Part shown: piece by piece, positions 1 through 64,000 of the stretch
Layout: each line of letters opens with the position of its first letter
How positions within the stretch are numbered: position 1 is the first letter of the stretch
Source: Actinomycetota bacterium
GTDB lineage: Bacteria; Actinomycetota; Geothermincolia; Geothermincolales; RBG-13-55-18
Assembly: GCA_003598015.1 (NCBI GenBank)
Contig: QZKE01000006.1
Span: 3,188-67,187, forward strand
Direction: 5' to 3'
DNA: 64,000 bases
Program-made: the position numbers and the translations under genes
The notes under the pieces: generated by a model
The model's database searches: none
Seen by the model: the letters and a program-made list of their open reading frames with translations, nothing else
Told to the model about the DNA's origin: nothing

Positions 1-3000
1 GTCCCCGCCTTCATTTGGGCAATACCTACGGAAGGGTCTCCAAACAACCTGCCAACAGTGGATTTAAAGCTGCCCACGACATAAGGAGCAGCGTCATACA
101 GTAAAGAGTACCAAGGGAAGAGCGCCCTTCGTCCATAATTCCACACATTGCCCCAGAAACCTGATCCTGGCTTCAAGGTAGCTTTTGCCCATGCACTGAA
201 AGACATTCTCTCATCGTTGCAGCTCTCCCAGGCGATTATAGATGCAAGGATTTTGGGATCGTCTATTCCAAAGTGTTTTGCCGTATCTTTTATCTGGTCC
301 CAATACTCCGCTACCGTGGGAAGTCCTATATCCTCCACCTTCCCGCGATTAAACAAGCCGTAGATAAATGTGAATAACAGGGGGCCTCCCGACCCCAACT
401 CATGTGGATCCGGCACATCACCGCTTGTAGTTCCCCCACCATATAGGCCGAAGATTCCTAAGAATCCCGCTAAGCCAGGGTGGGCATTGCTGCCAGCCTC
501 GATGGCCGCTTGGCGCGCCGCCAAGAGCTTGTACATGGTCTTCAGAATAATGTTAATTATGTTATCCGCTTCACTTCCGCTATCTGACGGATTATTTGAG
601 GGGTTATCATTTTTTGCGGCCTCTTCCTCGTCCGGAGAACTAGGACCGCCACCTCCGCCTGCAGCATGCTTCTTCCCCGTCAGGTCGCTGTAATTCACCG
701 GGTCGCAGGCGCAGTAGGGGTAGTGGTTCTGGGTTATGGGCTTTTCCATCTCACCGGGCATGGGGTCCTCGGAGAGGAAACGGCCGTGGACCGGTGAGTA
801 CCATCTGGCCCCCATCCAGGTGATGTTTGCTGAGGGGTCGGTGTAGTCGGACTGGTAGCCCAGGTCGCAGGGGAGCGTGCTCGAGAGCAGGCCTCCGTAG
901 GGGTCGTAGACGCGGGAGCCGGAGAGCTCTCCCTGTGCGTTGAGGGAGAAGGTTATGTCCTGGTGGGGGTCCAGCCCCAGGTAGCTTATATCCCCCGCCG
1001 CCTCCTGGGAGAGATGGGTGCCCCCGGGGGTGAGGGTGAAGGAGACCTCCTGGGCGCCTACGCTCTCCCCCGTCTGGTTAAGGGAGGTGCCGTCGTAGGA
1101 GAAGGAGATGGCGGCCGTGCCGTCGTCCCTCTCCGCCAGCCTCTTCAAGGGGTCGTAGGTGAGGGAGAGGTCCGTACTGCCCTTTTCGTAGGAGACGAGG
1201 CGGGAGAGGGGGTCGTAGGCGTAGGTCTCCAGGGGGTTGCTGCCCGCGTCCAGTATGCACTCCAGGTTGCCGAAATCGTCGTAGGCGTAGGTGGTACCGT
1301 CCGGTCCCGTCTCCAGGCGATTGGCGTCGTCGTAGGTGTAGACGGACTCCTGCCCTCCTTTGTCTATGCACTCCAGGTTGCCCGCCTCGTCGTAGTCATA
1401 GGTTATATCGTTTGCGGTGCTGGGAGCGTCGAAGCCTGTGAGCCGGCCCAGGGAGTCGTAGGCGTAGGAATACTCTCCGCTGCCCTCGGAGAGGCCTGTT
1501 ATATCCAGGCTCTCCCTCTTCCCCTGCCCGTTGTAGGCGTAGGTGAAGGAGGCCTGGAGCTGCGAGGTGTCCATGCTGGCGTAGGCCGCCTGGGTTGCGG
1601 TCTGGCCGCCCTCGTAGTAGGTGTAGTCTATGTGTCCCTCCTCCGCGGGCAGGGCCAGGGAGGAGAGGCGGCCGTCGTCATCCCAGGTGAGGGAATAGTT
1701 CCGGTAGGCGGGGTCGGTCACGCCCGTGAGCCGGCCCGCCTTATCGTAGGCGTAGGTGGTGGCCCCGGACTCGGTCTGGCGCAGCGCCAGCTCCCCGGAG
1801 GCCAGGTACTGGTAGCTGGTCTGGTAGCTCTCCGCCCCGGCGGTGGAGGTGACCTGGGCGAGGCGCCCCGTGGCGGGCTCGTAGAGCATATCCACGCCGC
1901 TGTCCCCCTCCTGCGCGCCGGTCAGGTTGCCGCACTCGTCGTAGGCGTATTCGATGAGGGCAAGCTGGGTGGAAGGCTCGTCCATGGCCCCCTCGGCTAT
2001 GAGCCGGCCGCGGCCGTCGTAGGCGAAGGTGAGGGAGCGGTCGGGGTCCGGGCTATCGAAGGTCCGCTTCGTCATCTCCCCCCAGGCGTTGTAGGCGTAG
2101 ACCTCCGTCTCTCCCACCGGGTTCTGCTTTGCTATGGGCCATCCGCAGGCGTCGTAGGTAAAGGAGGTGGAATTCAGCCTTGCGTCTGTGGTCTCCAGCA
2201 GGTTGCCGGTGAGGTCCATGTCGTAGGCGGTCAGCGAGGCGGTGCCGGTGCCGGTACGGGCCTGCTCGTCCCAGGGGCCGGACCACTGCTCCACCCGCCG
2301 CAGGCGGGAGAGGCCGTCGTAGGTGTAGCGGGCGGCGTCCCTGCCCCCCTCCGTCTCCCCCTCCAGGGTGAGGACCACCCTGCCGGCGGCGTCGTTGCGG
2401 AAGGTGGTGCCTATCCTTTCGTCCCCCTCGTAGGGGAGCTCGCTGCGGATCAGGCGTCCCAGGATGTCGTGGTGGTACCAGGTCTCGTATCCCAGGGGGC
2501 TCTGTATCTTGTAGAGGTTCCCCTCCAGGTCGTAGGAGTAGGTTGTGGTGTAGGCGGCTCCCCCCTCGCCCTCTATGATCTGGTAGATCCTGTTGGAGAG
2601 GTTGTCGTAGCGGTACCTCGCCGTCTTGAAGATGTCCGCGGTGGGGGTTGACTGCTGCCTGACCCTCTCCTCGATGACGTTGCCCGACTCGTCGTACTCA
2701 CGGAGGGCGTAGTAATCCCCCGGTCCCTCGGTCTGCACCTCCCGTCCCAGGTCGTCGTAGGTGCGGGTGACCGCCCTCCCCTCCGGGTCGGTCTCTCTCA
2801 CCTTGCGCTCGGAGTCCGAGTACTCGTAGGCGTAGGTGCGCTCGGACGCGGATTCGCCGGCAGCCGCGGGGAGGATCTTCTTGGTCATCCTGCCCGCCGC
2901 ATCGTACTCGTATACGGTTGTGCGCACGGCCTGCCCGGAGCCCGCCGTCTCCCACAGCAGGTTGCCGTTCGCGTCGTATCTCCAGGTCCTTACGTACGGG

Positions 3001-3191
3001 CCAGAGCCCCTCCCCCATCTCTCCATGATCTTCTTTCCCAAGGGATCGTAGGAATAATTGATAAGCTGATCCGGGGAGGAGTAGGTATGGTCCCCGTCGG
3101 TAGTGTCATTGTATATGTTCTCGCGGGTCTCGGCGGCGAGTAGGCCGTCCACCTGGTATTCAAATGACTGAGTAGTTACCATCCCCACCAT
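1..3191 (-). CDS. Orphan Rhs/YD-repeat cassette 2: core 3' segment fused to a lysozyme/SLT-like tip; 3' end lies beyond window start
   Basis: Manual minus-strand translation is open from the TAG at 3273-3275 down to position 1. It is absent from the ORF track because it has no stop in the window. First ATG is at 3191. It contains YD repeats (YAYDxxGN, YTYDDLGR). Core-end motifs WMGARWYSPVHGRFLSEDP and YPYCACDPVNYSDLTGK lie at about 700-830. It is very similar at nt level, by eye, to 5665-8131. Confidence 0.7.
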   Translation of the reverse strand, partial: MVGMVTTQSFEYQVDGLLAAETRENIYNDTTDGDHTYSSPDQLINYSYDPLGKKIMERWGRGSGPYVRTWRYDANGNLLWETAGSGQAVRTTVYEYDAAGRMTKKILPAAAGESASERTYAYEYSDSERKVRETDPEGRAVTRTYDDLGREVQTEGPGDYYALREYDESGNVIEERVRQQSTPTADIFKTARYRYDNLSNRIYQIIEGEGGAAYTTTYSYDLEGNLYKIQSPLGYETWYHHDILGRLIRSELPYEGDERIGTTFRNDAAGRVVLTLEGETEGGRDAARYTYDGLSRLRRVEQWSGPWDEQARTGTGTASLTAYDMDLTGNLLETTDARLNSTSFTYDACGWPIAKQNPVGETEVYAYNAWGEMTKRTFDSPDPDRSLTFAYDGRGRLIAEGAMDEPSTQLALIEYAYDECGNLTGAQEGDSGVDMLYEPATGRLAQVTSTAGAESYQTSYQYLASGELALRQTESGATTYAYDKAGRLTGVTDPAYRNYSLTWDDDGRLSSLALPAEEGHIDYTYYEGGQTATQAAYASMDTSQLQASFTYAYNGQGKRESLDITGLSEGSGEYSYAYDSLGRLTGFDAPSTANDITYDYDEAGNLECIDKGGQESVYTYDDANRLETGPDGTTYAYDDFGNLECILDAGSNPLETYAYDPLSRLVSYEKGSTDLSLTYDPLKRLAERDDGTAAISFSYDGTSLNQTGESVGAQEVSFTLTPGGTHLSQEAAGDISYLGLDPHQDITFSLNAQGELSGSRVYDPYGGLLSSTLPCDLGYQSDYTDPSANITWMGARWYSPVHGRFLSEDPMPGEMEKPITQNHYPYCACDPVNYSDLTGKKHAAGGGGGPSSPDEEEAAKNDNPSNNPSDSGSEADNIINIILKTMYKLLAARQAAIEAGSNAHPGLAGFLGIFGLYGGGTTSGDVPDPHELGSGGPLLFTFIYGLFNRGKVEDIGLPTVAEYWDQIKDTAKHFGIDDPKILASIIAWESCNDERMSFSAWAKATLKPGSGFWGNVWNYGRRALFPWYSLLYDAAPYVVGSFKSTVGRLFGDPSVGIAQMKAG

Positions 3192-3272
3192 GGCCGCGTA
3201 ACCCGAATTGTTGACATCATCATAGGCGAAGAAATCGTATCCCCAGGCCTCCAGACCGACGGGTATGATATG
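700..3272 (-). repeat. Rhs core 3' homology block, copy C (orphan 2)
   Basis: Aligns by eye codon-for-codon with 5665-8131 and, more distantly, with 10358-12960. Indels checked are multiples of 3. Confidence 0.8.
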
Positions 3273-3517
3273 CTAATTGCATCATTAGAGAATATATTAG
3301 ACAAGCAAAATACCTTAATGACAGTGAAGTATTTCCAGCTTGTTATAGTTAGGTAAATCAACTCTTCTATAGCATTGAGCCAGATAAATGGAAATCGTTG
3401 TTGGGGCGGTTGCTTGGTAAGGTAACTTGGAGGGTCAGAGATAGAATCGCCATCAATTATTGCAGTTACAGTCATCACGGGATTATCCTTCCTGTTTACG
3501 CTTTTCATATATTTCAA
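3176..3517 (-). CDS. Hypothetical 113-aa ORF reading across the AT-rich spacer / orphan-2 junction; possibly a remnant
   Basis: ORF track only. The N-terminal ~80 codons lie in AT-rich DNA. The last ~30 codons are an alternative frame of Rhs-homologous DNA. No recognisable motif. Confidence 0.2.
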   Translation of the reverse strand: MKYMKSVNRKDNPVMTVTAIIDGDSISDPPSYLTKQPPQQRFPFIWLNAIEELIYLTITSWKYFTVIKVFCLSNIFSNDAISISYPSVWRPGDTISSPMMMSTIRVTRPWWGW

Positions 3518-3843
3518 AGTAAGGAATAACTATAAACGATATAAGGATAACCCCCTGTTTTTCCGTTTTAAACTCTGGGGAATATTCGGGGGAATAAGCG
3601 ATGAGCGTAGCTGGAAGATAACAATTACAATGTTTACAATCTTTGGTGCCAGCATCTTTTTATTCTTCCTAGTCGTTCTAATTTTGAGTCTGTAGACAAC
3701 TTTTGTTGGACGCTAGAGTATAAAGGGTGACGTAGAATAGGGTCGAGACTAAAAGGCGGCCACGTCATGAAATAGATTGCTCTCCAAAGTGCCTACCTTG
3801 GATCATGGATAGTTGCGCTTATAATTGCGCTTATAATTACCAA

Positions 3844-4632
3844 TTATTCAAAATACAGATTCTCTATAAGATACTCCACTTCATCATCATTGACTTCGCC
3901 CAATTGATTTTGCACTGTTGCTGCATAAGGTATTCCGTCTCTAAATATCAGAAGTCGATCTTGTACAAAGACATCCTCTTCCCTCTGTATTTTGTGAGTA
4001 AAATGAATGCCACAGAATCCGCTTCTTTCGAGTTGGAAGGCCTCTATCCGTGGGGTTTCACCAACGATCGAGAATTCAGCGTACATCTCTTGCATAGCTT
4101 CCTCGATGTCTTTTCTGTTATCCATTACAAAACGCTTCATCTCCCTTAGGTTCCTTGTTTCCGGCGGTCCACCATTCTCGCCAAGCCCGTAAAAATATGC
4201 AATCTTTGAGGAGGTATGGGCTATGAATATCTGTCTATATCCACTGCTGTCAAGATAAAACGCGTCTAGTGATAAACCTGGTTCTTCCTGCTTTGCAGCC
4301 TCCGCCTCTTCGTCGAACTGCCTTCCAACCACCTGCTCATATCCGTCTGGAGTACCAATCATCTTCAATTGAGGGTGGGCTATATATCGAAAAATACCAT
4401 AGCCGACCATTACAGACGTAAATATGCACACAATGATTGCCAAGATTAGGCATATTATCTTCCAGGCGCTCCAATTTATAGAACCTCGTTTCATTGAATA
4501 TAAAACATTGTCAGGATAACAAGTTGAAGGGCACCCCTCATTTTCACTTGCATATAATTCCTCACTACATCCGATGCAAGACTCATTGGATAAGTCGTTT
4601 TCAGCCCCACAGTGAGGGCATAATATAGGCAT
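3844..4632 (-). CDS. Zinc-ribbon / single-TM protein, candidate immunity protein for orphan-1 tip
   Basis: 262-aa ORF. N-terminal CPHCG...CIGC zinc-ribbon motif. One hydrophobic helix (WKIICLILAIIVCIFTSVMVGYGIF). AGGAG 4 nt upstream of the ATG. Low GC. Sits directly 3' of the orphan-1 stop on the same strand. Confidence 0.65.
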   Translation of the reverse strand: MPILCPHCGAENDLSNESCIGCSEELYASENEGCPSTCYPDNVLYSMKRGSINWSAWKIICLILAIIVCIFTSVMVGYGIFRYIAHPQLKMIGTPDGYEQVVGRQFDEEAEAAKQEEPGLSLDAFYLDSSGYRQIFIAHTSSKIAYFYGLGENGGPPETRNLREMKRFVMDNRKDIEEAMQEMYAEFSIVGETPRIEAFQLERSGFCGIHFTHKIQREEDVFVQDRLLIFRDGIPYAATVQNQLGEVNDDEVEYLIENLYFE

Positions 4633-4792
4633 ATTCTCCTAGTCCTTCCTGCTACGTTAACATTTACTTTATTAGGCTTCGCATAACTTCATCAAACCAA
4701 TTTCGAATTCATGTTCGAGATAAAGCATTTTCCGATATTGCACATTGAATAGGTGGATGTTTCGATATGACACGATACACGAAGAATTATCC

Positions 4793-7700
4793 TCAATCCT
4801 TCTTAGGCCACCACCATATTGAACCTCCCACACCTAAGGGAAAACCTATGCTAATGCTAACTGATGGGTTAATATCCCTATCTTGCTCAAACTCAATCCC
4901 TACAGGTCCTGCCTCTATTTCTACAGTGGGTCCTGGCTCCTCTTCAGGAGTCGAATCATACTTGTATCCGGCGCCGAAGCTGAATCCATAGATTCCAAAC
5001 TTTACATCGACTCCTGAATTGGTATCGTAAGTACACTTGACACCCGGAATGCTGCCTGAAACATACCCACTAACTGGAGATATACTCAGATAACCATAGA
5101 GTTTCAAAAACAGCTTCGTTTTGTAATTACCATAACCATAACCAAAAGTATCTCTAATCATTGATTCCAATTCTAATTCGGTTAGAATTCGATTTAGTTC
5201 GGATTCATCCAATGAAGCAATCGCAAGCAAGCCTTCCATAAAATTCCTAAACGCGATATCACCTTCAGCTTTTCTTAGCTTAGCAATGGTTTTTTTCAAA
5301 CCCGCTACGGAGAGATCTTCCATTAGATCTTCCATCACCCCATAATGATGTAACAGGTTCTCAATATTCATAGCGGATTCCGCAAGTATTAGTCCTTGCC
5401 GCCAGGGATTTTTAAGACCGGCCTCTATCGCAGCTTTGCGCGTTTCAATGATCTGGTTTTTAATCCGCTGAATAATCCTCCTTCTATTCCACCTCTCTCT
5501 CTCGGCTACTCTTTCGGCCTGTATGGGATCCGCCATGGAATCCCAGTACTCGCCGGTGGATGTGCCTTCGGGAGCACTTGATACATCCCAGCTAATGGTT
5601 GGTTCGGCTGCGTCACTTTCGTTGATATTGCCTCCATTTGGATCGTAATACTTCCCCGAAAGGTCATTGAAGTTCACCGGGTCGCAGGCGCAGTAGGGGT
5701 AGGGGTTCTGGGTCATGGGCTTTTCCATCTCACCGGGCTTGGGGTCCTCGGAGAGGAAGCGGCCGTGGACCGGTGAGTACCATCTGGCCCCCATCCAGAT
5801 GAGGCTTGCTGATGGGTCGGTGTAGTCGGACTGGTAGCCCAAATCGCAGGGGTCATCTCCCGAGAGCTGGTTGCCATAAGGGTCGTAGACGCGGGAGCCC
5901 GAGAGGTTGCCGGCTGAGTCCAAGGCGAAGGTTATGTCCTGGTGGGGATCCAGCCCCAGGTAGCTTATAACCCCCGCCGCCTCCTGGGCCAGGTGCGTGC
6001 CGGAGGGGGTGAGGGTGAAGGAGACCTCCTGGGTTCCCGCCGTCTCCCCCGTCTGGGCCAGGGAGGTGCCGTCGTAGGAGAAGGAGAGGATGTCCTCGCC
6101 CTCGATCCTCTCGGCCAGCCTCTTTAAGGGGTCGTAGGTGAAGGAGAGGTCCGTCTCCCCCTTAACGTAGGTCTCGAGACGGGAGAGGGGATCGTAGGTG
6201 TAGGTCTCCAGGGGGTTGCTGCCCGCGTCCAGTATGCACTCCAGGTTGCCGAAGTCGTCGTAGGCGTAGGTGGTGCCCTCCGGTCCCGTCTGCAGGCGGT
6301 TTGCGTCGTCGTAGGTGTAGGTGGAGGCACCCTTGGCGGTGAGGTTGCCCGCCTCGTCGTAGGCGTAGGTTATGTCGTTTGCGGTGCTGGGGGCGTCGAA
6401 GCCCGTGAGCCTGCCCAGGGAGTCGTACTCATACCCGTATTCGCCGTCGCCTCCCGCGAGGCCGGCGACCTGCACGCTCTCCCGCTTGCCCGCGTCGTTG
6501 TAGGCGTAGGTGAAGGAGGCCTGGGGATCCAATTCATCCATGCTGGCGTAGGCGATCTGGGTTTCGGTCTGGCCGCCCTCGTAGTAGGTGTAGTCTATAT
6601 GGCCCTCGCCCGAGGGCAGGGCCAGGGAGGAGAGGCGGCTCTCGTCATCCCAGGTGAGGGAATAGGTCCGGTAGGCGGGATCGGTTATAGACGTGAGCCT
6701 GCCCGCCTTATCGTAGGCGTAGGTGGTGGCCCCGGCTTCCGTCTGGCGCAGCGCGAGCTCCCCCGATTGCAGGTACTGGTAGCTGGTCTGGTAGCTCTCC
6801 GTCCCGGCGGTGGAGGTTACCTCCGAGAGGCGCCCCGTGGCGGGCTCGTAGAACATATCCACGCTGCTGTCCCCCTCCTGCGCACAGGTCAGGTTGCCGC
6901 AGGCGTCGTAGGTGTAGTCGATGCGGGCGACCTCCGTCAGGGGATCCCCCTCCACGGCCCCCTCGGAGGTGAGCCGGCCGCGGCCGTCATAGCCGAAGGT
7001 CAGGGCGCGGGAGCTGCCCGAGTCCGGATAGGCCCGCGCGGTCATCTCCCCCCAGGCGTTGTAGGCGTAGACCTCCGTCTCCCCCACCGGGTTCTGCTTT
7101 GCTATGGGCCAGCCGCAGGCGTCGTAGGAGTAGGAGGTGGAATTCAGCCTTGCGTCTGTGGTCTCCAGCAGGTTGCCGGTGAGGTCTATGTCGTAGGAGG
7201 TAAGCGATGCGGTGCCGGTGCCGGTATGGGCCTGCTCGTCCCAGGGGCCGGACCACTGCTCCACCTGCCGCAGGCGGGAGAGGCCGTCGTAAGCGAGCCG
7301 GGTGGCGTCCCTGCCCTCGCCGGCTTTCCCCTCCAGGGTCAGGGTCACCCTGCCCAGAGCGTCGTTGCGGTAGGTGGTGCCTATCCTGGTCTGCCCCTCG
7401 TAGGGGAGCTCGCTGCGGATGAGGCGGCCTAGGAGGTCGTGGTGGTACCAGGTCGCGTATCCCAGGGGGCTTATGGTCAGGTAGTGGTTCCCCTCCAGGT
7501 CGTAGGAGTAGGAGGTGGTGTAGGTGGCTCCCCCCTCGCCCTCCACGATGCTGTAGATCCGGTGGGAGAGGTTGTCGTAGCGGTATCGCGCGGTCTTGAA
7601 GATGTCCGCGGCGGGGGTGGACTGCTGCCTGACCCTCTCCTCGATGACGTTGCCCGACTCGTCGTACTCACGGAGGGCATAGTAGTCCCCCGGTCCCTCG

Positions 7701-7915
7701 GTCTGCACCTCCCGGCCCAGGTCGTCGTAGGTGCGGGTGGTAACCCTGCCGCAGGGATCTGTCTCGGAGACCTTCCTCTCGGCGTCGGAGTACTCGTAGG
7801 CGTAGGTGCATTCACTGTCGGGCTCGCCCGCGGCTGCGGGGAGGATCTTCTTGGTCACCCTCCCCGCCGCGTCGTACTCGTAGGTGGTTACGCGCTGGCT
7901 CGTGCCGGAGCCCAC
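4793..7915 (-). CDS. Orphan Rhs/YD-repeat cassette 1: core 3' segment plus unrecognised C-terminal toxin tip
   Basis: 1040-aa ORF from a GTG. The same frame stays open and Rhs-homologous up to 8131 (TGA at 8132-8134). YD repeats run throughout. Core-end motifs are ARWYSPVHGRFLSEDP and YPYCACDPVNFNDLSGK. They are followed by ~290 low-GC codons (4796-5665). Confidence 0.8.
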   Translation of the reverse strand: MGSGTSQRVTTYEYDAAGRVTKKILPAAAGEPDSECTYAYEYSDAERKVSETDPCGRVTTRTYDDLGREVQTEGPGDYYALREYDESGNVIEERVRQQSTPAADIFKTARYRYDNLSHRIYSIVEGEGGATYTTSYSYDLEGNHYLTISPLGYATWYHHDLLGRLIRSELPYEGQTRIGTTYRNDALGRVTLTLEGKAGEGRDATRLAYDGLSRLRQVEQWSGPWDEQAHTGTGTASLTSYDIDLTGNLLETTDARLNSTSYSYDACGWPIAKQNPVGETEVYAYNAWGEMTARAYPDSGSSRALTFGYDGRGRLTSEGAVEGDPLTEVARIDYTYDACGNLTCAQEGDSSVDMFYEPATGRLSEVTSTAGTESYQTSYQYLQSGELALRQTEAGATTYAYDKAGRLTSITDPAYRTYSLTWDDESRLSSLALPSGEGHIDYTYYEGGQTETQIAYASMDELDPQASFTYAYNDAGKRESVQVAGLAGGDGEYGYEYDSLGRLTGFDAPSTANDITYAYDEAGNLTAKGASTYTYDDANRLQTGPEGTTYAYDDFGNLECILDAGSNPLETYTYDPLSRLETYVKGETDLSFTYDPLKRLAERIEGEDILSFSYDGTSLAQTGETAGTQEVSFTLTPSGTHLAQEAAGVISYLGLDPHQDITFALDSAGNLSGSRVYDPYGNQLSGDDPCDLGYQSDYTDPSASLIWMGARWYSPVHGRFLSEDPKPGEMEKPMTQNPYPYCACDPVNFNDLSGKYYDPNGGNINESDAAEPTISWDVSSAPEGTSTGEYWDSMADPIQAERVAERERWNRRRIIQRIKNQIIETRKAAIEAGLKNPWRQGLILAESAMNIENLLHHYGVMEDLMEDLSVAGLKKTIAKLRKAEGDIAFRNFMEGLLAIASLDESELNRILTELELESMIRDTFGYGYGNYKTKLFLKLYGYLSISPVSGYVSGSIPGVKCTYDTNSGVDVKFGIYGFSFGAGYKYDSTPEEEPGPTVEIEAGPVGIEFEQDRDINPSVSISIGFPLGVGGSIWWWPKKD

Positions 7916-8131
7916 CTTCTCCCACAGCAGGTTGCCATTGGCGTCGTATATCCAGATCTTCTCGTGCGCGGTATCTCCCCGCGCCCAGCGCTCCAGGACC
8001 TTCTTGCCGAAGGGGTCGTAGGAGTAGGTGATGTCCTGGGCGGGGGAGCGCTCATCGGGGTTTCCGTTGCACCTGGTCTCCTCCGAGAGGAGGCCGTCGC
8101 AGGTGTAGTCGTAGGAGGCTATCTCGGTGAA
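5665..8131 (-). repeat. Rhs core 3' homology block, copy B (orphan 1)
   Basis: Starts 26 nt after the stop of the WG-repeat gene. Matches main-gene residues from about DYDYFCDGLLSWETR onward. Confidence 0.8.
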
Positions 8132-8157
8132 TCAATGGAGTATGTTTCTAGCTTCGA

Positions 8158-9258
8158 TTACTGATTACTGCTGATCTTAGTACTTATAGCCGCATAGCCT
8201 TCAGAGAAAGGATTTGCAAAGCAATCTACTTCTATCATAATATCTCCAGATTTATCAATGAATCCCAACCTGTTGTCAACATGGGTCTCAGCCCGGCTAT
8301 CATGGAAACCTAAAGCGACATCAAATCGAGGTTCGATAACCAGTTCCCCGTCTTTGTTGATATAACCGTACTTGCCGTTAAGTAAGACTGGAGCCAAGCC
8401 TTCTTGAAATGAGGACGCACTCTCATATTGGGGCTCTATCACTTCAATCCCATCCTTATTGATATAGCCCCACATATCGTTGATCTTGATCGCGGCCAGC
8501 CCATCTTGAAAATCGTAGGCGAAATCAAAGCGAGGTTCAATTACAACAACCCCTGCATTATCGATAAACCCATAGTTGCCGTTTATCAATATACATTTTA
8601 ATCCCTCACTGAAACCCGTACTTAACTGACCCTCAAGCAGTTCTACAGTCGCTTCTGGTTGCAAGTCGAATACTATTTCACCAAGCCCATTGATCACGCT
8701 ATATCTATCATCCATCCACACAAATGCCAGACCCTCTGAAAAATCGAATGCCCATTTATAAATAGGTTCTATCACCATTCTTCCAGATACATCTATATAG
8801 CCACGCTTTTCAGCGATACTCACACAGGCGAGCCCATCATGGAAAGATCTTGCATAGTCGAATTGCGGAGAAATGATCATATCGCCTGATCCGTCTATGT
8901 ATCCCCATTTATCATCGACTTTAACGGCAGCCAGCCCCTCATGAAAATCCCCGGCTTCCCTATATTTGGGCTCTATAATCATATTTCCATTTTTGTTTAT
9001 AAATCCCCATAGACCACCAAAATCGACCCTCGCATACCCTTCATGGAAATTTGCTGCTTGTTTAAATTGAGGCTCGATTACAATCACGCCGTTTACGTCC
9101 ATGTACCCCCAAACTTCATTGTTGTTAACCATTTTCTGCTCTCTGCCTTCATCCGGTATATCGCTGCCACAAGACGACGATAATAGTGCAAACAACATCG
9201 TTGCCGTTGCTGTCAAAATAATGTAATACCTACTGTATCTTCCTCTCATGAAAATCAC
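8158..9258 (-). CDS. WG-repeat (KWG-type beta-repeat) secreted/lipoprotein, candidate immunity protein for the Tlde1-like tip
   Basis: 366 aa. N-terminal hydrophobic signal ending LLSSSCGS. About nine repeats of WGYIDxxGxxVIEPxFxxAxxFxEGLAxV. Low GC. Lies 82 nt downstream of the main rhs stop on the same strand. Confidence 0.85.
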   Translation of the reverse strand: MIFMRGRYSRYYIILTATATMLFALLSSSCGSDIPDEGREQKMVNNNEVWGYMDVNGVIVIEPQFKQAANFHEGYARVDFGGLWGFINKNGNMIIEPKYREAGDFHEGLAAVKVDDKWGYIDGSGDMIISPQFDYARSFHDGLACVSIAEKRGYIDVSGRMVIEPIYKWAFDFSEGLAFVWMDDRYSVINGLGEIVFDLQPEATVELLEGQLSTGFSEGLKCILINGNYGFIDNAGVVVIEPRFDFAYDFQDGLAAIKINDMWGYINKDGIEVIEPQYESASSFQEGLAPVLLNGKYGYINKDGELVIEPRFDVALGFHDSRAETHVDNRLGFIDKSGDIMIEVDCFANPFSEGYAAISTKISSNQ

Positions 9259-9340
9259 GTCCCTCCGCGACTCTCAACTCAAGCTTTCAAGTTAACAATG
9301 TTTTATCGATTCCAACTCTTATGCAAGATAATGGTACTTA

Positions 9341-12300
9341 TCACCAGGAATCACCAGGATGGCCCGGATTAGTATAACCGACACCTATATCTACGAATAG
9401 GTATGTGTTCGACCAATTATCTGGATTTTGATCATAGCCAAGCCCTAGCAAATCACTAAAGGCATCGATAGATCTATCGAGCTTGTTTCCTAACACCCCT
9501 ATACACCCAGAGGTGCCTGCAGCTCCAGCATCCTCATGTATTAGAAACACCCCTTCCTGTATGAAATTGTCGTTTATATCTCTACTACGTGATGTTTGAT
9601 TATATAGCCATTCCATGGTGGAGCCTTTCATACCTACATTGCCGGCAGGTCTCAGTCTTATTACCCAATCCCCAAAACCTGGAAGCCAAGATTCTGTTTC
9701 TGGATTCTGTCTCCTGGTTAGCCTCCATGCACCCCTTGGAATAGGTCCAATGTCCTCTTGGGTCATCTGACCACCTGGCTGACCCGAATAAGCATCAACA
9801 TGGAACAGGCGTACCTTTCTGCCTCCCCCAAGATACATATACAAGTCAAGATACTTACCATCAAACGTCATTTCGGTATGGCCCGGGCAGAAATAATGTT
9901 TTACATCTCTCCAGAATCTCGTTTTCTGGTCAATGGTCATATTGTTAAGAACATTTATATCTGTTCTCATTAGAAACTCATCAAAATTATCAGACTCTAT
10001 TGCCGCAACTACGACTGCACCTAGACTACCCTCTAACTCAACGTCACGGTCATTCTGAATATCTTCTATTATATCTCTCAAGTATTCCTCCGCTGGATCC
10101 GGCGGGTCTTCTCCGCTTGTATGTTTATCCTGCACCAGTCCATACTCCTTGGCTTTATTCACGACCTCTTCTGCCATGCAAAGCAACCGGTAGGCCTGAT
10201 AGAGATGTTGCAGCGTCTTCTCCAGGTGATCTCTCGTATTCATCAAGTACGAAGGAGGCTCCATGCCGGCGCGGATGTAGAGGTGTATTGCATCTTGTAT
10301 CTGTATCAAAGCCCCGGTGACAGCCTGAATCTGCTGCGCAAGATCCTCCTTTGGCCCCATCCCCGTGGGGTCGAAGGCGTTTATAGGGTCGTCCTTGCAG
10401 TAGAGGTAGGGGTGCAGGGAGAGGGGGTCGCCTGTCTCGCCCTTTAAGGGGTCGACCGAGATGAACCGGGTGAGCTCGGGTGAGTACCAGCGTGCGCCCA
10501 TCCACACCAGGCCGGAGAGGGGGTCCTCGTAGTCCTCCTGGTAGCCCAGGGATGAATCGACGCTCCCCGCCACGGTATTCCCGTACGGATCACATATCCT
10601 CCCTCCCGTGAGGCTCCCCTGGCCCGAGAGGGTGAAGGAGACGTCGGTGTGGGGGGAGAGGCCCAGGTAGGACAGGGTCCCCTGTTTGTCCTGGGCCAGG
10701 TGCGTGCCCCCGGGGTCCAGGGCGTAGGTGGCGAGGGCGCCCCCTGCCGCGTTCGTCTCTTGGATCTGGGAGAGCGAGGCGCCGTCGTAGCGGAAAGCCC
10801 GCTCCGTCTCTCCGCCCACCTTCCTCTCCGAAAGGCGTCCCAGGGCGTCGTAGGAGAGGGTTACCAGGGGGGCCTGCGCGCTCTCCTTATAGGAGACCAG
10901 CTTCCCGAAGCCGTCCCAGGTGAAGGTCTCCGTGCCCTTCTGTACGAGGTTGCCCACCTCGTCGTAGGTGTAGGCGCCCTCGGGGCCGGTGGTTATCTGG
11001 CCCGCGTCGTTGTAGGAGTAGGTCTTGGTCTGCCCTCCGGTGGTCTGCTGCTCCAGATTGCCGCAGAGGTCGTAGTCGTAGGTTATGTCGTTTGCGGTGC
11101 TGGGGGCGTCGAAGCCCGTGAGCCTGCCCATGCCGTCGTAGGCGTAGGAGTAGGCGCCGGAGAGGGCGGTCTGGGAGGGCACGTTCACGGTCATGCCCGT
11201 CCGCCTGCCCCGGTCGTCGTAGCTGTAGTCGTAGGAGGCCTGCAGGGTGTTGGATGAGTCGTAGGCGGTCTGGGTCTCCGTGAGGCCCTCGGCGTAGTAG
11301 GTGTAGTCTATATGTCCCCCCGAGGCTGGGAGGGAGGCCCGCTCCAGCAGGGAGTCGGGGCTCCACTCGAAGGTGAGGGTGCCCCCGCAGACGGAGTCGG
11401 AGGAGGCGGTGAGCCGGCCGGAGATGTCGTAGGAGTAGTTGGAGGAGGCTTGGGTCTGGCCGCCTGAAGTCAGGATGCGGGAGCGCAGCTCCCCGGAGTC
11501 GTAGTAGCCGTAGGTGGTGGAGTAATCCCCCGCCGCTCCCTCCGCGTCGCAGGAGACGGAGGAGAGGCGGGAGGCGCCATCGTATGAAAGGGAGATGGTG
11601 CGGCCTGCGTCCACCCCGTTCGCCCTATCGTATACCGCCCCGGTGAGGTTTCCGGCATGATCGTAGGCGTAGTTGATGACATCGACCTCCGAGGTCCCGT
11701 CCAGCGCCCTCTCGGCTGTGAGCTGGCCGCGGCCGTCGTAGTCGTAGTCGATGGTGCGGTCGGGTTCGGGCTCGGTATAGGTGTGGGTATCCGCCTCCCC
11801 GTATGCGGTGTAGGTGAAGGACTCGGCCTGGCCCAGGGGGTCGGTCTTGCTGGTGGCCCGGCCGCAGGCGTCGTAGGTGTAGGAAGTGGTCTTCTCCCGG
11901 GCATCCGTCTGGGAGAGGAGGCTGCCCGTAAGGTCCACGTCGTAGGAGGTTGTGGCCCCCTCGCCCCCCGCGGGCACCGTATACGGCCCTGGGCCCGCCC
12001 CCGTCCAGGCATCCGTCCACTGCTCCACCCGCCGCAGGCGGGAGAGGCCGTCGTAGGTGTAGCGGGTGCCGTCCGGGTCCGCGTCCCCCTCGAAGGTATG
12101 CGTCTTCCTCCCCAGGGCATCGTAGGTAAAGGAGGTGACCACGCTCGCGCCCCCGGAGTGGGGCAGGACCTGACGCCGCAGGAGGGAGAGGCTGTCGTAG
12201 GCGTAGGTGGTGGTGTTGCCCCCCGGGGTGGTGGTGCTGGTGAGGTTCCCCCCATGGTCGTAGGCGAAGGCGGTGGAGAGGAGCAGCTGCTGCCCCCCGT

Positions 12301-15300
12301 CCTCCGAGAGCACCCGCTTCTCTACGAGCCTGCCCAGGTCGTCGAAGCGCTGGAAGGCCTGGCGGAAGGTGTCCGCTCCGACGCCCGCCTCCTGGCGGGA
12401 GGACTCCCGGATGACGTTGCCGCCGGCGTCGTAGGCGCGCAGCACCAGGGACTCTCCTGGAATCTCGGCCATCTCAACCCGTCCCAGGTCGTCCAGGGTG
12501 CTTATAACGGTCCGGCCCTCCGGGTCGGTCGCGGTCACCTTGCGCTCGGGGTCGGAATATACGAAGGATATGGTGCGCTCGCCTGTGGTCTCGCCGCCCG
12601 CGTCGGGCAGGATCTTGGCCAGCGGGCGATTGGCGCCGTCGTAGGTGTAGGCGGTGCTGCGCAAGGCCGTGCCGTTCCCGGAGGCCTCGGCCACCAGGTT
12701 GCCCGAGCCGTCATAGGCATGCAGCTGGACGTAGCTCTGCCCGCTCCCCAGGTCCCAGCTCTCCCGGGTCTTCTTCCCCGCGGGGTCGTAGGAGTAGGTG
12801 ATCTGCTGGGAGGGGGAGGTGCCCCCGGGGTTGGTATTGTTCCTGGTCTCCCAGGAGAGGAGGCCGTCGCAGAAGTAGTCGTAGTCAGAGACCAGGGTGG
12901 TGCCGCCTATGCTCCCGTAGGTCCCCAGGGAGAAACCGCCCGAGGCTTCCCCCACCGCCGCCCATACGTGCTCAACCTTTCCGAGGCCGTTGTAGTCGTA
13001 GGTGCGGTGGGAGTAGACCGCGTCTTCGGTGCCCTCTCCGTCGCAGATCGTCTCGGTGGTCACGTTGCCCAACATGTCGTAGCCGCGGTGCGCGACCACA
13101 CAGGTGGGAGCTTCATCCGGATACGAGCATATCGCCGCCTCCTGCACCGTCTTGCCCTGAGCGTTGTAGGCAAAGGAGATTGTGGCCGCGGGTGATGCCG
13201 GTCCCGTCCTGGTCTCCGTGAGCCTGTTGCCCGCGGGATCGTATTCATAAGTGGTGGTGATATCGCCCATGCTCTCCCCGGTGGTGCTCGCCTGGGCGAG
13301 CACGCGGCTCGCGGCGTCGTAGGTGTAGTTCACCTGCGCCTCGCGCCAGGTGAGGGCGTTCAGGTTGGATAGGGAGGGGTCGGGCACGGGCCGCGTGGTC
13401 CTCTCGCAGATCACGTTGCCCCGCGTGTCGTAGCTCTTCACGGTGCGGTAGTACATCTCCCCGTAGAGGGCCGAGGTGAAGCGGCGCTCCTCGTAGGCGG
13501 GCCGGCCCGCCGCGTCGTAGCCGTATGTGACGCATCCCGTGGAGTTCGGGTCCACCCTCTTCTTCACCTGGCCGTCGGCGAAATACTCGTAGGAGGTCAC
13601 GCGGTCCTCCCCGTCCACCTGCCGGACCAGGCGCCCGGCGTCGTCGTAGAAGTATCGCGTTTCCCTGCCCGCGTAGTCGCTCTCGGAGAGCAGAAAGCCA
13701 TTGGTGTCGTATTCCTTTGTCGCGCTGGTGTAGAGGGGATATTGAACCCAGCCGCCCGCGGGCGGGTTTGAAGTGTCGCCGGACGTATATACCGTTCTGG
13801 TCCATTCGCGGTCGTCCTTGTAGTACGTGTAGCCGGTCATCAGCCAGACGGCCTGCGGGTCAGAAGATGTATCCCCCCTGCTCCTTATGGTATATGCCAG
13901 GTTGCCGTTCTTGTCGTAGCGGGTGATCTCGGTGGGATTGAGGGTAGCCCCTCCCACGTTGATGGTGTAGCTGGTGTTCTTCTTCGTAACCCCCCGGAAA
14001 CCGTCCGCGACGTCGTCGTCGTACGTATACTCGTATTTGACAAGGCCCGGCCCGAAGGGCATAGAGGCCCCCAGCTCCTCGCTCTCAATCCTCCCATCCC
14101 CGGTATAGTCGTAGAAGTTAATGCACACCTGCGCCCCGTCTCCACTGGGTTGCGCCGGGTTCTCGTTCCAGTCCGAGAAGAGGTCCTCGCGGGTCAGGTC
14201 GCCATAGGCATCGTATATGTATTGCATGGTTGGTTCCTGCCCGTCCTCTTCGGGCCCCGGCTCTCCGTTCACCCTGGGCATGACCTTCAGCGTGGGCAGG
14301 CCCGGATTATTAACGGGCTCCGACGTGTCGTAGAAGTATAGGGTTTCGCTGAGGTCGAAATCTTTCACTTTCACAAGGTTGTTGTTACCGTCGTAGTCAT
14401 AGTACTTTGTATTCCCTGCCCCGTCAGTCTCGGAGGTGAGGCGGTCGCGCTCGTCATAGGTGAACTCCCTCACTCCCCCGTCGGGGCTGATGATGCGCTT
14501 CACCAGTCCCTGCTCCGAGGTGAACTGGGTGATGCGGCCCGCGGGGTCCCGGACCGACTTGCCGTTGCCGTCGTCCCCGTAGGAGTAGATGGTGGACTCA
14601 CCGGCGTTGTTCACCTCCTGGATGAGGCGGTAGAGGGTGTCGTAGCGGTGGGTGGTGGTGTAGCCCCGGCAGTCGGTGACCATGGTCATATGGGAGGGGG
14701 TGGCGTAGGAGAACTGCGTGGCGTGGCCGTACGCGTCCTCCGTCTTGCTGACCATGCCCGCGTTCGCCTCCCCTTCGGCGTAATAGGAGATGGTCTTTGA
14801 GGTCTCGTGGATATCGAGATTTTCGGGTTTGGCGATGCTCTCCAGCCGGTCCTGGAGATTGTATTTGTATTCGGTGGTCGCCCCGTAGATGTCCTGCACG
14901 TGTTCCAGGTTAGCGCTGTTATATGTGTATCCCACGGATATGAGATAGGGATTCTCTTGCCCGTTAAACTGGTTGTTGTATTCGAGCTTGGTTATGTGTT
15001 CACCATCCCAGGTGATATCCAAGCATCTGAATGTCCCCTCACTACCCGGCGCGGTGATCTTGTCCAGCTTGTTGTCGTCTCCGTAATCGAGCGTCAGGAT
15101 GTTATCGCTTGCGCCGTAATCGTCGACGATACGGACCAACCGCTTCGTCTCAGCGGGATCACCATCAACGTGGTCGAACTCCCACAGGTTGCCCCCGGGG
15201 ACCTTGAGGGTGTAGGGGGTGCTGTAATCGGGGTTTCCGGGATCGCTGCCCATCCCTTCGAACCTGCCCGCAGTGAGGTCGTCGAAGACCGTCGGCGGGG

Positions 15301-18300
15301 GCTTGAAGGTATCGCCCTCCTTTGTGTATGTGTCCACCCGGCCGTCGCCGCGGTGCACCTTGAGCGCGGTCATCGCCGGCGGGCTGCCGTTATCGTACAC
15401 CTCCTCGATATACACGTTATAGCTGTAGTCCCAGCCGTTGCCCACGGCGCTCTCGGGATAGGTGCCCCCCGGCTTATAGGAGTTGTAGGTGCGCTTGAAC
15501 TCGATGTCGATGCCCCGCCCGGGCAGGCTGACGTCGGTGGCCTCCTCCGTATAGCTGCCCAGGGAGGTGTTGATGCCCTCGTAGAAGCCGCAGAAGGTGT
15601 CGAAGCCCAGGGCGTTTAGGTCGTCCACCTCGTTCTCGGGCTCGTAGCACATCGTGCCGCGGCCGACATAGTTGAAATAGACCTTGCCGCCGGCGATAAC
15701 CGCGCTGGGTACGGGGCTATCCGCCACCAATTCTCCGTCCGTATAGGGAGACTCCCAGCGCAGGGCGCCGGAGTAGGCGTCGAAGACCATGAGCTTGGTG
15801 GTTGGGTAGTCGAAGGTTCCGACGGTAGTGAAGCCCACGTAGAGAAGGCCTCCTGCAACTGCCGGAGCACCCAGATCCGGGCCCCCGTTAAGCTGATAGG
15901 TGGAGTAGTCCTTGCACCACATGGTGGAGGCGGTGGTGGCATCGAATGCCCAGAGTTTAAGGTAGGTCTGGCAGCCAACGTTGTGGTTGGATACACAGTA
16001 GAGTATGCCGTTAGCATAGGCGATGTCATCTTCGAGCGACGAATAGACGTTCTCGCTCTGATCTCCGCCATATATCAATTGTTCGTTTTGGATCTCTACT
16101 ATCCTGATGCGGGATTGACTTAATCCGTACCAATATTTCACGTAGATGATGCCGTTGTGAATGGTGGGCACGCCTCCATAGTTCCACTGGGGCCAGGTGG
16201 TATCGGGATCGAGAATTAGGTCGTCTTCTTCCGCACCGGTGTTGATGTCGACAGCGCGCAGGCGGCCGCCCTCGGTGAATACCGCCATTCCCTCTAAGAC
16301 CGCCGGCCTCGACGGCCCCCACGGCAATTCAAAGGCGCGGTTCCATCTCTGCACGCCAGGGTTCTCCAGGTCCACGCAGACGAGGTGCGTGGTGGTCGTG
16401 AGCAGGAGCCGGTCTCCGATCGCAACCGGGTTGTTCGTGAACTCCTCCCCCGCAGGGGCGTAGTCCGTCACGAAGTACGGGTCGCCCTCCAGGCTTAGAT
16501 TATCCGCATTCAGCACGTGCAGGCTGTGGTCGGTCACCACGTAGGCCTTCCCGTTCGCCACGCACATGCCCCGGATTCGGTAGTCGGCTGGATCCGTCTC
16601 TTCAAACACGGCTTTCCTATCCCCCGCCTGCTCCCCCGTGGTATATATCTTCAGTACGGTGAACTTTTCATCCCCGCTCTCCGCCACGTAGAGGAAGCCG
16701 CCGCTCACCACCGGGGTTTTGCGGTTCATTTTATTATTTGTGCTATGATCCTCCCATTCTTGCGCGAAGGGCCAGAACATCTCCCCGGGCTTGATCCCCG
16801 CATTATAGTGGGTGTTCTTGAGGTCGTAGCCCTCCATGGGCCACTCCGGCACGCCCGAATAGTAGTAGGGATATGCGCTCGAGGCTGCGGCGTTGCCGGC
16901 CTGATCGAACGCCTTGATGAGGAAATCGTAGTAGCCGAAGCCCCTGGCGGTGAGGTCTACCGTCGCCGTCACATCGTAGTCTACCCCGCTCAGCGGCTCC
17001 TCGTATACCTTCTCGAGAGGCGCCCCTCCGTCGGTTGCCCAGATCTCAACCCTCTCGAGCCCGGACGCGGGCGCGGGATCGGATAGGTGAAAACTGAACT
17101 TGATTATACCCGGCTCGCCTTCGATAGGATTCTCCAGTTCTGCCACACCGATGGTGGGGGGCGTGACCTCTAAGGTGATGGTGTCGGAGTATACGGGGGA
17201 GTACACCCCGCTTATATCGACGAACTGGCAGCGCACCTCCTTCAGGCCCTCGACGGTGGGGAAGAAGGCGGAGTCCAGGATCCAGTCGCAATGTAGCACC
17301 CCGGTGTAGGAGCCCCCGCCGGGCAGCAGCGGCTTGGCATTCTCGGGCACGTAGTCCGGGTTGGCCGGGTCGTAGTTCCAGATCTTCACGTACTCGGCGT
17401 CCTCGGCAAAGAGTTTTAAATTGGTGAAGCCGGTATTGGTGAAATCTCCCGCCACGTCCTTGCCCATTACCTCTATGCTTCCCGAGGGCGGGGCGTTGTC
17501 CACATGTATGATGCGGATGGCCGTGCGTTGATGGCCGGCCGCATCCGAGGCTTGCAGCGCCAGGACGTGCTCGCCGTCGTCCACAGTGGTAGTGTCCCAG
17601 GTGAAGATATCCTCGGGATAGGGGCCGGTGCCTTCTTCCTCGATTAGTAGGTTGAGGTTCTCTCCGTCCCAGTCGTAGAGTGAGCAGGATACGATGTTGC
17701 TATCGTAGGCCACCCCCGCTATGTGCACCTGCTCGTACACCCTCCCCTCCTCGGGAGAGTCGATACGGACGTCGGGGAAGGTGTTGTCGGGGTTTACATG
17801 CACCCTGGCTACGGAGGAGTTGCCGGCCGCATCCGAGACAGAGAGTTCCAGCCACAGCCCCGTCTCCGCCAGCTCCGCGGTGTCCAGGCTGCCGAGGTTT
17901 ACGCCCGGCGGCAGGGTGTCGGATACGATCTCCGTCCACAGGGCGTCCGGGTCCTCGGGGTCGTCCTGGGTGTACCTGAGGCGCCAGGAGGCGAAGTTGG
18001 CATCGGATGCGGTGCCCTGCACGAACAGCGTTCCGCATGCCGCCTCCTCCGGCGCGGGCGAGGTGATGGCCGCGGCAGGGGGCGTGTTGTCCACGTTCGC
18101 CTGCACCGTGGTCTCGCTCACCAGGCCGGCTTGGTCCCGTACCGCCAGCTTCAGGGTGTAGAGGCCGTCGGCCGCGGCGGTGGTGTCCCAGCTATAGAGG
18201 AGGCCGCCCGCGGCCGGGGTCGTCATCTCTGGTGAGAGGGGGATCTCAGCGGGGCCAGTCCCCTCGCCGTAGAAGAGCTGGTAGGCGGTGAAATGCTCGT

Positions 18301-21300
18301 CCGTTGCCGTCCCGGTGATCTCCGCCGTCCCCCGCAGGTGTCCCCCCTCCTGGGGGGAGGAGATCTGGGCTGTGGGGTAGGTGCGGTCCACCTCCACGGT
18401 CACCTGGCCGGTGGAGATCTTGCCATAGGCGTCCTCCACCTGCAGCCGGAGGGTGTGGGGACCCGCGCAGGTCTCCATGGCGTTCCAGGTGGCGAGCACC
18501 CCGCCCGTGACCTCCTCCGTGCCGTACAGGTCCGCCTCTTCGTAGGCGTAGGCGCGGAAGGCGAAATCTCCGCTGCCCGCCTGCCAGGAGGTGCCGTTGT
18601 AGGAGAAGGCACCGCCACCTGGGTAGATATCCGAGCCGTACTCGCCCCACCTGGCGTAGTTATCCCCGTCCGTCTGGCCGTCGGTGCGGTAGATGACCAG
18701 GGCGTAGGTCCCCGAGGGGTCCAGGTACTGGCCCCGGAACTCGAATGGGTACCAGTGCTGTCCGGGGACGGCGTCGATCTCGCTCATGGCGTAGGTGGTC
18801 TCGGATACGGCTATGGCCTCGGAGGTGGGCACGCCCCCGGAGCATGCGCAGACCTTGAGCCCGATGCGGCAATCGCTCTCACCGATCCTGGTCAGGTAGA
18901 CCTCCGCCCGGTCCAGGTAGGGGCGGTCGGGGGTGAAGGTCTGGGCCAGGTCCAGGGCGGTGGGGGAGAAGTAGAAGGCGGGGTGGGTGCTGGCCTCCTC
19001 CTGGGAGGGCCCGGGGTCGCTCGCGACCGGGGGGATGGGGTAGAAGACGGAGGGGCTCTCCCCCACCCCGTAGGAGAGGAGGTAGCGGTAGAAGTTGCCG
19101 TCCGCAGCCGTGCCCTCGATCTGCAGCTGCCCGCCCACGATGGCGCCCTGCCCCGGCCAGGAGATCTCGGCGGCCGGGTCCTGCCTCTCTATGACCACGC
19201 CCACGATGTCGGAGCTCTCGAGGCCGCCCGCGTCGGTGACGGTGAGCTTTAGGTGCGCGATGCCGTCGGGGAGGCCTGAGAGGTCCCAGGTCTCCAGGTC
19301 CCCCTCCTGCACCGGGCCCGTATGCGGGGGGCTCAAGGGGGTCCATTCGCTCTCGCCCTCCAATCTGCATGTAAGCTGCCAGGATGAGAGCAGGACGTCG
19401 TAGGCGGTGCCCGTGACCATGAGCGAGGGGGAGGTGAGCACCTCGCCCTCCTCCGGATAGGTGATCTCGGCGTCCGGATAGGTGGAGTCCCAGACCACCT
19501 CGAAGGAGTTGGATTGGCCCGCATGGCCGGATCCGTCGTCCACGCTCACCTGGCAGGAGGCCGCGGCGGCGGATATGACCGCCTCCCCCGACCAGACACC
19601 GGAGGTGAAGTCGCCGCTGGCCTGCGGGGCTACGGTGCCCGTGGTGTCGGATATGTTAACCGAGCCCGCATAAGAGACCGCGGTGTTGCCGAAGGCGTCG
19701 GTGGCGGTTATGGCCAGGGGGAAGGCCACCCCCGCCGTGCGGGGGGTGGATATCTCGGATATGGCGAAGTGGTCCACGGGTCCCGCGATCACCTCGCTCT
19801 GCACGGTGTTGGTCGCGCAGGGGCCTGTCTCGGCGCAGTCCGCCTGCGCCTGGTTGGTTATGAGCGTGCCCGCCGGGGCCTGTGCCTTTACCTGGGCGTT
19901 AAAGGAGAGCTCCTGCTGCCCCTGGGAGGGCAGGGTGCCCAGGTCCCAGGTGATCTTGTGCTCGGAGGGCTCGTATACCCCTCCCCCCGTGATGCCCGAG
20001 ATGTTCTCCAGGCTCTCGTCCAGGTAGTCCGTAACCGCGGTCTGGGTGGCCTGCCCGGCGCCTGAGTTCACCACGCCTATGGTGTAGGCCAGGGTGCCCT
20101 GGGGCTGCACCTGCGCCAGGTCCACCTCCTTGCAGGTGGTGGAGAGGTCGGGGAGCAGGGCGGCCACGTCGAAAGTGTTGGAAGCACCCGTCTTCCCGTC
20201 ATATGCGCAGGTGATGACGTCGGCGGTGTAGGGGGCGCCGATGGTCACCGCGCCCGTGAACACGCCGGAGGCGAAGCCGCCGGGCGGCACGTCGGTCTGG
20301 CCGTAGCCGTCGTATCCCCAGCCCGCGATGGTGCCGCCTGAGCGCAGGGCCAGGCAGTGGTGGTCCCCCGCGGATATGGCGGTGAAATCGTTGCCGGAAG
20401 GCACCGTCGTCTGACCATAGTTGTTGTACCCCCAGGCGGCCAGGGTGCCGCCGGTGCGCAGGGCCAGGGAATGGTAGTTGCCCGCGGAGATGGCGGCGTA
20501 ATCGTTTCCCGCGGGCGGGGTGGCCTCGCCGTGCTCGTTGTATCCCCACCCCGCGATGGAGCCGTCCGCGCGCAGGGCCAGGCAGTGGTAGGCCCCGGCG
20601 GAGATGGCCACGTAGTCGCTGCCGGAGGGCACGCTTGTCTGCCCGTTATTGTTCAGCCCCCAGGCCACCAGGGAGCCGTCGGTCTTCAAAGCCAGGGAGT
20701 GGTAGTAGCCGGCGGAGATGGCCGCGAAATCGTTTCCCGCAGGCACGTTCGTCTGGCCGTAGTAGTTCTCGCCCCAGCCGGCCAGGGAGCCGTCCGCTTT
20801 GAGCGCCAGGCCGTGGAAGCCGCCCGCGGCCACGGCGACGAAGTCCGTGCCCGCCGGAGGGGTGGCCTGGCCGTGGTTGTCGTAGCCCCAGCCGGCCAGG
20901 GAGCCGCCTGAGCGCAGTGCCAGGGAGTGATTGGCGCCGCCCGCCACGGCGACGTAGTCCGTGCCCGCGGGCACGCCGGTCTGGCCCTGGTCGTTTTTGC
21001 CCCACGCCCACAGCGACCCGCCGGAGCTCACCGCCAGGGAGTGGTGGGAGCCGGCATCCAGGGCGGCGTAGACGTTCCGGGTCTCCGTGGGGCTGATGGC
21101 CCCTGTGAGGTCCGAGAGGCCTGCCACTTCCTCGAAGTCGGAGATGGTCTCCCCCGCGGCGTCCTTGGCGTAGATGGTCACCGCGAAGGGCTGTCCCTCG
21201 GTCTGGGGAGAGGATACGGGATCGAAGGTGAAATGGTGAAGGGGATCGGGGGCGATCACCGTCGTTTGGACGGTGTTGCTCACATGGGGCCCCCCGCCGC

Positions 21301-21703
21301 TGTAGGAGATGCTCGCGCTGTTGGGGATCACCGTCCCTATAGAGGTTGACTCCATGATGTCGGCGGTGAAGGTGAGATTCATCTGGCCCCCGGCGGGGAC
21401 GGTGCCCAGGTTCCAGGTCACGGTCCTGGTGGAGGGGTTGTAGACGCCGCCCCCGGTGATATTGCCCACGTCCTCCAGGTTCACGTTCACCTGGTCGGTG
21501 ACGACGGTGCTCGTCGACGCCTGATCGCCCGAGTTGATGACGTTCAGCGTGTAGGTGAGGGTCTCCCCCGGAGGGGCTTGCGCGAGGTCGACGGCCTTGG
21601 AGGAAGTGCCGTAGTTGATGCAGCCGGCCGCGAAGAGGGTGAGCAAGCTGCCGGCCAGCATGGCCAGGATGGTCAATGCGGTTACGCCCTTGGATCTCTT
21701 CAA
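9341..21703 (-). CDS. Giant (4120 aa) Rhs/YD-repeat polymorphic toxin with signal peptide, 2x DUF11, RCC1 propeller, Ig-like array, PQQ-like beta-propeller, Rhs cage and Tlde1-like C-terminal tip
   Basis: Single uninterrupted ORF with a TTG start. Signal peptide MKRSKGVTALTILAMLAGSLLTLFAAGC. DUF11-like segments (LTYTLNVINSGDQAS; LAYTIGVVNSGAGQAT). Seven 38-aa RCC1 blades. Five modules carrying IxSPxxG...GTAxDxNF. YD repeats run from about 15570 to 10358. The core ends WMGARWYSPELTRFISVDP...HPYLYCKDDPINAFDPTGM. Confidence 0.95.
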   Translation of the reverse strand: MKRSKGVTALTILAMLAGSLLTLFAAGCINYGTSSKAVDLAQAPPGETLTYTLNVINSGDQASTSTVVTDQVNVNLEDVGNITGGGVYNPSTRTVTWNLGTVPAGGQMNLTFTADIMESTSIGTVIPNSASISYSGGGPHVSNTVQTTVIAPDPLHHFTFDPVSSPQTEGQPFAVTIYAKDAAGETISDFEEVAGLSDLTGAISPTETRNVYAALDAGSHHSLAVSSGGSLWAWGKNDQGQTGVPAGTDYVAVAGGANHSLALRSGGSLAGWGYDNHGQATPPAGTDFVAVAAGGFHGLALKADGSLAGWGENYYGQTNVPAGNDFAAISAGYYHSLALKTDGSLVAWGLNNNGQTSVPSGSDYVAISAGAYHCLALRADGSIAGWGYNEHGEATPPAGNDYAAISAGNYHSLALRTGGTLAAWGYNNYGQTTVPSGNDFTAISAGDHHCLALRSGGTIAGWGYDGYGQTDVPPGGFASGVFTGAVTIGAPYTADVITCAYDGKTGASNTFDVAALLPDLSTTCKEVDLAQVQPQGTLAYTIGVVNSGAGQATQTAVTDYLDESLENISGITGGGVYEPSEHKITWDLGTLPSQGQQELSFNAQVKAQAPAGTLITNQAQADCAETGPCATNTVQSEVIAGPVDHFAISEISTPRTAGVAFPLAITATDAFGNTAVSYAGSVNISDTTGTVAPQASGDFTSGVWSGEAVISAAAASCQVSVDDGSGHAGQSNSFEVVWDSTYPDAEITYPEEGEVLTSPSLMVTGTAYDVLLSSWQLTCRLEGESEWTPLSPPHTGPVQEGDLETWDLSGLPDGIAHLKLTVTDAGGLESSDIVGVVIERQDPAAEISWPGQGAIVGGQLQIEGTAADGNFYRYLLSYGVGESPSVFYPIPPVASDPGPSQEEASTHPAFYFSPTALDLAQTFTPDRPYLDRAEVYLTRIGESDCRIGLKVCACSGGVPTSEAIAVSETTYAMSEIDAVPGQHWYPFEFRGQYLDPSGTYALVIYRTDGQTDGDNYARWGEYGSDIYPGGGAFSYNGTSWQAGSGDFAFRAYAYEEADLYGTEEVTGGVLATWNAMETCAGPHTLRLQVEDAYGKISTGQVTVEVDRTYPTAQISSPQEGGHLRGTAEITGTATDEHFTAYQLFYGEGTGPAEIPLSPEMTTPAAGGLLYSWDTTAAADGLYTLKLAVRDQAGLVSETTVQANVDNTPPAAAITSPAPEEAACGTLFVQGTASDANFASWRLRYTQDDPEDPDALWTEIVSDTLPPGVNLGSLDTAELAETGLWLELSVSDAAGNSSVARVHVNPDNTFPDVRIDSPEEGRVYEQVHIAGVAYDSNIVSCSLYDWDGENLNLLIEEEGTGPYPEDIFTWDTTTVDDGEHVLALQASDAAGHQRTAIRIIHVDNAPPSGSIEVMGKDVAGDFTNTGFTNLKLFAEDAEYVKIWNYDPANPDYVPENAKPLLPGGGSYTGVLHCDWILDSAFFPTVEGLKEVRCQFVDISGVYSPVYSDTITLEVTPPTIGVAELENPIEGEPGIIKFSFHLSDPAPASGLERVEIWATDGGAPLEKVYEEPLSGVDYDVTATVDLTARGFGYYDFLIKAFDQAGNAAASSAYPYYYSGVPEWPMEGYDLKNTHYNAGIKPGEMFWPFAQEWEDHSTNNKMNRKTPVVSGGFLYVAESGDEKFTVLKIYTTGEQAGDRKAVFEETDPADYRIRGMCVANGKAYVVTDHSLHVLNADNLSLEGDPYFVTDYAPAGEEFTNNPVAIGDRLLLTTTTHLVCVDLENPGVQRWNRAFELPWGPSRPAVLEGMAVFTEGGRLRAVDINTGAEEDDLILDPDTTWPQWNYGGVPTIHNGIIYVKYWYGLSQSRIRIVEIQNEQLIYGGDQSENVYSSLEDDIAYANGILYCVSNHNVGCQTYLKLWAFDATTASTMWCKDYSTYQLNGGPDLGAPAVAGGLLYVGFTTVGTFDYPTTKLMVFDAYSGALRWESPYTDGELVADSPVPSAVIAGGKVYFNYVGRGTMCYEPENEVDDLNALGFDTFCGFYEGINTSLGSYTEEATDVSLPGRGIDIEFKRTYNSYKPGGTYPESAVGNGWDYSYNVYIEEVYDNGSPPAMTALKVHRGDGRVDTYTKEGDTFKPPPTVFDDLTAGRFEGMGSDPGNPDYSTPYTLKVPGGNLWEFDHVDGDPAETKRLVRIVDDYGASDNILTLDYGDDNKLDKITAPGSEGTFRCLDITWDGEHITKLEYNNQFNGQENPYLISVGYTYNSANLEHVQDIYGATTEYKYNLQDRLESIAKPENLDIHETSKTISYYAEGEANAGMVSKTEDAYGHATQFSYATPSHMTMVTDCRGYTTTHRYDTLYRLIQEVNNAGESTIYSYGDDGNGKSVRDPAGRITQFTSEQGLVKRIISPDGGVREFTYDERDRLTSETDGAGNTKYYDYDGNNNLVKVKDFDLSETLYFYDTSEPVNNPGLPTLKVMPRVNGEPGPEEDGQEPTMQYIYDAYGDLTREDLFSDWNENPAQPSGDGAQVCINFYDYTGDGRIESEELGASMPFGPGLVKYEYTYDDDVADGFRGVTKKNTSYTINVGGATLNPTEITRYDKNGNLAYTIRSRGDTSSDPQAVWLMTGYTYYKDDREWTRTVYTSGDTSNPPAGGWVQYPLYTSATKEYDTNGFLLSESDYAGRETRYFYDDAGRLVRQVDGEDRVTSYEYFADGQVKKRVDPNSTGCVTYGYDAAGRPAYEERRFTSALYGEMYYRTVKSYDTRGNVICERTTRPVPDPSLSNLNALTWREAQVNYTYDAASRVLAQASTTGESMGDITTTYEYDPAGNRLTETRTGPASPAATISFAYNAQGKTVQEAAICSYPDEAPTCVVAHRGYDMLGNVTTETICDGEGTEDAVYSHRTYDYNGLGKVEHVWAAVGEASGGFSLGTYGSIGGTTLVSDYDYFCDGLLSWETRNNTNPGGTSPSQQITYSYDPAGKKTRESWDLGSGQSYVQLHAYDGSGNLVAEASGNGTALRSTAYTYDGANRPLAKILPDAGGETTGERTISFVYSDPERKVTATDPEGRTVISTLDDLGRVEMAEIPGESLVLRAYDAGGNVIRESSRQEAGVGADTFRQAFQRFDDLGRLVEKRVLSEDGGQQLLLSTAFAYDHGGNLTSTTTPGGNTTTYAYDSLSLLRRQVLPHSGGASVVTSFTYDALGRKTHTFEGDADPDGTRYTYDGLSRLRRVEQWTDAWTGAGPGPYTVPAGGEGATTSYDVDLTGSLLSQTDAREKTTSYTYDACGRATSKTDPLGQAESFTYTAYGEADTHTYTEPEPDRTIDYDYDGRGQLTAERALDGTSEVDVINYAYDHAGNLTGAVYDRANGVDAGRTISLSYDGASRLSSVSCDAEGAAGDYSTTYGYYDSGELRSRILTSGGQTQASSNYSYDISGRLTASSDSVCGGTLTFEWSPDSLLERASLPASGGHIDYTYYAEGLTETQTAYDSSNTLQASYDYSYDDRGRRTGMTVNVPSQTALSGAYSYAYDGMGRLTGFDAPSTANDITYDYDLCGNLEQQTTGGQTKTYSYNDAGQITTGPEGAYTYDEVGNLVQKGTETFTWDGFGKLVSYKESAQAPLVTLSYDALGRLSERKVGGETERAFRYDGASLSQIQETNAAGGALATYALDPGGTHLAQDKQGTLSYLGLSPHTDVSFTLSGQGSLTGGRICDPYGNTVAGSVDSSLGYQEDYEDPLSGLVWMGARWYSPELTRFISVDPLKGETGDPLSLHPYLYCKDDPINAFDPTGMGPKEDLAQQIQAVTGALIQIQDAIHLYIRAGMEPPSYLMNTRDHLEKTLQHLYQAYRLLCMAEEVVNKAKEYGLVQDKHTSGEDPPDPAEEYLRDIIEDIQNDRDVELEGSLGAVVVAAIESDNFDEFLMRTDINVLNNMTIDQKTRFWRDVKHYFCPGHTEMTFDGKYLDLYMYLGGGRKVRLFHVDAYSGQPGGQMTQEDIGPIPRGAWRLTRRQNPETESWLPGFGDWVIRLRPAGNVGMKGSTMEWLYNQTSRSRDINDNFIQEGVFLIHEDAGAAGTSGCIGVLGNKLDRSIDAFSDLLGLGYDQNPDNWSNTYLFVDIGVGYTNPGHPGDSW
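10358..12960 (-). repeat. Rhs core 3' homology block, copy A (within the full-length gene)
   Basis: Region of the main gene paralogous to both orphan cassettes. Protein-level similarity is clear. Nucleotide similarity is patchy, with islands of perfect identity. Confidence 0.75.
20279..21070 (-). repeat. Seven tandem RCC1-like blades, exact 38-codon (114-nt) period
   Basis: H[SGC]LA motif at residues 221, 259, 297, 335, 373, 411 and 449. Each unit has the form GxxHSLALxxxGSLxxWGxNxxGQTxVPxGxDFxAI. Confidence 0.85.
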
Positions 21704-21783
21704 TTCAATCCCCCCAATATGCCCGAAGCCCGCCGCGGCTCGATATCGACGTTCATTGCGACTGCGCCCTTGGATCTCTTCAA
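21700..21783 (-). CDS. Candidate 27-codon upstream ORF created by duplication of the rhs start region
   Basis: TTG AAG AGA TCC AAG GGC (MKRSKG, identical to the rhs start) preceded by the same GGGGGGATTG. The frame ends in a TGA that overlaps the rhs TTG start (TTGA). Confidence 0.3.
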   Translation of the reverse strand: MKRSKGAVAMNVDIEPRRASGILGGLN

Positions 21784-21990
21784 TGCAATCCCCCCATGTG
21801 CCCGGAGCTTACAACGCGTCTTATATCGCATACGCAAAACGTGGTGAGGTAAGAAGAAGTAGTCATGCCCGCGCGCTCATCCGTACCCCCCTTCGTCCTC
21901 GCAGCCGCCGCCGGCCCGCCGCATGCGCTCGGCCGGCGCGCTGCCGAACCTCGTTTGCTTACCGGCGGTCAATAGCCCCACTGGCGTCTA

Positions 21991-22019
21991 TTCATATAGG
22001 GGGGCAAGCGAGATGTCAA
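21991..22019 (-). promoter_or_regulatory. Candidate sigma70-like promoter upstream of rhs (TTGACA-17 nt-TATGAA)
   Basis: Minus-strand TTGACA at 22014-22019 and TATGAA at 21991-21996. About 290 nt upstream of the rhs start. Sequence match only. Confidence 0.25.
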
Positions 22020-22229
22020 GCGGTAAATGGTTTTTTTTTACAGCTTCGGTCGTACTGGTGGCCTCCGCTGGTCACCAAGTCACGTCAATCGAAGGCAGCC
22101 TGCCAAGCCGCGTACGGCTTGCATCTCGATCAGAGCATGAATCAAACCGTTACCTGTGCAGATTCAAGGCCAGCCGTGCAAAACGTGACAGCGGAGCGAG
22201 GACCACTACCCCGGAGCTCGGGCAACAAA

Positions 22230-23771
22230 TCACTCCCATTCGATGGTGGCGGGGGGCTTGGAGGAGATATCCAGCACCACGCGGTTGACGCCCTTGACCT
22301 CGTTGATAACACGGCTGGATATGCGTTCCATCACTTCGTAGGGCAGACGGGCCCAATCGGCGGTCATGGCGTCCTCGCTGGTCACAGCGCGCACGACGAT
22401 GGGGTAAGCGTAGGTACGCTCGTCTCCCATCACCCCTACCGACTTGATATCCGGCAGGACCGCGAAGGATTGCCATATCTCTTTATAGAGGCCGGCGCGC
22501 TTGATCTCATCCAGCACGATGTCGTCCGCGTCGCGCAGGATCTCGAGCTTTTCCGCGGTGACCTCTCCGATGATGCGGATGGCCAGTCCCGGGCCGGGGA
22601 AGGGCTGCCGCCACACGATCTCCTCCGGCAGTCCCAACTCCTCGCCTGCCGCGCGCACCTCGTCCTTGAAGAGGCTGCGCAGGGGCTCCACCAGGGTGAA
22701 GTCCATCTCCTCGGGCAGACCGCCCACGTTGTGGTGCGACTTGATGCGCGCCGCGTCGCGGGTACCGCTCTCGATGATGTCTGGGTAGAGGGTTCCCTGC
22801 ACCAGGAAATGGGTGTCCTTGAGTTCCCTGGCCACCTCCTCGAAGACGCGGATGAACTCCTCCCCTATGGTCTTGCGCTTCACCTCCGGGTCGGTGACGC
22901 CCTCGAGCCGGGCCAGGAAACGTTGCTGGGCTTGCACGTGGATGAGGTTCATGTGGAAATGGCGGCGGAAAGTATCTTCAACCTGCTCGCCCTCCCTTTT
23001 GCGCAGCAGGCCGTGGTCGACGAAGACGCAGGTGAGCTGGTCGCCCACCGCCTTGTGCACCAGGACGGCCGCCGTGGCCGAATCCACCCCGCCGGACAGT
23101 CCGCAGATGATCTTGTTATTCCCCACCTTCGCGCGTATCTCCCCCACCGCCTGTTCGATGATGGATACCATGGTCCAGGTGGGAAGGAGGTCCGCGGCAC
23201 CGTAGAGGAAGTTCTTGAGGATATCCTTGCCCAGGGGGGTATGGATGACTTCGGGGTGGAACTGCACCCCGTATAGCCTGCGCTCCGGGTCCTCCATGGC
23301 CGCTACCGGCGAGGCGGCGGTATGCGCGGTGATCTGGAAGCCGGAGGGAGCCCCCCGGACGCTGTCGCCGTGGCTCATCCACACCGTCTGCTCCAGGGGC
23401 AGGCCCTCGAAGAGGATGCCGTTTCCTTTGACATTCATCTCGGTCTTACCGTATTCCCGGATGCCGGTGGCCTCCACCTTGCCGTCCAATTCCTGGGCGA
23501 GCAACTGGTGGCCGTAACATATACCCAGAACCGGAAGGCCGAGCTCGAGGATGCCGGGGTCGGGACGCGGCGCACCCTCCTGGTAAACGCTGGAGGGACC
23601 CCCGGAGAAGATAAGCGCCGCGGCGCCGCGGCGCTCTATCTCCTCGGGAGAGATGTCGTAGGGCACTATTTCCGAATATACCTTGCACTCCCTCACCCGG
23701 CGGGCGATGAGCTGGGCGTACTGCGCGCCGAAATCCACGACCAGCACGCTTTCCTGCGGTTTAGCGCTCAA
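22230..23771 (-). CDS. guaA: GMP synthase (glutamine-hydrolysing)
   Basis: 513 aa. Class-I amidotransferase N-terminus ([28 protein letters not shown]). ATP-PPase SGGVDS motif. C-terminal ...PPATIEWE. Confidence 0.95.
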
Positions 23772-23866
23772 TTCCCTTCCCCTCTAAGATAACCTTACTC
23801 CTGATCCACGCCGGACTTCATTCCCCAAACCCACTTCAGACATCAGACTTCAGACTTACCAGTGGG

Positions 23867-25033
23867 TTACTTGATCATCCCCACGCCCTGTTCGTACTGC
23901 ATGGATTTGCCCTCGGTGCGAATGGACGGCGCTATCATTACCTCCGCCCTCTGAAATGCCTTGATATTCTCGTAACCACAGGTGGCCATGGAAGTGCGCA
24001 AGGCCCCGAATAGATTGACCGTACCGTCGTTTTCGTGGGCCGGACCTACCAGTATCTCCTCGATGGTCCAGCGATGTTCCGTCTTTACCCTGGTACCACG
24101 CGGTAGTTCCGGATGGAACGTGGCCATGCCCCAGTGATACCCACGGCCGGGTGCCTCCCTTGCCGCCGCCACGGGTGAACCGAGCATAACCGCATCCGCG
24201 CCACAGGCGATGGCCTTGGCGATATCCCCGCCCGTGCGCATGCCGCCGTCGGCGATGACGTTAACGTAGGTACCGGTTTCCGTAAGATGGCGCACGCGAG
24301 CGGCCGCTGCATCCGCCAGCGCCGTCGCTTGTGGAACCCCAATGCCCAGCACGCCGCGGGTAGTACATGCGGCGCCCGGACCCACTCCCACCAGGATCCC
24401 GACCGCCCCGGTGCGCATAAGGTGCAGAGCTGTCGAGTAGGAGGCGCAGCCTCCGACGATAGTGGGTATGGGGAACTCGGCGATGAATCTCTTGAGGTTG
24501 AGCGGTTCGGTACGGGAGGATACGTGCTCGGCGCTGATCACCGTTCCCTGGACGACCATGATGTCGAGGCCCGCTTCCAGCGCGACCTGGTAATACTGCC
24601 GCACCCGCTGGGGCGTGAGGGACGCCGCAGCCACGACCCCTCCCTCCTTTATCTCGCGTATGCGCCGGGCGATAAGCTCCTCTTTTACGGGCTCCTGGTA
24701 GAGCCGCTGCATACCGCGCGTGGCCTCTTCCTTGGAGTAGCCGGCAATCTCCTCGTATATCGGCTTGGGGTCCTCGTACCTTGTCTGCAGCCCCTCGAGG
24801 TTGAGTACCGCCAATCCTCCCAGCTTGCCGATGGTTATGGCCATCTCTACGTCCACTACGGCATCCATCGCGGAGGCAAGAAACGGGAGGTCGAAGCGGA
24901 AATCCCCCATCTCCCAGCTTATATCCACGTCGTCGGCATCACGCGTGCGGCGGGAAGGCACGATGGAGATGTCATCGAACCCGTACGCTCTTCTTCCTGA
25001 TTTTCCCAGACCTATCTCGATCTCCATCTCCAC
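23867..25033 (-). CDS. guaB3: GuaB3-type IMP dehydrogenase-related protein (no CBS insert)
   Basis: 388 aa. IVPSRRTRD, LGGLAVLNLEGL, GPGAACTTR and ADGGMRTGGDIAKAIACGADAVMLG. Co-linear with mycobacterial GuaB3. Confidence 0.85.
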   Translation of the reverse strand: MEMEIEIGLGKSGRRAYGFDDISIVPSRRTRDADDVDISWEMGDFRFDLPFLASAMDAVVDVEMAITIGKLGGLAVLNLEGLQTRYEDPKPIYEEIAGYSKEEATRGMQRLYQEPVKEELIARRIREIKEGGVVAAASLTPQRVRQYYQVALEAGLDIMVVQGTVISAEHVSSRTEPLNLKRFIAEFPIPTIVGGCASYSTALHLMRTGAVGILVGVGPGAACTTRGVLGIGVPQATALADAAAARVRHLTETGTYVNVIADGGMRTGGDIAKAIACGADAVMLGSPVAAAREAPGRGYHWGMATFHPELPRGTRVKTEHRWTIEEILVGPAHENDGTVNLFGALRTSMATCGYENIKAFQRAEVMIAPSIRTEGKSMQYEQGVGMIK

Positions 25034-25260
25034 CTCCGGGTACGCTCAACCGGCGCCTTCATATCTTGATCTTGACCTCGTCCCAACCGAAATATAGGTA
25101 CGCCCGCACACGGTTGATGCGGGTACGATTTTCCTGCCCCTCCGGGTTGCCCCGGATCTCGGCTTTCCTAATTATTAGATATCAAATACTATACTCCCTT
25201 CCCCCCATGTCAAGAAAGGCGCCAATACGGTGCTTGAAGAGCAACCAGGGAGGGGAATCT

Positions 25261-25288
25261 AAAAGGGGAGGGGTCGGAGCCCCTCCCG
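25261..25288 (-). terminator. Intrinsic terminator downstream of groEL
   Basis: Minus strand GGGAGGGG-loop-CCCCTCCC followed by CTTTT. Confidence 0.6.
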
Positions 25289-25311
25289 CTTGTTCTATAC
25301 GGCGGGTCTGC

Positions 25312-25337
25312 GCCTCCACATTTCCGAATGTGGAGGC
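25312..25337 (-). terminator. Perfect 10-bp hairpin immediately after the groEL stop
   Basis: GCCTCCACAT-ttccga-ATGTGGAGGC. No U-tract of its own. Lies in tandem with the 25261-25288 terminator. Confidence 0.4.
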
Positions 25338-25360
25338 CTGACGCCCGTCTAATCCCCAAT

Positions 25361-27013
<1,653 letters not shown>

Positions 27014-27033
27014 TCAAAACCCTGGGGTTCCGA

Positions 27034-27336
27034 TCACTTCTTTTTCTTTTCCTTCTCGACCACGGCGAGTATGTCGCGCTCGCTGAGGATGAGGTGTTCC
27101 TCTCCCCCGATCTTTACCTCCGTCCCGCCGTACTTCGAATAGATGATGGTGTCCCCTTCCTTGACCTCAAGGGGAACATACTTGCCATCCTCCCAGCGGC
27201 CGGGGCCAACTGCGACCACCGTTCCCTCCTGGGGCTTCTCTTTGGCGGTGTCGGGTATCACCAGACCGGAAGCGGTTTTTTCTTCTCCCTCGCCGGGCTT
27301 TACGATTACCCGATCACCCAAAGGCCTGAGTTTCAT
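27034..27336 (-). CDS. groES: Co-chaperonin GroES (Cpn10)
   Basis: 100 aa. [14 protein letters not shown]...YSKYGGTEV. Confidence 0.97.
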
Positions 27337-27396
27337 CTACACATCCCTCCTATCCTCGATCTTTCCTACGAAAAACAACCCGGCTATCGCAACACC

Positions 27397-27423
27397 TTGG
27401 CACTCCTGGTTCCAGAGTGTTAT
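27397..27423. promoter_or_regulatory. CIRCE-like inverted repeat (imperfect) upstream of groES
   Basis: TTGGCACTC-N9-GAGTGTTAT. Confidence 0.6.
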
Positions 27424-27442
27424 CACTCGCCGGTTTTGACTG

Positions 27443-27469
27443 TTAGCACTCCGGGTGTGAGAGTGCTAA
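27443..27469. promoter_or_regulatory. Perfect CIRCE (HrcA operator) upstream of groES
   Basis: TTAGCACTC-N9-GAGTGCTAA, an exact match to the consensus. Confidence 0.9.
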
Positions 27470-27601
27470 TTAAAAGAATAATACAGGTCGAGGAAAAAAT
27501 CAAGGGGTCGGGATGAGAATCATATATACGCATTATGCGAGACATATTCCGGGATCTGGGACCATGTGCAAATCCCGTTATCTTACTAGTAAGATAGTAT
27601 T

Positions 27602-28453
27602 GTGATGGCTGCTTATTTGGGACAAAAGGGCAAGGGAATGGATCGTCTCGCTCCCGTGAAGGAGTGGGCGCAGTCTATAAGCAGGTATCTTTTCTCGCAT
27701 CACTCCGACTCGCCGAATAGCCGGGGATCTGACGAGAAGGCTCTCCGGGATCCCCAAGAAGTACTATACGTGTATTGGAGGAGAAAAACAGCTCTGCTTC
27801 TGCTCTCTCTCTTCTCCAGTATTGTAGCGGCGATATTCGTTATCAATTTCTTGTACAATTCCGCGATACTGCACATATCACTGGTTATTTTACTGCTGCT
27901 TTTGTCAGCATTCACATACAATATCATCTTCTATAAGGAACTCTTATGCATACTGGATGAAAGAGGGATTGTCTGCGCAGGTTCCCCAGACTTCGTCATA
28001 CCGTGGAAAGAGATCGAGTTTGTTGTGCCCGTTTTCAGAAGACCGGCTTTTATAACCTACAATGAGGGCGGGATGGAACATAGGGTGAGGCTGTGGAAGG
28101 AACGAAGTTGCCTGCTTATAAACACCTTTAATCCCGGTGCGATACTAGGTGATTATTACGCCGCTCTCTCAGCTCAGAGTTCTCTCAGGAAACGTCGCAG
28201 AATACAGGCCCTTGTTATGCCGGTTGAGTATGAATCCGACTTTGAACTCCCTGCGAAGTTCGATTATATAGAAGGCCTGCGTTGGAGCTGGTTCGCTTCC
28301 CGGGACAGGCTGGTGATCACCGAGCAGGATGCGACTTTTGTGATCTTTGAAAGACCGCATAGGTTTGCTTTCTGCGTTCTTCCCATTGAAGAGATGTTGG
28401 CCTCAATAGAGCTGCGTGGCGTTTCTGTCAGGTCATGGGATTACGAACTTTAA
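27602..28453 (+). CDS. Hypothetical two-TM membrane protein on the opposite strand, in a low-GC patch
   Basis: 283-aa ORF. Two adjacent hydrophobic helices (ALLLLSLFSSIVAAIFVINFLY; ILHISLVILLLLLSAFTYNIIFY) followed by a soluble domain. No motif recognised. The start could be 27605 or 27638. Confidence 0.6.
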   Translation: MMAAYLGQKGKGMDRLAPVKEWAQSISRYLFSHHSDSPNSRGSDEKALRDPQEVLYVYWRRKTALLLLSLFSSIVAAIFVINFLYNSAILHISLVILLLLLSAFTYNIIFYKELLCILDERGIVCAGSPDFVIPWKEIEFVVPVFRRPAFITYNEGGMEHRVRLWKERSCLLINTFNPGAILGDYYAALSAQSSLRKRRRIQALVMPVEYESDFELPAKFDYIEGLRWSWFASRDRLVITEQDATFVIFERPHRFAFCVLPIEEMLASIELRGVSVRSWDYEL

Positions 28454-28482
28454 GCGAGGTTCCCGTAACATTCGCTCAGCCA

Positions 28483-29544
28483 TCACACTGCTGATGAAGG
28501 AAGGCTATTGGTTGATCCCAGGGGAAGGATGGCGGCGGCGTCTACGTCCAGAGGAGATATGTCTCCATCCCTCAGCATACGCCACCCCAGAGAAGCGATC
28601 ATGGCAGCGTTGTCGGCACATAACTCCAGGGTGGGGTAGTAGAGCTCTATCCCCTCACCCTGGAGCGCTTCCTCCAGCCTCTCCCGCAGGTAGCGGTTGG
28701 CGGCCACCCCTCCTGCCAGGACTACGCGGCTCACGCCGGTCTCCCGGGCGGCCCTGGTTATCTTGCTCACCTGTACGTCAACCACCGCTGCCTGGAAGGA
28801 GGCCGCTATATCCTCCACGGGTATCTCCTCACCCCGCTCGCGCGCTTTCCTCACGAAATTGATCACCGCCGTTTTCAGCCCGGACAGGGAGAAATTGTAG
28901 CTGCCGTCGTGCATCATGGCCCGCGGGAACGCCACTGCCCGGGGGTCGCCCTGGCATGAGATACGGTCTATCACCGGCCCGCCCGGATAGCCCAATCCCA
29001 GGAACCTGGCCACTTTGTCGTAGGCCTCCCCCGCCGCGTCATCCACGGTTTCACCCAGGACGCGGTAGGTGCGGTGGGCGGGCATGTGCGCAAGCAGGGT
29101 GTGGCCACCCGAAACGACGAAGGCTACCAGGGGCGGCTCGAGCCCGGGGAAGCTCAGGAAGTTCGCATAGATATGGGCCTCTAGGTGGTTGACGGCGAGC
29201 AGGGGTATAGCGAGGGCGAAGGAGACAGCCTTGGCGGCGGTCAACCCTACCAGCAAGGCTCCGATCAATCCCGGACCGCGCGTAACCGCCACGCCGTCCA
29301 GGTCTGGATATCCCACGCCGGCTTCCCGCAACGCCTCTGCGATGGCGGGGAGCAAGGCTTCGAGATGAGCCCTGCTGGCCAGTTCGGGCACTACGCCCCC
29401 GTAGCTGGCATGCAGGTCGGCCTGGGACGATATGATCAGCGACAGCACCTCCCCGCCGCCGCGTACCACGGCCGTAGAGGTCTCGTCGCACGAGGTCTCT
29501 ATGCCGAGGATCAACCCGTTCTTATCAGTGGCCGGCATCTCCAT
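28483..29544 (-). CDS. tsaD: tRNA N6-adenosine threonylcarbamoyltransferase TsaD
   Basis: 353 aa. LILGIETSCDETS, GVAANRYLRE. Kae1/Gcp family. Confidence 0.95.
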   Translation of the reverse strand: MEMPATDKNGLILGIETSCDETSTAVVRGGGEVLSLIISSQADLHASYGGVVPELASRAHLEALLPAIAEALREAGVGYPDLDGVAVTRGPGLIGALLVGLTAAKAVSFALAIPLLAVNHLEAHIYANFLSFPGLEPPLVAFVVSGGHTLLAHMPAHRTYRVLGETVDDAAGEAYDKVARFLGLGYPGGPVIDRISCQGDPRAVAFPRAMMHDGSYNFSLSGLKTAVINFVRKARERGEEIPVEDIAASFQAAVVDVQVSKITRAARETGVSRVVLAGGVAANRYLRERLEEALQGEGIELYYPTLELCADNAAMIASLGWRMLRDGDISPLDVDAAAILPLGSTNSLPSSAV

Positions 29545-30028
29545 ACCTCTTCCACAAGTCGTCCAGGATGCAGCGATACTCGTTGGTGGTGATATCCTCC
29601 GTCCACATGATCAGTGCGTTCTCCATGTTGTCCAGGTAATAGTGCTTACGTTCCCCCATGATCTGAAATCCGAACCTGGCATACAGCTCGATGGCGGCCC
29701 GGTTGGATCTTCTCACTTCCAGCGTGAAGAAGCGCGCTCCCATCCCCTCCGCGCTGCGGATGAGCTCCAGGAGCAGCCTGGCTCCCAAGCCCCGCCGGCG
29801 CAGGTCTTCCAGCACCGCCAGGGTCATTACGTGGGCCTCGTCCAGGATCAGTAGCGCCCCTCCATATGCGACCAGCCTCCCATCCGACCTGGCCGTCAGG
29901 TAGCATCCCTCCCATTTCTCCAGCTCGTGCAGGTACATGCCGCGCGTCCAGGGGTTGGTGAAGGAGACCCTTTCCAGTTCCATGATCTCGTCCAGATCAT
30001 CCCTGACCATGCGCTTGATGCTCAGCAC
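29525..30028 (-). CDS. rimI: Ribosomal-protein-alanine N-acetyltransferase RimI (GNAT)
   Basis: 167 aa GNAT fold (RRRGLGARLL). Overlaps tsaD and tsaB in the conserved operon position. Confidence 0.85.
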   Translation of the reverse strand: MLSIKRMVRDDLDEIMELERVSFTNPWTRGMYLHELEKWEGCYLTARSDGRLVAYGGALLILDEAHVMTLAVLEDLRRRGLGARLLLELIRSAEGMGARFFTLEVRRSNRAAIELYARFGFQIMGERKHYYLDNMENALIMWTEDITTNEYRCILDDLWKRYGDAGH

Positions 30029-30738
30029 GAGGATCCCCTCTCATGGCCTCCGTATCTCCACAGGGCATCGGGGCGTCTCAGGTAGAGGGGCAGGAGATGA
30101 ACGGGGTCGATACACTCGCCTCTGGCGGCGGCGAGCCGGCAAAGCCGCGCCAGTCCCTCCGGCTCCGGCCATTCCCCGCTTTCTACCTCCATGCCCACGG
30201 GCCAGGCACGGGGATAAGCGTCGATACCGTTTCCCACCCCGATGATCCCGGCGCCCTCGCGCTCCAGCCAGCTGGAGAGCGCCGTGGCTGCCGCCTCGGG
30301 CGGGGCCACACACGGCTCCATCAGTGCCGCGGGATATCCGCCATCGAGACGGTAGAGGGCGTAGTACACCTCTCCCCTCCTGGCATCCACTGCGACGAAC
30401 ACCGCCTTTTTCTCGTCGCCGGCTCCTGCCGCCGTGACCATCAGGCTGTCGGGAGCAACCAGGGGCAGGTCGAGCACCGCCGTGGTGATCTTAGCCGCGG
30501 TCACCGCCACCCGCACCCCGGTAAAAGAACCGGGGCCCCTTCCCACCCCCATCAATCCCAGTTCACCGGGGCTCGTGCCCGCTTCGGACATGATCTCGCC
30601 GGCCGCTACGAAGAGCTGCGACACTCGCGAATCGCCCGCGATCTCGCGATGGTAGGTTCCCCCTGGTCCGGCGAGGACGAGGATTCCGCGCGGTGTCGCG
30701 AGGTCCATGGCCAGTAACCATGTATCATCTCGATACAT
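30022..30738 (-). CDS. tsaB: tRNA threonylcarbamoyladenosine biosynthesis protein TsaB
   Basis: The track ORF extends to 30852. ATG at 30738 is preferred because GGGGAG lies 5 nt upstream and the N-terminal 38 codons are Arg/Cys-rich overlap with tsaE. Motif LAMDLATPRG...GRGPGSFTGVRV. Confidence 0.85.
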   Translation of the reverse strand: MYRDDTWLLAMDLATPRGILVLAGPGGTYHREIAGDSRVSQLFVAAGEIMSEAGTSPGELGLMGVGRGPGSFTGVRVAVTAAKITTAVLDLPLVAPDSLMVTAAGAGDEKKAVFVAVDARRGEVYYALYRLDGGYPAALMEPCVAPPEAAATALSSWLEREGAGIIGVGNGIDAYPRAWPVGMEVESGEWPEPEGLARLCRLAAARGECIDPVHLLPLYLRRPDALWRYGGHERGSSC

Positions 30739-31228
30739 GTCTCTCCCCTTCAAACGGCATCCCCGGCAGGCGGTCTTCCCACTTGCCTCCTCGCGGCAGG
30801 AAGTGGAGGCAGCGCTCCTCATCGCCGCCGGCGAAGTCGAACCTGACTTCAAGATATCCCGGGGGAAAGAAATCGCGCACGCGGTCGCCCCACTCCACTA
30901 GCAGGACTCCCTCACCATCCAGATATTCATCAACTCCGATAGCGTAGAGGTCCGACGCGTCCTGCAAGCGATAAGCGTCGAGGTGGTAGAGGGGCAGCCT
31001 GCCGCAGTATTCACGCATGAGAGTGAAAGTGGGGCTGGTCACGTGCTCGCCGACTCCCATCCCGCGCGCGATGCCCTGTACGAAGCAGGTCTTGCCCGCT
31101 CCCAGCTCACCGACGAGCAGAACCACGTCCCCGGGGCGCAGCAACTCCGCAAGCGCGAGCCCCAGTCCGAACGTCTCCTCAGCGCATTCCGTCCTGAAAG
31201 ATCCGCCTCCCGCCATATCTTCGCTCAA
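30725..31228 (-). CDS. tsaE: tRNA threonylcarbamoyladenosine biosynthesis ATPase TsaE
   Basis: 167 aa. Walker A GELGAGKT, SPTFTL, HLDAYRL. Confidence 0.92.
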   Translation of the reverse strand: MSEDMAGGGSFRTECAEETFGLGLALAELLRPGDVVLLVGELGAGKTCFVQGIARGMGVGEHVTSPTFTLMREYCGRLPLYHLDAYRLQDASDLYAIGVDEYLDGEGVLLVEWGDRVRDFFPPGYLEVRFDFAGGDEERCLHFLPRGGKWEDRLPGMPFEGERHVSR

Positions 31229-31423
31229 GACACACTTCCTCCGTCGCCGGCCACTCCGTCCCTACCATCTTAATCGAATCCCGTGCTCGACAAGAAGCGC
31301 GCAAGGGCTCCGTGAGAGGTTGACTGCACTCGCCTCCCACGACAGTCCTCCCCGTTCCAGGATAATCAGGAACCCGCTCGATCTCGTAACCGACGAGAAG
31401 CGTGTAAGGGCTTGGGGTGGTTG

Positions 31424-32080
31424 TCAGAAGAGACCCATCTGTTCTGGTTCGGCTTCGGCCTCTGTCGTTGTCTCCATGCCCGCCTCCCCTTCTTCCTCCC
31501 AGCGCACCTTTTCCGAAGCGAGATGCTCCTGCAGCCTCTGAAAATCCTCTATGAGGGTGCTCTTTAGGGGCGGTTTATGCAGCGCGGCCGCGGGGTGGAA
31601 GAGCGGAACGTAGGCGAGTCCGCCCTTGCGGATCAGTTTGCCACGCAACTGGGTTATTCCGGTGGTGGTGGAAAGCAGCGTCTTAGTGGCATGGTTGCCG
31701 AGGGTGCAGATGATGCGCGGCTTGATGATGTCGATCTGTTTGAACAGGTATGGGGTGCATGTCTCCAACTCCTGCGGCTGGGGATCGCGGTTATCGGGCG
31801 GGCGGCACTTGAGGGTGTTGGCGATATAGACCTGGGAGCGCTGCAGGCCGATGGAGGCCAGGAGCTGGTCGAGGAATTGCCCCGCCGGTCCTACGAAGGG
31901 GATACCCTGCTTGTCCTCGTGGAAACCGGGGGCCTCCCCCACGAACATGATCTCCGCGTTTTCGTCCCCCGTACCCAGGACGAGATTCGTGCGGGTTTCG
32001 CCCAAACGGCAGCGGCGGCAGTCTTTTATGGCCTCAAAGAGCTCGCCTATGCTGGCGGCATCTTCCCATGCCTCAGCCAT
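31424..32080 (-). CDS. Family-4 uracil-DNA glycosylase with acidic C-terminal tail
   Basis: CRRCRL...GEAPGxxED...GxPFVGxAG...LKCRPP motifs. ATG at 32080 is preferred because AGGGGA lies 4 nt upstream and it starts 8 nt after the upstream gene's stop. The track start is 32134. Confidence 0.85.
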   Translation of the reverse strand: MAEAWEDAASIGELFEAIKDCRRCRLGETRTNLVLGTGDENAEIMFVGEAPGFHEDKQGIPFVGPAGQFLDQLLASIGLQRSQVYIANTLKCRPPDNRDPQPQELETCTPYLFKQIDIIKPRIICTLGNHATKTLLSTTTGITQLRGKLIRKGGLAYVPLFHPAAALHKPPLKSTLIEDFQRLQEHLASEKVRWEEEGEAGMETTTEAEAEPEQMGLF

Positions 32081-32088
32081 CGTATCCC

Positions 32089-32325
32089 CTAGTTGGAACA
32101 CCCGGTACAGCTCGATGCGGTACAAGAACCGCATGCCGAAGAGCCGGCCGAGGAATGGAAATCACCTGACGCTGCGGACCCGCTCTTGAAGCCGAACACG
32201 GAGAGGAGTTTTCTTATCTTCTTCTTGCCGCATGCGGCGCAGCATTCGGCCTCATCGCCCATACTGCGGGCGAAATACTCGAACTTCTCCCCGCAGTCCT
32301 CACACCTGTATTCGTAAAAGGGCAT
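32089..32325 (-). CDS. FmdB-family CxxC-CxxC zinc-ribbon protein
   Basis: MPFYEYRCEDCG...CCAACG. ATG at 32325 with AAGGAAGG upstream. The track start is 32382. Confidence 0.8.
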   Translation of the reverse strand: MPFYEYRCEDCGEKFEYFARSMGDEAECCAACGKKKIRKLLSVFGFKSGSAASGDFHSSAGSSACGSCTASSCTGCSN

Positions 32326-32568
32326 TGTTTCGCACCTTCCTTTCCTCAACTTCATTTTAAACACAAGGAGCGTGGCGGGCAACGAAATGCCTCAGGTGCG
32401 GGATCGGGAGGCCTAAAACAACCTCGTGTCGCTGCCTTGCATAGCGGGAGAACGCGGCGCACCGCTACGGTCTCTGCCTATCCGCATGCGTCGTTGTTGC
32501 GCGGGCAACCTGTTTATGACAATGTTTCATAGATAAGACCATGGAGGGGCGTCATCAGCAGGTGGTGC

Positions 32569-35500
32569 ATGGAAAACGGTGCGATTCTGCTAAGTGAAGA
32601 GCGGCCCAGAAGGATATGGCCCTTGCTGGTCATCGCCATCGTCATCGCGTTCTATTTCCACTCCATACTCTTCCTGAGCAAGGTGCCGTATGTATCCGAC
32701 CTCAAGACCTACTACTATCCCGGCTGGACCTATTTCTCCCAGGCTTTCCGTAACGGAGGACCGTCATTCTGGTGCTCGGGCATATATTGCGGATTCCCCC
32801 TCTTCGCGGACAGCGAGATGGGGCTCTTCTATCCCTTGAACCTCCTGCTCTTCCCCCTGCCGGCCACGATGGGGTTCAACTATTCCATAGTCCTCCACTA
32901 CCTGTTGGGAGGATGCTTCACCTTCATCTACTGCCGCCGGCTGCGTATTAGCCGTCCCGCTGCCCTGTTCGTTTCCATTCCCTTCGTGCTGGGAGGTTTC
33001 TTCCTCGCCCACATGGTCCATCCCAACGCCGTGGCCACGGCGGCCTGGATGCCCCTGTTCCTCTATTTCCTGGAGAGAGCACTCTCCGAGGGGAGGCTTT
33101 CCTTCTACGTCGCGGCTGGAGGGGTGCTCGGCCTGCAGTCGCTTTCCGGCTTTATCATGGTTCCCCTCATAGAGGTGGTTATCGCCTTTTTCTACGTGCT
33201 CTTCTACCCGGCCGCACAAGGGGAGAGCAGGCGCCGGCGCATCCTCCAGGCTTTGGGCGGGCTGGCCATCACCGCGGGGTTGGGAGCCGGCCTGAGCATG
33301 ATCCAGAACCTGCCCACCTATAACCTGGTGCAGAGTTCCTATCGCGCCGGCGGTCTATCCGGGCGCATCTCCGACGTGGGGAGCCTGCCACCCGCCCAGC
33401 TGGCGGGGCTGGCCTTCCCCCGCCTCTTCGGAAAAGGGGGGGCGCAGGGGAATTACCTCGGAGCATGGACATTCGAGGAGGCATATGCGTATATCGGCAT
33501 ACTACCCCTGCTTTTCGCCCCGGCCGCATTGTACAAACCGCGGCGCTGGCATGCGGTGTTTTTCCTCTGCCTGGGGGCGGCCTCGCTACTGCTCATCCTG
33601 GGCGATCGCGGGCTGCTGTGGCCGCTGCTGCGCCTGCTGCCCGGGTTCAACGTGCTCAAGGGCGCGAGCAGGTTCCTGCTGACCTTCAACCTGTCCGCGC
33701 TGCTGCTCGGAGGCATGGGCTTCGAGCGCTGGCGTAATGGCGATCTGTCTGAGCGCATGCGCTCCCGCCTCGTGCGTTTCTGGGTTATTGCGGCCGCCGT
33801 AACAACCACCATCATCGCACTCTTCGTGCTCCTCTACCGCTTCAACCCGCTGGGCTTCAGGGACCTGGCATCGGCCGCGGCACGTCCCTTCCTCGCGGGG
33901 ATCAAACTCGAGCCGCAGGCGGTGGTCGACGGCATCTACGCTTTCTTCACCTCGCTCCGCCTCGATCTCCTGATACCGCTGGTGACCCTCGGGCTCTTCC
34001 TCCTGATCATCCGCAACGGCCGGGGGCAGCGCAGGCCTAACCGGCTCAAAGTGGGCCTGGCGGTGATCATCGCCGTTGCCGACGTACTCATCGTCGCCAG
34101 CCTCATCCTGCATCCGGTGCCCCGCTCCAAGGTCGAATATCGGCCGGAAGTGGTGAATGTGCTCGACGAGGCTTCCGGGGGCGCAAGGGTAGCGCTCGTC
34201 AAGGAGCCGGGCGTCAACCGCGGGGATTTCTCCCTTTCTTCAAACCAGTTGCTTCCCTACGGACTCGAGGATGCCTATGGATTCTCCACCATACCGCCGG
34301 CTCGCCTTGATCGCTTCCTGGGACTTCTCAACGCCTCCACCTCGACGTCCGCGATGAAGCTTCTCGATATTGGTTTATCCTTCAGCAACCTGGTCCGTAT
34401 AAAGGGCGTGCCCTATAACCTGTCGACGCCTTTCTCCATTCCCGGCGGCCTCGGCGCCAACCGCTATATGTGTCCGCAGGAAACCAAGGGCAAGGAACTG
34501 CGTTTCCTCCTGGACGGCGAGATACTGGAAACGGAGGAATCGGGCCGCCTCTACATCAAGCTCAACTCCATCAGTCGCGGACAGATACGTACCCATCCCG
34601 TCCTGCTCCTCGAGAAGGACGCCGGGGCCGGCGAGTACCTGCTCGAGGTGATAAACGGCGAGCAGGCTGCCACCTTCAAGGTCATAAGCTTCAAGTCACC
34701 CGGCTATGGAGGGGGGCGTACCGCGCTGGAGGTCAGGGTGCCCCTGGACAGACTGGGTGAGGCGGATGAGATAATCGCCACCACGTTGAGCGACCGCAAT
34801 CTCGAGGGAACGCGCCTCCTGGCCTTGACCCTCATCGACGAAGACGGCAGGGGTGTCCCGCTCGGGCCATGGCCGGTAATCTACTCGGACGGCAGATACG
34901 CGGTTTACGAGTTGCCGGACGCGCTACCCCGTGCCTTCACGGCCTGGGACGTCATGTGGACTGAAGACTGGAGACAAGCCGTCGATCTGACCTGGAACGA
35001 AGGCATCCTCCCCGAGGAGATAGTCCTCGCGGAAGATGAGGTCGATGCTACCCTGCGCGCGGCCATCTCTTCCCTCGGCCCGCCGGAACATACGACGCAT
35101 ATCGAGATAGTTGAGGAAGACGGAGGGCACATGCGGCTGCATACCTCGGGCGAGGACGATACCATCCTGGTCATCAACGTGGATTATCTCCCCGGATGGA
35201 AAGCCCGCGTAGACGGGGCGGAGACACCCCTCTTCTCGGCCTACGGCTTTCTCCATGCTCTCTATCTTCCCGCGGGAGAGCACGAGGTAGAGCTGGATTA
35301 CCGGTCTCCAGGTCTTGCGGCCGGTATCCCCATCACGGCCGCATCACTCGCCCTTATGCTGCTCCTTCTCGTCATTTTCAGGAGAAGGGAAGCGGCTGCG
35401 GCAAAGGCCGGGGGTGATGGCGAGCGGACTATACCACCACCCGATCCCGGGGGGATCAGCGCCTTCTTCCCCTGCTACAACGATTCCGCCACCCTGCAGG

Positions 35501-36147
35501 GCCTCATCGAAAAAGCCCTGGAGGTCCTGGGCGACCTCGCCGGGGACTTCGAGGTGATCATCGTCGATGACGGCAGCTCGGACACCTCGGGCGCGGTTAT
35601 CGATTCCCTTGCCGCGAGGTACGACAGGGTGCGGGTAGTCCGTCACGACCACAACCGCGGGTACGGGGCGGCGTTGCGCAGCGGCATCAAGACCTCCACC
35701 AAGGACTGGGTCTTCTATACGGATAGCGACGGTCAGTACGACGTAGAGGACCTTCGCCGCCTCCACGCCTATAGCGGCGCCGTCGACGTGGTCAACGGCT
35801 ACAAGCAGAACCGCAGCGACCCCTGGTATCGCATAGTGCTCGGCTCGGCTTACAACGCGGTCATCAGGCTTATTTTCGCCATCCCCATCCGCGATACGGA
35901 CTGTGATTTCCGCCTTATGCGCGGAGATATCGTGCGCGGCCTGGACCTGCGCTCGGAGGGGGGCGCCATCTGCGTGGAGATGGTCAAGGGGTTGCAGGCA
36001 AGCGGCGCCCGTTTCGCGGAGATGCCCGTGGGGCACTTCCCCCGCGAAGTAGGTAAAAGCCAGTTCTTCCACGTAAAAAATCTGGTTGTAATGGGTGGAG
36101 AACTTGCGTCATTATGGTGGAGGTTATTGAAACAAGGCGAGGTATAA
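32569..36147 (+). CDS. Fusion protein: YfhO-like polytopic GT-C membrane glycosyltransferase (about aa 1-915) plus cytoplasmic GT2 polyprenyl-phosphate glycosyltransferase domain (about aa 930-1192)
   Basis: 1192 aa. More than 10 N-terminal TM helices with an acidic first loop. About 370-aa extracytoplasmic domain. One late TM (GIPITAASLALMLLLLVIF). Then a GT2 signature: ISAFFPCYND...VIIVDDGSSD...YTDSDGQYD. Confidence 0.75.
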   Translation: MENGAILLSEERPRRIWPLLVIAIVIAFYFHSILFLSKVPYVSDLKTYYYPGWTYFSQAFRNGGPSFWCSGIYCGFPLFADSEMGLFYPLNLLLFPLPATMGFNYSIVLHYLLGGCFTFIYCRRLRISRPAALFVSIPFVLGGFFLAHMVHPNAVATAAWMPLFLYFLERALSEGRLSFYVAAGGVLGLQSLSGFIMVPLIEVVIAFFYVLFYPAAQGESRRRRILQALGGLAITAGLGAGLSMIQNLPTYNLVQSSYRAGGLSGRISDVGSLPPAQLAGLAFPRLFGKGGAQGNYLGAWTFEEAYAYIGILPLLFAPAALYKPRRWHAVFFLCLGAASLLLILGDRGLLWPLLRLLPGFNVLKGASRFLLTFNLSALLLGGMGFERWRNGDLSERMRSRLVRFWVIAAAVTTTIIALFVLLYRFNPLGFRDLASAAARPFLAGIKLEPQAVVDGIYAFFTSLRLDLLIPLVTLGLFLLIIRNGRGQRRPNRLKVGLAVIIAVADVLIVASLILHPVPRSKVEYRPEVVNVLDEASGGARVALVKEPGVNRGDFSLSSNQLLPYGLEDAYGFSTIPPARLDRFLGLLNASTSTSAMKLLDIGLSFSNLVRIKGVPYNLSTPFSIPGGLGANRYMCPQETKGKELRFLLDGEILETEESGRLYIKLNSISRGQIRTHPVLLLEKDAGAGEYLLEVINGEQAATFKVISFKSPGYGGGRTALEVRVPLDRLGEADEIIATTLSDRNLEGTRLLALTLIDEDGRGVPLGPWPVIYSDGRYAVYELPDALPRAFTAWDVMWTEDWRQAVDLTWNEGILPEEIVLAEDEVDATLRAAISSLGPPEHTTHIEIVEEDGGHMRLHTSGEDDTILVINVDYLPGWKARVDGAETPLFSAYGFLHALYLPAGEHEVELDYRSPGLAAGIPITAASLALMLLLLVIFRRREAAAAKAGGDGERTIPPPDPGGISAFFPCYNDSATLQGLIEKALEVLGDLAGDFEVIIVDDGSSDTSGAVIDSLAARYDRVRVVRHDHNRGYGAALRSGIKTSTKDWVFYTDSDGQYDVEDLRRLHAYSGAVDVVNGYKQNRSDPWYRIVLGSAYNAVIRLIFAIPIRDTDCDFRLMRGDIVRGLDLRSEGGAICVEMVKGLQASGARFAEMPVGHFPREVGKSQFFHVKNLVVMGGELASLWWRLLKQGEV

Positions 36148-36148
36148 C

Positions 36149-37195
36149 ATGCAGGAGAAGGTAGAACCCGGGGAATACTATCATGGCAAAAGGGTCCTGG
36201 TAACCGGTGGGTTGGGTTTTATCGGCAGCAATCTCGTGCGCCGCCTGGCAGGCCTGGGCGCCAGCATCACGGTGATCGACGCCTGCTTCCCCGACCAGGG
36301 CGCCAATCTCTTCAATCTCAAGGACGTCCTCGACGAACTCGTGCTCGTGGTTGCGGATATAGGCTCGGTGGACGAGATCTCTGCTTTCATCGTGGACCAG
36401 GAGATAATCTTCAACCTCGCCTCCTGCGTCAGCCATATCGATTCTCTGCGCAACCCCTTGCGGGACCTGGAGCGTAACTGCCTGAGTCAGCTCCGTTTTC
36501 TGAACTGCCTCACCGAACTCAGCCCGTGCGCGCGCATAATCTATACGGGCTCGCGCAGCCAGTACGGAAATCCTGTCTACGTCCCCATCGACGAGGACCA
36601 TCCTCTCAGACCCCTGGACATCAACGGCGTACACAAGACGGCGGCCGAGGAATATCACCGCATCTTCCACGAGCAGGGAAATATACGCTATACCTCCCTG
36701 CGGCTGACCAACATCTACGGCCCGCGCCACCAGATGCACCATGACGGCCAGGGCTTCCTCAACTGGTTTATCCGCCAGGGACTCACCGGCCAGGAGATAT
36801 GCGTCTACGGGGGCGGGGAGCAGGAGCGCGATTTCCTCTACGTCGAGGACGTGGTCGACGCCCTGCTGCGCGTGGCTCCGGATGAGCGCTGCGAGGGTCG
36901 GGTGTTCAACGTCGTCTCGGGCATCCCCATCACCGTTGCCCAGGCCGCCGCCGCCATCTGCGATATCACTGACAACAGCTGGCGTTGCGTGGCGTACCCG
37001 CCCGAGCGCAGCGCGGTGGAGCCGGGCAATATACGCCTTGACGGATCCCGCCTGCAGGTACTGACGGGCTGGATGCCCCGCTACGGCCTGCAGGCGGGTT
37101 TGCGGGAAACCGTCGACTTCTACCGTCAACACGGTCACCGCTATTTCCACGGCCCCAAAGGCAACCTGGTTTTGAGCGACAAGGGGATGGAGTGA
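36149..37195 (+). CDS. NAD-dependent sugar epimerase/dehydratase (extended SDR)
   Basis: VLVTGGLGFIGSNL Rossmann motif. GSRSQYG. The active-site position reads NGVHK where YxxxK is expected. Confidence 0.85.
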   Translation: MQEKVEPGEYYHGKRVLVTGGLGFIGSNLVRRLAGLGASITVIDACFPDQGANLFNLKDVLDELVLVVADIGSVDEISAFIVDQEIIFNLASCVSHIDSLRNPLRDLERNCLSQLRFLNCLTELSPCARIIYTGSRSQYGNPVYVPIDEDHPLRPLDINGVHKTAAEEYHRIFHEQGNIRYTSLRLTNIYGPRHQMHHDGQGFLNWFIRQGLTGQEICVYGGGEQERDFLYVEDVVDALLRVAPDERCEGRVFNVVSGIPITVAQAAAAICDITDNSWRCVAYPPERSAVEPGNIRLDGSRLQVLTGWMPRYGLQAGLRETVDFYRQHGHRYFHGPKGNLVLSDKGME

Positions 37196-38310
37196 ATCCT
37201 GCGGAGATACCCTTCCTTGACCTGTCCCGGCAGAACGAGGAACTGGCAGGCGAGTTCGCGGCGGCATTCTCCCGTTTCATGCAGGAGGGTAACTTTATCC
37301 TCGGCCCCGAGGTCGCATCCCTGGAGGAGGAGTTCACAGCGTATTGCGGAGCCACCGCGGGAGTAGGCGTGGCATCGGGAACCGATGCCCTGCTGCTCTC
37401 CCTCAAGGCCCTGGGGATCGAGCCGGGTGACGAGGTCATCACCGCCGCTCTCTCGGCACCTCCCACCGCCGTGGCCATCTCCCTTGCCGGCGCGCAGCCC
37501 GTTTTCGCCGATATAGACCCGGTATCGCGCTGTCTCTCACCGCATGCCTTGAGGGAGAAGGTTTCCGGGCGCACGCGCTGCGCGGTAGTCGTACATCTCT
37601 ACGGGCGCATGGCGGACATGCCTGAGATCGCGGGTATCGCGGAAGAATGCGGGCTCGCCCTCATCGAGGACTGCGCCCAGGCTCACGGAGCTTCCCTGCT
37701 CGGCAGGGCGGCGGGCACGTGGGGACAGGCGGGCTGCTACAGCTTTTATCCCACCAAGAACCTGGGAGCATACGGCGATGGCGGAATGGTCGTGACCGGT
37801 GACGATGACCTGGCAAGCCACCTGCGCAGCCTGCGCGATTACGGCCGCACGGATCGCGACCGCCTGGGCGAGATCGGCTTCAACAGCCGGCTGGATGAAC
37901 TACAGGCCGCGTTCCTGCGCATCAAACTCGTGCGACTTGAAGCCTGGAACCGGCGCCGGCGCGAACTGGCCCGGCGTTATCTGGAAGGACTAGCCGGATT
38001 GCCGCTGGGGCTGCCGGATTGGGACGGCGAGCGCAACCACTGTTTCCATCTCTTCGTCGTGGAATACGAGGAGCGTGATGACCTCCGCATTCACCTGGCA
38101 AAACGGGGCATTCAGACCGCCGTCCACTATCCGGTCCCCCTGCATTTGCAGGAGCCTTACCTTGCGGGGGGCCTGCCTTCATGCTCATGCCCCGCCGCGG
38201 AAAGGACCGCGAGGCGCGTCCTGTCCCTGCCCCTCTATCCTCACCTGAGCGATGAAGAACAGGACCGGATCATAGAGGCGATCATCTCCTTCTTCCGCGC
38301 TTTGGCTTGA
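37192..38310 (+). CDS. DegT/DnrJ/EryC1/StrS-family PLP-dependent sugar aminotransferase
   Basis: IPFLDLSRQ, GTDALLLSLKALG, SFYPTKNLGAYGDGG. The GTG start overlaps the upstream stop (GTGA). Confidence 0.9.
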   Translation: MNPAEIPFLDLSRQNEELAGEFAAAFSRFMQEGNFILGPEVASLEEEFTAYCGATAGVGVASGTDALLLSLKALGIEPGDEVITAALSAPPTAVAISLAGAQPVFADIDPVSRCLSPHALREKVSGRTRCAVVVHLYGRMADMPEIAGIAEECGLALIEDCAQAHGASLLGRAAGTWGQAGCYSFYPTKNLGAYGDGGMVVTGDDDLASHLRSLRDYGRTDRDRLGEIGFNSRLDELQAAFLRIKLVRLEAWNRRRRELARRYLEGLAGLPLGLPDWDGERNHCFHLFVVEYEERDDLRIHLAKRGIQTAVHYPVPLHLQEPYLAGGLPSCSCPAAERTARRVLSLPLYPHLSDEEQDRIIEAIISFFRALA

Positions 38311-38318
38311 AGCCCCGG

Positions 38319-38837
38319 TTATAGCCGGGTCGTAAGGCGCTTGCAGTCCATCTTGCGCGGCTGCGGTTCATCACGCGTGGCGTACCCCACCGGGATGAGC
38401 GCCATGGGACGCAGGTCTTTCACCAGGCGCAGGGCTTGCACTACGTCCTTTTCCCTGAAGGCACCCACCCAGCACGTTCCCAACCCCAGTGCTGTCGCCG
38501 CCAGCAGCAGGTTCTCGATGGCCGCCGCCGTGTCCTGGATCGAGTACAACTCCACGCCACGCTGGCCATAGCTGAGAGAATGCGCGGCCAGGTCCGCGCA
38601 TACCACGATGACTACCGGCGCCTCGGCCAGGAATCCCTGGCCCAATGCCGCCGCGACCAGCTCTCTCTTCATCTCCACATCACGGACCACGATGAAGCGC
38701 CACGGCTGAACGTTGCCTGCCGAGGGCGCCTGGCAGGCACAGCGCAGAAGTTCCTCCACCATCTCATCCGGCACATCCCCGGCGGGGTCGAAGGAGCGCA
38801 CGCTGCGCCGTTTCTCCATGGCTTCGAAGACATCCAT
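38319..38837 (-). CDS. Nitroreductase-family protein
   Basis: RRSVRSF...APSAGNVQPWRFIVV. Confidence 0.88.
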   Translation of the reverse strand: MDVFEAMEKRRSVRSFDPAGDVPDEMVEELLRCACQAPSAGNVQPWRFIVVRDVEMKRELVAAALGQGFLAEAPVVIVVCADLAAHSLSYGQRGVELYSIQDTAAAIENLLLAATALGLGTCWVGAFREKDVVQALRLVKDLRPMALIPVGYATRDEPQPRKMDCKRLTTRL

Positions 38838-38854
38838 ACGCGCCCTCCCTCGCC

Positions 38855-39802
38855 TTACACCAGGTCCGCATACGCTGGTATGCCCGCTACGGATGCAGCG
38901 TGCATAACCGCGTTGCGCACCGCCTGTGACATGATAACCGCGCCGACTACGCCTATCGCGTCAGCCGGGGCCTCCACCTGGCCGGTGGCCGCAGCGAAAA
39001 TTAGGTCGCCGTCGAGCTTGGTGTGGCAGGGCGTAATAGCCCTGGCGAAGCCATTGTGCCCCCTCTGCGCCACCCAGTTGACATCCGTCTTGGAGAGCCT
39101 GGCGTTGGTCACGATCACTCCCAGGGTGGTGTTGGTAAGGGGCGGAGGCTCGCCGGCCACATTGAGCATGTTACCGATACACTTCTCCGTACACGCGAAA
39201 CCCCCTTCGGCCAGGCGAGCGCCGGCGATGACCTCACCCCTTTCATCCACGACGTCGCCGAAGGCGTTGACCACCACCAGGGCGAATACCTTGACGCCAC
39301 CCGCCTCGAACCAGGCACACCCGATGCCGCTCTTGGTGCAGTTGGCGGGCCCCAACATCATCCCTACGCTGGCGCCCATACCCGCTCCCAGGTTACCCTG
39401 GCGTGTTATTTCTTCCGTGGCTTCCAGGCAGGCACGGTAGCCCATCTCCGCGTCCGGACGTGCCGTGGAGTCCCCTACTCCCAGGTCGAAGATGACGCCG
39501 GCGGGGACGATGGGTACGCGCGCGACCCCCGTCTCGAAGCCGATACCATGTTCCTCGAGGTAGCGCACGACCCCTATCGTGGAAGCCAGGCCGAACGCGC
39601 TGCCCCCTGAGAGGACGAAGGCATGAACCTCCTCCACCAGGTTAACCGGGTTCAGCAGGTCTGTTTCCCGCGTTCCGGGCGCTCCACCACGTACGTCCAC
39701 TCCGCCCTTAGCCCCCGGCGGCAGCAACACAACGCTACATCCGGTCAGGCCAGCTTCGTCCTGGGCGTGCCCCACCTTGACCCCATCGATCCTGAAGGCC
39801 AT
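38855..39802 (-). CDS. P1/S58-family (DmpA-like) aminopeptidase
   Basis: GLTGCSVVL...GGAPGTRETDLL...VLSGGSAFGL. ATG at 39802 directly follows GGGAGGAGGT. The track start is 39895. Confidence 0.85.
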   Translation of the reverse strand: MAFRIDGVKVGHAQDEAGLTGCSVVLLPPGAKGGVDVRGGAPGTRETDLLNPVNLVEEVHAFVLSGGSAFGLASTIGVVRYLEEHGIGFETGVARVPIVPAGVIFDLGVGDSTARPDAEMGYRACLEATEEITRQGNLGAGMGASVGMMLGPANCTKSGIGCAWFEAGGVKVFALVVVNAFGDVVDERGEVIAGARLAEGGFACTEKCIGNMLNVAGEPPPLTNTTLGVIVTNARLSKTDVNWVAQRGHNGFARAITPCHTKLDGDLIFAAATGQVEAPADAIGVVGAVIMSQAVRNAVMHAASVAGIPAYADLV

Positions 39803-39949
39803 ACCTCCTCCCTTCTTGCCGCTCTTCCCGCGAAGCCGCTGGTGCGGCAGATCAGGGGACTGGAACCCTTCATCGCTCGAGAAGGGCTCCACCATCCATC
39901 TTCACCCACTGTCCCGCGCATGGGATGGAATCGTTCTTCCCATCTTTCT

Positions 39950-40960
39950 TCAGCGCCCGAAGCATGCCTCGAGGAAGGCGTCCATTTCCACGTTGAACTC
40001 CTCGGTGCGCTCCAGGTGCGTCGAGTGGCCGGCGTCTTCATAGACCACCAGGCGGGCGTCGGGAAGCACTGCGCATGTCCGGCGGTTAACCTTGTCGCTG
40101 GTGAGTTTATCTTTCGTCCCCACGAACATGATGACGGGGACATCCACATCGGGCAGGTGTTCCTCGACGTGATAATCGAAACACGCCTTGGCCGCCAGGG
40201 ACGTCACCGGTACCGGGGTCGAAAAAGTCATCTCACGCTGCAGCTCCACTTCATCCGCCGGAGGTTTCTTGCCGAAGGCGGCCCAGCGGCAAATGAGATA
40301 GGCGAACGATGTATTGCTCAGCATCTTCCTCGCCATCTCCACCAGGCGGTTCTGCCGCCCTCCCATGACCAGGAAAGGCGAGAGCGGATAGGGATAGAGC
40401 CGGCTGACCAGGCTACTCATGTATATACCCTGCAGGACATCGGTGCCGGTCGAATCGATGATCATCATCCCCTTGAGCCTGCCGCGGTACTCCTCCCCGA
40501 AATGCTCGTGGAACTTGAAGGAGGTGAAACCACCCATGCTGTGCCCGGCGACGACGAACTCCTCCGGATCGAAGGCATCCACCACCGCTTTGAGGTCCTC
40601 CGCCAGGCGGTCAATGCTGAAATCCCCGCTGAGGGGCACGGCGGACTTGCCGTGCCCCCGCTGATCCATGGAGACCACCCGGTAGCGGTCGCACAGATGG
40701 GACATCTGGTGCCGGAAGATGGTGTGATTACATGTCCAGCCGTGCGCGAAGAAGACGGTAGGGCCGGCATCTCCACAATACTCTACATGCAAGGCAGTGC
40801 CGTCTCGCGACGTTATTCCCTCCCTGACCTCCCTGCCCGCGGTACAGCGGGGATCCCGGGCACTTCCTTCTGACCTGAGATGGTCGAGACGCCGCACGAT
40901 AGCCGGGGTCGCCAGTATCCCCAATGATATGACGGCGGCTCCCACCGTGTATTTCTTCAC
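39950..40960 (-). CDS. Alpha/beta hydrolase with N-terminal membrane anchor/signal
   Basis: HGWTCN..., nucleophile elbow GHSMGG. GTG at 40960 with AAGGAG 6 nt upstream is preferred. The track start is 40993. Confidence 0.8.
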   Translation of the reverse strand: MKKYTVGAAVISLGILATPAIVRRLDHLRSEGSARDPRCTAGREVREGITSRDGTALHVEYCGDAGPTVFFAHGWTCNHTIFRHQMSHLCDRYRVVSMDQRGHGKSAVPLSGDFSIDRLAEDLKAVVDAFDPEEFVVAGHSMGGFTSFKFHEHFGEEYRGRLKGMMIIDSTGTDVLQGIYMSSLVSRLYPYPLSPFLVMGGRQNRLVEMARKMLSNTSFAYLICRWAAFGKKPPADEVELQREMTFSTPVPVTSLAAKACFDYHVEEHLPDVDVPVIMFVGTKDKLTSDKVNRRTCAVLPDARLVVYEDAGHSTHLERTEEFNVEMDAFLEACFGR

Positions 40961-40994
40961 TGCCGCTCCTTTCCGTTCTACCGCACCCTGCACG

Positions 40995-42515
40995 CTAATC
41001 GCCGAACCGGATGATGTCCTCTGCGAACCTCAGGGCATCCTCCCTGTTCTTCAACGCGCCCTCCAGCTGTGCGACACGCACTTCCTTGAGTATCTCACCG
41101 ACGGCCGGTCCCTCCGGCAAGCCCAGTTCCTCCAGGAGATCGCGCCCGCCGATGAGGGGAGGTACGTCCATTTCCCGCCAGTATGCCTCCAACAGCCGGT
41201 TGCAGACCGCCACGTAATCCTCCAATTCCTCCGATGTCGAGAGTGGCCCGCGGGTGGCAAAACGGTCCGCCGTGGAAAGCAGGACCACGTCGACCAGCTC
41301 ATCCCCCAGCCTGGAGACGATCTTCCTGAGCTGCCGGTCCGAGATGCGCTGCGAGTCGGCCAGTCCAATATCCATGTGCTTCCCCACCGTATTGAACAGG
41401 TAATCGCTGGCCCTGCGTGAGAGGCGCAGCCGCTCCGCCAGGGCTTGTACCGCATCCTGGCTGTGCTTCTGATGGGAATAGAAGTGGATGCGCCCCGATG
41501 CGTCGCGCGTTACGGTACTGGCCTTTCCCACGTCGTGGTAGAGGGCGGCAAGGCGCAGAAAGGAGCTGCGGGGTTGCAGATCCTGTAGGGTCCGGCACAT
41601 CCATTCCGCGATCCTTCCGGCGTAAAGAGGAAAGGCATCGCCCGCGTCGGCAAGCAGGCGGTCGAGTTCCTCGAGTGTGAGAAGGGTGTGAGACCATACA
41701 TCCAGATGGTGGTAGGCGTTCTGCTCCAGGCCCACCGTGTCGGTAAGGTCGGGAAAGACATATTGCAGCAGACCGGTCGATTCCAGCTCAGCAAATATGC
41801 GGGAGGTGTGCGGTGAGAGCAGGGTCTCCATCAGCTCCACGGTTATGCGCTCTCCCGGGACCTTGGTAATGAGAGAAGCGTACTTCTTCATATGGTTCAG
41901 GGTGCGTTCCTCGTATTCCAGCCCCAGCATGTGGCGGAAGCGCATAGCCCGCACCAGGCGCACCGGGTCCAAGAGGAAGGACTCGTTGGAGCACTCCCGC
42001 AGGATACCGCGGGAGAGATCGCGCCAACCATAATGCTTGTCTATGAGATCGCGCGGCAACCGCAATTCCTCCTGCGCCAACCTGTCGACTTCGACCGCCA
42101 TGGCGTTTATGGTGAAGTCCCGATAGGAGAGGTCTTCCTCCACGCTCATGCCCTTGATGGGGGAGAGGTCGAGGGTTCGCCGCCGCTCGCCTTTATCGAT
42201 GACCACCCGAAAGGTCCTCTCCTCTTCGTGGAGACAGAACTCCTTTCCCTTCCAGCGCACAGCCACTTCCACGGCAACTGCTTCGGGATCCGCGGAGGTG
42301 ATGAAGTCGATATCCTCGGGCACCTCGCCCAGGAAATAGTCTCTCAAGTAGCCGCCAACCAGGTATATCTCGCCCAGTCCCAGGGAAGCCAGGCAGGAAA
42401 GAAGGGCGCCCAGGAATGGGTCTGCGCGGTCGATGTCCTCGAGGGTCAGCCTGTTGGGCAGGGTGCTCAACCTTCCTCCTTGCGTTTCTTGCATGGCCGG
42501 TATCCGCGCCAACAT
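40995..42515 (-). CDS. cca: CCA-adding tRNA nucleotidyltransferase with HD domain
   Basis: YLVGGYLRDYFLG...DIDF, RDFTINA, HD region HDVGK. An alternative TTG start at 42467 follows AAGGAGGAAGG. Confidence 0.88.
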   Translation of the reverse strand: MLARIPAMQETQGGRLSTLPNRLTLEDIDRADPFLGALLSCLASLGLGEIYLVGGYLRDYFLGEVPEDIDFITSADPEAVAVEVAVRWKGKEFCLHEEERTFRVVIDKGERRRTLDLSPIKGMSVEEDLSYRDFTINAMAVEVDRLAQEELRLPRDLIDKHYGWRDLSRGILRECSNESFLLDPVRLVRAMRFRHMLGLEYEERTLNHMKKYASLITKVPGERITVELMETLLSPHTSRIFAELESTGLLQYVFPDLTDTVGLEQNAYHHLDVWSHTLLTLEELDRLLADAGDAFPLYAGRIAEWMCRTLQDLQPRSSFLRLAALYHDVGKASTVTRDASGRIHFYSHQKHSQDAVQALAERLRLSRRASDYLFNTVGKHMDIGLADSQRISDRQLRKIVSRLGDELVDVVLLSTADRFATRGPLSTSEELEDYVAVCNRLLEAYWREMDVPPLIGGRDLLEELGLPEGPAVGEILKEVRVAQLEGALKNREDALRFAEDIIRFGD

Positions 42516-43184
42516 TATAGCTCATGGAGAGGGCCGTTCTGAGCGGAGCATGTCAACAGAGCGAGACCGTTGCACGGAGTACACCGTCCAGCCTGGGTGT
42601 TATGTAATGGGATCTGGGGTCAGATCTTGGCATTTCGCCACCCACCCTTGCAATAGAAGAGACCTGCGGCGGGCGAAACGCAACACCTGACCCACACCCT
42701 ACGGGGAAAAGAACGCACGGGCGCGGGCAGGCGAACGCGCTTGGGCATAGACTGTATAGAAATCACTGCCTGGGAACTGCGGGGTCGGTCCGAGCGACGG
42801 GCCGATAGGCGCCGCACGGGCATATCCACAGCGATGGGAGAGACGATTACGCCCGGGTGTCACCCTGTTATTAAACCATTGGCCCGACGCCGCCGGTGTG
42901 CGGGCACGGCCTCCATCTCCGCCGCCCCCAGCCCGGGGAATTACCATGTCGGGCGAGCGGAGTTATCGCGCCATGTGGTGGCTCAGGGCTTGATAAGCAC
43001 TGAGCCAGCCCGAGAACTATGGGGTTGGTCGCAGCGGGTACGCGCAAGTGAAGATGAGGTCTCTTCCTCCTATCCCGCGTATTGCGCGCCGAGCGAGACC
43101 ATTACCCCAAGGCTCGGGCCGAAAGTACAACCAGGGCCGGTTGAAGAATCGGAGCGAAGACCGTTACCCCCAGGCCCAGGCACA

Positions 43185-43604
43185 CTAATCCCGCGTCCAG
43201 TATACGCGGGCGAAATCGGAGTGATGCTGCCACTGTATGTCCAGGTGGCCGGAGTATGCTTTCTCGAACTCCTTTCCCAGCCGCTCGGCCAGAACGCGAT
43301 CGGTTGTCTCTATGACGATCTCGTCTCTGCTCTCCTCGATATGATAGATGCGGGCGGCGATATTCTTGTGCAGTTTCTTCTGCGCGACACTGCGTATGAG
43401 GTTCTTCGCTTCCTCTCTATGTGTATTAAGGAAGTCCCCCCTGAGATAGACCACACCGTCAACTTGACCTTTTGCTACTCTCTCACAACCCGGGCACAGG
43501 TGTTTCTCCCACCCGTTGCGCTTCATCGCCTTGGCCCTGGCCGCTTCGTCGAATTCCCACTTCTGGTCGATACAAACGGCATAGCAGGAAGGACATATCT
43601 TCAT
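43185..43604 (-). CDS. Small CxxC...CxxC zinc-ribbon protein, function unknown
   Basis: 139 aa. MKICPSC...LCPGC followed by an alpha/beta domain. No catalytic motif recognised. Confidence 0.7.
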   Translation of the reverse strand: MKICPSCYAVCIDQKWEFDEAARAKAMKRNGWEKHLCPGCERVAKGQVDGVVYLRGDFLNTHREEAKNLIRSVAQKKLHKNIAARIYHIEESRDEIVIETTDRVLAERLGKEFEKAYSGHLDIQWQHHSDFARVYWTRD

Positions 43605-43636
43605 AATCCTATTCCTCCTTCAGGCTCTCAGGAGAC

Positions 43637-44203
43637 TCAACCGACCATCAGGATCTTGTGCATCGACCCATATACCACCTCCAATAATTCCTCTCTTTGT
43701 CCGGGGTTCAGACCATATACGGATACGTCTTTTCTGGACAGGATATCCTCGGTGAACGCATCGTTCCCGGCATGCACGGTCGCCACCAGCGGTACAGGCA
43801 GAACCAGGAGCTCCAGCAGGGTGGAGCGAAAAGTAGAGGAGAATAACTCCATGCGACCTATCTCGTCCACAACCAGCAGATCGGCTTCCTTCTTTCCTAT
43901 CTCCAAAGCCGGTAAAGCGATGCTCTCGAAGGCCACTATATCGATGCCGTACTTGCTCACCCTGGGTTTTCCCTTGCGCTGTACATGCGCCAGTATCGCT
44001 CTGCTTCCCCCCAGGTCCCGCACCTCGAATCCGGCCCTATTGGGGCCCTCTCTTATCTCCTCGGTTACGAAGCCCCCCGCCTTGAACCCGCAGCCGGCCA
44101 GCCTTTCCACCAGCTCTACCACCAGGGTGGTCTTTCCGCTTCCGGGCCTGCCGTTCACCAGGATATTGTTGGGCATCTGCCCCCGATCTTCATGTGCCGC
44201 CAT
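43637..44203 (-). CDS. THEP1-type nucleoside-triphosphatase (PF03266-like)
   Basis: GRPGSGKTT, GFVTEEIRE...RAGFEV, KYGIDIVAFE, VVDEIGRMELFS. Co-linear with Aquifex THEP1. Confidence 0.85.
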   Translation of the reverse strand: MAAHEDRGQMPNNILVNGRPGSGKTTLVVELVERLAGCGFKAGGFVTEEIREGPNRAGFEVRDLGGSRAILAHVQRKGKPRVSKYGIDIVAFESIALPALEIGKKEADLLVVDEIGRMELFSSTFRSTLLELLVLPVPLVATVHAGNDAFTEDILSRKDVSVYGLNPGQREELLEVVYGSMHKILMVG

Positions 44204-44238
44204 CCGGCTCTTACTATAAATCTACCCCCATCATCCGT

Positions 44239-45372
44239 TTATAAACGGTTCAGATATATGCGTGGGACGCGCTTTCCCAGGTCGCACACGACTTCGTAAT
44301 TTATTGTCTCGAGTAATGCGGCCATGCGCTCTACCCCTACCTCCTCCATCCCGTACCCGCCTATGACCGTTACCTCAATGCCCGGTTCGTACACGTCATC
44401 CCCCAGGTCGACCATGCACAGGTCCATGCACACGGTACCCACTTGTGCATAACGCCTGCCCGCGATTATCACTTCCCAGCGGTTGGAGAGAGCGCGTGCC
44501 AGGCCGTCTGCATAACCGACGGGCAGGACAGCGATAGAGGTATCGCGCTCGCAGCGGTGGGTGAGACCATAGCTCAGACCCTCCCCCCGGCAGGCGCGGA
44601 AGACATGGCTGATGCTGGTCTTGAGGGAGACCGCCGGCCTCAGATCCAGGCTGCCAGCGAACTCAGCGCCGGGCAGGAGACCGTACATGGCGATACCCAG
44701 GCGGATCATCTCCATGCGGGACTCCGGCAAAGATATCGCAGCTCCCGAGGCGGCGGCATGGCGTACGGGTATCTCGAGTCCCGTATCCCGTACTTCCCGC
44801 AGGACATCATCGAAGGTCTTCATCTGCCGTGTGGTAAAAGGATCGCCGGGAACCGAGGCGTTGGCCAGATGTGTATATATCCCCTCCAGCGAAAGCCCGG
44901 GCAGCAAGGATAATTCCCGCGCCAGGACCACGGTTTCTTCCGGGGTCATCCCTACCCGGTGCATGCCGGTGTCCACCTTGAGGTGCACGGAGACATCTCT
45001 CCCTCCCGCCACGCATGCCTGTGAGAGGGAGCGGGCGTAATCCAGTGTATAGACGGTGGGGGTCAGGCCCAGTTCCACCACCCTCCGGGCCGCGGCGGGG
45101 GGAGGTTCAAAGAGCAGGTGTACGGGAGCCTGCAGGCCCGCGGCCCGCAGCTCCTCTCCCTCCTCTACGAGCGCCACACCCAGGCGGCTGGCTCCTGCCT
45201 GCAAAGCGGCGCGCGCAGTCTCCACCGCGCCGTGACCGTAGCCGTCGGCCTTGACCACGGCCATGACCTCGCAGGAGGGCCCAACCAACTCCACGTAAAG
45301 CCGTACATTATGCCGTATGCACTCCAGGTCCACCTCCGCCCGCGTGGGGCGCCAGGTGCCTCTTTCAACCAT
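44239..45372 (-). CDS. alr: Alanine racemase
   Basis: VVKADGYGHG PLP-lysine motif. 377 aa. Confidence 0.93.
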   Translation of the reverse strand: MVERGTWRPTRAEVDLECIRHNVRLYVELVGPSCEVMAVVKADGYGHGAVETARAALQAGASRLGVALVEEGEELRAAGLQAPVHLLFEPPPAAARRVVELGLTPTVYTLDYARSLSQACVAGGRDVSVHLKVDTGMHRVGMTPEETVVLARELSLLPGLSLEGIYTHLANASVPGDPFTTRQMKTFDDVLREVRDTGLEIPVRHAAASGAAISLPESRMEMIRLGIAMYGLLPGAEFAGSLDLRPAVSLKTSISHVFRACRGEGLSYGLTHRCERDTSIAVLPVGYADGLARALSNRWEVIIAGRRYAQVGTVCMDLCMVDLGDDVYEPGIEVTVIGGYGMEEVGVERMAALLETINYEVVCDLGKRVPRIYLNRL

Positions 45373-45379
45373 GGCGGGT

Positions 45380-45841
45380 TCAGCCCCCGATCAGGGTTTT
45401 CAGGATATCCGCCCGCGTTATCAGGCCCAGGAGTCTGGTTTCCTCGATCACCAGCACGTACTCGAGATCCTTGTCGTTCATGAGTGTGGCCACTTTCTCC
45501 ACGCTGTCCAGGGGATTCACCGCACGGTAGTCTTTTTCCATGACATCACGGGCTACCGAGCCCACGGCCTGACGCAGCTCTTTTTCGAAGCGGTTCAGAG
45601 AGGAGGGCAACATGATATAGCTGTCCAGGAAGTGGATGAATGAGGGAAAATGTATCTTGGCATCCTGATGCACCAGATCCTCCTCGTCGACTACACCCAG
45701 TACCTCGCCCTCCTCGTTCACAACCGGCAGGCAGCGGATACGCCTGTCCAGCATGATCTGGGCGATATCTTTGACCGGGGTCTCCGGCCTCACCGTCATG
45801 GGATCCTGGCTCATTATCTCGCGTGCTGATTTCACCTTCAC
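45380..45841 (-). CDS. CBS-domain pair protein
   Basis: 153 aa with two CBS repeats. The GTG start overlaps the nnr stop. Confidence 0.85.
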   Translation of the reverse strand: MKVKSAREIMSQDPMTVRPETPVKDIAQIMLDRRIRCLPVVNEEGEVLGVVDEEDLVHQDAKIHFPSFIHFLDSYIMLPSSLNRFEKELRQAVGSVARDVMEKDYRAVNPLDSVEKVATLMNDKDLEYVLVIEETRLLGLITRADILKTLIGG

Positions 45842-47394
45842 CTACCTCCCTTTTTATCGCGCAGCAATCCCGACAATGCCAGAGGCAGGTGGGAGTTGAG
45901 GTCTCCCGCCACCATACCCACCTGACCGATCATCTGCGCAGCCAGCTCAGCAGCCTTTCCGTGCGTGAAAACGCCGCATATCGCGGCGTCCATGGGCTCC
46001 AGTCCCTGGGCGCAAAATGCGGCAATACAGCCGGTCAGAACGTCACCGCTGCCCGCTGTGGCCAGACCCGCCATGGCCAGGGGATTTATGTGCACAGTCC
46101 CTTGTGGGCTTGCGACCAGGGTGTTGGCCCCTTTCAGAACGGTCACGCAGCCAAACCTGCGGGCCGACTCCACGGCGGCTTCCAGCCGCGATGAGCGTAT
46201 TTCCCCGGCGCTCCTGTCCAGCAGGCGTCCCAGCTCCCCGGGGTGGGGCGTGATCACGGTCGGATATTCCCTGCCGGACAGGCAGCCGGTATCTCTCGCG
46301 GCGCAGTTCAAGCCGTCGGCATCCAGGACCACCGGCTTCTCCACGCTGCGCAGCAATTCCGACACCACCGCGCAGGTAGAGGGCGCCGTCCCCAACCCCG
46401 GCCCGAGAGCCAGTACATCGTATCCCTCCATCGCCTCCCGCACCACTTCCGAAGCTCCCGTATCCAGTCGTTTTCCGTCCTCGTCTGGCAGGGGCATGGT
46501 CATCACCTCGGTGAGCTTGACCTCCATTATCGCGTTGAGGCCTGCAGCTATACCGAGGGTTACCACTCCCGCACCAGCCCTCAGGGCGGCCCGCGAACAG
46601 AGCGCCGCCGCCCCGGTAAGGCCGGCCGAACCGGCTACCACGAATACCCGGCCGCATTCGCCCTTATGCGCATCCGGGCGCCTGTTTGGGATGAGAGCGG
46701 CGACCCCTTCTTCCTCCAGGACGTATATCTCGCTCTTCACGATCTCGTCCAGCAGGCACGGGGGTATGCCGATGTCCACCCATACGAGTTCCCCCACCAT
46801 CTCCGCCCCGGGATAGAGATAGAGGCCCACCTTGGGATAGGCGAAAGTCACCGTGCGCGCCGCCCGGACGGCAGGGCCGGAAACCGCCCCCGTCTCGGCC
46901 TCCACTCCGGAGGGAATATCCACCGCGAGCACCGGTGTTGCACAGGCGTTAATCGCCGCGATGGCCTCGGCAGTCTCCCCTTCTGCCGAGCCGTGGAAAC
47001 CCGTCCCGAAGATGGCGTCGATGACCAGGTCCGAGCCCGGCAGCTCCTGTTTGAGAACGGAACCCGTCGCCCTGACGGTCGCTCCGCCCTCCTGCGAGAA
47101 ACGGCGGTAGTTAGCGGCGGCATCGGTGGAGAGTTCGCCTTCGCCGCCCAGCAGGTAGACCTTCACCGCGGCCCCCCATGACGCCAGGTAGCGTGCCGCC
47201 ACGAATCCGTCACCCCCGTTGTTTCCCCTGGCAGCGACCACGGAGATCCTCTTCCCGCCCGTAATGACCACAAGGTCGCGGGCTTGCTCGGCCACGTACC
47301 TGCCGGCACGTTCCATGAGATCGAGCGAGGGAATGCCTCCCTGTATGGCCGCCCGATCGAGCGCCGCCATCTCGTGGGGGAATAACACTCTCAT
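45838..47394 (-). CDS. nnr: Bifunctional NAD(P)H-hydrate epimerase / ADP-dependent dehydratase
   Basis: YjeF_N domain (ARGNNGGDGFVAAR) plus carbohydrate-kinase domain (GSGDVLTG). ATG at 47394 makes an ATGA overlap with the acpS stop. The 88-codon Arg/Gly-rich extension in the track to 47658 is rejected. Confidence 0.88.
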   Translation of the reverse strand: MRVLFPHEMAALDRAAIQGGIPSLDLMERAGRYVAEQARDLVVITGGKRISVVAARGNNGGDGFVAARYLASWGAAVKVYLLGGEGELSTDAAANYRRFSQEGGATVRATGSVLKQELPGSDLVIDAIFGTGFHGSAEGETAEAIAAINACATPVLAVDIPSGVEAETGAVSGPAVRAARTVTFAYPKVGLYLYPGAEMVGELVWVDIGIPPCLLDEIVKSEIYVLEEEGVAALIPNRRPDAHKGECGRVFVVAGSAGLTGAAALCSRAALRAGAGVVTLGIAAGLNAIMEVKLTEVMTMPLPDEDGKRLDTGASEVVREAMEGYDVLALGPGLGTAPSTCAVVSELLRSVEKPVVLDADGLNCAARDTGCLSGREYPTVITPHPGELGRLLDRSAGEIRSSRLEAAVESARRFGCVTVLKGANTLVASPQGTVHINPLAMAGLATAGSGDVLTGCIAAFCAQGLEPMDAAICGVFTHGKAAELAAQMIGQVGMVAGDLNSHLPLALSGLLRDKKGGR

Positions 47395-47780
47395 GTCGTC
47401 ACCCCTCCGCCAACGGCCTGGGCTATGGCTATGGCCAGGTCCCCGGTGTGGGATACGCTCACCAGGATCTCCACCACTCCCCGCTTCGCCGCCGCTTCCC
47501 CGGCGCGGCCAGACAGTTCCATGTACGGCCTCCCGCCATCGCCTGCGAGCATCTCCAGCTCGCGCCAGTCTAATCCCCTGATCCCCGTGCCCAGTGCCTT
47601 TCCCGCTGCTTCCTTGGCCGCGAAACACGCGGCATAGCGCCGGCCCGGACGGGCGCAATCCTCACACCTGGCCCTTTCCCGCAACGAAAAAACGCGCGAC
47701 ACGAAACCTTCGTGCCGCGTTATCGCTCTTTCTATCCTTGCGACCTCGACCAGGTCGATTCCAACACCCAGGATCTCCAT
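47391..47780 (-). CDS. acpS: Holo-[acyl-carrier-protein] synthase
   Basis: MEILGVGIDLVEVARIE...FAAKEAAGKALG. Confidence 0.9.
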   Translation of the reverse strand: MEILGVGIDLVEVARIERAITRHEGFVSRVFSLRERARCEDCARPGRRYAACFAAKEAAGKALGTGIRGLDWRELEMLAGDGGRPYMELSGRAGEAAAKRGVVEILVSVSHTGDLAIAIAQAVGGGVTT

Positions 47781-47869
47781 AAGCCCCTTCGTATGCCCGC
47801 GCCCGGAACCCGCCCGGGCGCCCGGTGCCTTATATCTTCATTCTCCGCGCCGCCGCGGTTACCTCCTCC

Positions 47870-49696
47870 CTACTCCACCGTCACCGTCTTGGCCAGGTTG
47901 CGTGGCTGGTCCACGTTGCACCCGCGCAGTTTGGCGATGTTGTAAGCCAGCAGTTGCAGGGCGGGGGCCAGCACGACCGGGTTGAAATGGGCTCTCACCT
48001 CCGGAACGTAGACGGTCTCCTCGCAGAACTCCGCCACTTCCCGGTCTCCCCTGGTGGCCAGCGCGATAACCGGGGCTTGGCGCGCTCGCACCTCCTCGAT
48101 ATTATTGCGCACCTTGTCGTAGATGGAGTCCTGGGGGATCAGCGCTACTACCGGGAATCCGGGATGCAGCAGCGCGATGGGGCCATGCTTCATCTCGCCT
48201 GCAGGGTAACCTTCGGCATGGATGTACGAGATCTCCTTGAGCTTGAGTGCCGCCTCCATGGCCATAGGGTAGTTGATGTTGCGACCCAGGAAGAGAAAGT
48301 CCTCGCAGCGGCAGTACTTGTCCGCGCAGCGCTCCACCGCTTCCGTATCCCTGAGAACCTCCTCTATCTTGGAAGACAGCCTCTCGAGCTCCGAGAAGGT
48401 CTCCTTGATAAATCCCTCCTCGAGCAGGCCTCGCTCCTGTCCGAGATACAGCCCCAGCAGGTACACGGCGGCGATCTGGGAGAGGAAGGTCTTGGTGGCC
48501 GCCACTCCCACCTCCAGACCGGCGTGGGTATAGATAACCCCGTCGGACTCGCGGGCCATCATGCTCCCCACTATGTTCACTATGGACAGCGTCGGCGCTC
48601 CGCTCTGGGTGGCCCAGCGTACCGCGCTCATGGTATCGAGGGTCTCCCCGGACTGGCTCACCGCCACCACCAGGCACGTGGGGTCGAGGCGCGGCTCGCG
48701 GTAATAGAATTCCGAGGCGATGTCCACCTCTACGGGAATATCCATCCAGGTCTCAATGATGTATCGCGCCAGTAGAGATGCGTGGTAGGAAGTGCCGCAG
48801 GAGACGAATATTATCCTCCGGATATCGCGGAAGTCGAGCGCGGCCTCTTCCAGCTCCTCGATACGCAGGGCTCCCGATCTCATCAGCCTGCCCCGCAGGG
48901 TGTCTGTCCATGCCTGGGGCTGCTCGAAGATCTCCTTGAGCATGAAGTCTGCATAGCCGCCCTTCTCCACCGCGGATACGTCGAAGGGGACTTCGAACGA
49001 TGAACGCTGTATCGGCCTGCCCTGTGCATCGATGATCTCATACGATTCCCGACTTATCCTGGCCAGCTCACCGTTCTCCAGCGCGACCGCCTCATGCGTG
49101 CAATCCAGGAGGGCCGGCGTGGCGGATGCCAGGAGGCTCTCCCCTTTTCCTATACCCAGTACCAGCGGGCTGTCCTTGCGCGCTCCCACCAGAACCCCGG
49201 GTTCACGGGCGCTCATGAGAACCAGCGCATATGCTCCCTCCAGCTCCTGCAGGGCAAGGCGTGCCGCCTCCAGCAGGTCTCCCCGGTAGTACTCCTCGAC
49301 CAGGTGCGCGATGACTTCGGAGTCCGTCTGGGAGCGGAAATGGTGTCCTTTGGCCTCCAATCCTTCGCGCAACTCGTGGAAGTTCTCAATGATGCCGTTG
49401 TGCGCTATCGCGATCTCCTCGTTACAGTCGAGGTGCGGGTGGGCGTTCTCCATGGAGGGGGTACCGTGGGTGGCCCAGCGCGTATGCGCGATACCCATGT
49501 CTCCATCTCCGGAGAACCAGTCCAGGTGCGACTCCAGATTGTCCAGGTTGCCCTTGCGCTTCAAGAGGGCTATCCTCTCCCCGTCGTAGACCGCTATACC
49601 CGCGGAGTCATAGCCGCGATACTCCAGGCGGCGCAGGCCCCTGAAGAGGATCTGCGGCACGGAACGGTCCCCGACATATCCTATGATGCCGCACAT
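47870..49696 (-). CDS. glmS: Glutamine--fructose-6-phosphate aminotransferase
   Basis: MCGIIGYVG N-terminal nucleophile. Two SIS domains. C-terminal ...AKTVTVE. Confidence 0.97.
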   Translation of the reverse strand: MCGIIGYVGDRSVPQILFRGLRRLEYRGYDSAGIAVYDGERIALLKRKGNLDNLESHLDWFSGDGDMGIAHTRWATHGTPSMENAHPHLDCNEEIAIAHNGIIENFHELREGLEAKGHHFRSQTDSEVIAHLVEEYYRGDLLEAARLALQELEGAYALVLMSAREPGVLVGARKDSPLVLGIGKGESLLASATPALLDCTHEAVALENGELARISRESYEIIDAQGRPIQRSSFEVPFDVSAVEKGGYADFMLKEIFEQPQAWTDTLRGRLMRSGALRIEELEEAALDFRDIRRIIFVSCGTSYHASLLARYIIETWMDIPVEVDIASEFYYREPRLDPTCLVVAVSQSGETLDTMSAVRWATQSGAPTLSIVNIVGSMMARESDGVIYTHAGLEVGVAATKTFLSQIAAVYLLGLYLGQERGLLEEGFIKETFSELERLSSKIEEVLRDTEAVERCADKYCRCEDFLFLGRNINYPMAMEAALKLKEISYIHAEGYPAGEMKHGPIALLHPGFPVVALIPQDSIYDKVRNNIEEVRARQAPVIALATRGDREVAEFCEETVYVPEVRAHFNPVVLAPALQLLAYNIAKLRGCNVDQPRNLAKTVTVE

Positions 49697-49701
49697 CTGG
49701 T

Positions 49702-51054
49702 CTATTCTCCCTCGAAAAGCGCGGCCAGTGCCCTGGCCGCTTCCTCGGCGAGTTCGGAGTCCATAGCCTCCACCATCACCCGTATCACGGGTTCGGTGCC
49801 GGATGGACGCAGCAGCACCCGCCCTTCACCCGCCAGCCTCTCCTCCCATTCGCGCAGCGCCTGCGCGATGCTTTGCGATTCCAGCTTCGCCTCCTTATCC
49901 CTGACTTCGACGTTGATGAGCAGCTGGGGTATCCTCTCCATCACCCCGCTGAGCGCCGAAAGGGGTTCGCCGGACTCCACCACCGCCTCCAAGAGCTTGA
50001 GGGCCGTCAGCAGGCCGTCTCCAGTGGTCGCATGGTCACCGAATATGATATGGCCGGACTGTTCCCCACCCAGGCTCAATCCCTCTGCCAGCATCCTCTC
50101 CAGGACGTAGCGGTCTCCCACCTGTGTGACGTGGACCTGTATTCCCTCCCGCTCCATGGCGCGATGGAAACCCAGATTGGTCATTACCGTGGTCACCATG
50201 GTGTTGCTCTTGAGAAGTCCTCTTTCCTTCATATGCAGTGCGCAGATGGCCATGATGAAGTCTCCGTCCACGAGCCGCCCTCTCTCGTCCACCGCCAGAA
50301 GCCGGTCCGCATCTCCGTCGAAAGCCAGCCCCAGGTCCGCGCCGGTATCCAGCACCGCCTGTTGCAACGACCCGGTATGGGTCGAACCGCATTCGCAGTT
50401 GATGTTCAGGCCGTCCGGCTCGGCATTCAGCACGGTGACCTCGGCGCCCAGACGCTGCAATAGCGTGGGGGCCAGGCGATAGACGGCGCCGTTGGCACAG
50501 TCGACCACGATCTTCATCTGCCCGATATCCGGCTGTACGATGGACAGCAGATGTGAGAGGTATTCTTCCTCTGCATTCTGCGCGTGGCTGACGCTGCCGA
50601 CGGCGTCGCCATCCGGCCGGTCCTCGTTTAATCCCGTGTCGATCAGCGCTTCCATCTCCCACTCCACTTCGTCCGGGAGTTTGAAGCCGGAGGAATGGAA
50701 GAATTTGATCCCGTTATCGCGCGCGGGATTGTGCGAGGCCGAGATGACCACCCCGGCGTCCGCTCCCCTGCTCCCGGTGAGATAAGCAACCGCAGGGGTA
50801 GGTACCACGCCCAGCAACTCCACGCTGCCCCCGGACGAACATATCCCGGCGACCAGTGCGGACTCCAGCATATTTCCGGAAATGCGGGTGTCCCTGCCGA
50901 CTACCAGAAAAGGCCGGGCATTGTCCCTGGCCAGCACTTTCACCGCCGCATAGCCGATACGCAAGGCAAGCTCGGGGGTTAATTCCCTGTTGGCGGTTCC
51001 CCTTATGCCGTCGGTCCCGAAAAGCCGTGTTCTGGCTACCTCTGACTTGTCCAT
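49702..51054 (-). CDS. glmM: Phosphoglucosamine mutase
   Basis: FGTDGIRG, active-site SASHNP, GGEQSGH. Confidence 0.95.
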   Translation of the reverse strand: MDKSEVARTRLFGTDGIRGTANRELTPELALRIGYAAVKVLARDNARPFLVVGRDTRISGNMLESALVAGICSSGGSVELLGVVPTPAVAYLTGSRGADAGVVISASHNPARDNGIKFFHSSGFKLPDEVEWEMEALIDTGLNEDRPDGDAVGSVSHAQNAEEEYLSHLLSIVQPDIGQMKIVVDCANGAVYRLAPTLLQRLGAEVTVLNAEPDGLNINCECGSTHTGSLQQAVLDTGADLGLAFDGDADRLLAVDERGRLVDGDFIMAICALHMKERGLLKSNTMVTTVMTNLGFHRAMEREGIQVHVTQVGDRYVLERMLAEGLSLGGEQSGHIIFGDHATTGDGLLTALKLLEAVVESGEPLSALSGVMERIPQLLINVEVRDKEAKLESQSIAQALREWEERLAGEGRVLLRPSGTEPVIRVMVEAMDSELAEEAARALAALFEGE

Positions 51055-51244
51055 AAATACGCTCCCGGTCCTCTATACCTGGACTATAGCACCCATTATT
51101 TCGGCCCTTCAAGGAAGGCCACTATGCGCACCCTTTTCCTCCAGGTCGTGCCGGAGATGGAACGCGTTGATCCTCCGAGTCATTTCCGAATATGCCGAAA
51201 CCCCGATCTGGCGAGGTAATCCCGGCTCGTAACAGATTGGGAGA

Positions 51245-51658
51245 TCAGCGCTTGGAGAATTGTGGACGCTTGCGGGCTTTCTTCAAGCCGTATTTCTTGC
51301 GTTCCTTCATGCGCGGGTCACGCCTGAGAAGTCCCGCTTTCTTGAGATCGGTACGCAGGGTCTCGTCGCAGTCCACCAGGGCGCGGGCGATACCATGACT
51401 CAACGCTCCGGCCTGTCCTGATATACCTCCACCCTTGATGGTGGCGAAAACACGGTAGCGTCCGACACCGCCTGAGACCTCCAGCGGCTGCATTACCTGG
51501 TAGCGAAGGGTCGAGCGGGGGAAGTATTCCTCGATATTCTTGCCGTTGATCTCCATCTCGCCGTCTCCGGGATACAACCATACCCGCGCTACGGCCTCTT
51601 TACGCCTTCCCGTTCCATAACCCAGCTGCTGCGGCAAATGATTCACCCGCCCTTTCAC
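51245..51658 (-). CDS. rpsI: 30S ribosomal protein S9
   Basis: [12 protein letters not shown]...[12 protein letters not shown]. Confidence 0.95.
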
Positions 51659-52098
51659 TCTGCACGGGAGACCAGGGTCAGCGTCTCCGGCTTCTGCGCC
51701 TTGTGGGGGTGGTCGGGTCCGGCATAGACGTGCAGCTTGGACAGCATCGACCGGCCCAGGCGATTTTTGGGCAGCATGCCCCTGACCGCCTTTTCCACCA
51801 CCAACCCGGGCTTGTCCCGCACGAGCACCTCGTAGGGTGTTTCCTTGAGGCCGCCGGGATATCCCGAGTGATGATAGTATATTTTCTTCTGGAGTTTGTT
51901 CCCCGTCAGCATGACCTTTCCCGCGTTGACCACGATAACGTTATCTCCGACGTCAATGTGGGTGGAGTAGATGGGTTTGTTCTTACCCTTGAGGATCTTG
52001 GCCACCTCCACTGCAAGCTTCCCCAGGGGCACGCCGTCGGCGTCTATCAACCACCACGACCTGGTTATATCTGCCTGTTTCACGCTGTATGTCTTCAT
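51655..52098 (-). CDS. rplM: 50S ribosomal protein L13
   Basis: [15 protein letters not shown]...[10 protein letters not shown]. Confidence 0.96.
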
Positions 52099-52193
52099 TC
52101 TCCTACGTGCCTTTTTGCCTTCCTCTTCTCAGCACGACAAACAATAATGATAGAGGTAGCGGGTGCGGAAGTCAAGGCAGGACGCGCCCTCCG

Positions 52194-52901
52194 CTATCTG
52201 CCGTTGAGCTTGCCGTCGACCATGTGAAATGCCTGGTCGGCCACTTCCAGGATGGACTCGTCGTGGGTTACGATGAGCACGCACTTGCCGTCCTCGCGGG
52301 CCAGCTTGACCAGGATGTCCACCACCGTCATTCCGGTGGCCGTATCCAGGTTGCCGGTGGGCTCGTCGGCCAGGATGATATCCGGATCGTTGGCCAGTGC
52401 GCGGGCGATGGCCACCCGCTGCTTCTCGCCTCCGCTCATCTTGTTCGCCCTGGTGCGCTGGAGCCGCCTGTCTATACCCATCCTCTCCAGGAGGTCCACT
52501 GCGCGCCGGCGCTGCTCTTCCGGGGGTACGGCGGACAGGTCCATGGGCAGGGTGACGTTCTCCAGGGCCGTGAGCGCCGTAACCAGGTTGAAGAACTGGA
52601 AGACGAAACCCACCCGCTCACGCCGGTAGGCGATGAGATCCGCTCCTGAGGCGCATATGTCCTCCCCCAGGACCTCTATCTCTCCGGCATCCGGGTTCTC
52701 CAGGGAGCCCACGAGATAGAGAAGGGTGGTCTTCCCCGAGCCGGATGGACCTACGATCACCACCACCTCACCTTTGCGGGCCGAGAAGTCCACTCCGTCC
52801 ACGGCGACCACGTCCCCGGCCTTGCCCCGGAAGGTCTTGGACAGGCCGTGGACCGCGAGAAAGTCGCCGGTCTCCAGGTTGATTGCGTTGTCCCCAGACA
52901 T
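52194..52901 (-). CDS. ABC transporter ATP-binding protein (MacB/LolD-like)
   Basis: Walker A GPSGSGKTT, signature MSGGEKQRV, Walker B ILADEPTGNLD. Confidence 0.92.
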   Translation of the reverse strand: MSGDNAINLETGDFLAVHGLSKTFRGKAGDVVAVDGVDFSARKGEVVVIVGPSGSGKTTLLYLVGSLENPDAGEIEVLGEDICASGADLIAYRRERVGFVFQFFNLVTALTALENVTLPMDLSAVPPEEQRRRAVDLLERMGIDRRLQRTRANKMSGGEKQRVAIARALANDPDIILADEPTGNLDTATGMTVVDILVKLAREDGKCVLIVTHDESILEVADQAFHMVDGKLNGR

Positions 52902-52914
52902 CTGCGCCGCCTCC

Positions 52915-54426
52915 TCACTCCATGCTCAAGACTCGTGCCGGTCTCAGGCGGGTAATCCACGCCACTGGAATGGCCATCCCCAGCAGGCTGATGCCCAGGA
53001 GGATGAGTATGCCGTAGAGCAACATGTCCCCCTGGTAGACCACATCCAGCTCCGCATCCTCCGCCTCGCCCACAGGAGACGCGAACAGGCCGCCCTCCTT
53101 GTAGAGGTTGCGCTCGGTGAGGCGTGACATCATGGCGGCCGCCCCTGAATCCTCCTCTTCCTCCTGCACCTGGGTGATCTCGCTCCCGGACAGCAGCCAG
53201 TCGCCAATCTTCTGGCTGATTAGCGCCGTGGCTCCCGTGGCCAGGATGATGGATACGAGGCAGATGCAGATGACCTCCACGGCATACTGCATGATAACCT
53301 GGCGGTCCGTGGCGCCTATGGCCTTGAGTACGCCGAGCTCGCGTGTACGGCCGCCTACGATGATGGCCATGGCCAGGAGGATGATGAGCGCGCACGCGCC
53401 CAAGGCCCCCGCCAGCCCGATCACCGAGGTTTTGCCCACCTTCTGCAGGGGATCGGAGATGATCTCGTATTCGGTGAAGTCCGTGACGAATTCGTACTGG
53501 TCGCTGCCGCCCGTCCGGTCGATGAAAGCCTGCTGAAGGTCGCCGGTATGGTCGACATTGTCGAAATAGTACGACCCCAGCTCGACGTATCCCGGGGTGT
53601 TGTTGAGCACCTGCACGACGGACAGGGGTGCGAAGAACTTGTTGCCCGCCGGGTTGAACGTGGCGAAGGAGCCGCCCTGGCTCTGGCGTTCCGCCTCCAC
53701 CGTCTCGTATACCCCCACGATCTCCAGTTCCAGTTCGGCGTCCTTGCCCTTCTCGCCGCTGATAGTAGCCGTCACGGTATCCCCTACCACCAGCTCGTTC
53801 TCTTCGGCCAGGTTCTTCTCGATCAGCACCACCGTATTGCCCTCCCGGTAATCGGCGTAGGTGTAGTAGGACCCCGAGATGAGCTTCTTGTTCCCGTTGA
53901 GGAACTCCGAAGCCGAGGCACCGTTGGTGTTGCCCTCGAAGACGAAGGTGCTCTCGGTGATACCTGAGGCAGCCGCGCCTTCCCTGATCTCCCTGCTCAA
54001 GTTGAGCATGGAGGACAGCTCGACATTCTCCATCCCGGGCATGGTAACGCCGGATGTCAGCACCTTGTCGTAGGTGATGATGTAAGGATCCCGAGAGAAC
54101 GCGTCGGCGAGCTCCTCCGGCACCAGGGTCTTAGCCCTCTCCTCCAGCTCTTCTTCCTCGGACATGCCGCGGGCTTCCCTGGTCCTTTCCGCTTCGCTCT
54201 TCTCACGCTCCTGTTCGAAGGTGGACATCATGAAACCTGAACTCGAACGTATCTCGCCGTAATTTCCCACCCTCTCCTTGACCGTCTCGGTCTGGCTGTC
54301 CGCGGCCAGCTTGACCGCCAGCATGGAGAGGGAGAAGGTGAGGCACACGAAGAGCAGGAGCACCACCACCAGGTTGCTGGAGGGATGGCGGCGAAAGCTG
54401 CGGAAGCCTCTCTTGGCCGAACGCAT
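52915..54426 (-). CDS. FtsX-family ABC transporter permease with large extracytoplasmic domain
   Basis: N-terminal TM, about 330-aa loop, three C-terminal TMs. ATG at 54426 with GAGGGGGA upstream. The track start at 54594 is rejected. Confidence 0.85.
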   Translation of the reverse strand: MRSAKRGFRSFRRHPSSNLVVVLLLFVCLTFSLSMLAVKLAADSQTETVKERVGNYGEIRSSSGFMMSTFEQEREKSEAERTREARGMSEEEELEERAKTLVPEELADAFSRDPYIITYDKVLTSGVTMPGMENVELSSMLNLSREIREGAAASGITESTFVFEGNTNGASASEFLNGNKKLISGSYYTYADYREGNTVVLIEKNLAEENELVVGDTVTATISGEKGKDAELELEIVGVYETVEAERQSQGGSFATFNPAGNKFFAPLSVVQVLNNTPGYVELGSYYFDNVDHTGDLQQAFIDRTGGSDQYEFVTDFTEYEIISDPLQKVGKTSVIGLAGALGACALIILLAMAIIVGGRTRELGVLKAIGATDRQVIMQYAVEVICICLVSIILATGATALISQKIGDWLLSGSEITQVQEEEEDSGAAAMMSRLTERNLYKEGGLFASPVGEAEDAELDVVYQGDMLLYGILILLGISLLGMAIPVAWITRLRPARVLSME

Positions 54427-54442
54427 GTGATCCCCCTCTTCT

Positions 54443-55213
54443 TCAATCCGGGTAGGCGGCCAGGTTGATCTCGACTTCCTCCCCGGAGTCCTCTCCGCGC
54501 GCTTTGTAGAAGACGAGGTTGGTTCCTTCCTTGGTGATCCCTTCGTTGCGGGCGGTGTTCTTGGGGTTGAGGTCATAGAAGAGGAATACCCCATCCACCG
54601 ACTCTCCCATCTTCAGCTTGTATGCCACCGGCTGCAGGGTCGTATAGTCCATCAGAGTGGCGGAGATCATGTTCTCGGAGACGTATGCTCCCAGGGTGCC
54701 TACCATGCCGTAATAATCCTCGTACTGGTCGGCGTCTATCCCCTCGCTCCAGATACGGAAGGAATACTCCGAGAGGTCGATGACATCATCACCCACGTTC
54801 TCTATCAGCAGTTCGATCTCCAGATAGTCCCCGGGAACTTCCCTCTGGCCGGATGTCAGCACGTCCGCGTTGGATTCCTGGCGCGTGGCCTCGATAACCG
54901 TGAAGCGCGCACCCGCCAGCTCCGCCGTAGAGGCTTCCGCGGGCGCGTTGCTCTCCTCCTCTTCTTCGGGCTTCTCCTCCCCGCTCTCCAGGACGAGCCC
55001 ACCGCTGCCCGTCGTCTCGGTGAGCATCTCATCGCTGGTGCCCGGCGGGTATTTGCTTTCATCGCTGGCCTCCCGCGTGGATTGCGACTCACCCCCGCAT
55101 GACGCCGCCAGCATCGTCAGCACGAGCAGCGATACGACAACCGCGGCGATAATTATCCGGTATCTCGTCCGCCTCTTCTCCATACTGCGATCATCTCCCG
55201 TCTCTTGATCCAC
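54443..55213 (-). CDS. Secreted/lipoprotein with DUF4352-like beta-sandwich domain
   Basis: Signal plus LAASCGG. An acidic linker. YLEIELLIENVGDDVIDLSEYSFRIW. The start may be ATG at 55183. Confidence 0.75.
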   Translation of the reverse strand: MDQETGDDRSMEKRRTRYRIIIAAVVVSLLVLTMLAASCGGESQSTREASDESKYPPGTSDEMLTETTGSGGLVLESGEEKPEEEEESNAPAEASTAELAGARFTVIEATRQESNADVLTSGQREVPGDYLEIELLIENVGDDVIDLSEYSFRIWSEGIDADQYEDYYGMVGTLGAYVSENMISATLMDYTTLQPVAYKLKMGESVDGVFLFYDLNPKNTARNEGITKEGTNLVFYKARGEDSGEEVEINLAAYPD

Positions 55214-55452
55214 ATATCACCACAAGCCTTCTGACTGTCTCCCTATCCCGCTTTTTCCCATGATTAGCTTCGCTAACATTAAAGGCCATGGTTGTTAAAC
55301 ATCTGTTAAGGAATCGTTACCTTTGCCTTAAAGCTGAAGCCCTGTGGCGCACATCCGCAATATTCCATCAGTCACATAAAAAGGCCCGGATACTGCATGT
55401 ATCCGGGAAAACGTCATATATCGCGTACCCGGCCACTCGTATGCCGGCGTGC

Positions 55453-56013
55453 CTACGTCAACTTCTCCACCAGCTCCTCGCCGAGCAGCTTCACTTCCTC
55501 CTGCTCCTCCGGGTTCAGCTCGTCGAACCAGCGGCCCCCCAACTGCGAGGAAAGCTCGCCCAGGCGGGACGAAGCCTGGTTGTAGCGCACGATCTTGCTC
55601 AGATCTCCTTTGAGCTTTATCTTACCCTGCATAACGGCCTTATTCGTATCCAGTTCACCGCAACTCGTCCCCTTCCAGGTCCAGTAGGAAGCAGTGAGGA
55701 CGTAGTCGGCGGCTTCGCCGACTTCCGGCGGCACCGGCCGTATGCTGCGGCATTCTCCATGCCACAGATCCATGAGGATATAAGAATCCCGTTCAATGCC
55801 CAGACCAGGTTCGGCCACGGAGTGCAGGACCACCGTGCCCTCCCATTCCGCCGCGGCCTCCCTGTACACGGCGTCTCCCTGGACCAGCTTCTCGTAGGCA
55901 GCGATCCACTCCGGCGTTCCCTGGACGAAGGGCGGGCTCTTCTCCTTGAGCCTCCTCTGCAGGACTTCCTGGTAAGCAGCTTCCCACTCATCAGTGCCGA
56001 ATGCGGGTGCCAT
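55453..56013 (-). CDS. SCP2 sterol-carrier-like domain protein
   Basis: C-terminal ...GELDTNKAVMQGKIKLKGDLSKIV, typical of the SCP2 fold. Confidence 0.7.
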   Translation of the reverse strand: MAPAFGTDEWEAAYQEVLQRRLKEKSPPFVQGTPEWIAAYEKLVQGDAVYREAAAEWEGTVVLHSVAEPGLGIERDSYILMDLWHGECRSIRPVPPEVGEAADYVLTASYWTWKGTSCGELDTNKAVMQGKIKLKGDLSKIVRYNQASSRLGELSSQLGGRWFDELNPEEQEEVKLLGEELVEKLT

Positions 56014-56167
56014 GCCGATCCCTCCTTCCGAACGCCGCTGAACTGCTTAGGTTATCTACCCGCAACATCGGGCGGGTAAACCAGTGTATCCGGGAAGCGT
56101 CCGATACCCGCTTGTATTGCCCCTGCTCGGCGGGATGCCGCTTCGCGCCGTCGCGCTTCGCGGCACT

Positions 56168-57031
56168 TCAGAGATCGAGCCAGGAGGTGATGACATCCCG
56201 CAGGATGGGAGCAGCCTCAGCCGCGGTATCCAACACCTCCCGGTGCGAAGTAGCATGTGGCCTACGCAGATCCCATACGTTAGTGATCACGCTCACCGCG
56301 GTAACGGAAATACCCAGGTAATGGGCCACCAGTGCCTCCGGCACCATGCTCATGGACACGGCATCCCCACCCACCAGGCGCATGTAGCGCAGCTCTGTGC
56401 CCGTCTCGTAGGTAGGTCCCGACACCGCCACGAGTACGCCGCCCTCCATGGGCCAGCCACGTGCTTTACCATTCTCCATAAGCGCGTCTCCCGACGGTTC
56501 GTCGTAGAGGGATGAGACGTCCAGAAACGCGGGGTTCCCTTCACCATCCCGCATTCCTCGCAGCGGGTTAGACCCCATGAGGTTGATGTGGTCGCGCACG
56601 AGCATCAGGCACCCGCGTTCGTAGACCGGGTTGAGGGCTCCGGCGGCATTGGCCATAAACACCTTCTCTATTCCCATCGCGGCCATGATCACGACCGGGA
56701 AGGTCACCGCCCCCATGTCCAGACCCTCGTAGTAATGGGGGCGCCCCTGTTGCACCATCACCACCGTCCCCCCGTAGCTGCCGCAGCACAGCTTACCCGC
56801 GTGGCCCGGGACGCTGCATGCCGGCCAGCCGGGTACTTCCCGGCAGTCGACCTCGCAGGTGCCTTCCAGCTGCGGGGTGGCTCCTCCCAGGCCGCTTCCC
56901 AGGACCACTCCCATGCGGGGAGCAGCAAGCCCTGTCTCGCGTAGAAGGGAGATCAAATAGCTCCGCGCCTCGCCTTCCATCATCCTCTGGTCTCCTCGCC
57001 CTACCGTGCCGGAACCGGTTTTCTTCGTCAC
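56168..57031 (-). CDS. Purine nucleoside phosphorylase (PNP/MTAP family)
   Basis: VLGSGLGG, GRPHYYEG, SMSMVPE. The start may be internal (56983). Confidence 0.88.
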   Translation of the reverse strand: MTKKTGSGTVGRGDQRMMEGEARSYLISLLRETGLAAPRMGVVLGSGLGGATPQLEGTCEVDCREVPGWPACSVPGHAGKLCCGSYGGTVVMVQQGRPHYYEGLDMGAVTFPVVIMAAMGIEKVFMANAAGALNPVYERGCLMLVRDHINLMGSNPLRGMRDGEGNPAFLDVSSLYDEPSGDALMENGKARGWPMEGGVLVAVSGPTYETGTELRYMRLVGGDAVSMSMVPEALVAHYLGISVTAVSVITNVWDLRRPHATSHREVLDTAAEAAPILRDVITSWLDL

Positions 57032-58101
57032 TCCTCGGCCATGCGCTCCTTGAGCAGAGCGATACTCTCCACGGGGGTGGGATCCACCCCGTTGAGCAAG
57101 GCCAGGTAACCGCTGACGAAGTCGCCGAGATGAATGGCGGAAAGCAGTCTTTCGGTACGCGTGCGCCCGCCAACGTGGATGACCGTCACTCCGCCCACCC
57201 TGTCCTGGAGGATCTCGGCGCTCACCTCCACCCGCTTGGCCACGCGCGAAGTGTCGCCCTCCTCCACCAGCATGATTATCTCCACCTTACGGGAGAAGTC
57301 ATTCTGCTCATACCACCCTACGATCTCGTTATGGTTCATCTCCGGAATGGTATGGTGGAACGCGGGGACCTTGGAATTCTCGTTGAACTGGCATTTCCAG
57401 CGATATGCGGCAACGGAAAGAATGCCGTACGTACCGTAGACAACCGGGATCTTGCCGTGCAGGCGTATAGCCAGCTGCTTGGCGAAATTCCTGGCCACGG
57501 GGGTCAAGCGGCCCCAATCCTCTCTCTTGCCCCGCAGGAAATCGGCGGTCTCGTAGGCTACTTTGACGAAACCCTGCAGCAATCCCATCTTTTCCAGGAC
57601 CGCTGCCGCCGGAAGGGACAGGTAAGGCAGGGCAGCCCGGGGCTGCAGTCCCGTGGGGACCATGATGGCGGGAAAGCGATATTTGCCCGCCATATCCAGT
57701 AACATTCCACCGGTGGTGATGGCCAGGATCTTGCATCCCAGGTATATTGCGTCCTCCAGTGCCGAGAGCGTCTCCTCGGTGTTGCCGGAATAGCTGGCGA
57801 AGATGGCCAGCGTGTCGGGACCCAGCAGGGAGGGCAGGCGGTAGGAGCGATACACCGAGATAGGCATGCCGACCGCATCCTCCAGAAGGGAACTGAGGAT
57901 ATCCCCACCGATGGCCGAACCGCCCATGCCCACATGCGCGATACGCGTTATGCCATCCTTGGGCGGTATTTCCTCCTGGTCCCGCCCCAGGCGCAGCGCT
58001 TCCGTGACCTGCTTCGAGAATGATTCGATGGCGGCGAGCATCCCGCCGGGATCTCTCTCCTCCAGCGACATCACGTCATCCAGGTTTATCGCCTCAACCA
58101 T
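57028..58101 (-). CDS. Bifunctional phosphoglucose/phosphomannose isomerase (SIS domains)
   Basis: GMGGSAIGGD, SYSGNTEET. ATG at 58101 with GAGGGGG upstream. The track start is 58182. Confidence 0.85.
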   Translation of the reverse strand: MVEAINLDDVMSLEERDPGGMLAAIESFSKQVTEALRLGRDQEEIPPKDGITRIAHVGMGGSAIGGDILSSLLEDAVGMPISVYRSYRLPSLLGPDTLAIFASYSGNTEETLSALEDAIYLGCKILAITTGGMLLDMAGKYRFPAIMVPTGLQPRAALPYLSLPAAAVLEKMGLLQGFVKVAYETADFLRGKREDWGRLTPVARNFAKQLAIRLHGKIPVVYGTYGILSVAAYRWKCQFNENSKVPAFHHTIPEMNHNEIVGWYEQNDFSRKVEIIMLVEEGDTSRVAKRVEVSAEILQDRVGGVTVIHVGGRTRTERLLSAIHLGDFVSGYLALLNGVDPTPVESIALLKERMAEE

Positions 58102-58270
58102 GTAAACCCCCTCTTCCGAAATCCTTCGGCGTATATGGTTATCTTCAACGCGGCTGCGAATAGAAATCCGCGAGGCGTGCAAGCCTGCCTATATTCTTCT
58201 CCCCATGCTGGTCACTGCCCTTCAGCACGGCTATGATAGAATTCTATCAGGTCAAGAGGAAGGGCAGATA

Positions 58271-59611
58271 ATGAGGGACGTAGATCCCGGGATATTCAAG
58301 GCATATGACGTGCGCGGCATCTACCCTGAGCAGATCGATGAAGAGGTGGCCTACCGCGTCGGCAGGGCTTTCGTGGCCTTTCTCGGAGAGGGGAAGATCG
58401 TCACCGGACGTGACATGCGGCTGTCTTCACCCGAGCTTTCCCGGGCCTTCATCTCGGGAGCCGTCGCCCAGGGTGCGGACGTGGCGGACATCGGGCTCTG
58501 CTCCACGGACATGCTCTATTTCGCCTCCGGAGTGCTGGACAGACCGGGGGCGATGTTCACCGCATCCCATAACCCCAAGGAGTACAACGGCCTCAAACTC
58601 TGCCGCCGCAAGGCGGGGCCGATAAGCATGGATACCGGCATAGTAGAGATCCGGGATCTGGTCCTGGGGGGCGAATTCCCGCAAGCGGGGAGCGCGGGTA
58701 CGGTGGAGGAGATGGACATGTTGCCGCGCTATGTGGACCACGTGCTCTCCTTTATCGATATCTCCTCCCTGCGCCCCTTGAAGGTGGTTGCTGACGCCGG
58801 CAACGGCATGGGCGGGCTTATCCTGCCAGCCCTCTTCGCCAGGTTGCCCTGCGAGCTCGTGCCCCATTGCTTCGAGCTCGATGGATCCTTCCCCCACCAT
58901 CAGCCCGACCCCATAAACCCCGAGAACATCCAGCTGCTATCGCAATGGGTATTGGAGGCCGCTGGGGATCTGGGCATGGCCTTCGACGGCGATGCCGATC
59001 GCGTTTTCCTCGTGGACGACAGGGGGGAGCCGGTCAGCGGTTCCCTCACCACCGCCATGGTCGCCCGGCGCATCCTCCAGACACATCCAGGCGAGAAGAT
59101 CATCTACAACTGCATCAACAGCTGGGTAGTCCCGGAGACCATCCGCGAGTACGGAGGAACACCTATCCGGGAAAGGGTGGGACATTCCTTCATCAAGCAG
59201 ACCATGGCGGAAACCGGGGCCGTGTTCGGGGGCGAGCACTCCGGCCATTATTATTTCAGGGATAATTACCGCGCTGACTCGGGTCTCATCGCGGCCATGT
59301 TCATCCTGGAGATAGTGAGCCTGGAGGACAGGCCCCTTTCCGAGATCCTCAAGCCGTTCAGGAAATACTACGCTTCCGGGGAGATCAACAGTCGCGTAGA
59401 GGATATTCCGGCCAAACTCGCCGAGATAGCCAGCCTCTACGCAGACGGAGATATGGACCGGCTGGATGGTATCAGCGTGGAGTTCGAGGACTGGTGGTTC
59501 AACGTGCGTCCATCCAACACGGAGCCGCTCATCCGGCTTAACCTCGAAGCCAGGACTCGTGATCTCATGGAAGCCAAACGCGACGAGGTTCTGGCGGTGA
59601 TCCGCTCCTGA
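58271..59611 (+). CDS. Phosphomannomutase/phosphoglucomutase
   Basis: FKAYDVRG, TASHNPKEYNG, FDGDADR, GGEHSGH. ATG at 58271 follows GAGGAAGGG. Confidence 0.92.
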   Translation: MRDVDPGIFKAYDVRGIYPEQIDEEVAYRVGRAFVAFLGEGKIVTGRDMRLSSPELSRAFISGAVAQGADVADIGLCSTDMLYFASGVLDRPGAMFTASHNPKEYNGLKLCRRKAGPISMDTGIVEIRDLVLGGEFPQAGSAGTVEEMDMLPRYVDHVLSFIDISSLRPLKVVADAGNGMGGLILPALFARLPCELVPHCFELDGSFPHHQPDPINPENIQLLSQWVLEAAGDLGMAFDGDADRVFLVDDRGEPVSGSLTTAMVARRILQTHPGEKIIYNCINSWVVPETIREYGGTPIRERVGHSFIKQTMAETGAVFGGEHSGHYYFRDNYRADSGLIAAMFILEIVSLEDRPLSEILKPFRKYYASGEINSRVEDIPAKLAEIASLYADGDMDRLDGISVEFEDWWFNVRPSNTEPLIRLNLEARTRDLMEAKRDEVLAVIRS

Positions 59612-60342
59612 TGGCGGCCATGCGCCGTTGCCTCATCGCTCTCCCGCTTGCGATGCTGCTGTTCGCGGGAGCTTATGGCTGCGGCAATCCTTACGGTAAA
59701 ACCGAATCGGCCTGGAGGGAGGAGGTCAACGCCTCCCTGGCAGCCCTCGAGGACTCCGCTCCTTACAGCTACGACATACATATCGAGACCTGGGTGGGCG
59801 TATCCGGACAGAGCGTATATGGAGACGAAAAAGGGGTGGGTGCATACGTGGACGGAGATTTCTCGGTCTCCATCCTGCGCACCTACCCCGCGGGCGAGGA
59901 AAACCTGGTCTATACTTCACTGCGGGGCATATCTTACCTGAGGGAGGGGGAGACATGGCGTCCCATCGATGCGCAAGAGGTCCCCAGCCCGCTTTATGAC
60001 CCCGAGCTCTTCACGGTGCTCGCCTCCGCCTACGGCTCCATATCCCTGGAGGGCGAAGAGGAACTCTCCGATGTACTGTGCCGGCGCTATCTCCTGCAAC
60101 TGGGACGGGAGAAGGCGCAGGAAGCCCTGCCGGAACGCGCCTGGTCGTATTTCTCGCCGCTGGACTTCGAGTTGAACTGCCGTATATGGGTCGCCGACGC
60201 CTCCACGCCGCCGCTCTCACTGCGCCTGGAGGTGATCGGTTTCGACCGCGAGGAAAGGCTGCAGCGCTATCGGGTCGTGGCCACCCTCAACCCGCATGAT
60301 TTCCGCTCCGAGGAGATCCAGCTGATGGAGCCCGGCGTCTGA
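59611..60342 (+). CDS. Hypothetical secreted/lipoprotein
   Basis: Signal peptide LAMLLFAGAYGCG. No recognised domain. The start overlaps the upstream stop. Confidence 0.65.
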   Translation: MAAMRRCLIALPLAMLLFAGAYGCGNPYGKTESAWREEVNASLAALEDSAPYSYDIHIETWVGVSGQSVYGDEKGVGAYVDGDFSVSILRTYPAGEENLVYTSLRGISYLREGETWRPIDAQEVPSPLYDPELFTVLASAYGSISLEGEEELSDVLCRRYLLQLGREKAQEALPERAWSYFSPLDFELNCRIWVADASTPPLSLRLEVIGFDREERLQRYRVVATLNPHDFRSEEIQLMEPGV

Positions 60343-60344
60343 TA

Positions 60345-61241
60345 CTATAGCGCGGCTTTCAACACCAGCACCGGCCGGTCGCTCTTACGGACCACCCTCT
60401 CCGTCACGCTTCCCAGAAGGTCCGCGGTGGCCCCGCGCCCCCCGAAAGCTCCCAGGATTACAAGGGACGCGTCCATCTCCTTCGCGTAGGCGAGTATGGC
60501 CGAGGGAGTGCTGCCGTTGACGACATCGAACCTGACACTCTCGCAGTAGTTGCCGAGTTCGTAACTCATCTCCTCCAGCTTCTCCATCTGCTCCTTGGCC
60601 TGCTCCTTCTTGTACTTGTCCAGGGGTTCGTACCCCATGTCACTCTTGCCCTCGACGACGTGCAGCAGGGTGATGGGCGTACACAAGGTCCTGGCCAGAT
60701 CCAGCAATACGGGCTTGACGCTGTCAGCGTACTTGGAGAAGTCGCTGGCCACAAGGATATTCCCGAACAGGGACGAGCAGGCATTCTCGCATGAAAAGCC
60801 CCCGTCATCCTTCAGGACCTTGCAGTGCTGGATCATCACCGAGCGATCCGAGAGCTTCAGCACCCTCTCGCTCACGCTGCCCAGGATGGCCCGGTTGAGG
60901 AATCCCTTGCCATGTGCTCCCAGAAAGATGAGGTTGGCGTCAACTTCCTTCGCCGCCTCCACGATCTCCGTGGACGGGCTGCCGTGTTTCAGCAGCTGTG
61001 TAACTTTCATACCCTCCGCTTCGAGCTGGCTCGCCAACTCGCCGAGGTGCTCTTCGGCAGCGCGCATCTCGGCTTCATAGGCCGGGTTCTTGTGGTCGCC
61101 GATTTCGGCGTGTTTTTTGGACTCCAGGACATAGACCAGGGCCACATCGTTGAGGCCTACCTGGGCAAGCTCGCCCGCGCAGCCGAGCAGCTTCTCCGTA
61201 TAGGGTGAGAAATCCACCGCGAAAAGCAGTTTCTGTGCCAT
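60345..61241 (-). CDS. Tandem universal stress protein (2x UspA domains)
   Basis: Two copies of ...LIFLGAHG / LVILGAFGGRG...GSVSERV / GSVTERV. Confidence 0.88.
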   Translation of the reverse strand: MAQKLLFAVDFSPYTEKLLGCAGELAQVGLNDVALVYVLESKKHAEIGDHKNPAYEAEMRAAEEHLGELASQLEAEGMKVTQLLKHGSPSTEIVEAAKEVDANLIFLGAHGKGFLNRAILGSVSERVLKLSDRSVMIQHCKVLKDDGGFSCENACSSLFGNILVASDFSKYADSVKPVLLDLARTLCTPITLLHVVEGKSDMGYEPLDKYKKEQAKEQMEKLEEMSYELGNYCESVRFDVVNGSTPSAILAYAKEMDASLVILGAFGGRGATADLLGSVTERVVRKSDRPVLVLKAAL

Positions 61242-61359
61242 GTTATCTCCCTTCTTCCTCGCTTGCTTTTCACTAGATATTATTGCTCCACATGCTGATT
61301 ATAAACCAGCCTCCGCCCCCGCCGGCGGGTTTGCGAGCAGTGCCCATAGCCTGCCGGCC

Positions 61360-62091
61360 TCAATAATAGACTTTCTCCAGGAACAGTCCACGCGGGGGCA
61401 GGGCCGGTCCGCTCCGCGAGTTGTCCCTGCTCTCCAGCACCTCGACAAAATACTCGACTGACCACCTGCCTCTTCCCACCTCCAGCAGGCTGCCGCAGAG
61501 CATGCGCATCATCATCCACACGAAAGCATTCGCTTTGATCCTGACGCAAAGCTCATCATCATGCTGCAGCAATTCCGCCTCGTATACCTCGCGTACGCTC
61601 GACTTTCCTTCTTCGCGGCGGGCAAAGGCCGCGAAGTCATGCGCTCCAACGACCGTTCCCAAGGCATCACCCATCGCATCCGCACTCAAGTCGCCGGGGA
61701 AATGATATGTGTACCTGCGCCGGAACGGCGACGGATATCCGCCTCGAAACACATAATAGGCGTATTCCCTGGCCGAAGCGCTGCGGCGCGCGTTGAACCC
61801 CTCTTCGGCTTCCTCGCATTCCCTGACCACGATATCGGGAGTGAGAAAGGCGTTCAATGCGGCGGGAAATCTCTCGAGAGACGGCTTGAGCGTGCCGAAG
61901 AAGTTCACCACCTGCCCGCGTGCATGGACTCCCGCGTCGGTCCTCCCCGCCGCATATATGGGTGAATCCAGCGTCGCCACAGCCGCCAGCGCTTCCTCCA
62001 GCGTCCCCTGCACCGTTGGTAAACCCGGCTGCTTCTGCCACCCCTTGTAGCCAGTCCCGTCGTATTGCAGCGTAAGCTTGTAATTTGGCAT
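61360..62091 (-). CDS. truA: tRNA pseudouridine(38-40) synthase
   Basis: YKLTLQYDGTGYKGWQ, catalytic GRTDAGVHA. Confidence 0.93.
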   Translation of the reverse strand: MPNYKLTLQYDGTGYKGWQKQPGLPTVQGTLEEALAAVATLDSPIYAAGRTDAGVHARGQVVNFFGTLKPSLERFPAALNAFLTPDIVVRECEEAEEGFNARRSASAREYAYYVFRGGYPSPFRRRYTYHFPGDLSADAMGDALGTVVGAHDFAAFARREEGKSSVREVYEAELLQHDDELCVRIKANAFVWMMMRMLCGSLLEVGRGRWSVEYFVEVLESRDNSRSGPALPPRGLFLEKVYY

Positions 62092-62398
62092 AAGACGATT
62101 CTACCTTACAAACCCTTTGAGGTGCGTTTCAGGAAAATCTTCACAGCCTGTTGCCAATGGCACTCTTTGCGTCCGGAATATACTTCCCCGAAGAGTCGGC
62201 AGCATACATTGCATATTCTGAGTGACAGCTTAAGAGAGAGGCTTTTTGCCGCATCTGTTCCGGTGATAGCCTGTCCAAGTCTCAGCATTTATTCTATAGC
62301 AGAAAGAGGGCCGCTGCCTTTCCGGGTCAAGATGATGATAAAATCGATTGGGGAAGGGGTTGGTATGCTTTCTTAGTGGACAGTGAAAGTGCTATTTT

Positions 62399-63010
62399 AT
62401 GGGACAAAAGGTCTTTACCATCGCTGAACCCTGGCGTTTCGTCTTGGATAACGCAAAGCGAAACTTAGTTTACCTATTAATGGTTGGGTTGATCCTCTTG
62501 TTGCCCCTGAACATACTCTATTATTTCCAGAGAGCTTTCATGGAGAGACGCTCGGGTGTCTATGAACTAGCGACCTTTGTTGCGTTTTTCCTGATTGCCA
62601 TGGTTTATGTGGCTTTCATCAAGATCGGGCTTCGCTTCGCCGCCGCAGAACAAGCAAACCTGTCGGACCTTTCTGATGCACTTTCTTATTATTGGCGTTA
62701 TTTATTGGGCTTATTTCTTTACAGTCTGATATTTATCGGGGGATTACTACTCTTGATCGTTCCCGGCATAATCTGGGCGGTCAAGTACCAGTTTTTCGGC
62801 TACTTCATCGTCGATAAAGGTATGAAGCCAGTCGAGGCGCTCACGAGAAGCGGCCAACTGACTATGGGAAAAAAGGGACAGATTCTTGCGTTCGACTTGG
62901 TCTTTTTGGCAATTGAAGCCATAATTGTTTGGCCGCTTTGGTTACTGTCAAAGACAGCTTCACAAATCATAGTGAACCGCCCCGACTTTCCTGGAGGCTC
63001 CATAGTCTGA
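62399..63010 (+). CDS. Low-GC polytopic membrane protein whose 3' end appears replaced by IS sequence
   Basis: 203-aa ORF with 4-5 TM helices. The last ~12 codons (from 62973) lie in GC-rich IS-end DNA. Confidence 0.6.
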   Translation: MGQKVFTIAEPWRFVLDNAKRNLVYLLMVGLILLLPLNILYYFQRAFMERRSGVYELATFVAFFLIAMVYVAFIKIGLRFAAAEQANLSDLSDALSYYWRYLLGLFLYSLIFIGGLLLLIVPGIIWAVKYQFFGYFIVDKGMKPVEALTRSGQLTMGKKGQILAFDLVFLAIEAIIVWPLWLLSKTASQIIVNRPDFPGGSIV

Positions 63011-63022
63011 GAGGATGGAGCC

Positions 63023-64000
<978 letters not shown>

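Follow-up and report, generated by a model that had tools for sequence, protein, structure and literature searches.

The window, a 64,000-nt stretch of the genome of an uncultured Actinomycetota lineage, contains a cluster of three genes on the plus strand. The first of them (32569..36147, stop codon TAA) encodes a protein of 1192 aa, in which a YfhO-type GT-C glycosyltransferase is fused to a GT2 glycosyltransferase (GT-A), as judged from an uninterrupted frame, Pfam matches, orthologues and an AF2 model. The second gene (36149..37195) begins 1 nt past the TAA codon and encodes an extended SDR of 348 aa from a non-canonical subfamily (Epimerase, PF01370, 150.8 bits). Its stop codon is overlapped, as GTGA, by the GTG start of the third gene (37192..38310), whose product, a DegT/DnrJ/EryC1-type PLP aminotransferase of 372 aa, matches PF01041 over its full length (358 bits). 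The SDR and DegT genes, which an earlier note on this DNA had placed downstream of the fusion, are thus supported both by Pfam and by their spacing.

The cluster region is bracketed by tsaE (30725-31228) and alr (44239-45372). All other Pfam-supported genes of this interval (encoding UDG, a Zn-ribbon protein, a nitroreductase, an S58 peptidase, an alpha/beta hydrolase, cca and an NTPase) are located on the minus strand, so that, among the genes with Pfam support, the cluster is, as had been proposed, the sole plus-strand block between tsaE and alr. The Zn-ribbon gene and the fusion gene are separated by a divergent intergenic region of 240 nt (32329..32568), presumably containing the promoter; no match to the sigma-70 consensus was found on its plus strand.

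Integrity and distribution of the fusion gene

The 1192-aa ORF had been claimed to carry both enzymes, with the reservation that a frameshift or an assembly error could have falsely joined two genes. In the uninterrupted frame, Pfam recognizes YfhO (PF09586, 61.2 bits with the cut-off of 28.5) in two stretches of the protein and Glycos_transf_2 (PF00535, 88.8 bits) at residues 964-1078, along with a weak match to PMT_2 at residues 110-228; the YfhO match is also recovered by a six-frame search of the genome. The AF2 model of the entire protein has pLDDT of 87.1 and pTM of 0.80.

The search for further YfhO-GT2 fusions yielded approximately 40 full-length orthologue clusters from NCBI, ENA, JGI and Logan assemblies (1183-1219 aa, 51-77% identity), all with both domains end to end. 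Among the 51 species genomes of Ca. Geothermincolia, about 20 carry the fusion intact as one stop-free frame, down to 37% identity and at the same syntenic site, and the synteny is preserved in four related genome loci (L001-L004). The order with the C-terminal GT2 is represented by three 50%-identity clusters among 1.84 billion representatives and, among the proteins listed, is confined to these three. Where a taxon is given for the source of a full-length copy, the label is Actinomycetota, and in the survey of the class these copies fall within Geothermincolia. In the family to which the window belongs, the fusion and the orthologous DegT gene are both present in 18 genomes and both absent in 6; hence the two genes are gained and lost together.

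In a related metagenomic contig (L087), the same tsaE-UDG-Zn-ribbon site is occupied by separate genes encoding a 954-aa YfhO (38% identity to the corresponding half of the fusion) and a 257-aa GT2 (60% identity). The YfhO gene of this contig ends with ...RDGERP*, and the TTG start of its GT2 gene overlaps that stop as TTGA. Thus, a two-gene unfused state exists at the fusion's own site. In two other loci (L033 and L053) the order is GT2-SDR-DegT-YfhO, each gene being separate. In the fused protein, the junction corresponds to a flexible linker at residues 949-962 (35413..35454, plus strand; GDGERTIPPPDPGG), which, given the local pLDDT and the junction in L087, we consider to be the site of fusion or fission; pLDDT falls below 50 at residues 949-953.

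The unfused form in a relative, as well as decayed or fragmented copies in one genus (G030-G032 and L004), could be taken as signs of an artefact, with the long ORF arising from an assembly error or a frameshift. This explanation is refuted for practical purposes by the recurrence of the same architecture in about 40 independent clusters, by about 20 species genomes having no internal stops, and by the collinearity of the linker with the unfused junction. The join held up, and the fusion gene is genuine and old.

Modules of the fused protein

The N-terminal part had been described as polytopic, with a large domain outside the cell and, at its end, a TM helix returning the chain to the cytoplasm. 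The model of residues 1-948 indeed comprises 13 TM helices, an outer domain of 402 aa and a fourteenth helix, and it fits the positive-inside rule, with a cluster of Arg and Lys residues in every predicted cytoplasmic loop (RR124, RRRR221-224, KPRR323-326, RWR..RMRSRLVR and RNGRGQRRPNRLK). The predicted GT-C core with its 13 helices and cytoplasmic N-terminus occupies residues 1-513 (32569..34107, plus strand), as suggested by the AF2 helices, the Arg/Lys loops and Foldseek. In the Foldseek search with the AF2 model, the N-terminal part matched AftD (6w98, E = 3.9e-10, TMq 0.35) and EmbC (7bve, E = 1.4e-6); the PDB sequence search with the fusion protein detected no YfhO structure. GT-C enzymes characteristically have an acidic residue in their first outer loop (PMC5836110); here the candidate for the catalytic acid in this loop is Asp44 (GAC, 32698..32700, plus strand), which does not vary in an alignment of 56 YfhO proteins, both fused and stand-alone.

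Residues 514-915 (34108..35313, plus strand) form, according to the AF2 strands, a large beta-rich extracytoplasmic domain, which is net acidic (36 K/R against 61 D/E) and is probably the acceptor-binding part. Residues 852-923 align to the C-terminal region of the YfhO profile, and R540, W877 and G903 are invariant in the same 56 proteins. TM14 (residues 916-948; 35314..35412, plus strand), followed by RRRE, seems to be the native last helix of YfhO, by which the chain re-enters the cytoplasm, as the unfused orthologue P0044 (954 aa) stops just past its equivalent. For comparison, 13 TM helices and an outer loop of 389 aa are predicted in YfhO of B. subtilis (PMC5836110). The Pfam match above the cut-off, Asp44, the topology and the match of the AF2 model to AftD and EmbC all identify residues 1-948 as a predicted GT-C of the YfhO family, in line with the proposed membership of the N-terminal part in a GT-C family.

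The remaining part, residues 963-1192 (35455..36144, plus strand), is the predicted cytoplasmic GT-A domain. Both motifs quoted in the earlier note as evidence for a DxD-type GT2, VIIVDDGSSD (996-1005) and YTDSDGQYD (1050-1058), are present, and DDGSSD (1000-1005) and DSD (1052-1054) are preserved in the consensus of 56 sequences. The best PDB sequence matches of the domain are ArnC (9hwj, 2.9e-20), DPMS (5mlz, 5e-11) and GtrB (5ekp, 4e-10), and almost all of the top 20 Foldseek matches are to ArnC, DPMS or GtrB, apart from those to AftD, which concern the N-terminal part. These sequence matches and the modelled fold support an enzyme of the polyprenyl-phosphate glycosyltransferase type, nearest to ArnC, DPMS and GtrB. 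The alignment to ArnC spans residues 10-218 of the latter only, that is, the whole catalytic domain, and ends before the ArnC TM helices; the fusion protein terminates 13 residues past this point, with an amphipathic helix at residues 1169-1189, and stand-alone orthologues of the domain measure 235-257 aa. Thus, the GT2 domain has no C-terminal TM helices of its own of the kind seen in ArnC, GtrB and CsbB, and in this it resembles the synthases Ppm1-D2 and PpgS. The NCBIfam matches of the fusion protein include PpgS and PgfS; the best of them, the ArnC model NF007986, was rejected as an orthologous assignment at 76.7 bits with the equivalog cut-off of 529. As the score is so far below the cut-off, the donor sugar is not readable from homology.

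The SDR, the aminotransferase and the conserved cassette

Alignment to GalE (4zrm) places Asn159 of the SDR (AAC, 36623..36625, plus strand) at the tyrosine position of the YxxxK motif, which in ArnA, UXS, GalE and RmlB is occupied by the catalytic Tyr. A second motif is S135-R136-S137 (family consensus T-R-Q), as opposed to T-S-E in ArnA and UXS. In 58 cassette orthologues, Asn159, Arg136 and His96 of the SDR are invariant, its Asp44 is retained in 57 of 58, and the S-R-S/T-R-Q motif as a whole is invariant or nearly so. Two assignments were rejected: an SDR of the ArnA C-terminal or UXS type (35.2 bits with the ArnA model, cut-off 777; neither Tyr nor T-S-E) and RmlB, dTDP-glucose 4,6-dehydratase (118.8 bits, cut-off 365.1; neither T-D-E nor Tyr).

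The aminotransferase, encoded by the sole DegT gene of the genome, has the SFYPTK motif with the PLP-binding Lys189. Its closest solved relatives are 7b0d (354 bits), DesV (2oga, 333 bits) and QdtB (3frk, 285 bits), followed by WlaRG and WbpE. With such C3-aminotransferases (DesV, QdtB, WlaRG, WbpE) it scores 245-354 bits, compared to 170-190 bits with ArnB structures. ArnB is not the nearest relative, and this identity was rejected (206.2 bits, equivalog cut-off 631).

GT2, SDR and DegT form a three-gene cassette in many phyla, usually next to a GT-C. In at least 70 loci of other phyla the GT2 orthologue is a stand-alone protein of 235-255 aa, usually followed by the SDR and DegT. The polytopic ORFs beside the cassette (n = 58) include 23 PMT_2, 14 PMT, 6 GtrII and 2 YfhO proteins, and other neighbours (n = 96) include 17 methyltransferases and 8 GtrA flippases. 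Thus, across phyla, GT2, SDR and DegT are associated with one another and with a GT-C. Members of this GT2 subfamily (43-50% identity) also occur in GT2::PMT_2, GT2::YfhO (the reverse order) and DegT::GT2 fusions, which differ from the YfhO::GT2 fusion of the window in the domain order and the partner family. The cluster in the window contains neither a formyltransferase, a deformylase or an ArnE/F-type flippase, nor a methyltransferase or an acyltransferase, nor a phosphoglycosyl transferase or any further glycosyltransferase.

Proposed pathway and its relation to known systems

We propose, with a probability of about 0.7, that the three genes encode a compact pathway of glycosylation via a lipid carrier, with the donor-making and the donor-using enzymes residing in one protein. 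The SDR and the aminotransferase would convert a nucleotide sugar, via a keto intermediate, to a nucleotide amino sugar, the regiochemistry being probably C3 and the SDR chemistry non-canonical. The GT-A domain, held at the membrane by TM14 of its own chain, would then load the sugar onto polyprenyl phosphate, as suggested by its homology to ArnC, DPMS and GtrB. A flippase would bring the polyprenyl-P-sugar to the outer leaflet, and the YfhO-type GT-C, with Asp44 as the candidate catalytic residue, would pass the sugar to an extracytoplasmic acceptor on the outer domain.

Several observations count against this pathway. The aminotransferase needs a keto sugar, while the SDR lacks the catalytic Tyr. 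GtrA (PF04138) was found neither in this genome, which is 89.5% complete, nor anywhere in the class (51 genomes), the same search giving matches in 8 of 14 control genomes; TagF-type glycerophosphotransferases or teichoic-acid polymerases are likewise absent from the host genome. If no dedicated flippase were required, the fused protein could be a self-contained synthase, translocase and transferase, handing the polyprenyl-P-amino sugar directly to its own YfhO core, along which it would cross the bilayer. This reading is prompted by Geothermincolia having GT2/GT-C pairs and no GtrA-family protein (51 genomes); jointly with it, the Tyr-less SDR with its invariant Arg and His would be a new keto-sugar-forming enzyme, possibly a C3 oxidase feeding the 3-aminotransferase. 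We consider the combination possible but doubtful. Alternatively, the SDR and the aminotransferase might act after lipid loading, on a polyprenyl-P-hexose at the cytoplasmic face, by analogy with DprE1 and DprE2, which act on decaprenyl-P-ribose. Such an order would agree with the DegT::GT2 fusion proteins (P0102 and P0186), with the non-canonical SDR (Asn for Tyr, invariant Arg136 and His96) and with the lack of an enzyme that would pull the unfavourable transamination of the nucleotide sugar, as the formyltransferase does in the Arn pathway. However, substrate channelling explains the fusion to GT2 equally well, the SDR and DegT proteins have no membrane segments, and, to our knowledge, the characterised close relatives of the latter (DesV, QdtB, WlaRG, WbpE, NtdA) all act on nucleotide sugars or sugar phosphates; hence, we regard action on the lipid as unlikely.

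It is also quite unlikely that the YfhO part serves mainly as an anchor and activator of the TM-less polyprenyl-P-sugar synthase, whose product would be consumed by other GT-Cs of the cell. The GT2 domain does lack TM helices, two further GT-C genes are available in the genome (a 790-aa YfhO and a 697-aa TMEM260-like protein on contig C10), and in Ppm1 the Lnt-type D1 provides a precedent by serving the D2 synthase (PMC3460810). However, Asp44 and about ten more positions are invariant between the fused and distant stand-alone YfhO proteins, which argues for a retained GT-C active site, and the cassettes of other phyla almost always have some GT-C as a neighbour, as would be expected of a donor-consumer pair and not of a generic anchor. 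Finally, the GT2 could be an ordinary glycan-building glycosyltransferase, with the YfhO part acting as a ligase or polymerase on a larger lipid-linked glycan. The GT2 family covers a very broad range of enzymes, and none of the equivalog cut-offs was reached; besides, YfhO domains are also fused to MOP/Wzx-type flippases (architectures with PF01943 and PF09586), which usually move Und-PP-oligosaccharides. Since polyprenyl-phosphate glycosyltransferases account for all of the best matches in sequence and fold, the cassette adjoins GtrA-type flippases, which serve monosaccharide carriers, in 8 loci, and the cluster has no phosphoglycosyl transferase or other glycosyltransferase, we find this very unlikely.

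The proposed lipid-carrier pathway may be compared with several characterised systems. The three-component CsbB/GtcA/YfhO system glycosylates teichoic acids in B. subtilis, S. aureus and L. monocytogenes (PMC5836110, PMC8035078). The division of labour is alike: a cytoplasmic GT2 charges polyprenyl phosphate, and the lipid-linked sugar is used outside by a YfhO-family GT-C, built as in the window from about 13 TM helices, a large outer domain and one more TM helix at the end. In the window, in contrast, the two enzymes are one polypeptide, the GT2 has no TM helices, the YfhO profile is matched at low identity (61 bits), the probable donor is an amino sugar supplied by the products of two co-transcribed genes, and neither a GtrA/GtcA flippase (genome and class) nor TagF-type genes are found. 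Thus, the analogy drawn in the earlier note stands for the enzyme families and the division of labour, while for the acceptor it is not supported in this organism, given the genome without a TagF-type glycerophosphotransferase; a surface protein or a wall glycopolymer of non-teichoic type is a more likely acceptor than teichoic acid.

The Arn pathway (ArnA/B/C/D/E/F/T) modifies lipid A with L-Ara4N, and the host, from its placement in Actinomycetota, is presumably a monoderm without lipid A. The two systems share the general logic, in which an SDR, a DegT aminotransferase and an ArnC-like GT2 acting on undecaprenyl phosphate are followed by an outer GT-C, and among solved structures ArnC is the one closest to the GT2 domain. 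The claim that the enzyme set is the same as ArnA (C-terminal)/B/C/T did not survive beyond this logic: the SDR has Asn159 and S-R-S instead of the Tyr and T-S-E of ArnA, the aminotransferase resembles 3-aminotransferases more closely than it does ArnB, formyltransferase, deformylase and ArnE/F are missing, and the GT-C is of the YfhO type and not ArnT (PMT_2).

The architecture itself is paralleled by Ppm1 of M. tuberculosis (Rv2051c), which consists of the membrane D1 and the TM-less polyprenyl-P-mannose synthase D2, and which in M. smegmatis and C. glutamicum is split into the interacting proteins Ppm2 and Ppm1 (PMC3460810). In both cases a TM-less polyprenyl-phosphate sugar synthase is C-terminal to a polytopic protein and the two are encoded by adjacent genes in related species; however, D1 is an Lnt-type N-acyltransferase, whereas the fusion in the window would join the producer and the consumer of the same lipid intermediate.

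A combination of a GT2, YfhO-type GT-Cs and an SDR-family sugar enzyme is also observed in the Pgf system. The latter, responsible for protein glycosylation in S. mutans, includes the GT2 PgfS, the YfhO-like GT-Cs PgfM1 and PgfM2, and the epimerase PgfE. The NCBIfam matches of the fusion protein to PgfM2 (49.7 bits), PgfM1 (31.4 bits) and PgfS (46.8 bits) fall far short of the equivalog cut-offs (500-1500 bits), and the Pgf proteins are separate and accompanied by no aminotransferase. The Pgf system demonstrates that protein glycosylation by YfhO-type enzymes is possible. The probable maker and the user of a lipid-linked glycosylation donor in one chain, as encoded by this gene, are apparently an undescribed variant of a known multi-protein system of surface glycosylation.

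The three-gene locus and its fusion protein

The fusion gene (32569-36147, plus strand) is an uninterrupted frame encoding 1192 aa; the extended-SDR gene (36149-37195, plus strand; 348 aa) starts 1 nt past its TAA stop, and the GTG start of the DegT-type aminotransferase gene (37192-38310, plus strand; 372 aa) overlaps the SDR TGA stop as GTGA. In Pfam searches, the fusion protein matched YfhO (PF09586) with 61.2 bits against the cut-off of 28.5, and Glycos_transf_2 (PF00535) with 88.8 bits at residues 964-1078, together with a weak PMT_2 match at residues 110-228. Thus, what the earlier note had read from the sequence, one ORF with both domains followed by coupled SDR and DegT genes, was borne out in all points. 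All remaining Pfam-assigned genes between tsaE and alr are located on the minus strand, and for these genes the described plus-strand block is confirmed. Upstream of the fusion gene, the plus-strand scan for sigma-70 promoters and terminators yielded nothing useful, with counts at the chance level, and the Rfam search of window positions 26000-46000 found no RNA family.

Two other segments of the window were also noted. The segment 27000-28500, between groES and tsaD, has low GC content (0.48-0.49 vs about 0.62) and contains an ORF of 283 aa on the plus strand (27602-28453) that matches no Pfam family, and approximately 670 nt upstream of cca (42516-43184) carry neither a Pfam-supported ORF nor an Rfam family at the gathering score.

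The AlphaFold2 (AF2) model built on an alignment of 56 sequences is confident (pLDDT 87.1, pTM 0.80). As a simple Kyte-Doolittle scan gave too few transmembrane (TM) helices, these were assigned from the AF2 helices and the loop charges, yielding 14 TM helices with both termini in the cytoplasm. Each predicted inner loop has a cluster of arginines and lysines (RR124, RRRR221-224, KPRR323-326, RWR..RMRSRLVR, RNGRGQRRPNRLK482-494), and TM14 is followed by RRRE; the beta-rich domain of 402 residues that separates TM13 from TM14 has an acidic net charge (36 K/R vs 61 D/E). The predicted topology hence agrees with the one suggested earlier, the GT2 domain being on the cytoplasmic side after TM14. 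The N-terminal region does belong with the GT-C enzymes: besides YfhO above the Pfam cut-off, its folds in the Foldseek search against PDB are AftD (E = 3.9e-10) and EmbC. No solved structure of a YfhO enzyme was found in our search. In the sequence alignment, the GT2 domain covers residues 10-218 of ArnC, that is, the entire catalytic domain, and then ends; thus, the TM helices present in ArnC, GtrB and CsbB are missing from it, and its sole tether is TM14 with a 14-residue low-confidence linker.

Age and spread of the fusion

The word-indexed search of 5.8 billion proteins yielded approximately 40 clusters that combine the two domains in 1183-1219 aa, at 51-77% identity, coming from NCBI, ENA, JGI and Logan assemblies, several of them labelled Actinomycetota; the exhaustive search of 1.84 billion representatives at 50% identity yielded three full-length clusters, P0004, P0087 (39%) and P0088 (36%). 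The closest named genomes are those of Candidatus Solincola (class Ca. Geothermincolia). In this class, about 20 of the 51 species genomes, distributed over three families of the order plus a single genus from a fourth, have the fusion gene as one stop-free frame, down to 37% identity. The search for further YfhO-GT2 fusions proposed in the earlier note was therefore productive; the fusion is real and old, and an artefactual origin of the long ORF is essentially excluded. Public annotations call the protein merely "glycosyltransferase" or "hypothetical", and no description of a YfhO-GT2 fusion was found in the literature searched, with most subscription journals outside its coverage.

Four related genome loci (L001-L004) share the synteny tsaD-rimI-tsaB-tsaE-UDG-Zn-ribbon, fusion-SDR-DegT, nitroreductase-S58-cca-alr. 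Since the GC content of the cluster is similar to that of its flanks, and the site is conserved in these loci, the cluster is a stable resident, and recent horizontal insertion was rejected. The syntenic loci L001-L003 lack a counterpart of the alpha/beta-hydrolase gene that the window has between S58 and cca (39950-40993), and this gene looks like a lineage-specific addition.

In one genus (L004 8001-11456; G030:C25, G031:C134, G032) the fusion gene is frameshifted, stop-interrupted or in pieces, and the downstream DegT gene stays intact. In four genomes from two other families of the order (G022, G023, G024, G027), DegT directly follows the fusion gene with a gap of 20-200 nt, hence, unlike in the window, the SDR gene is not situated between them.

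Split forms, alternative fusions and the cassette

At the same site (tsaD...tsaE-UDG-Zn-ribbon), the related metagenomic contig L087 encodes a stand-alone YfhO protein of 954 aa (P0044), 38% identical to residues 1-950 of the fusion protein, followed by a 257-aa GT2, 60% identical to its C-terminal part, whose start codon, TTG, overlaps the stop of the YfhO gene as TTGA. The split and fused junctions are collinear (...RDGERP* in L087 vs ...GDGERTIPPPDPGGISAFF... in the window), and a small alteration in the linker distinguishes one form from the other. The same GT2 subfamily also occurs in GT2::PMT_2 fusions (P0123, P0126, P0133, P0121), in a GT2::YfhO protein with the reverse domain order (P0159), and in DegT::GT2 fusions (P0102, 628 aa; P0186, 624 aa). 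The natural fusion, its split orthologue at the same locus and the independent fusions with PMT_2, YfhO and DegT thus support a producer-consumer complex, and constitute strong comparative evidence that the enzymes making and using the lipid-linked sugar would work together. Among distant homologues of the fusion protein we also observed proteins of 1350-1430 aa in which YfhO is joined to a flippase domain of the MOP/Wzx type (PF01943, PF13440; P0055, P0060, P0061, P0065, P0068 and others).

In more than 70 loci from Anaerolineae, other Chloroflexota, Acidobacteriota, Chthoniobacterales, Acidimicrobiia, Sumerlaeota and others, the GT2 orthologue (43-52% identity) stands alone as an ORF of approximately 235-255 aa, in most cases followed by SDR and DegT orthologues. 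Polytopic ORFs on the same strand within 3.5 kb (n = 58) were PMT_2 (23), PMT (14), GtrII (6) and YfhO (2), with single cases of Alg9, STT3 and GT87; other neighbours (n = 96) included class-I methyltransferases (17) and GtrA-family flippases (8). The gene order is PMT_2-methyltransferase-GT2-SDR-DegT-MFS in one locus (L063), and GT2-SDR-DegT-YfhO, as four separate genes, in two Chloroflexota loci (L033, L053). In the family of the window, 18 genomes have the fusion, intact or decayed, with an adjoining orthologous DegT, and 6 have neither. These neighbourhoods, the alternative fusions and the co-inheritance indicate that the four functions behave as one module, and the GT2-SDR-DegT cassette, spread over many uncultured phyla, appears to be uncharacterised.

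The proposed route, its alternatives and its meaning

We propose, with a probability of about 0.7, that SDR and DegT would produce a nucleotide amino sugar, which the cytoplasmic GT-A domain would load on polyprenyl phosphate; after flipping by a further activity, the YfhO core with Asp44 would pass the sugar on to an acceptor bound at the outer domain. The analysis establishes the topology, the domain families, their conservation, the split orthologue and the co-inheritance of the module; all chemical steps, as well as sugar, flippase and acceptor, are inferred.

The earlier note had likened the cluster to the Arn system. The general logic holds, while the matches to ArnA and ArnB do not. The whole length of the SDR can be aligned with enzymes of the GalE and UXS types, with Asn159 (codon 36623-36625, plus strand) at the position of the YxxxK catalytic tyrosine. 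Asn159, Arg136 and His96 are invariant in all 58 cassette SDR orthologues from many phyla, the NAD-type Asp44 of the SDR being retained in 57, and the Ser/Thr motif [TS]-R-[QS]-x-Y-G is neither T-S-E of ArnA/UXS nor T-D-E of RmlB. By sequence, the cassette SDR apparently forms a distinct, uncharacterised subfamily of extended SDRs; the literature searched, with most subscription journals outside its coverage, contained no description of a Tyr-less, Asn-variant extended SDR. The best solved relatives of the DegT protein are 7b0d (354 bits; no paper on this PDB entry was found in the literature search), DesV (333), QdtB (285), WlaRG (about 250) and WbpE (245), as compared to 170-190 bits for ArnB and about 150 bits for perosamine synthases. 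DesV, QdtB, WlaRG and WbpE are C3-aminating enzymes. The cluster contains no formyltransferase, deformylase or small flippase.

Oxidation and amination of the sugar while it is lipid-bound, rather than as a nucleotide sugar, seems improbable. A role of the YfhO part as an anchor only would have a precedent in Mt-Ppm1 (PMC3460810); Asp44, at the start of an amphipathic helix in the first outer loop, is invariant in all 56 aligned proteins, fused and stand-alone, and an acidic residue at the equivalent place is a hallmark of GT-C enzymes (PMC5836110). We consider this alternative quite improbable. The C-terminal part retrieved ArnC, DPMS and GtrB in the Foldseek search against PDB, and an ordinary role of the GT2 in building glycan chains is very unlikely.

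As for the acceptor of the proposed route, the genome of the window has one LCP ligase and no TagF-type polymerases, hence a classical teichoic acid is unlikely. Neither this genome nor any of the 51 genomes of the class has a match to GtrA (PF04138), whereas control genomes do; YfhO-type GT-Cs and GT2 partners are near-universal in Geothermincolia, yet these genomes have no GtrA/GtcA-family protein.

Elsewhere in the same genome, a TMEM260-like GT-C gene (697 aa; 4390-6483 in locus L085, contig C10) directly precedes a second, stand-alone YfhO gene (790 aa; 6429-8801) with no adjoining GT2 gene. In locus L086 (contig C85; 3001-6441), genes for an NTP_transferase, an RmlB-like 4,6-dehydratase and a 228-aa GT2 stand in a row, which may be a second lipid-sugar route, followed by histone-deacetylase-like and polysaccharide deacetylase genes.

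Physical coupling of polyprenyl-phosphate-sugar synthases, flippases and GT-C enzymes is a general question in the glycosylation of teichoic acids, O-antigen, lipid A and proteins. The fusion protein, as one well-folded chain (AF2 pLDDT 87), lends itself to structures covering the whole reaction cycle, as well as to that of a YfhO enzyme, and since the class has no GtrA homologues, the question of the flippase can be tested directly. The chemistry of the cassette, whose SDR breaks the YxxxK rule, would, once worked out, define a new path to amino sugars on lipid carriers. The main value of the fusion is as a comparative case for the coupling of donor synthases with GT-C enzymes and as an entry point to an amino-sugar route that is uncharacterised.
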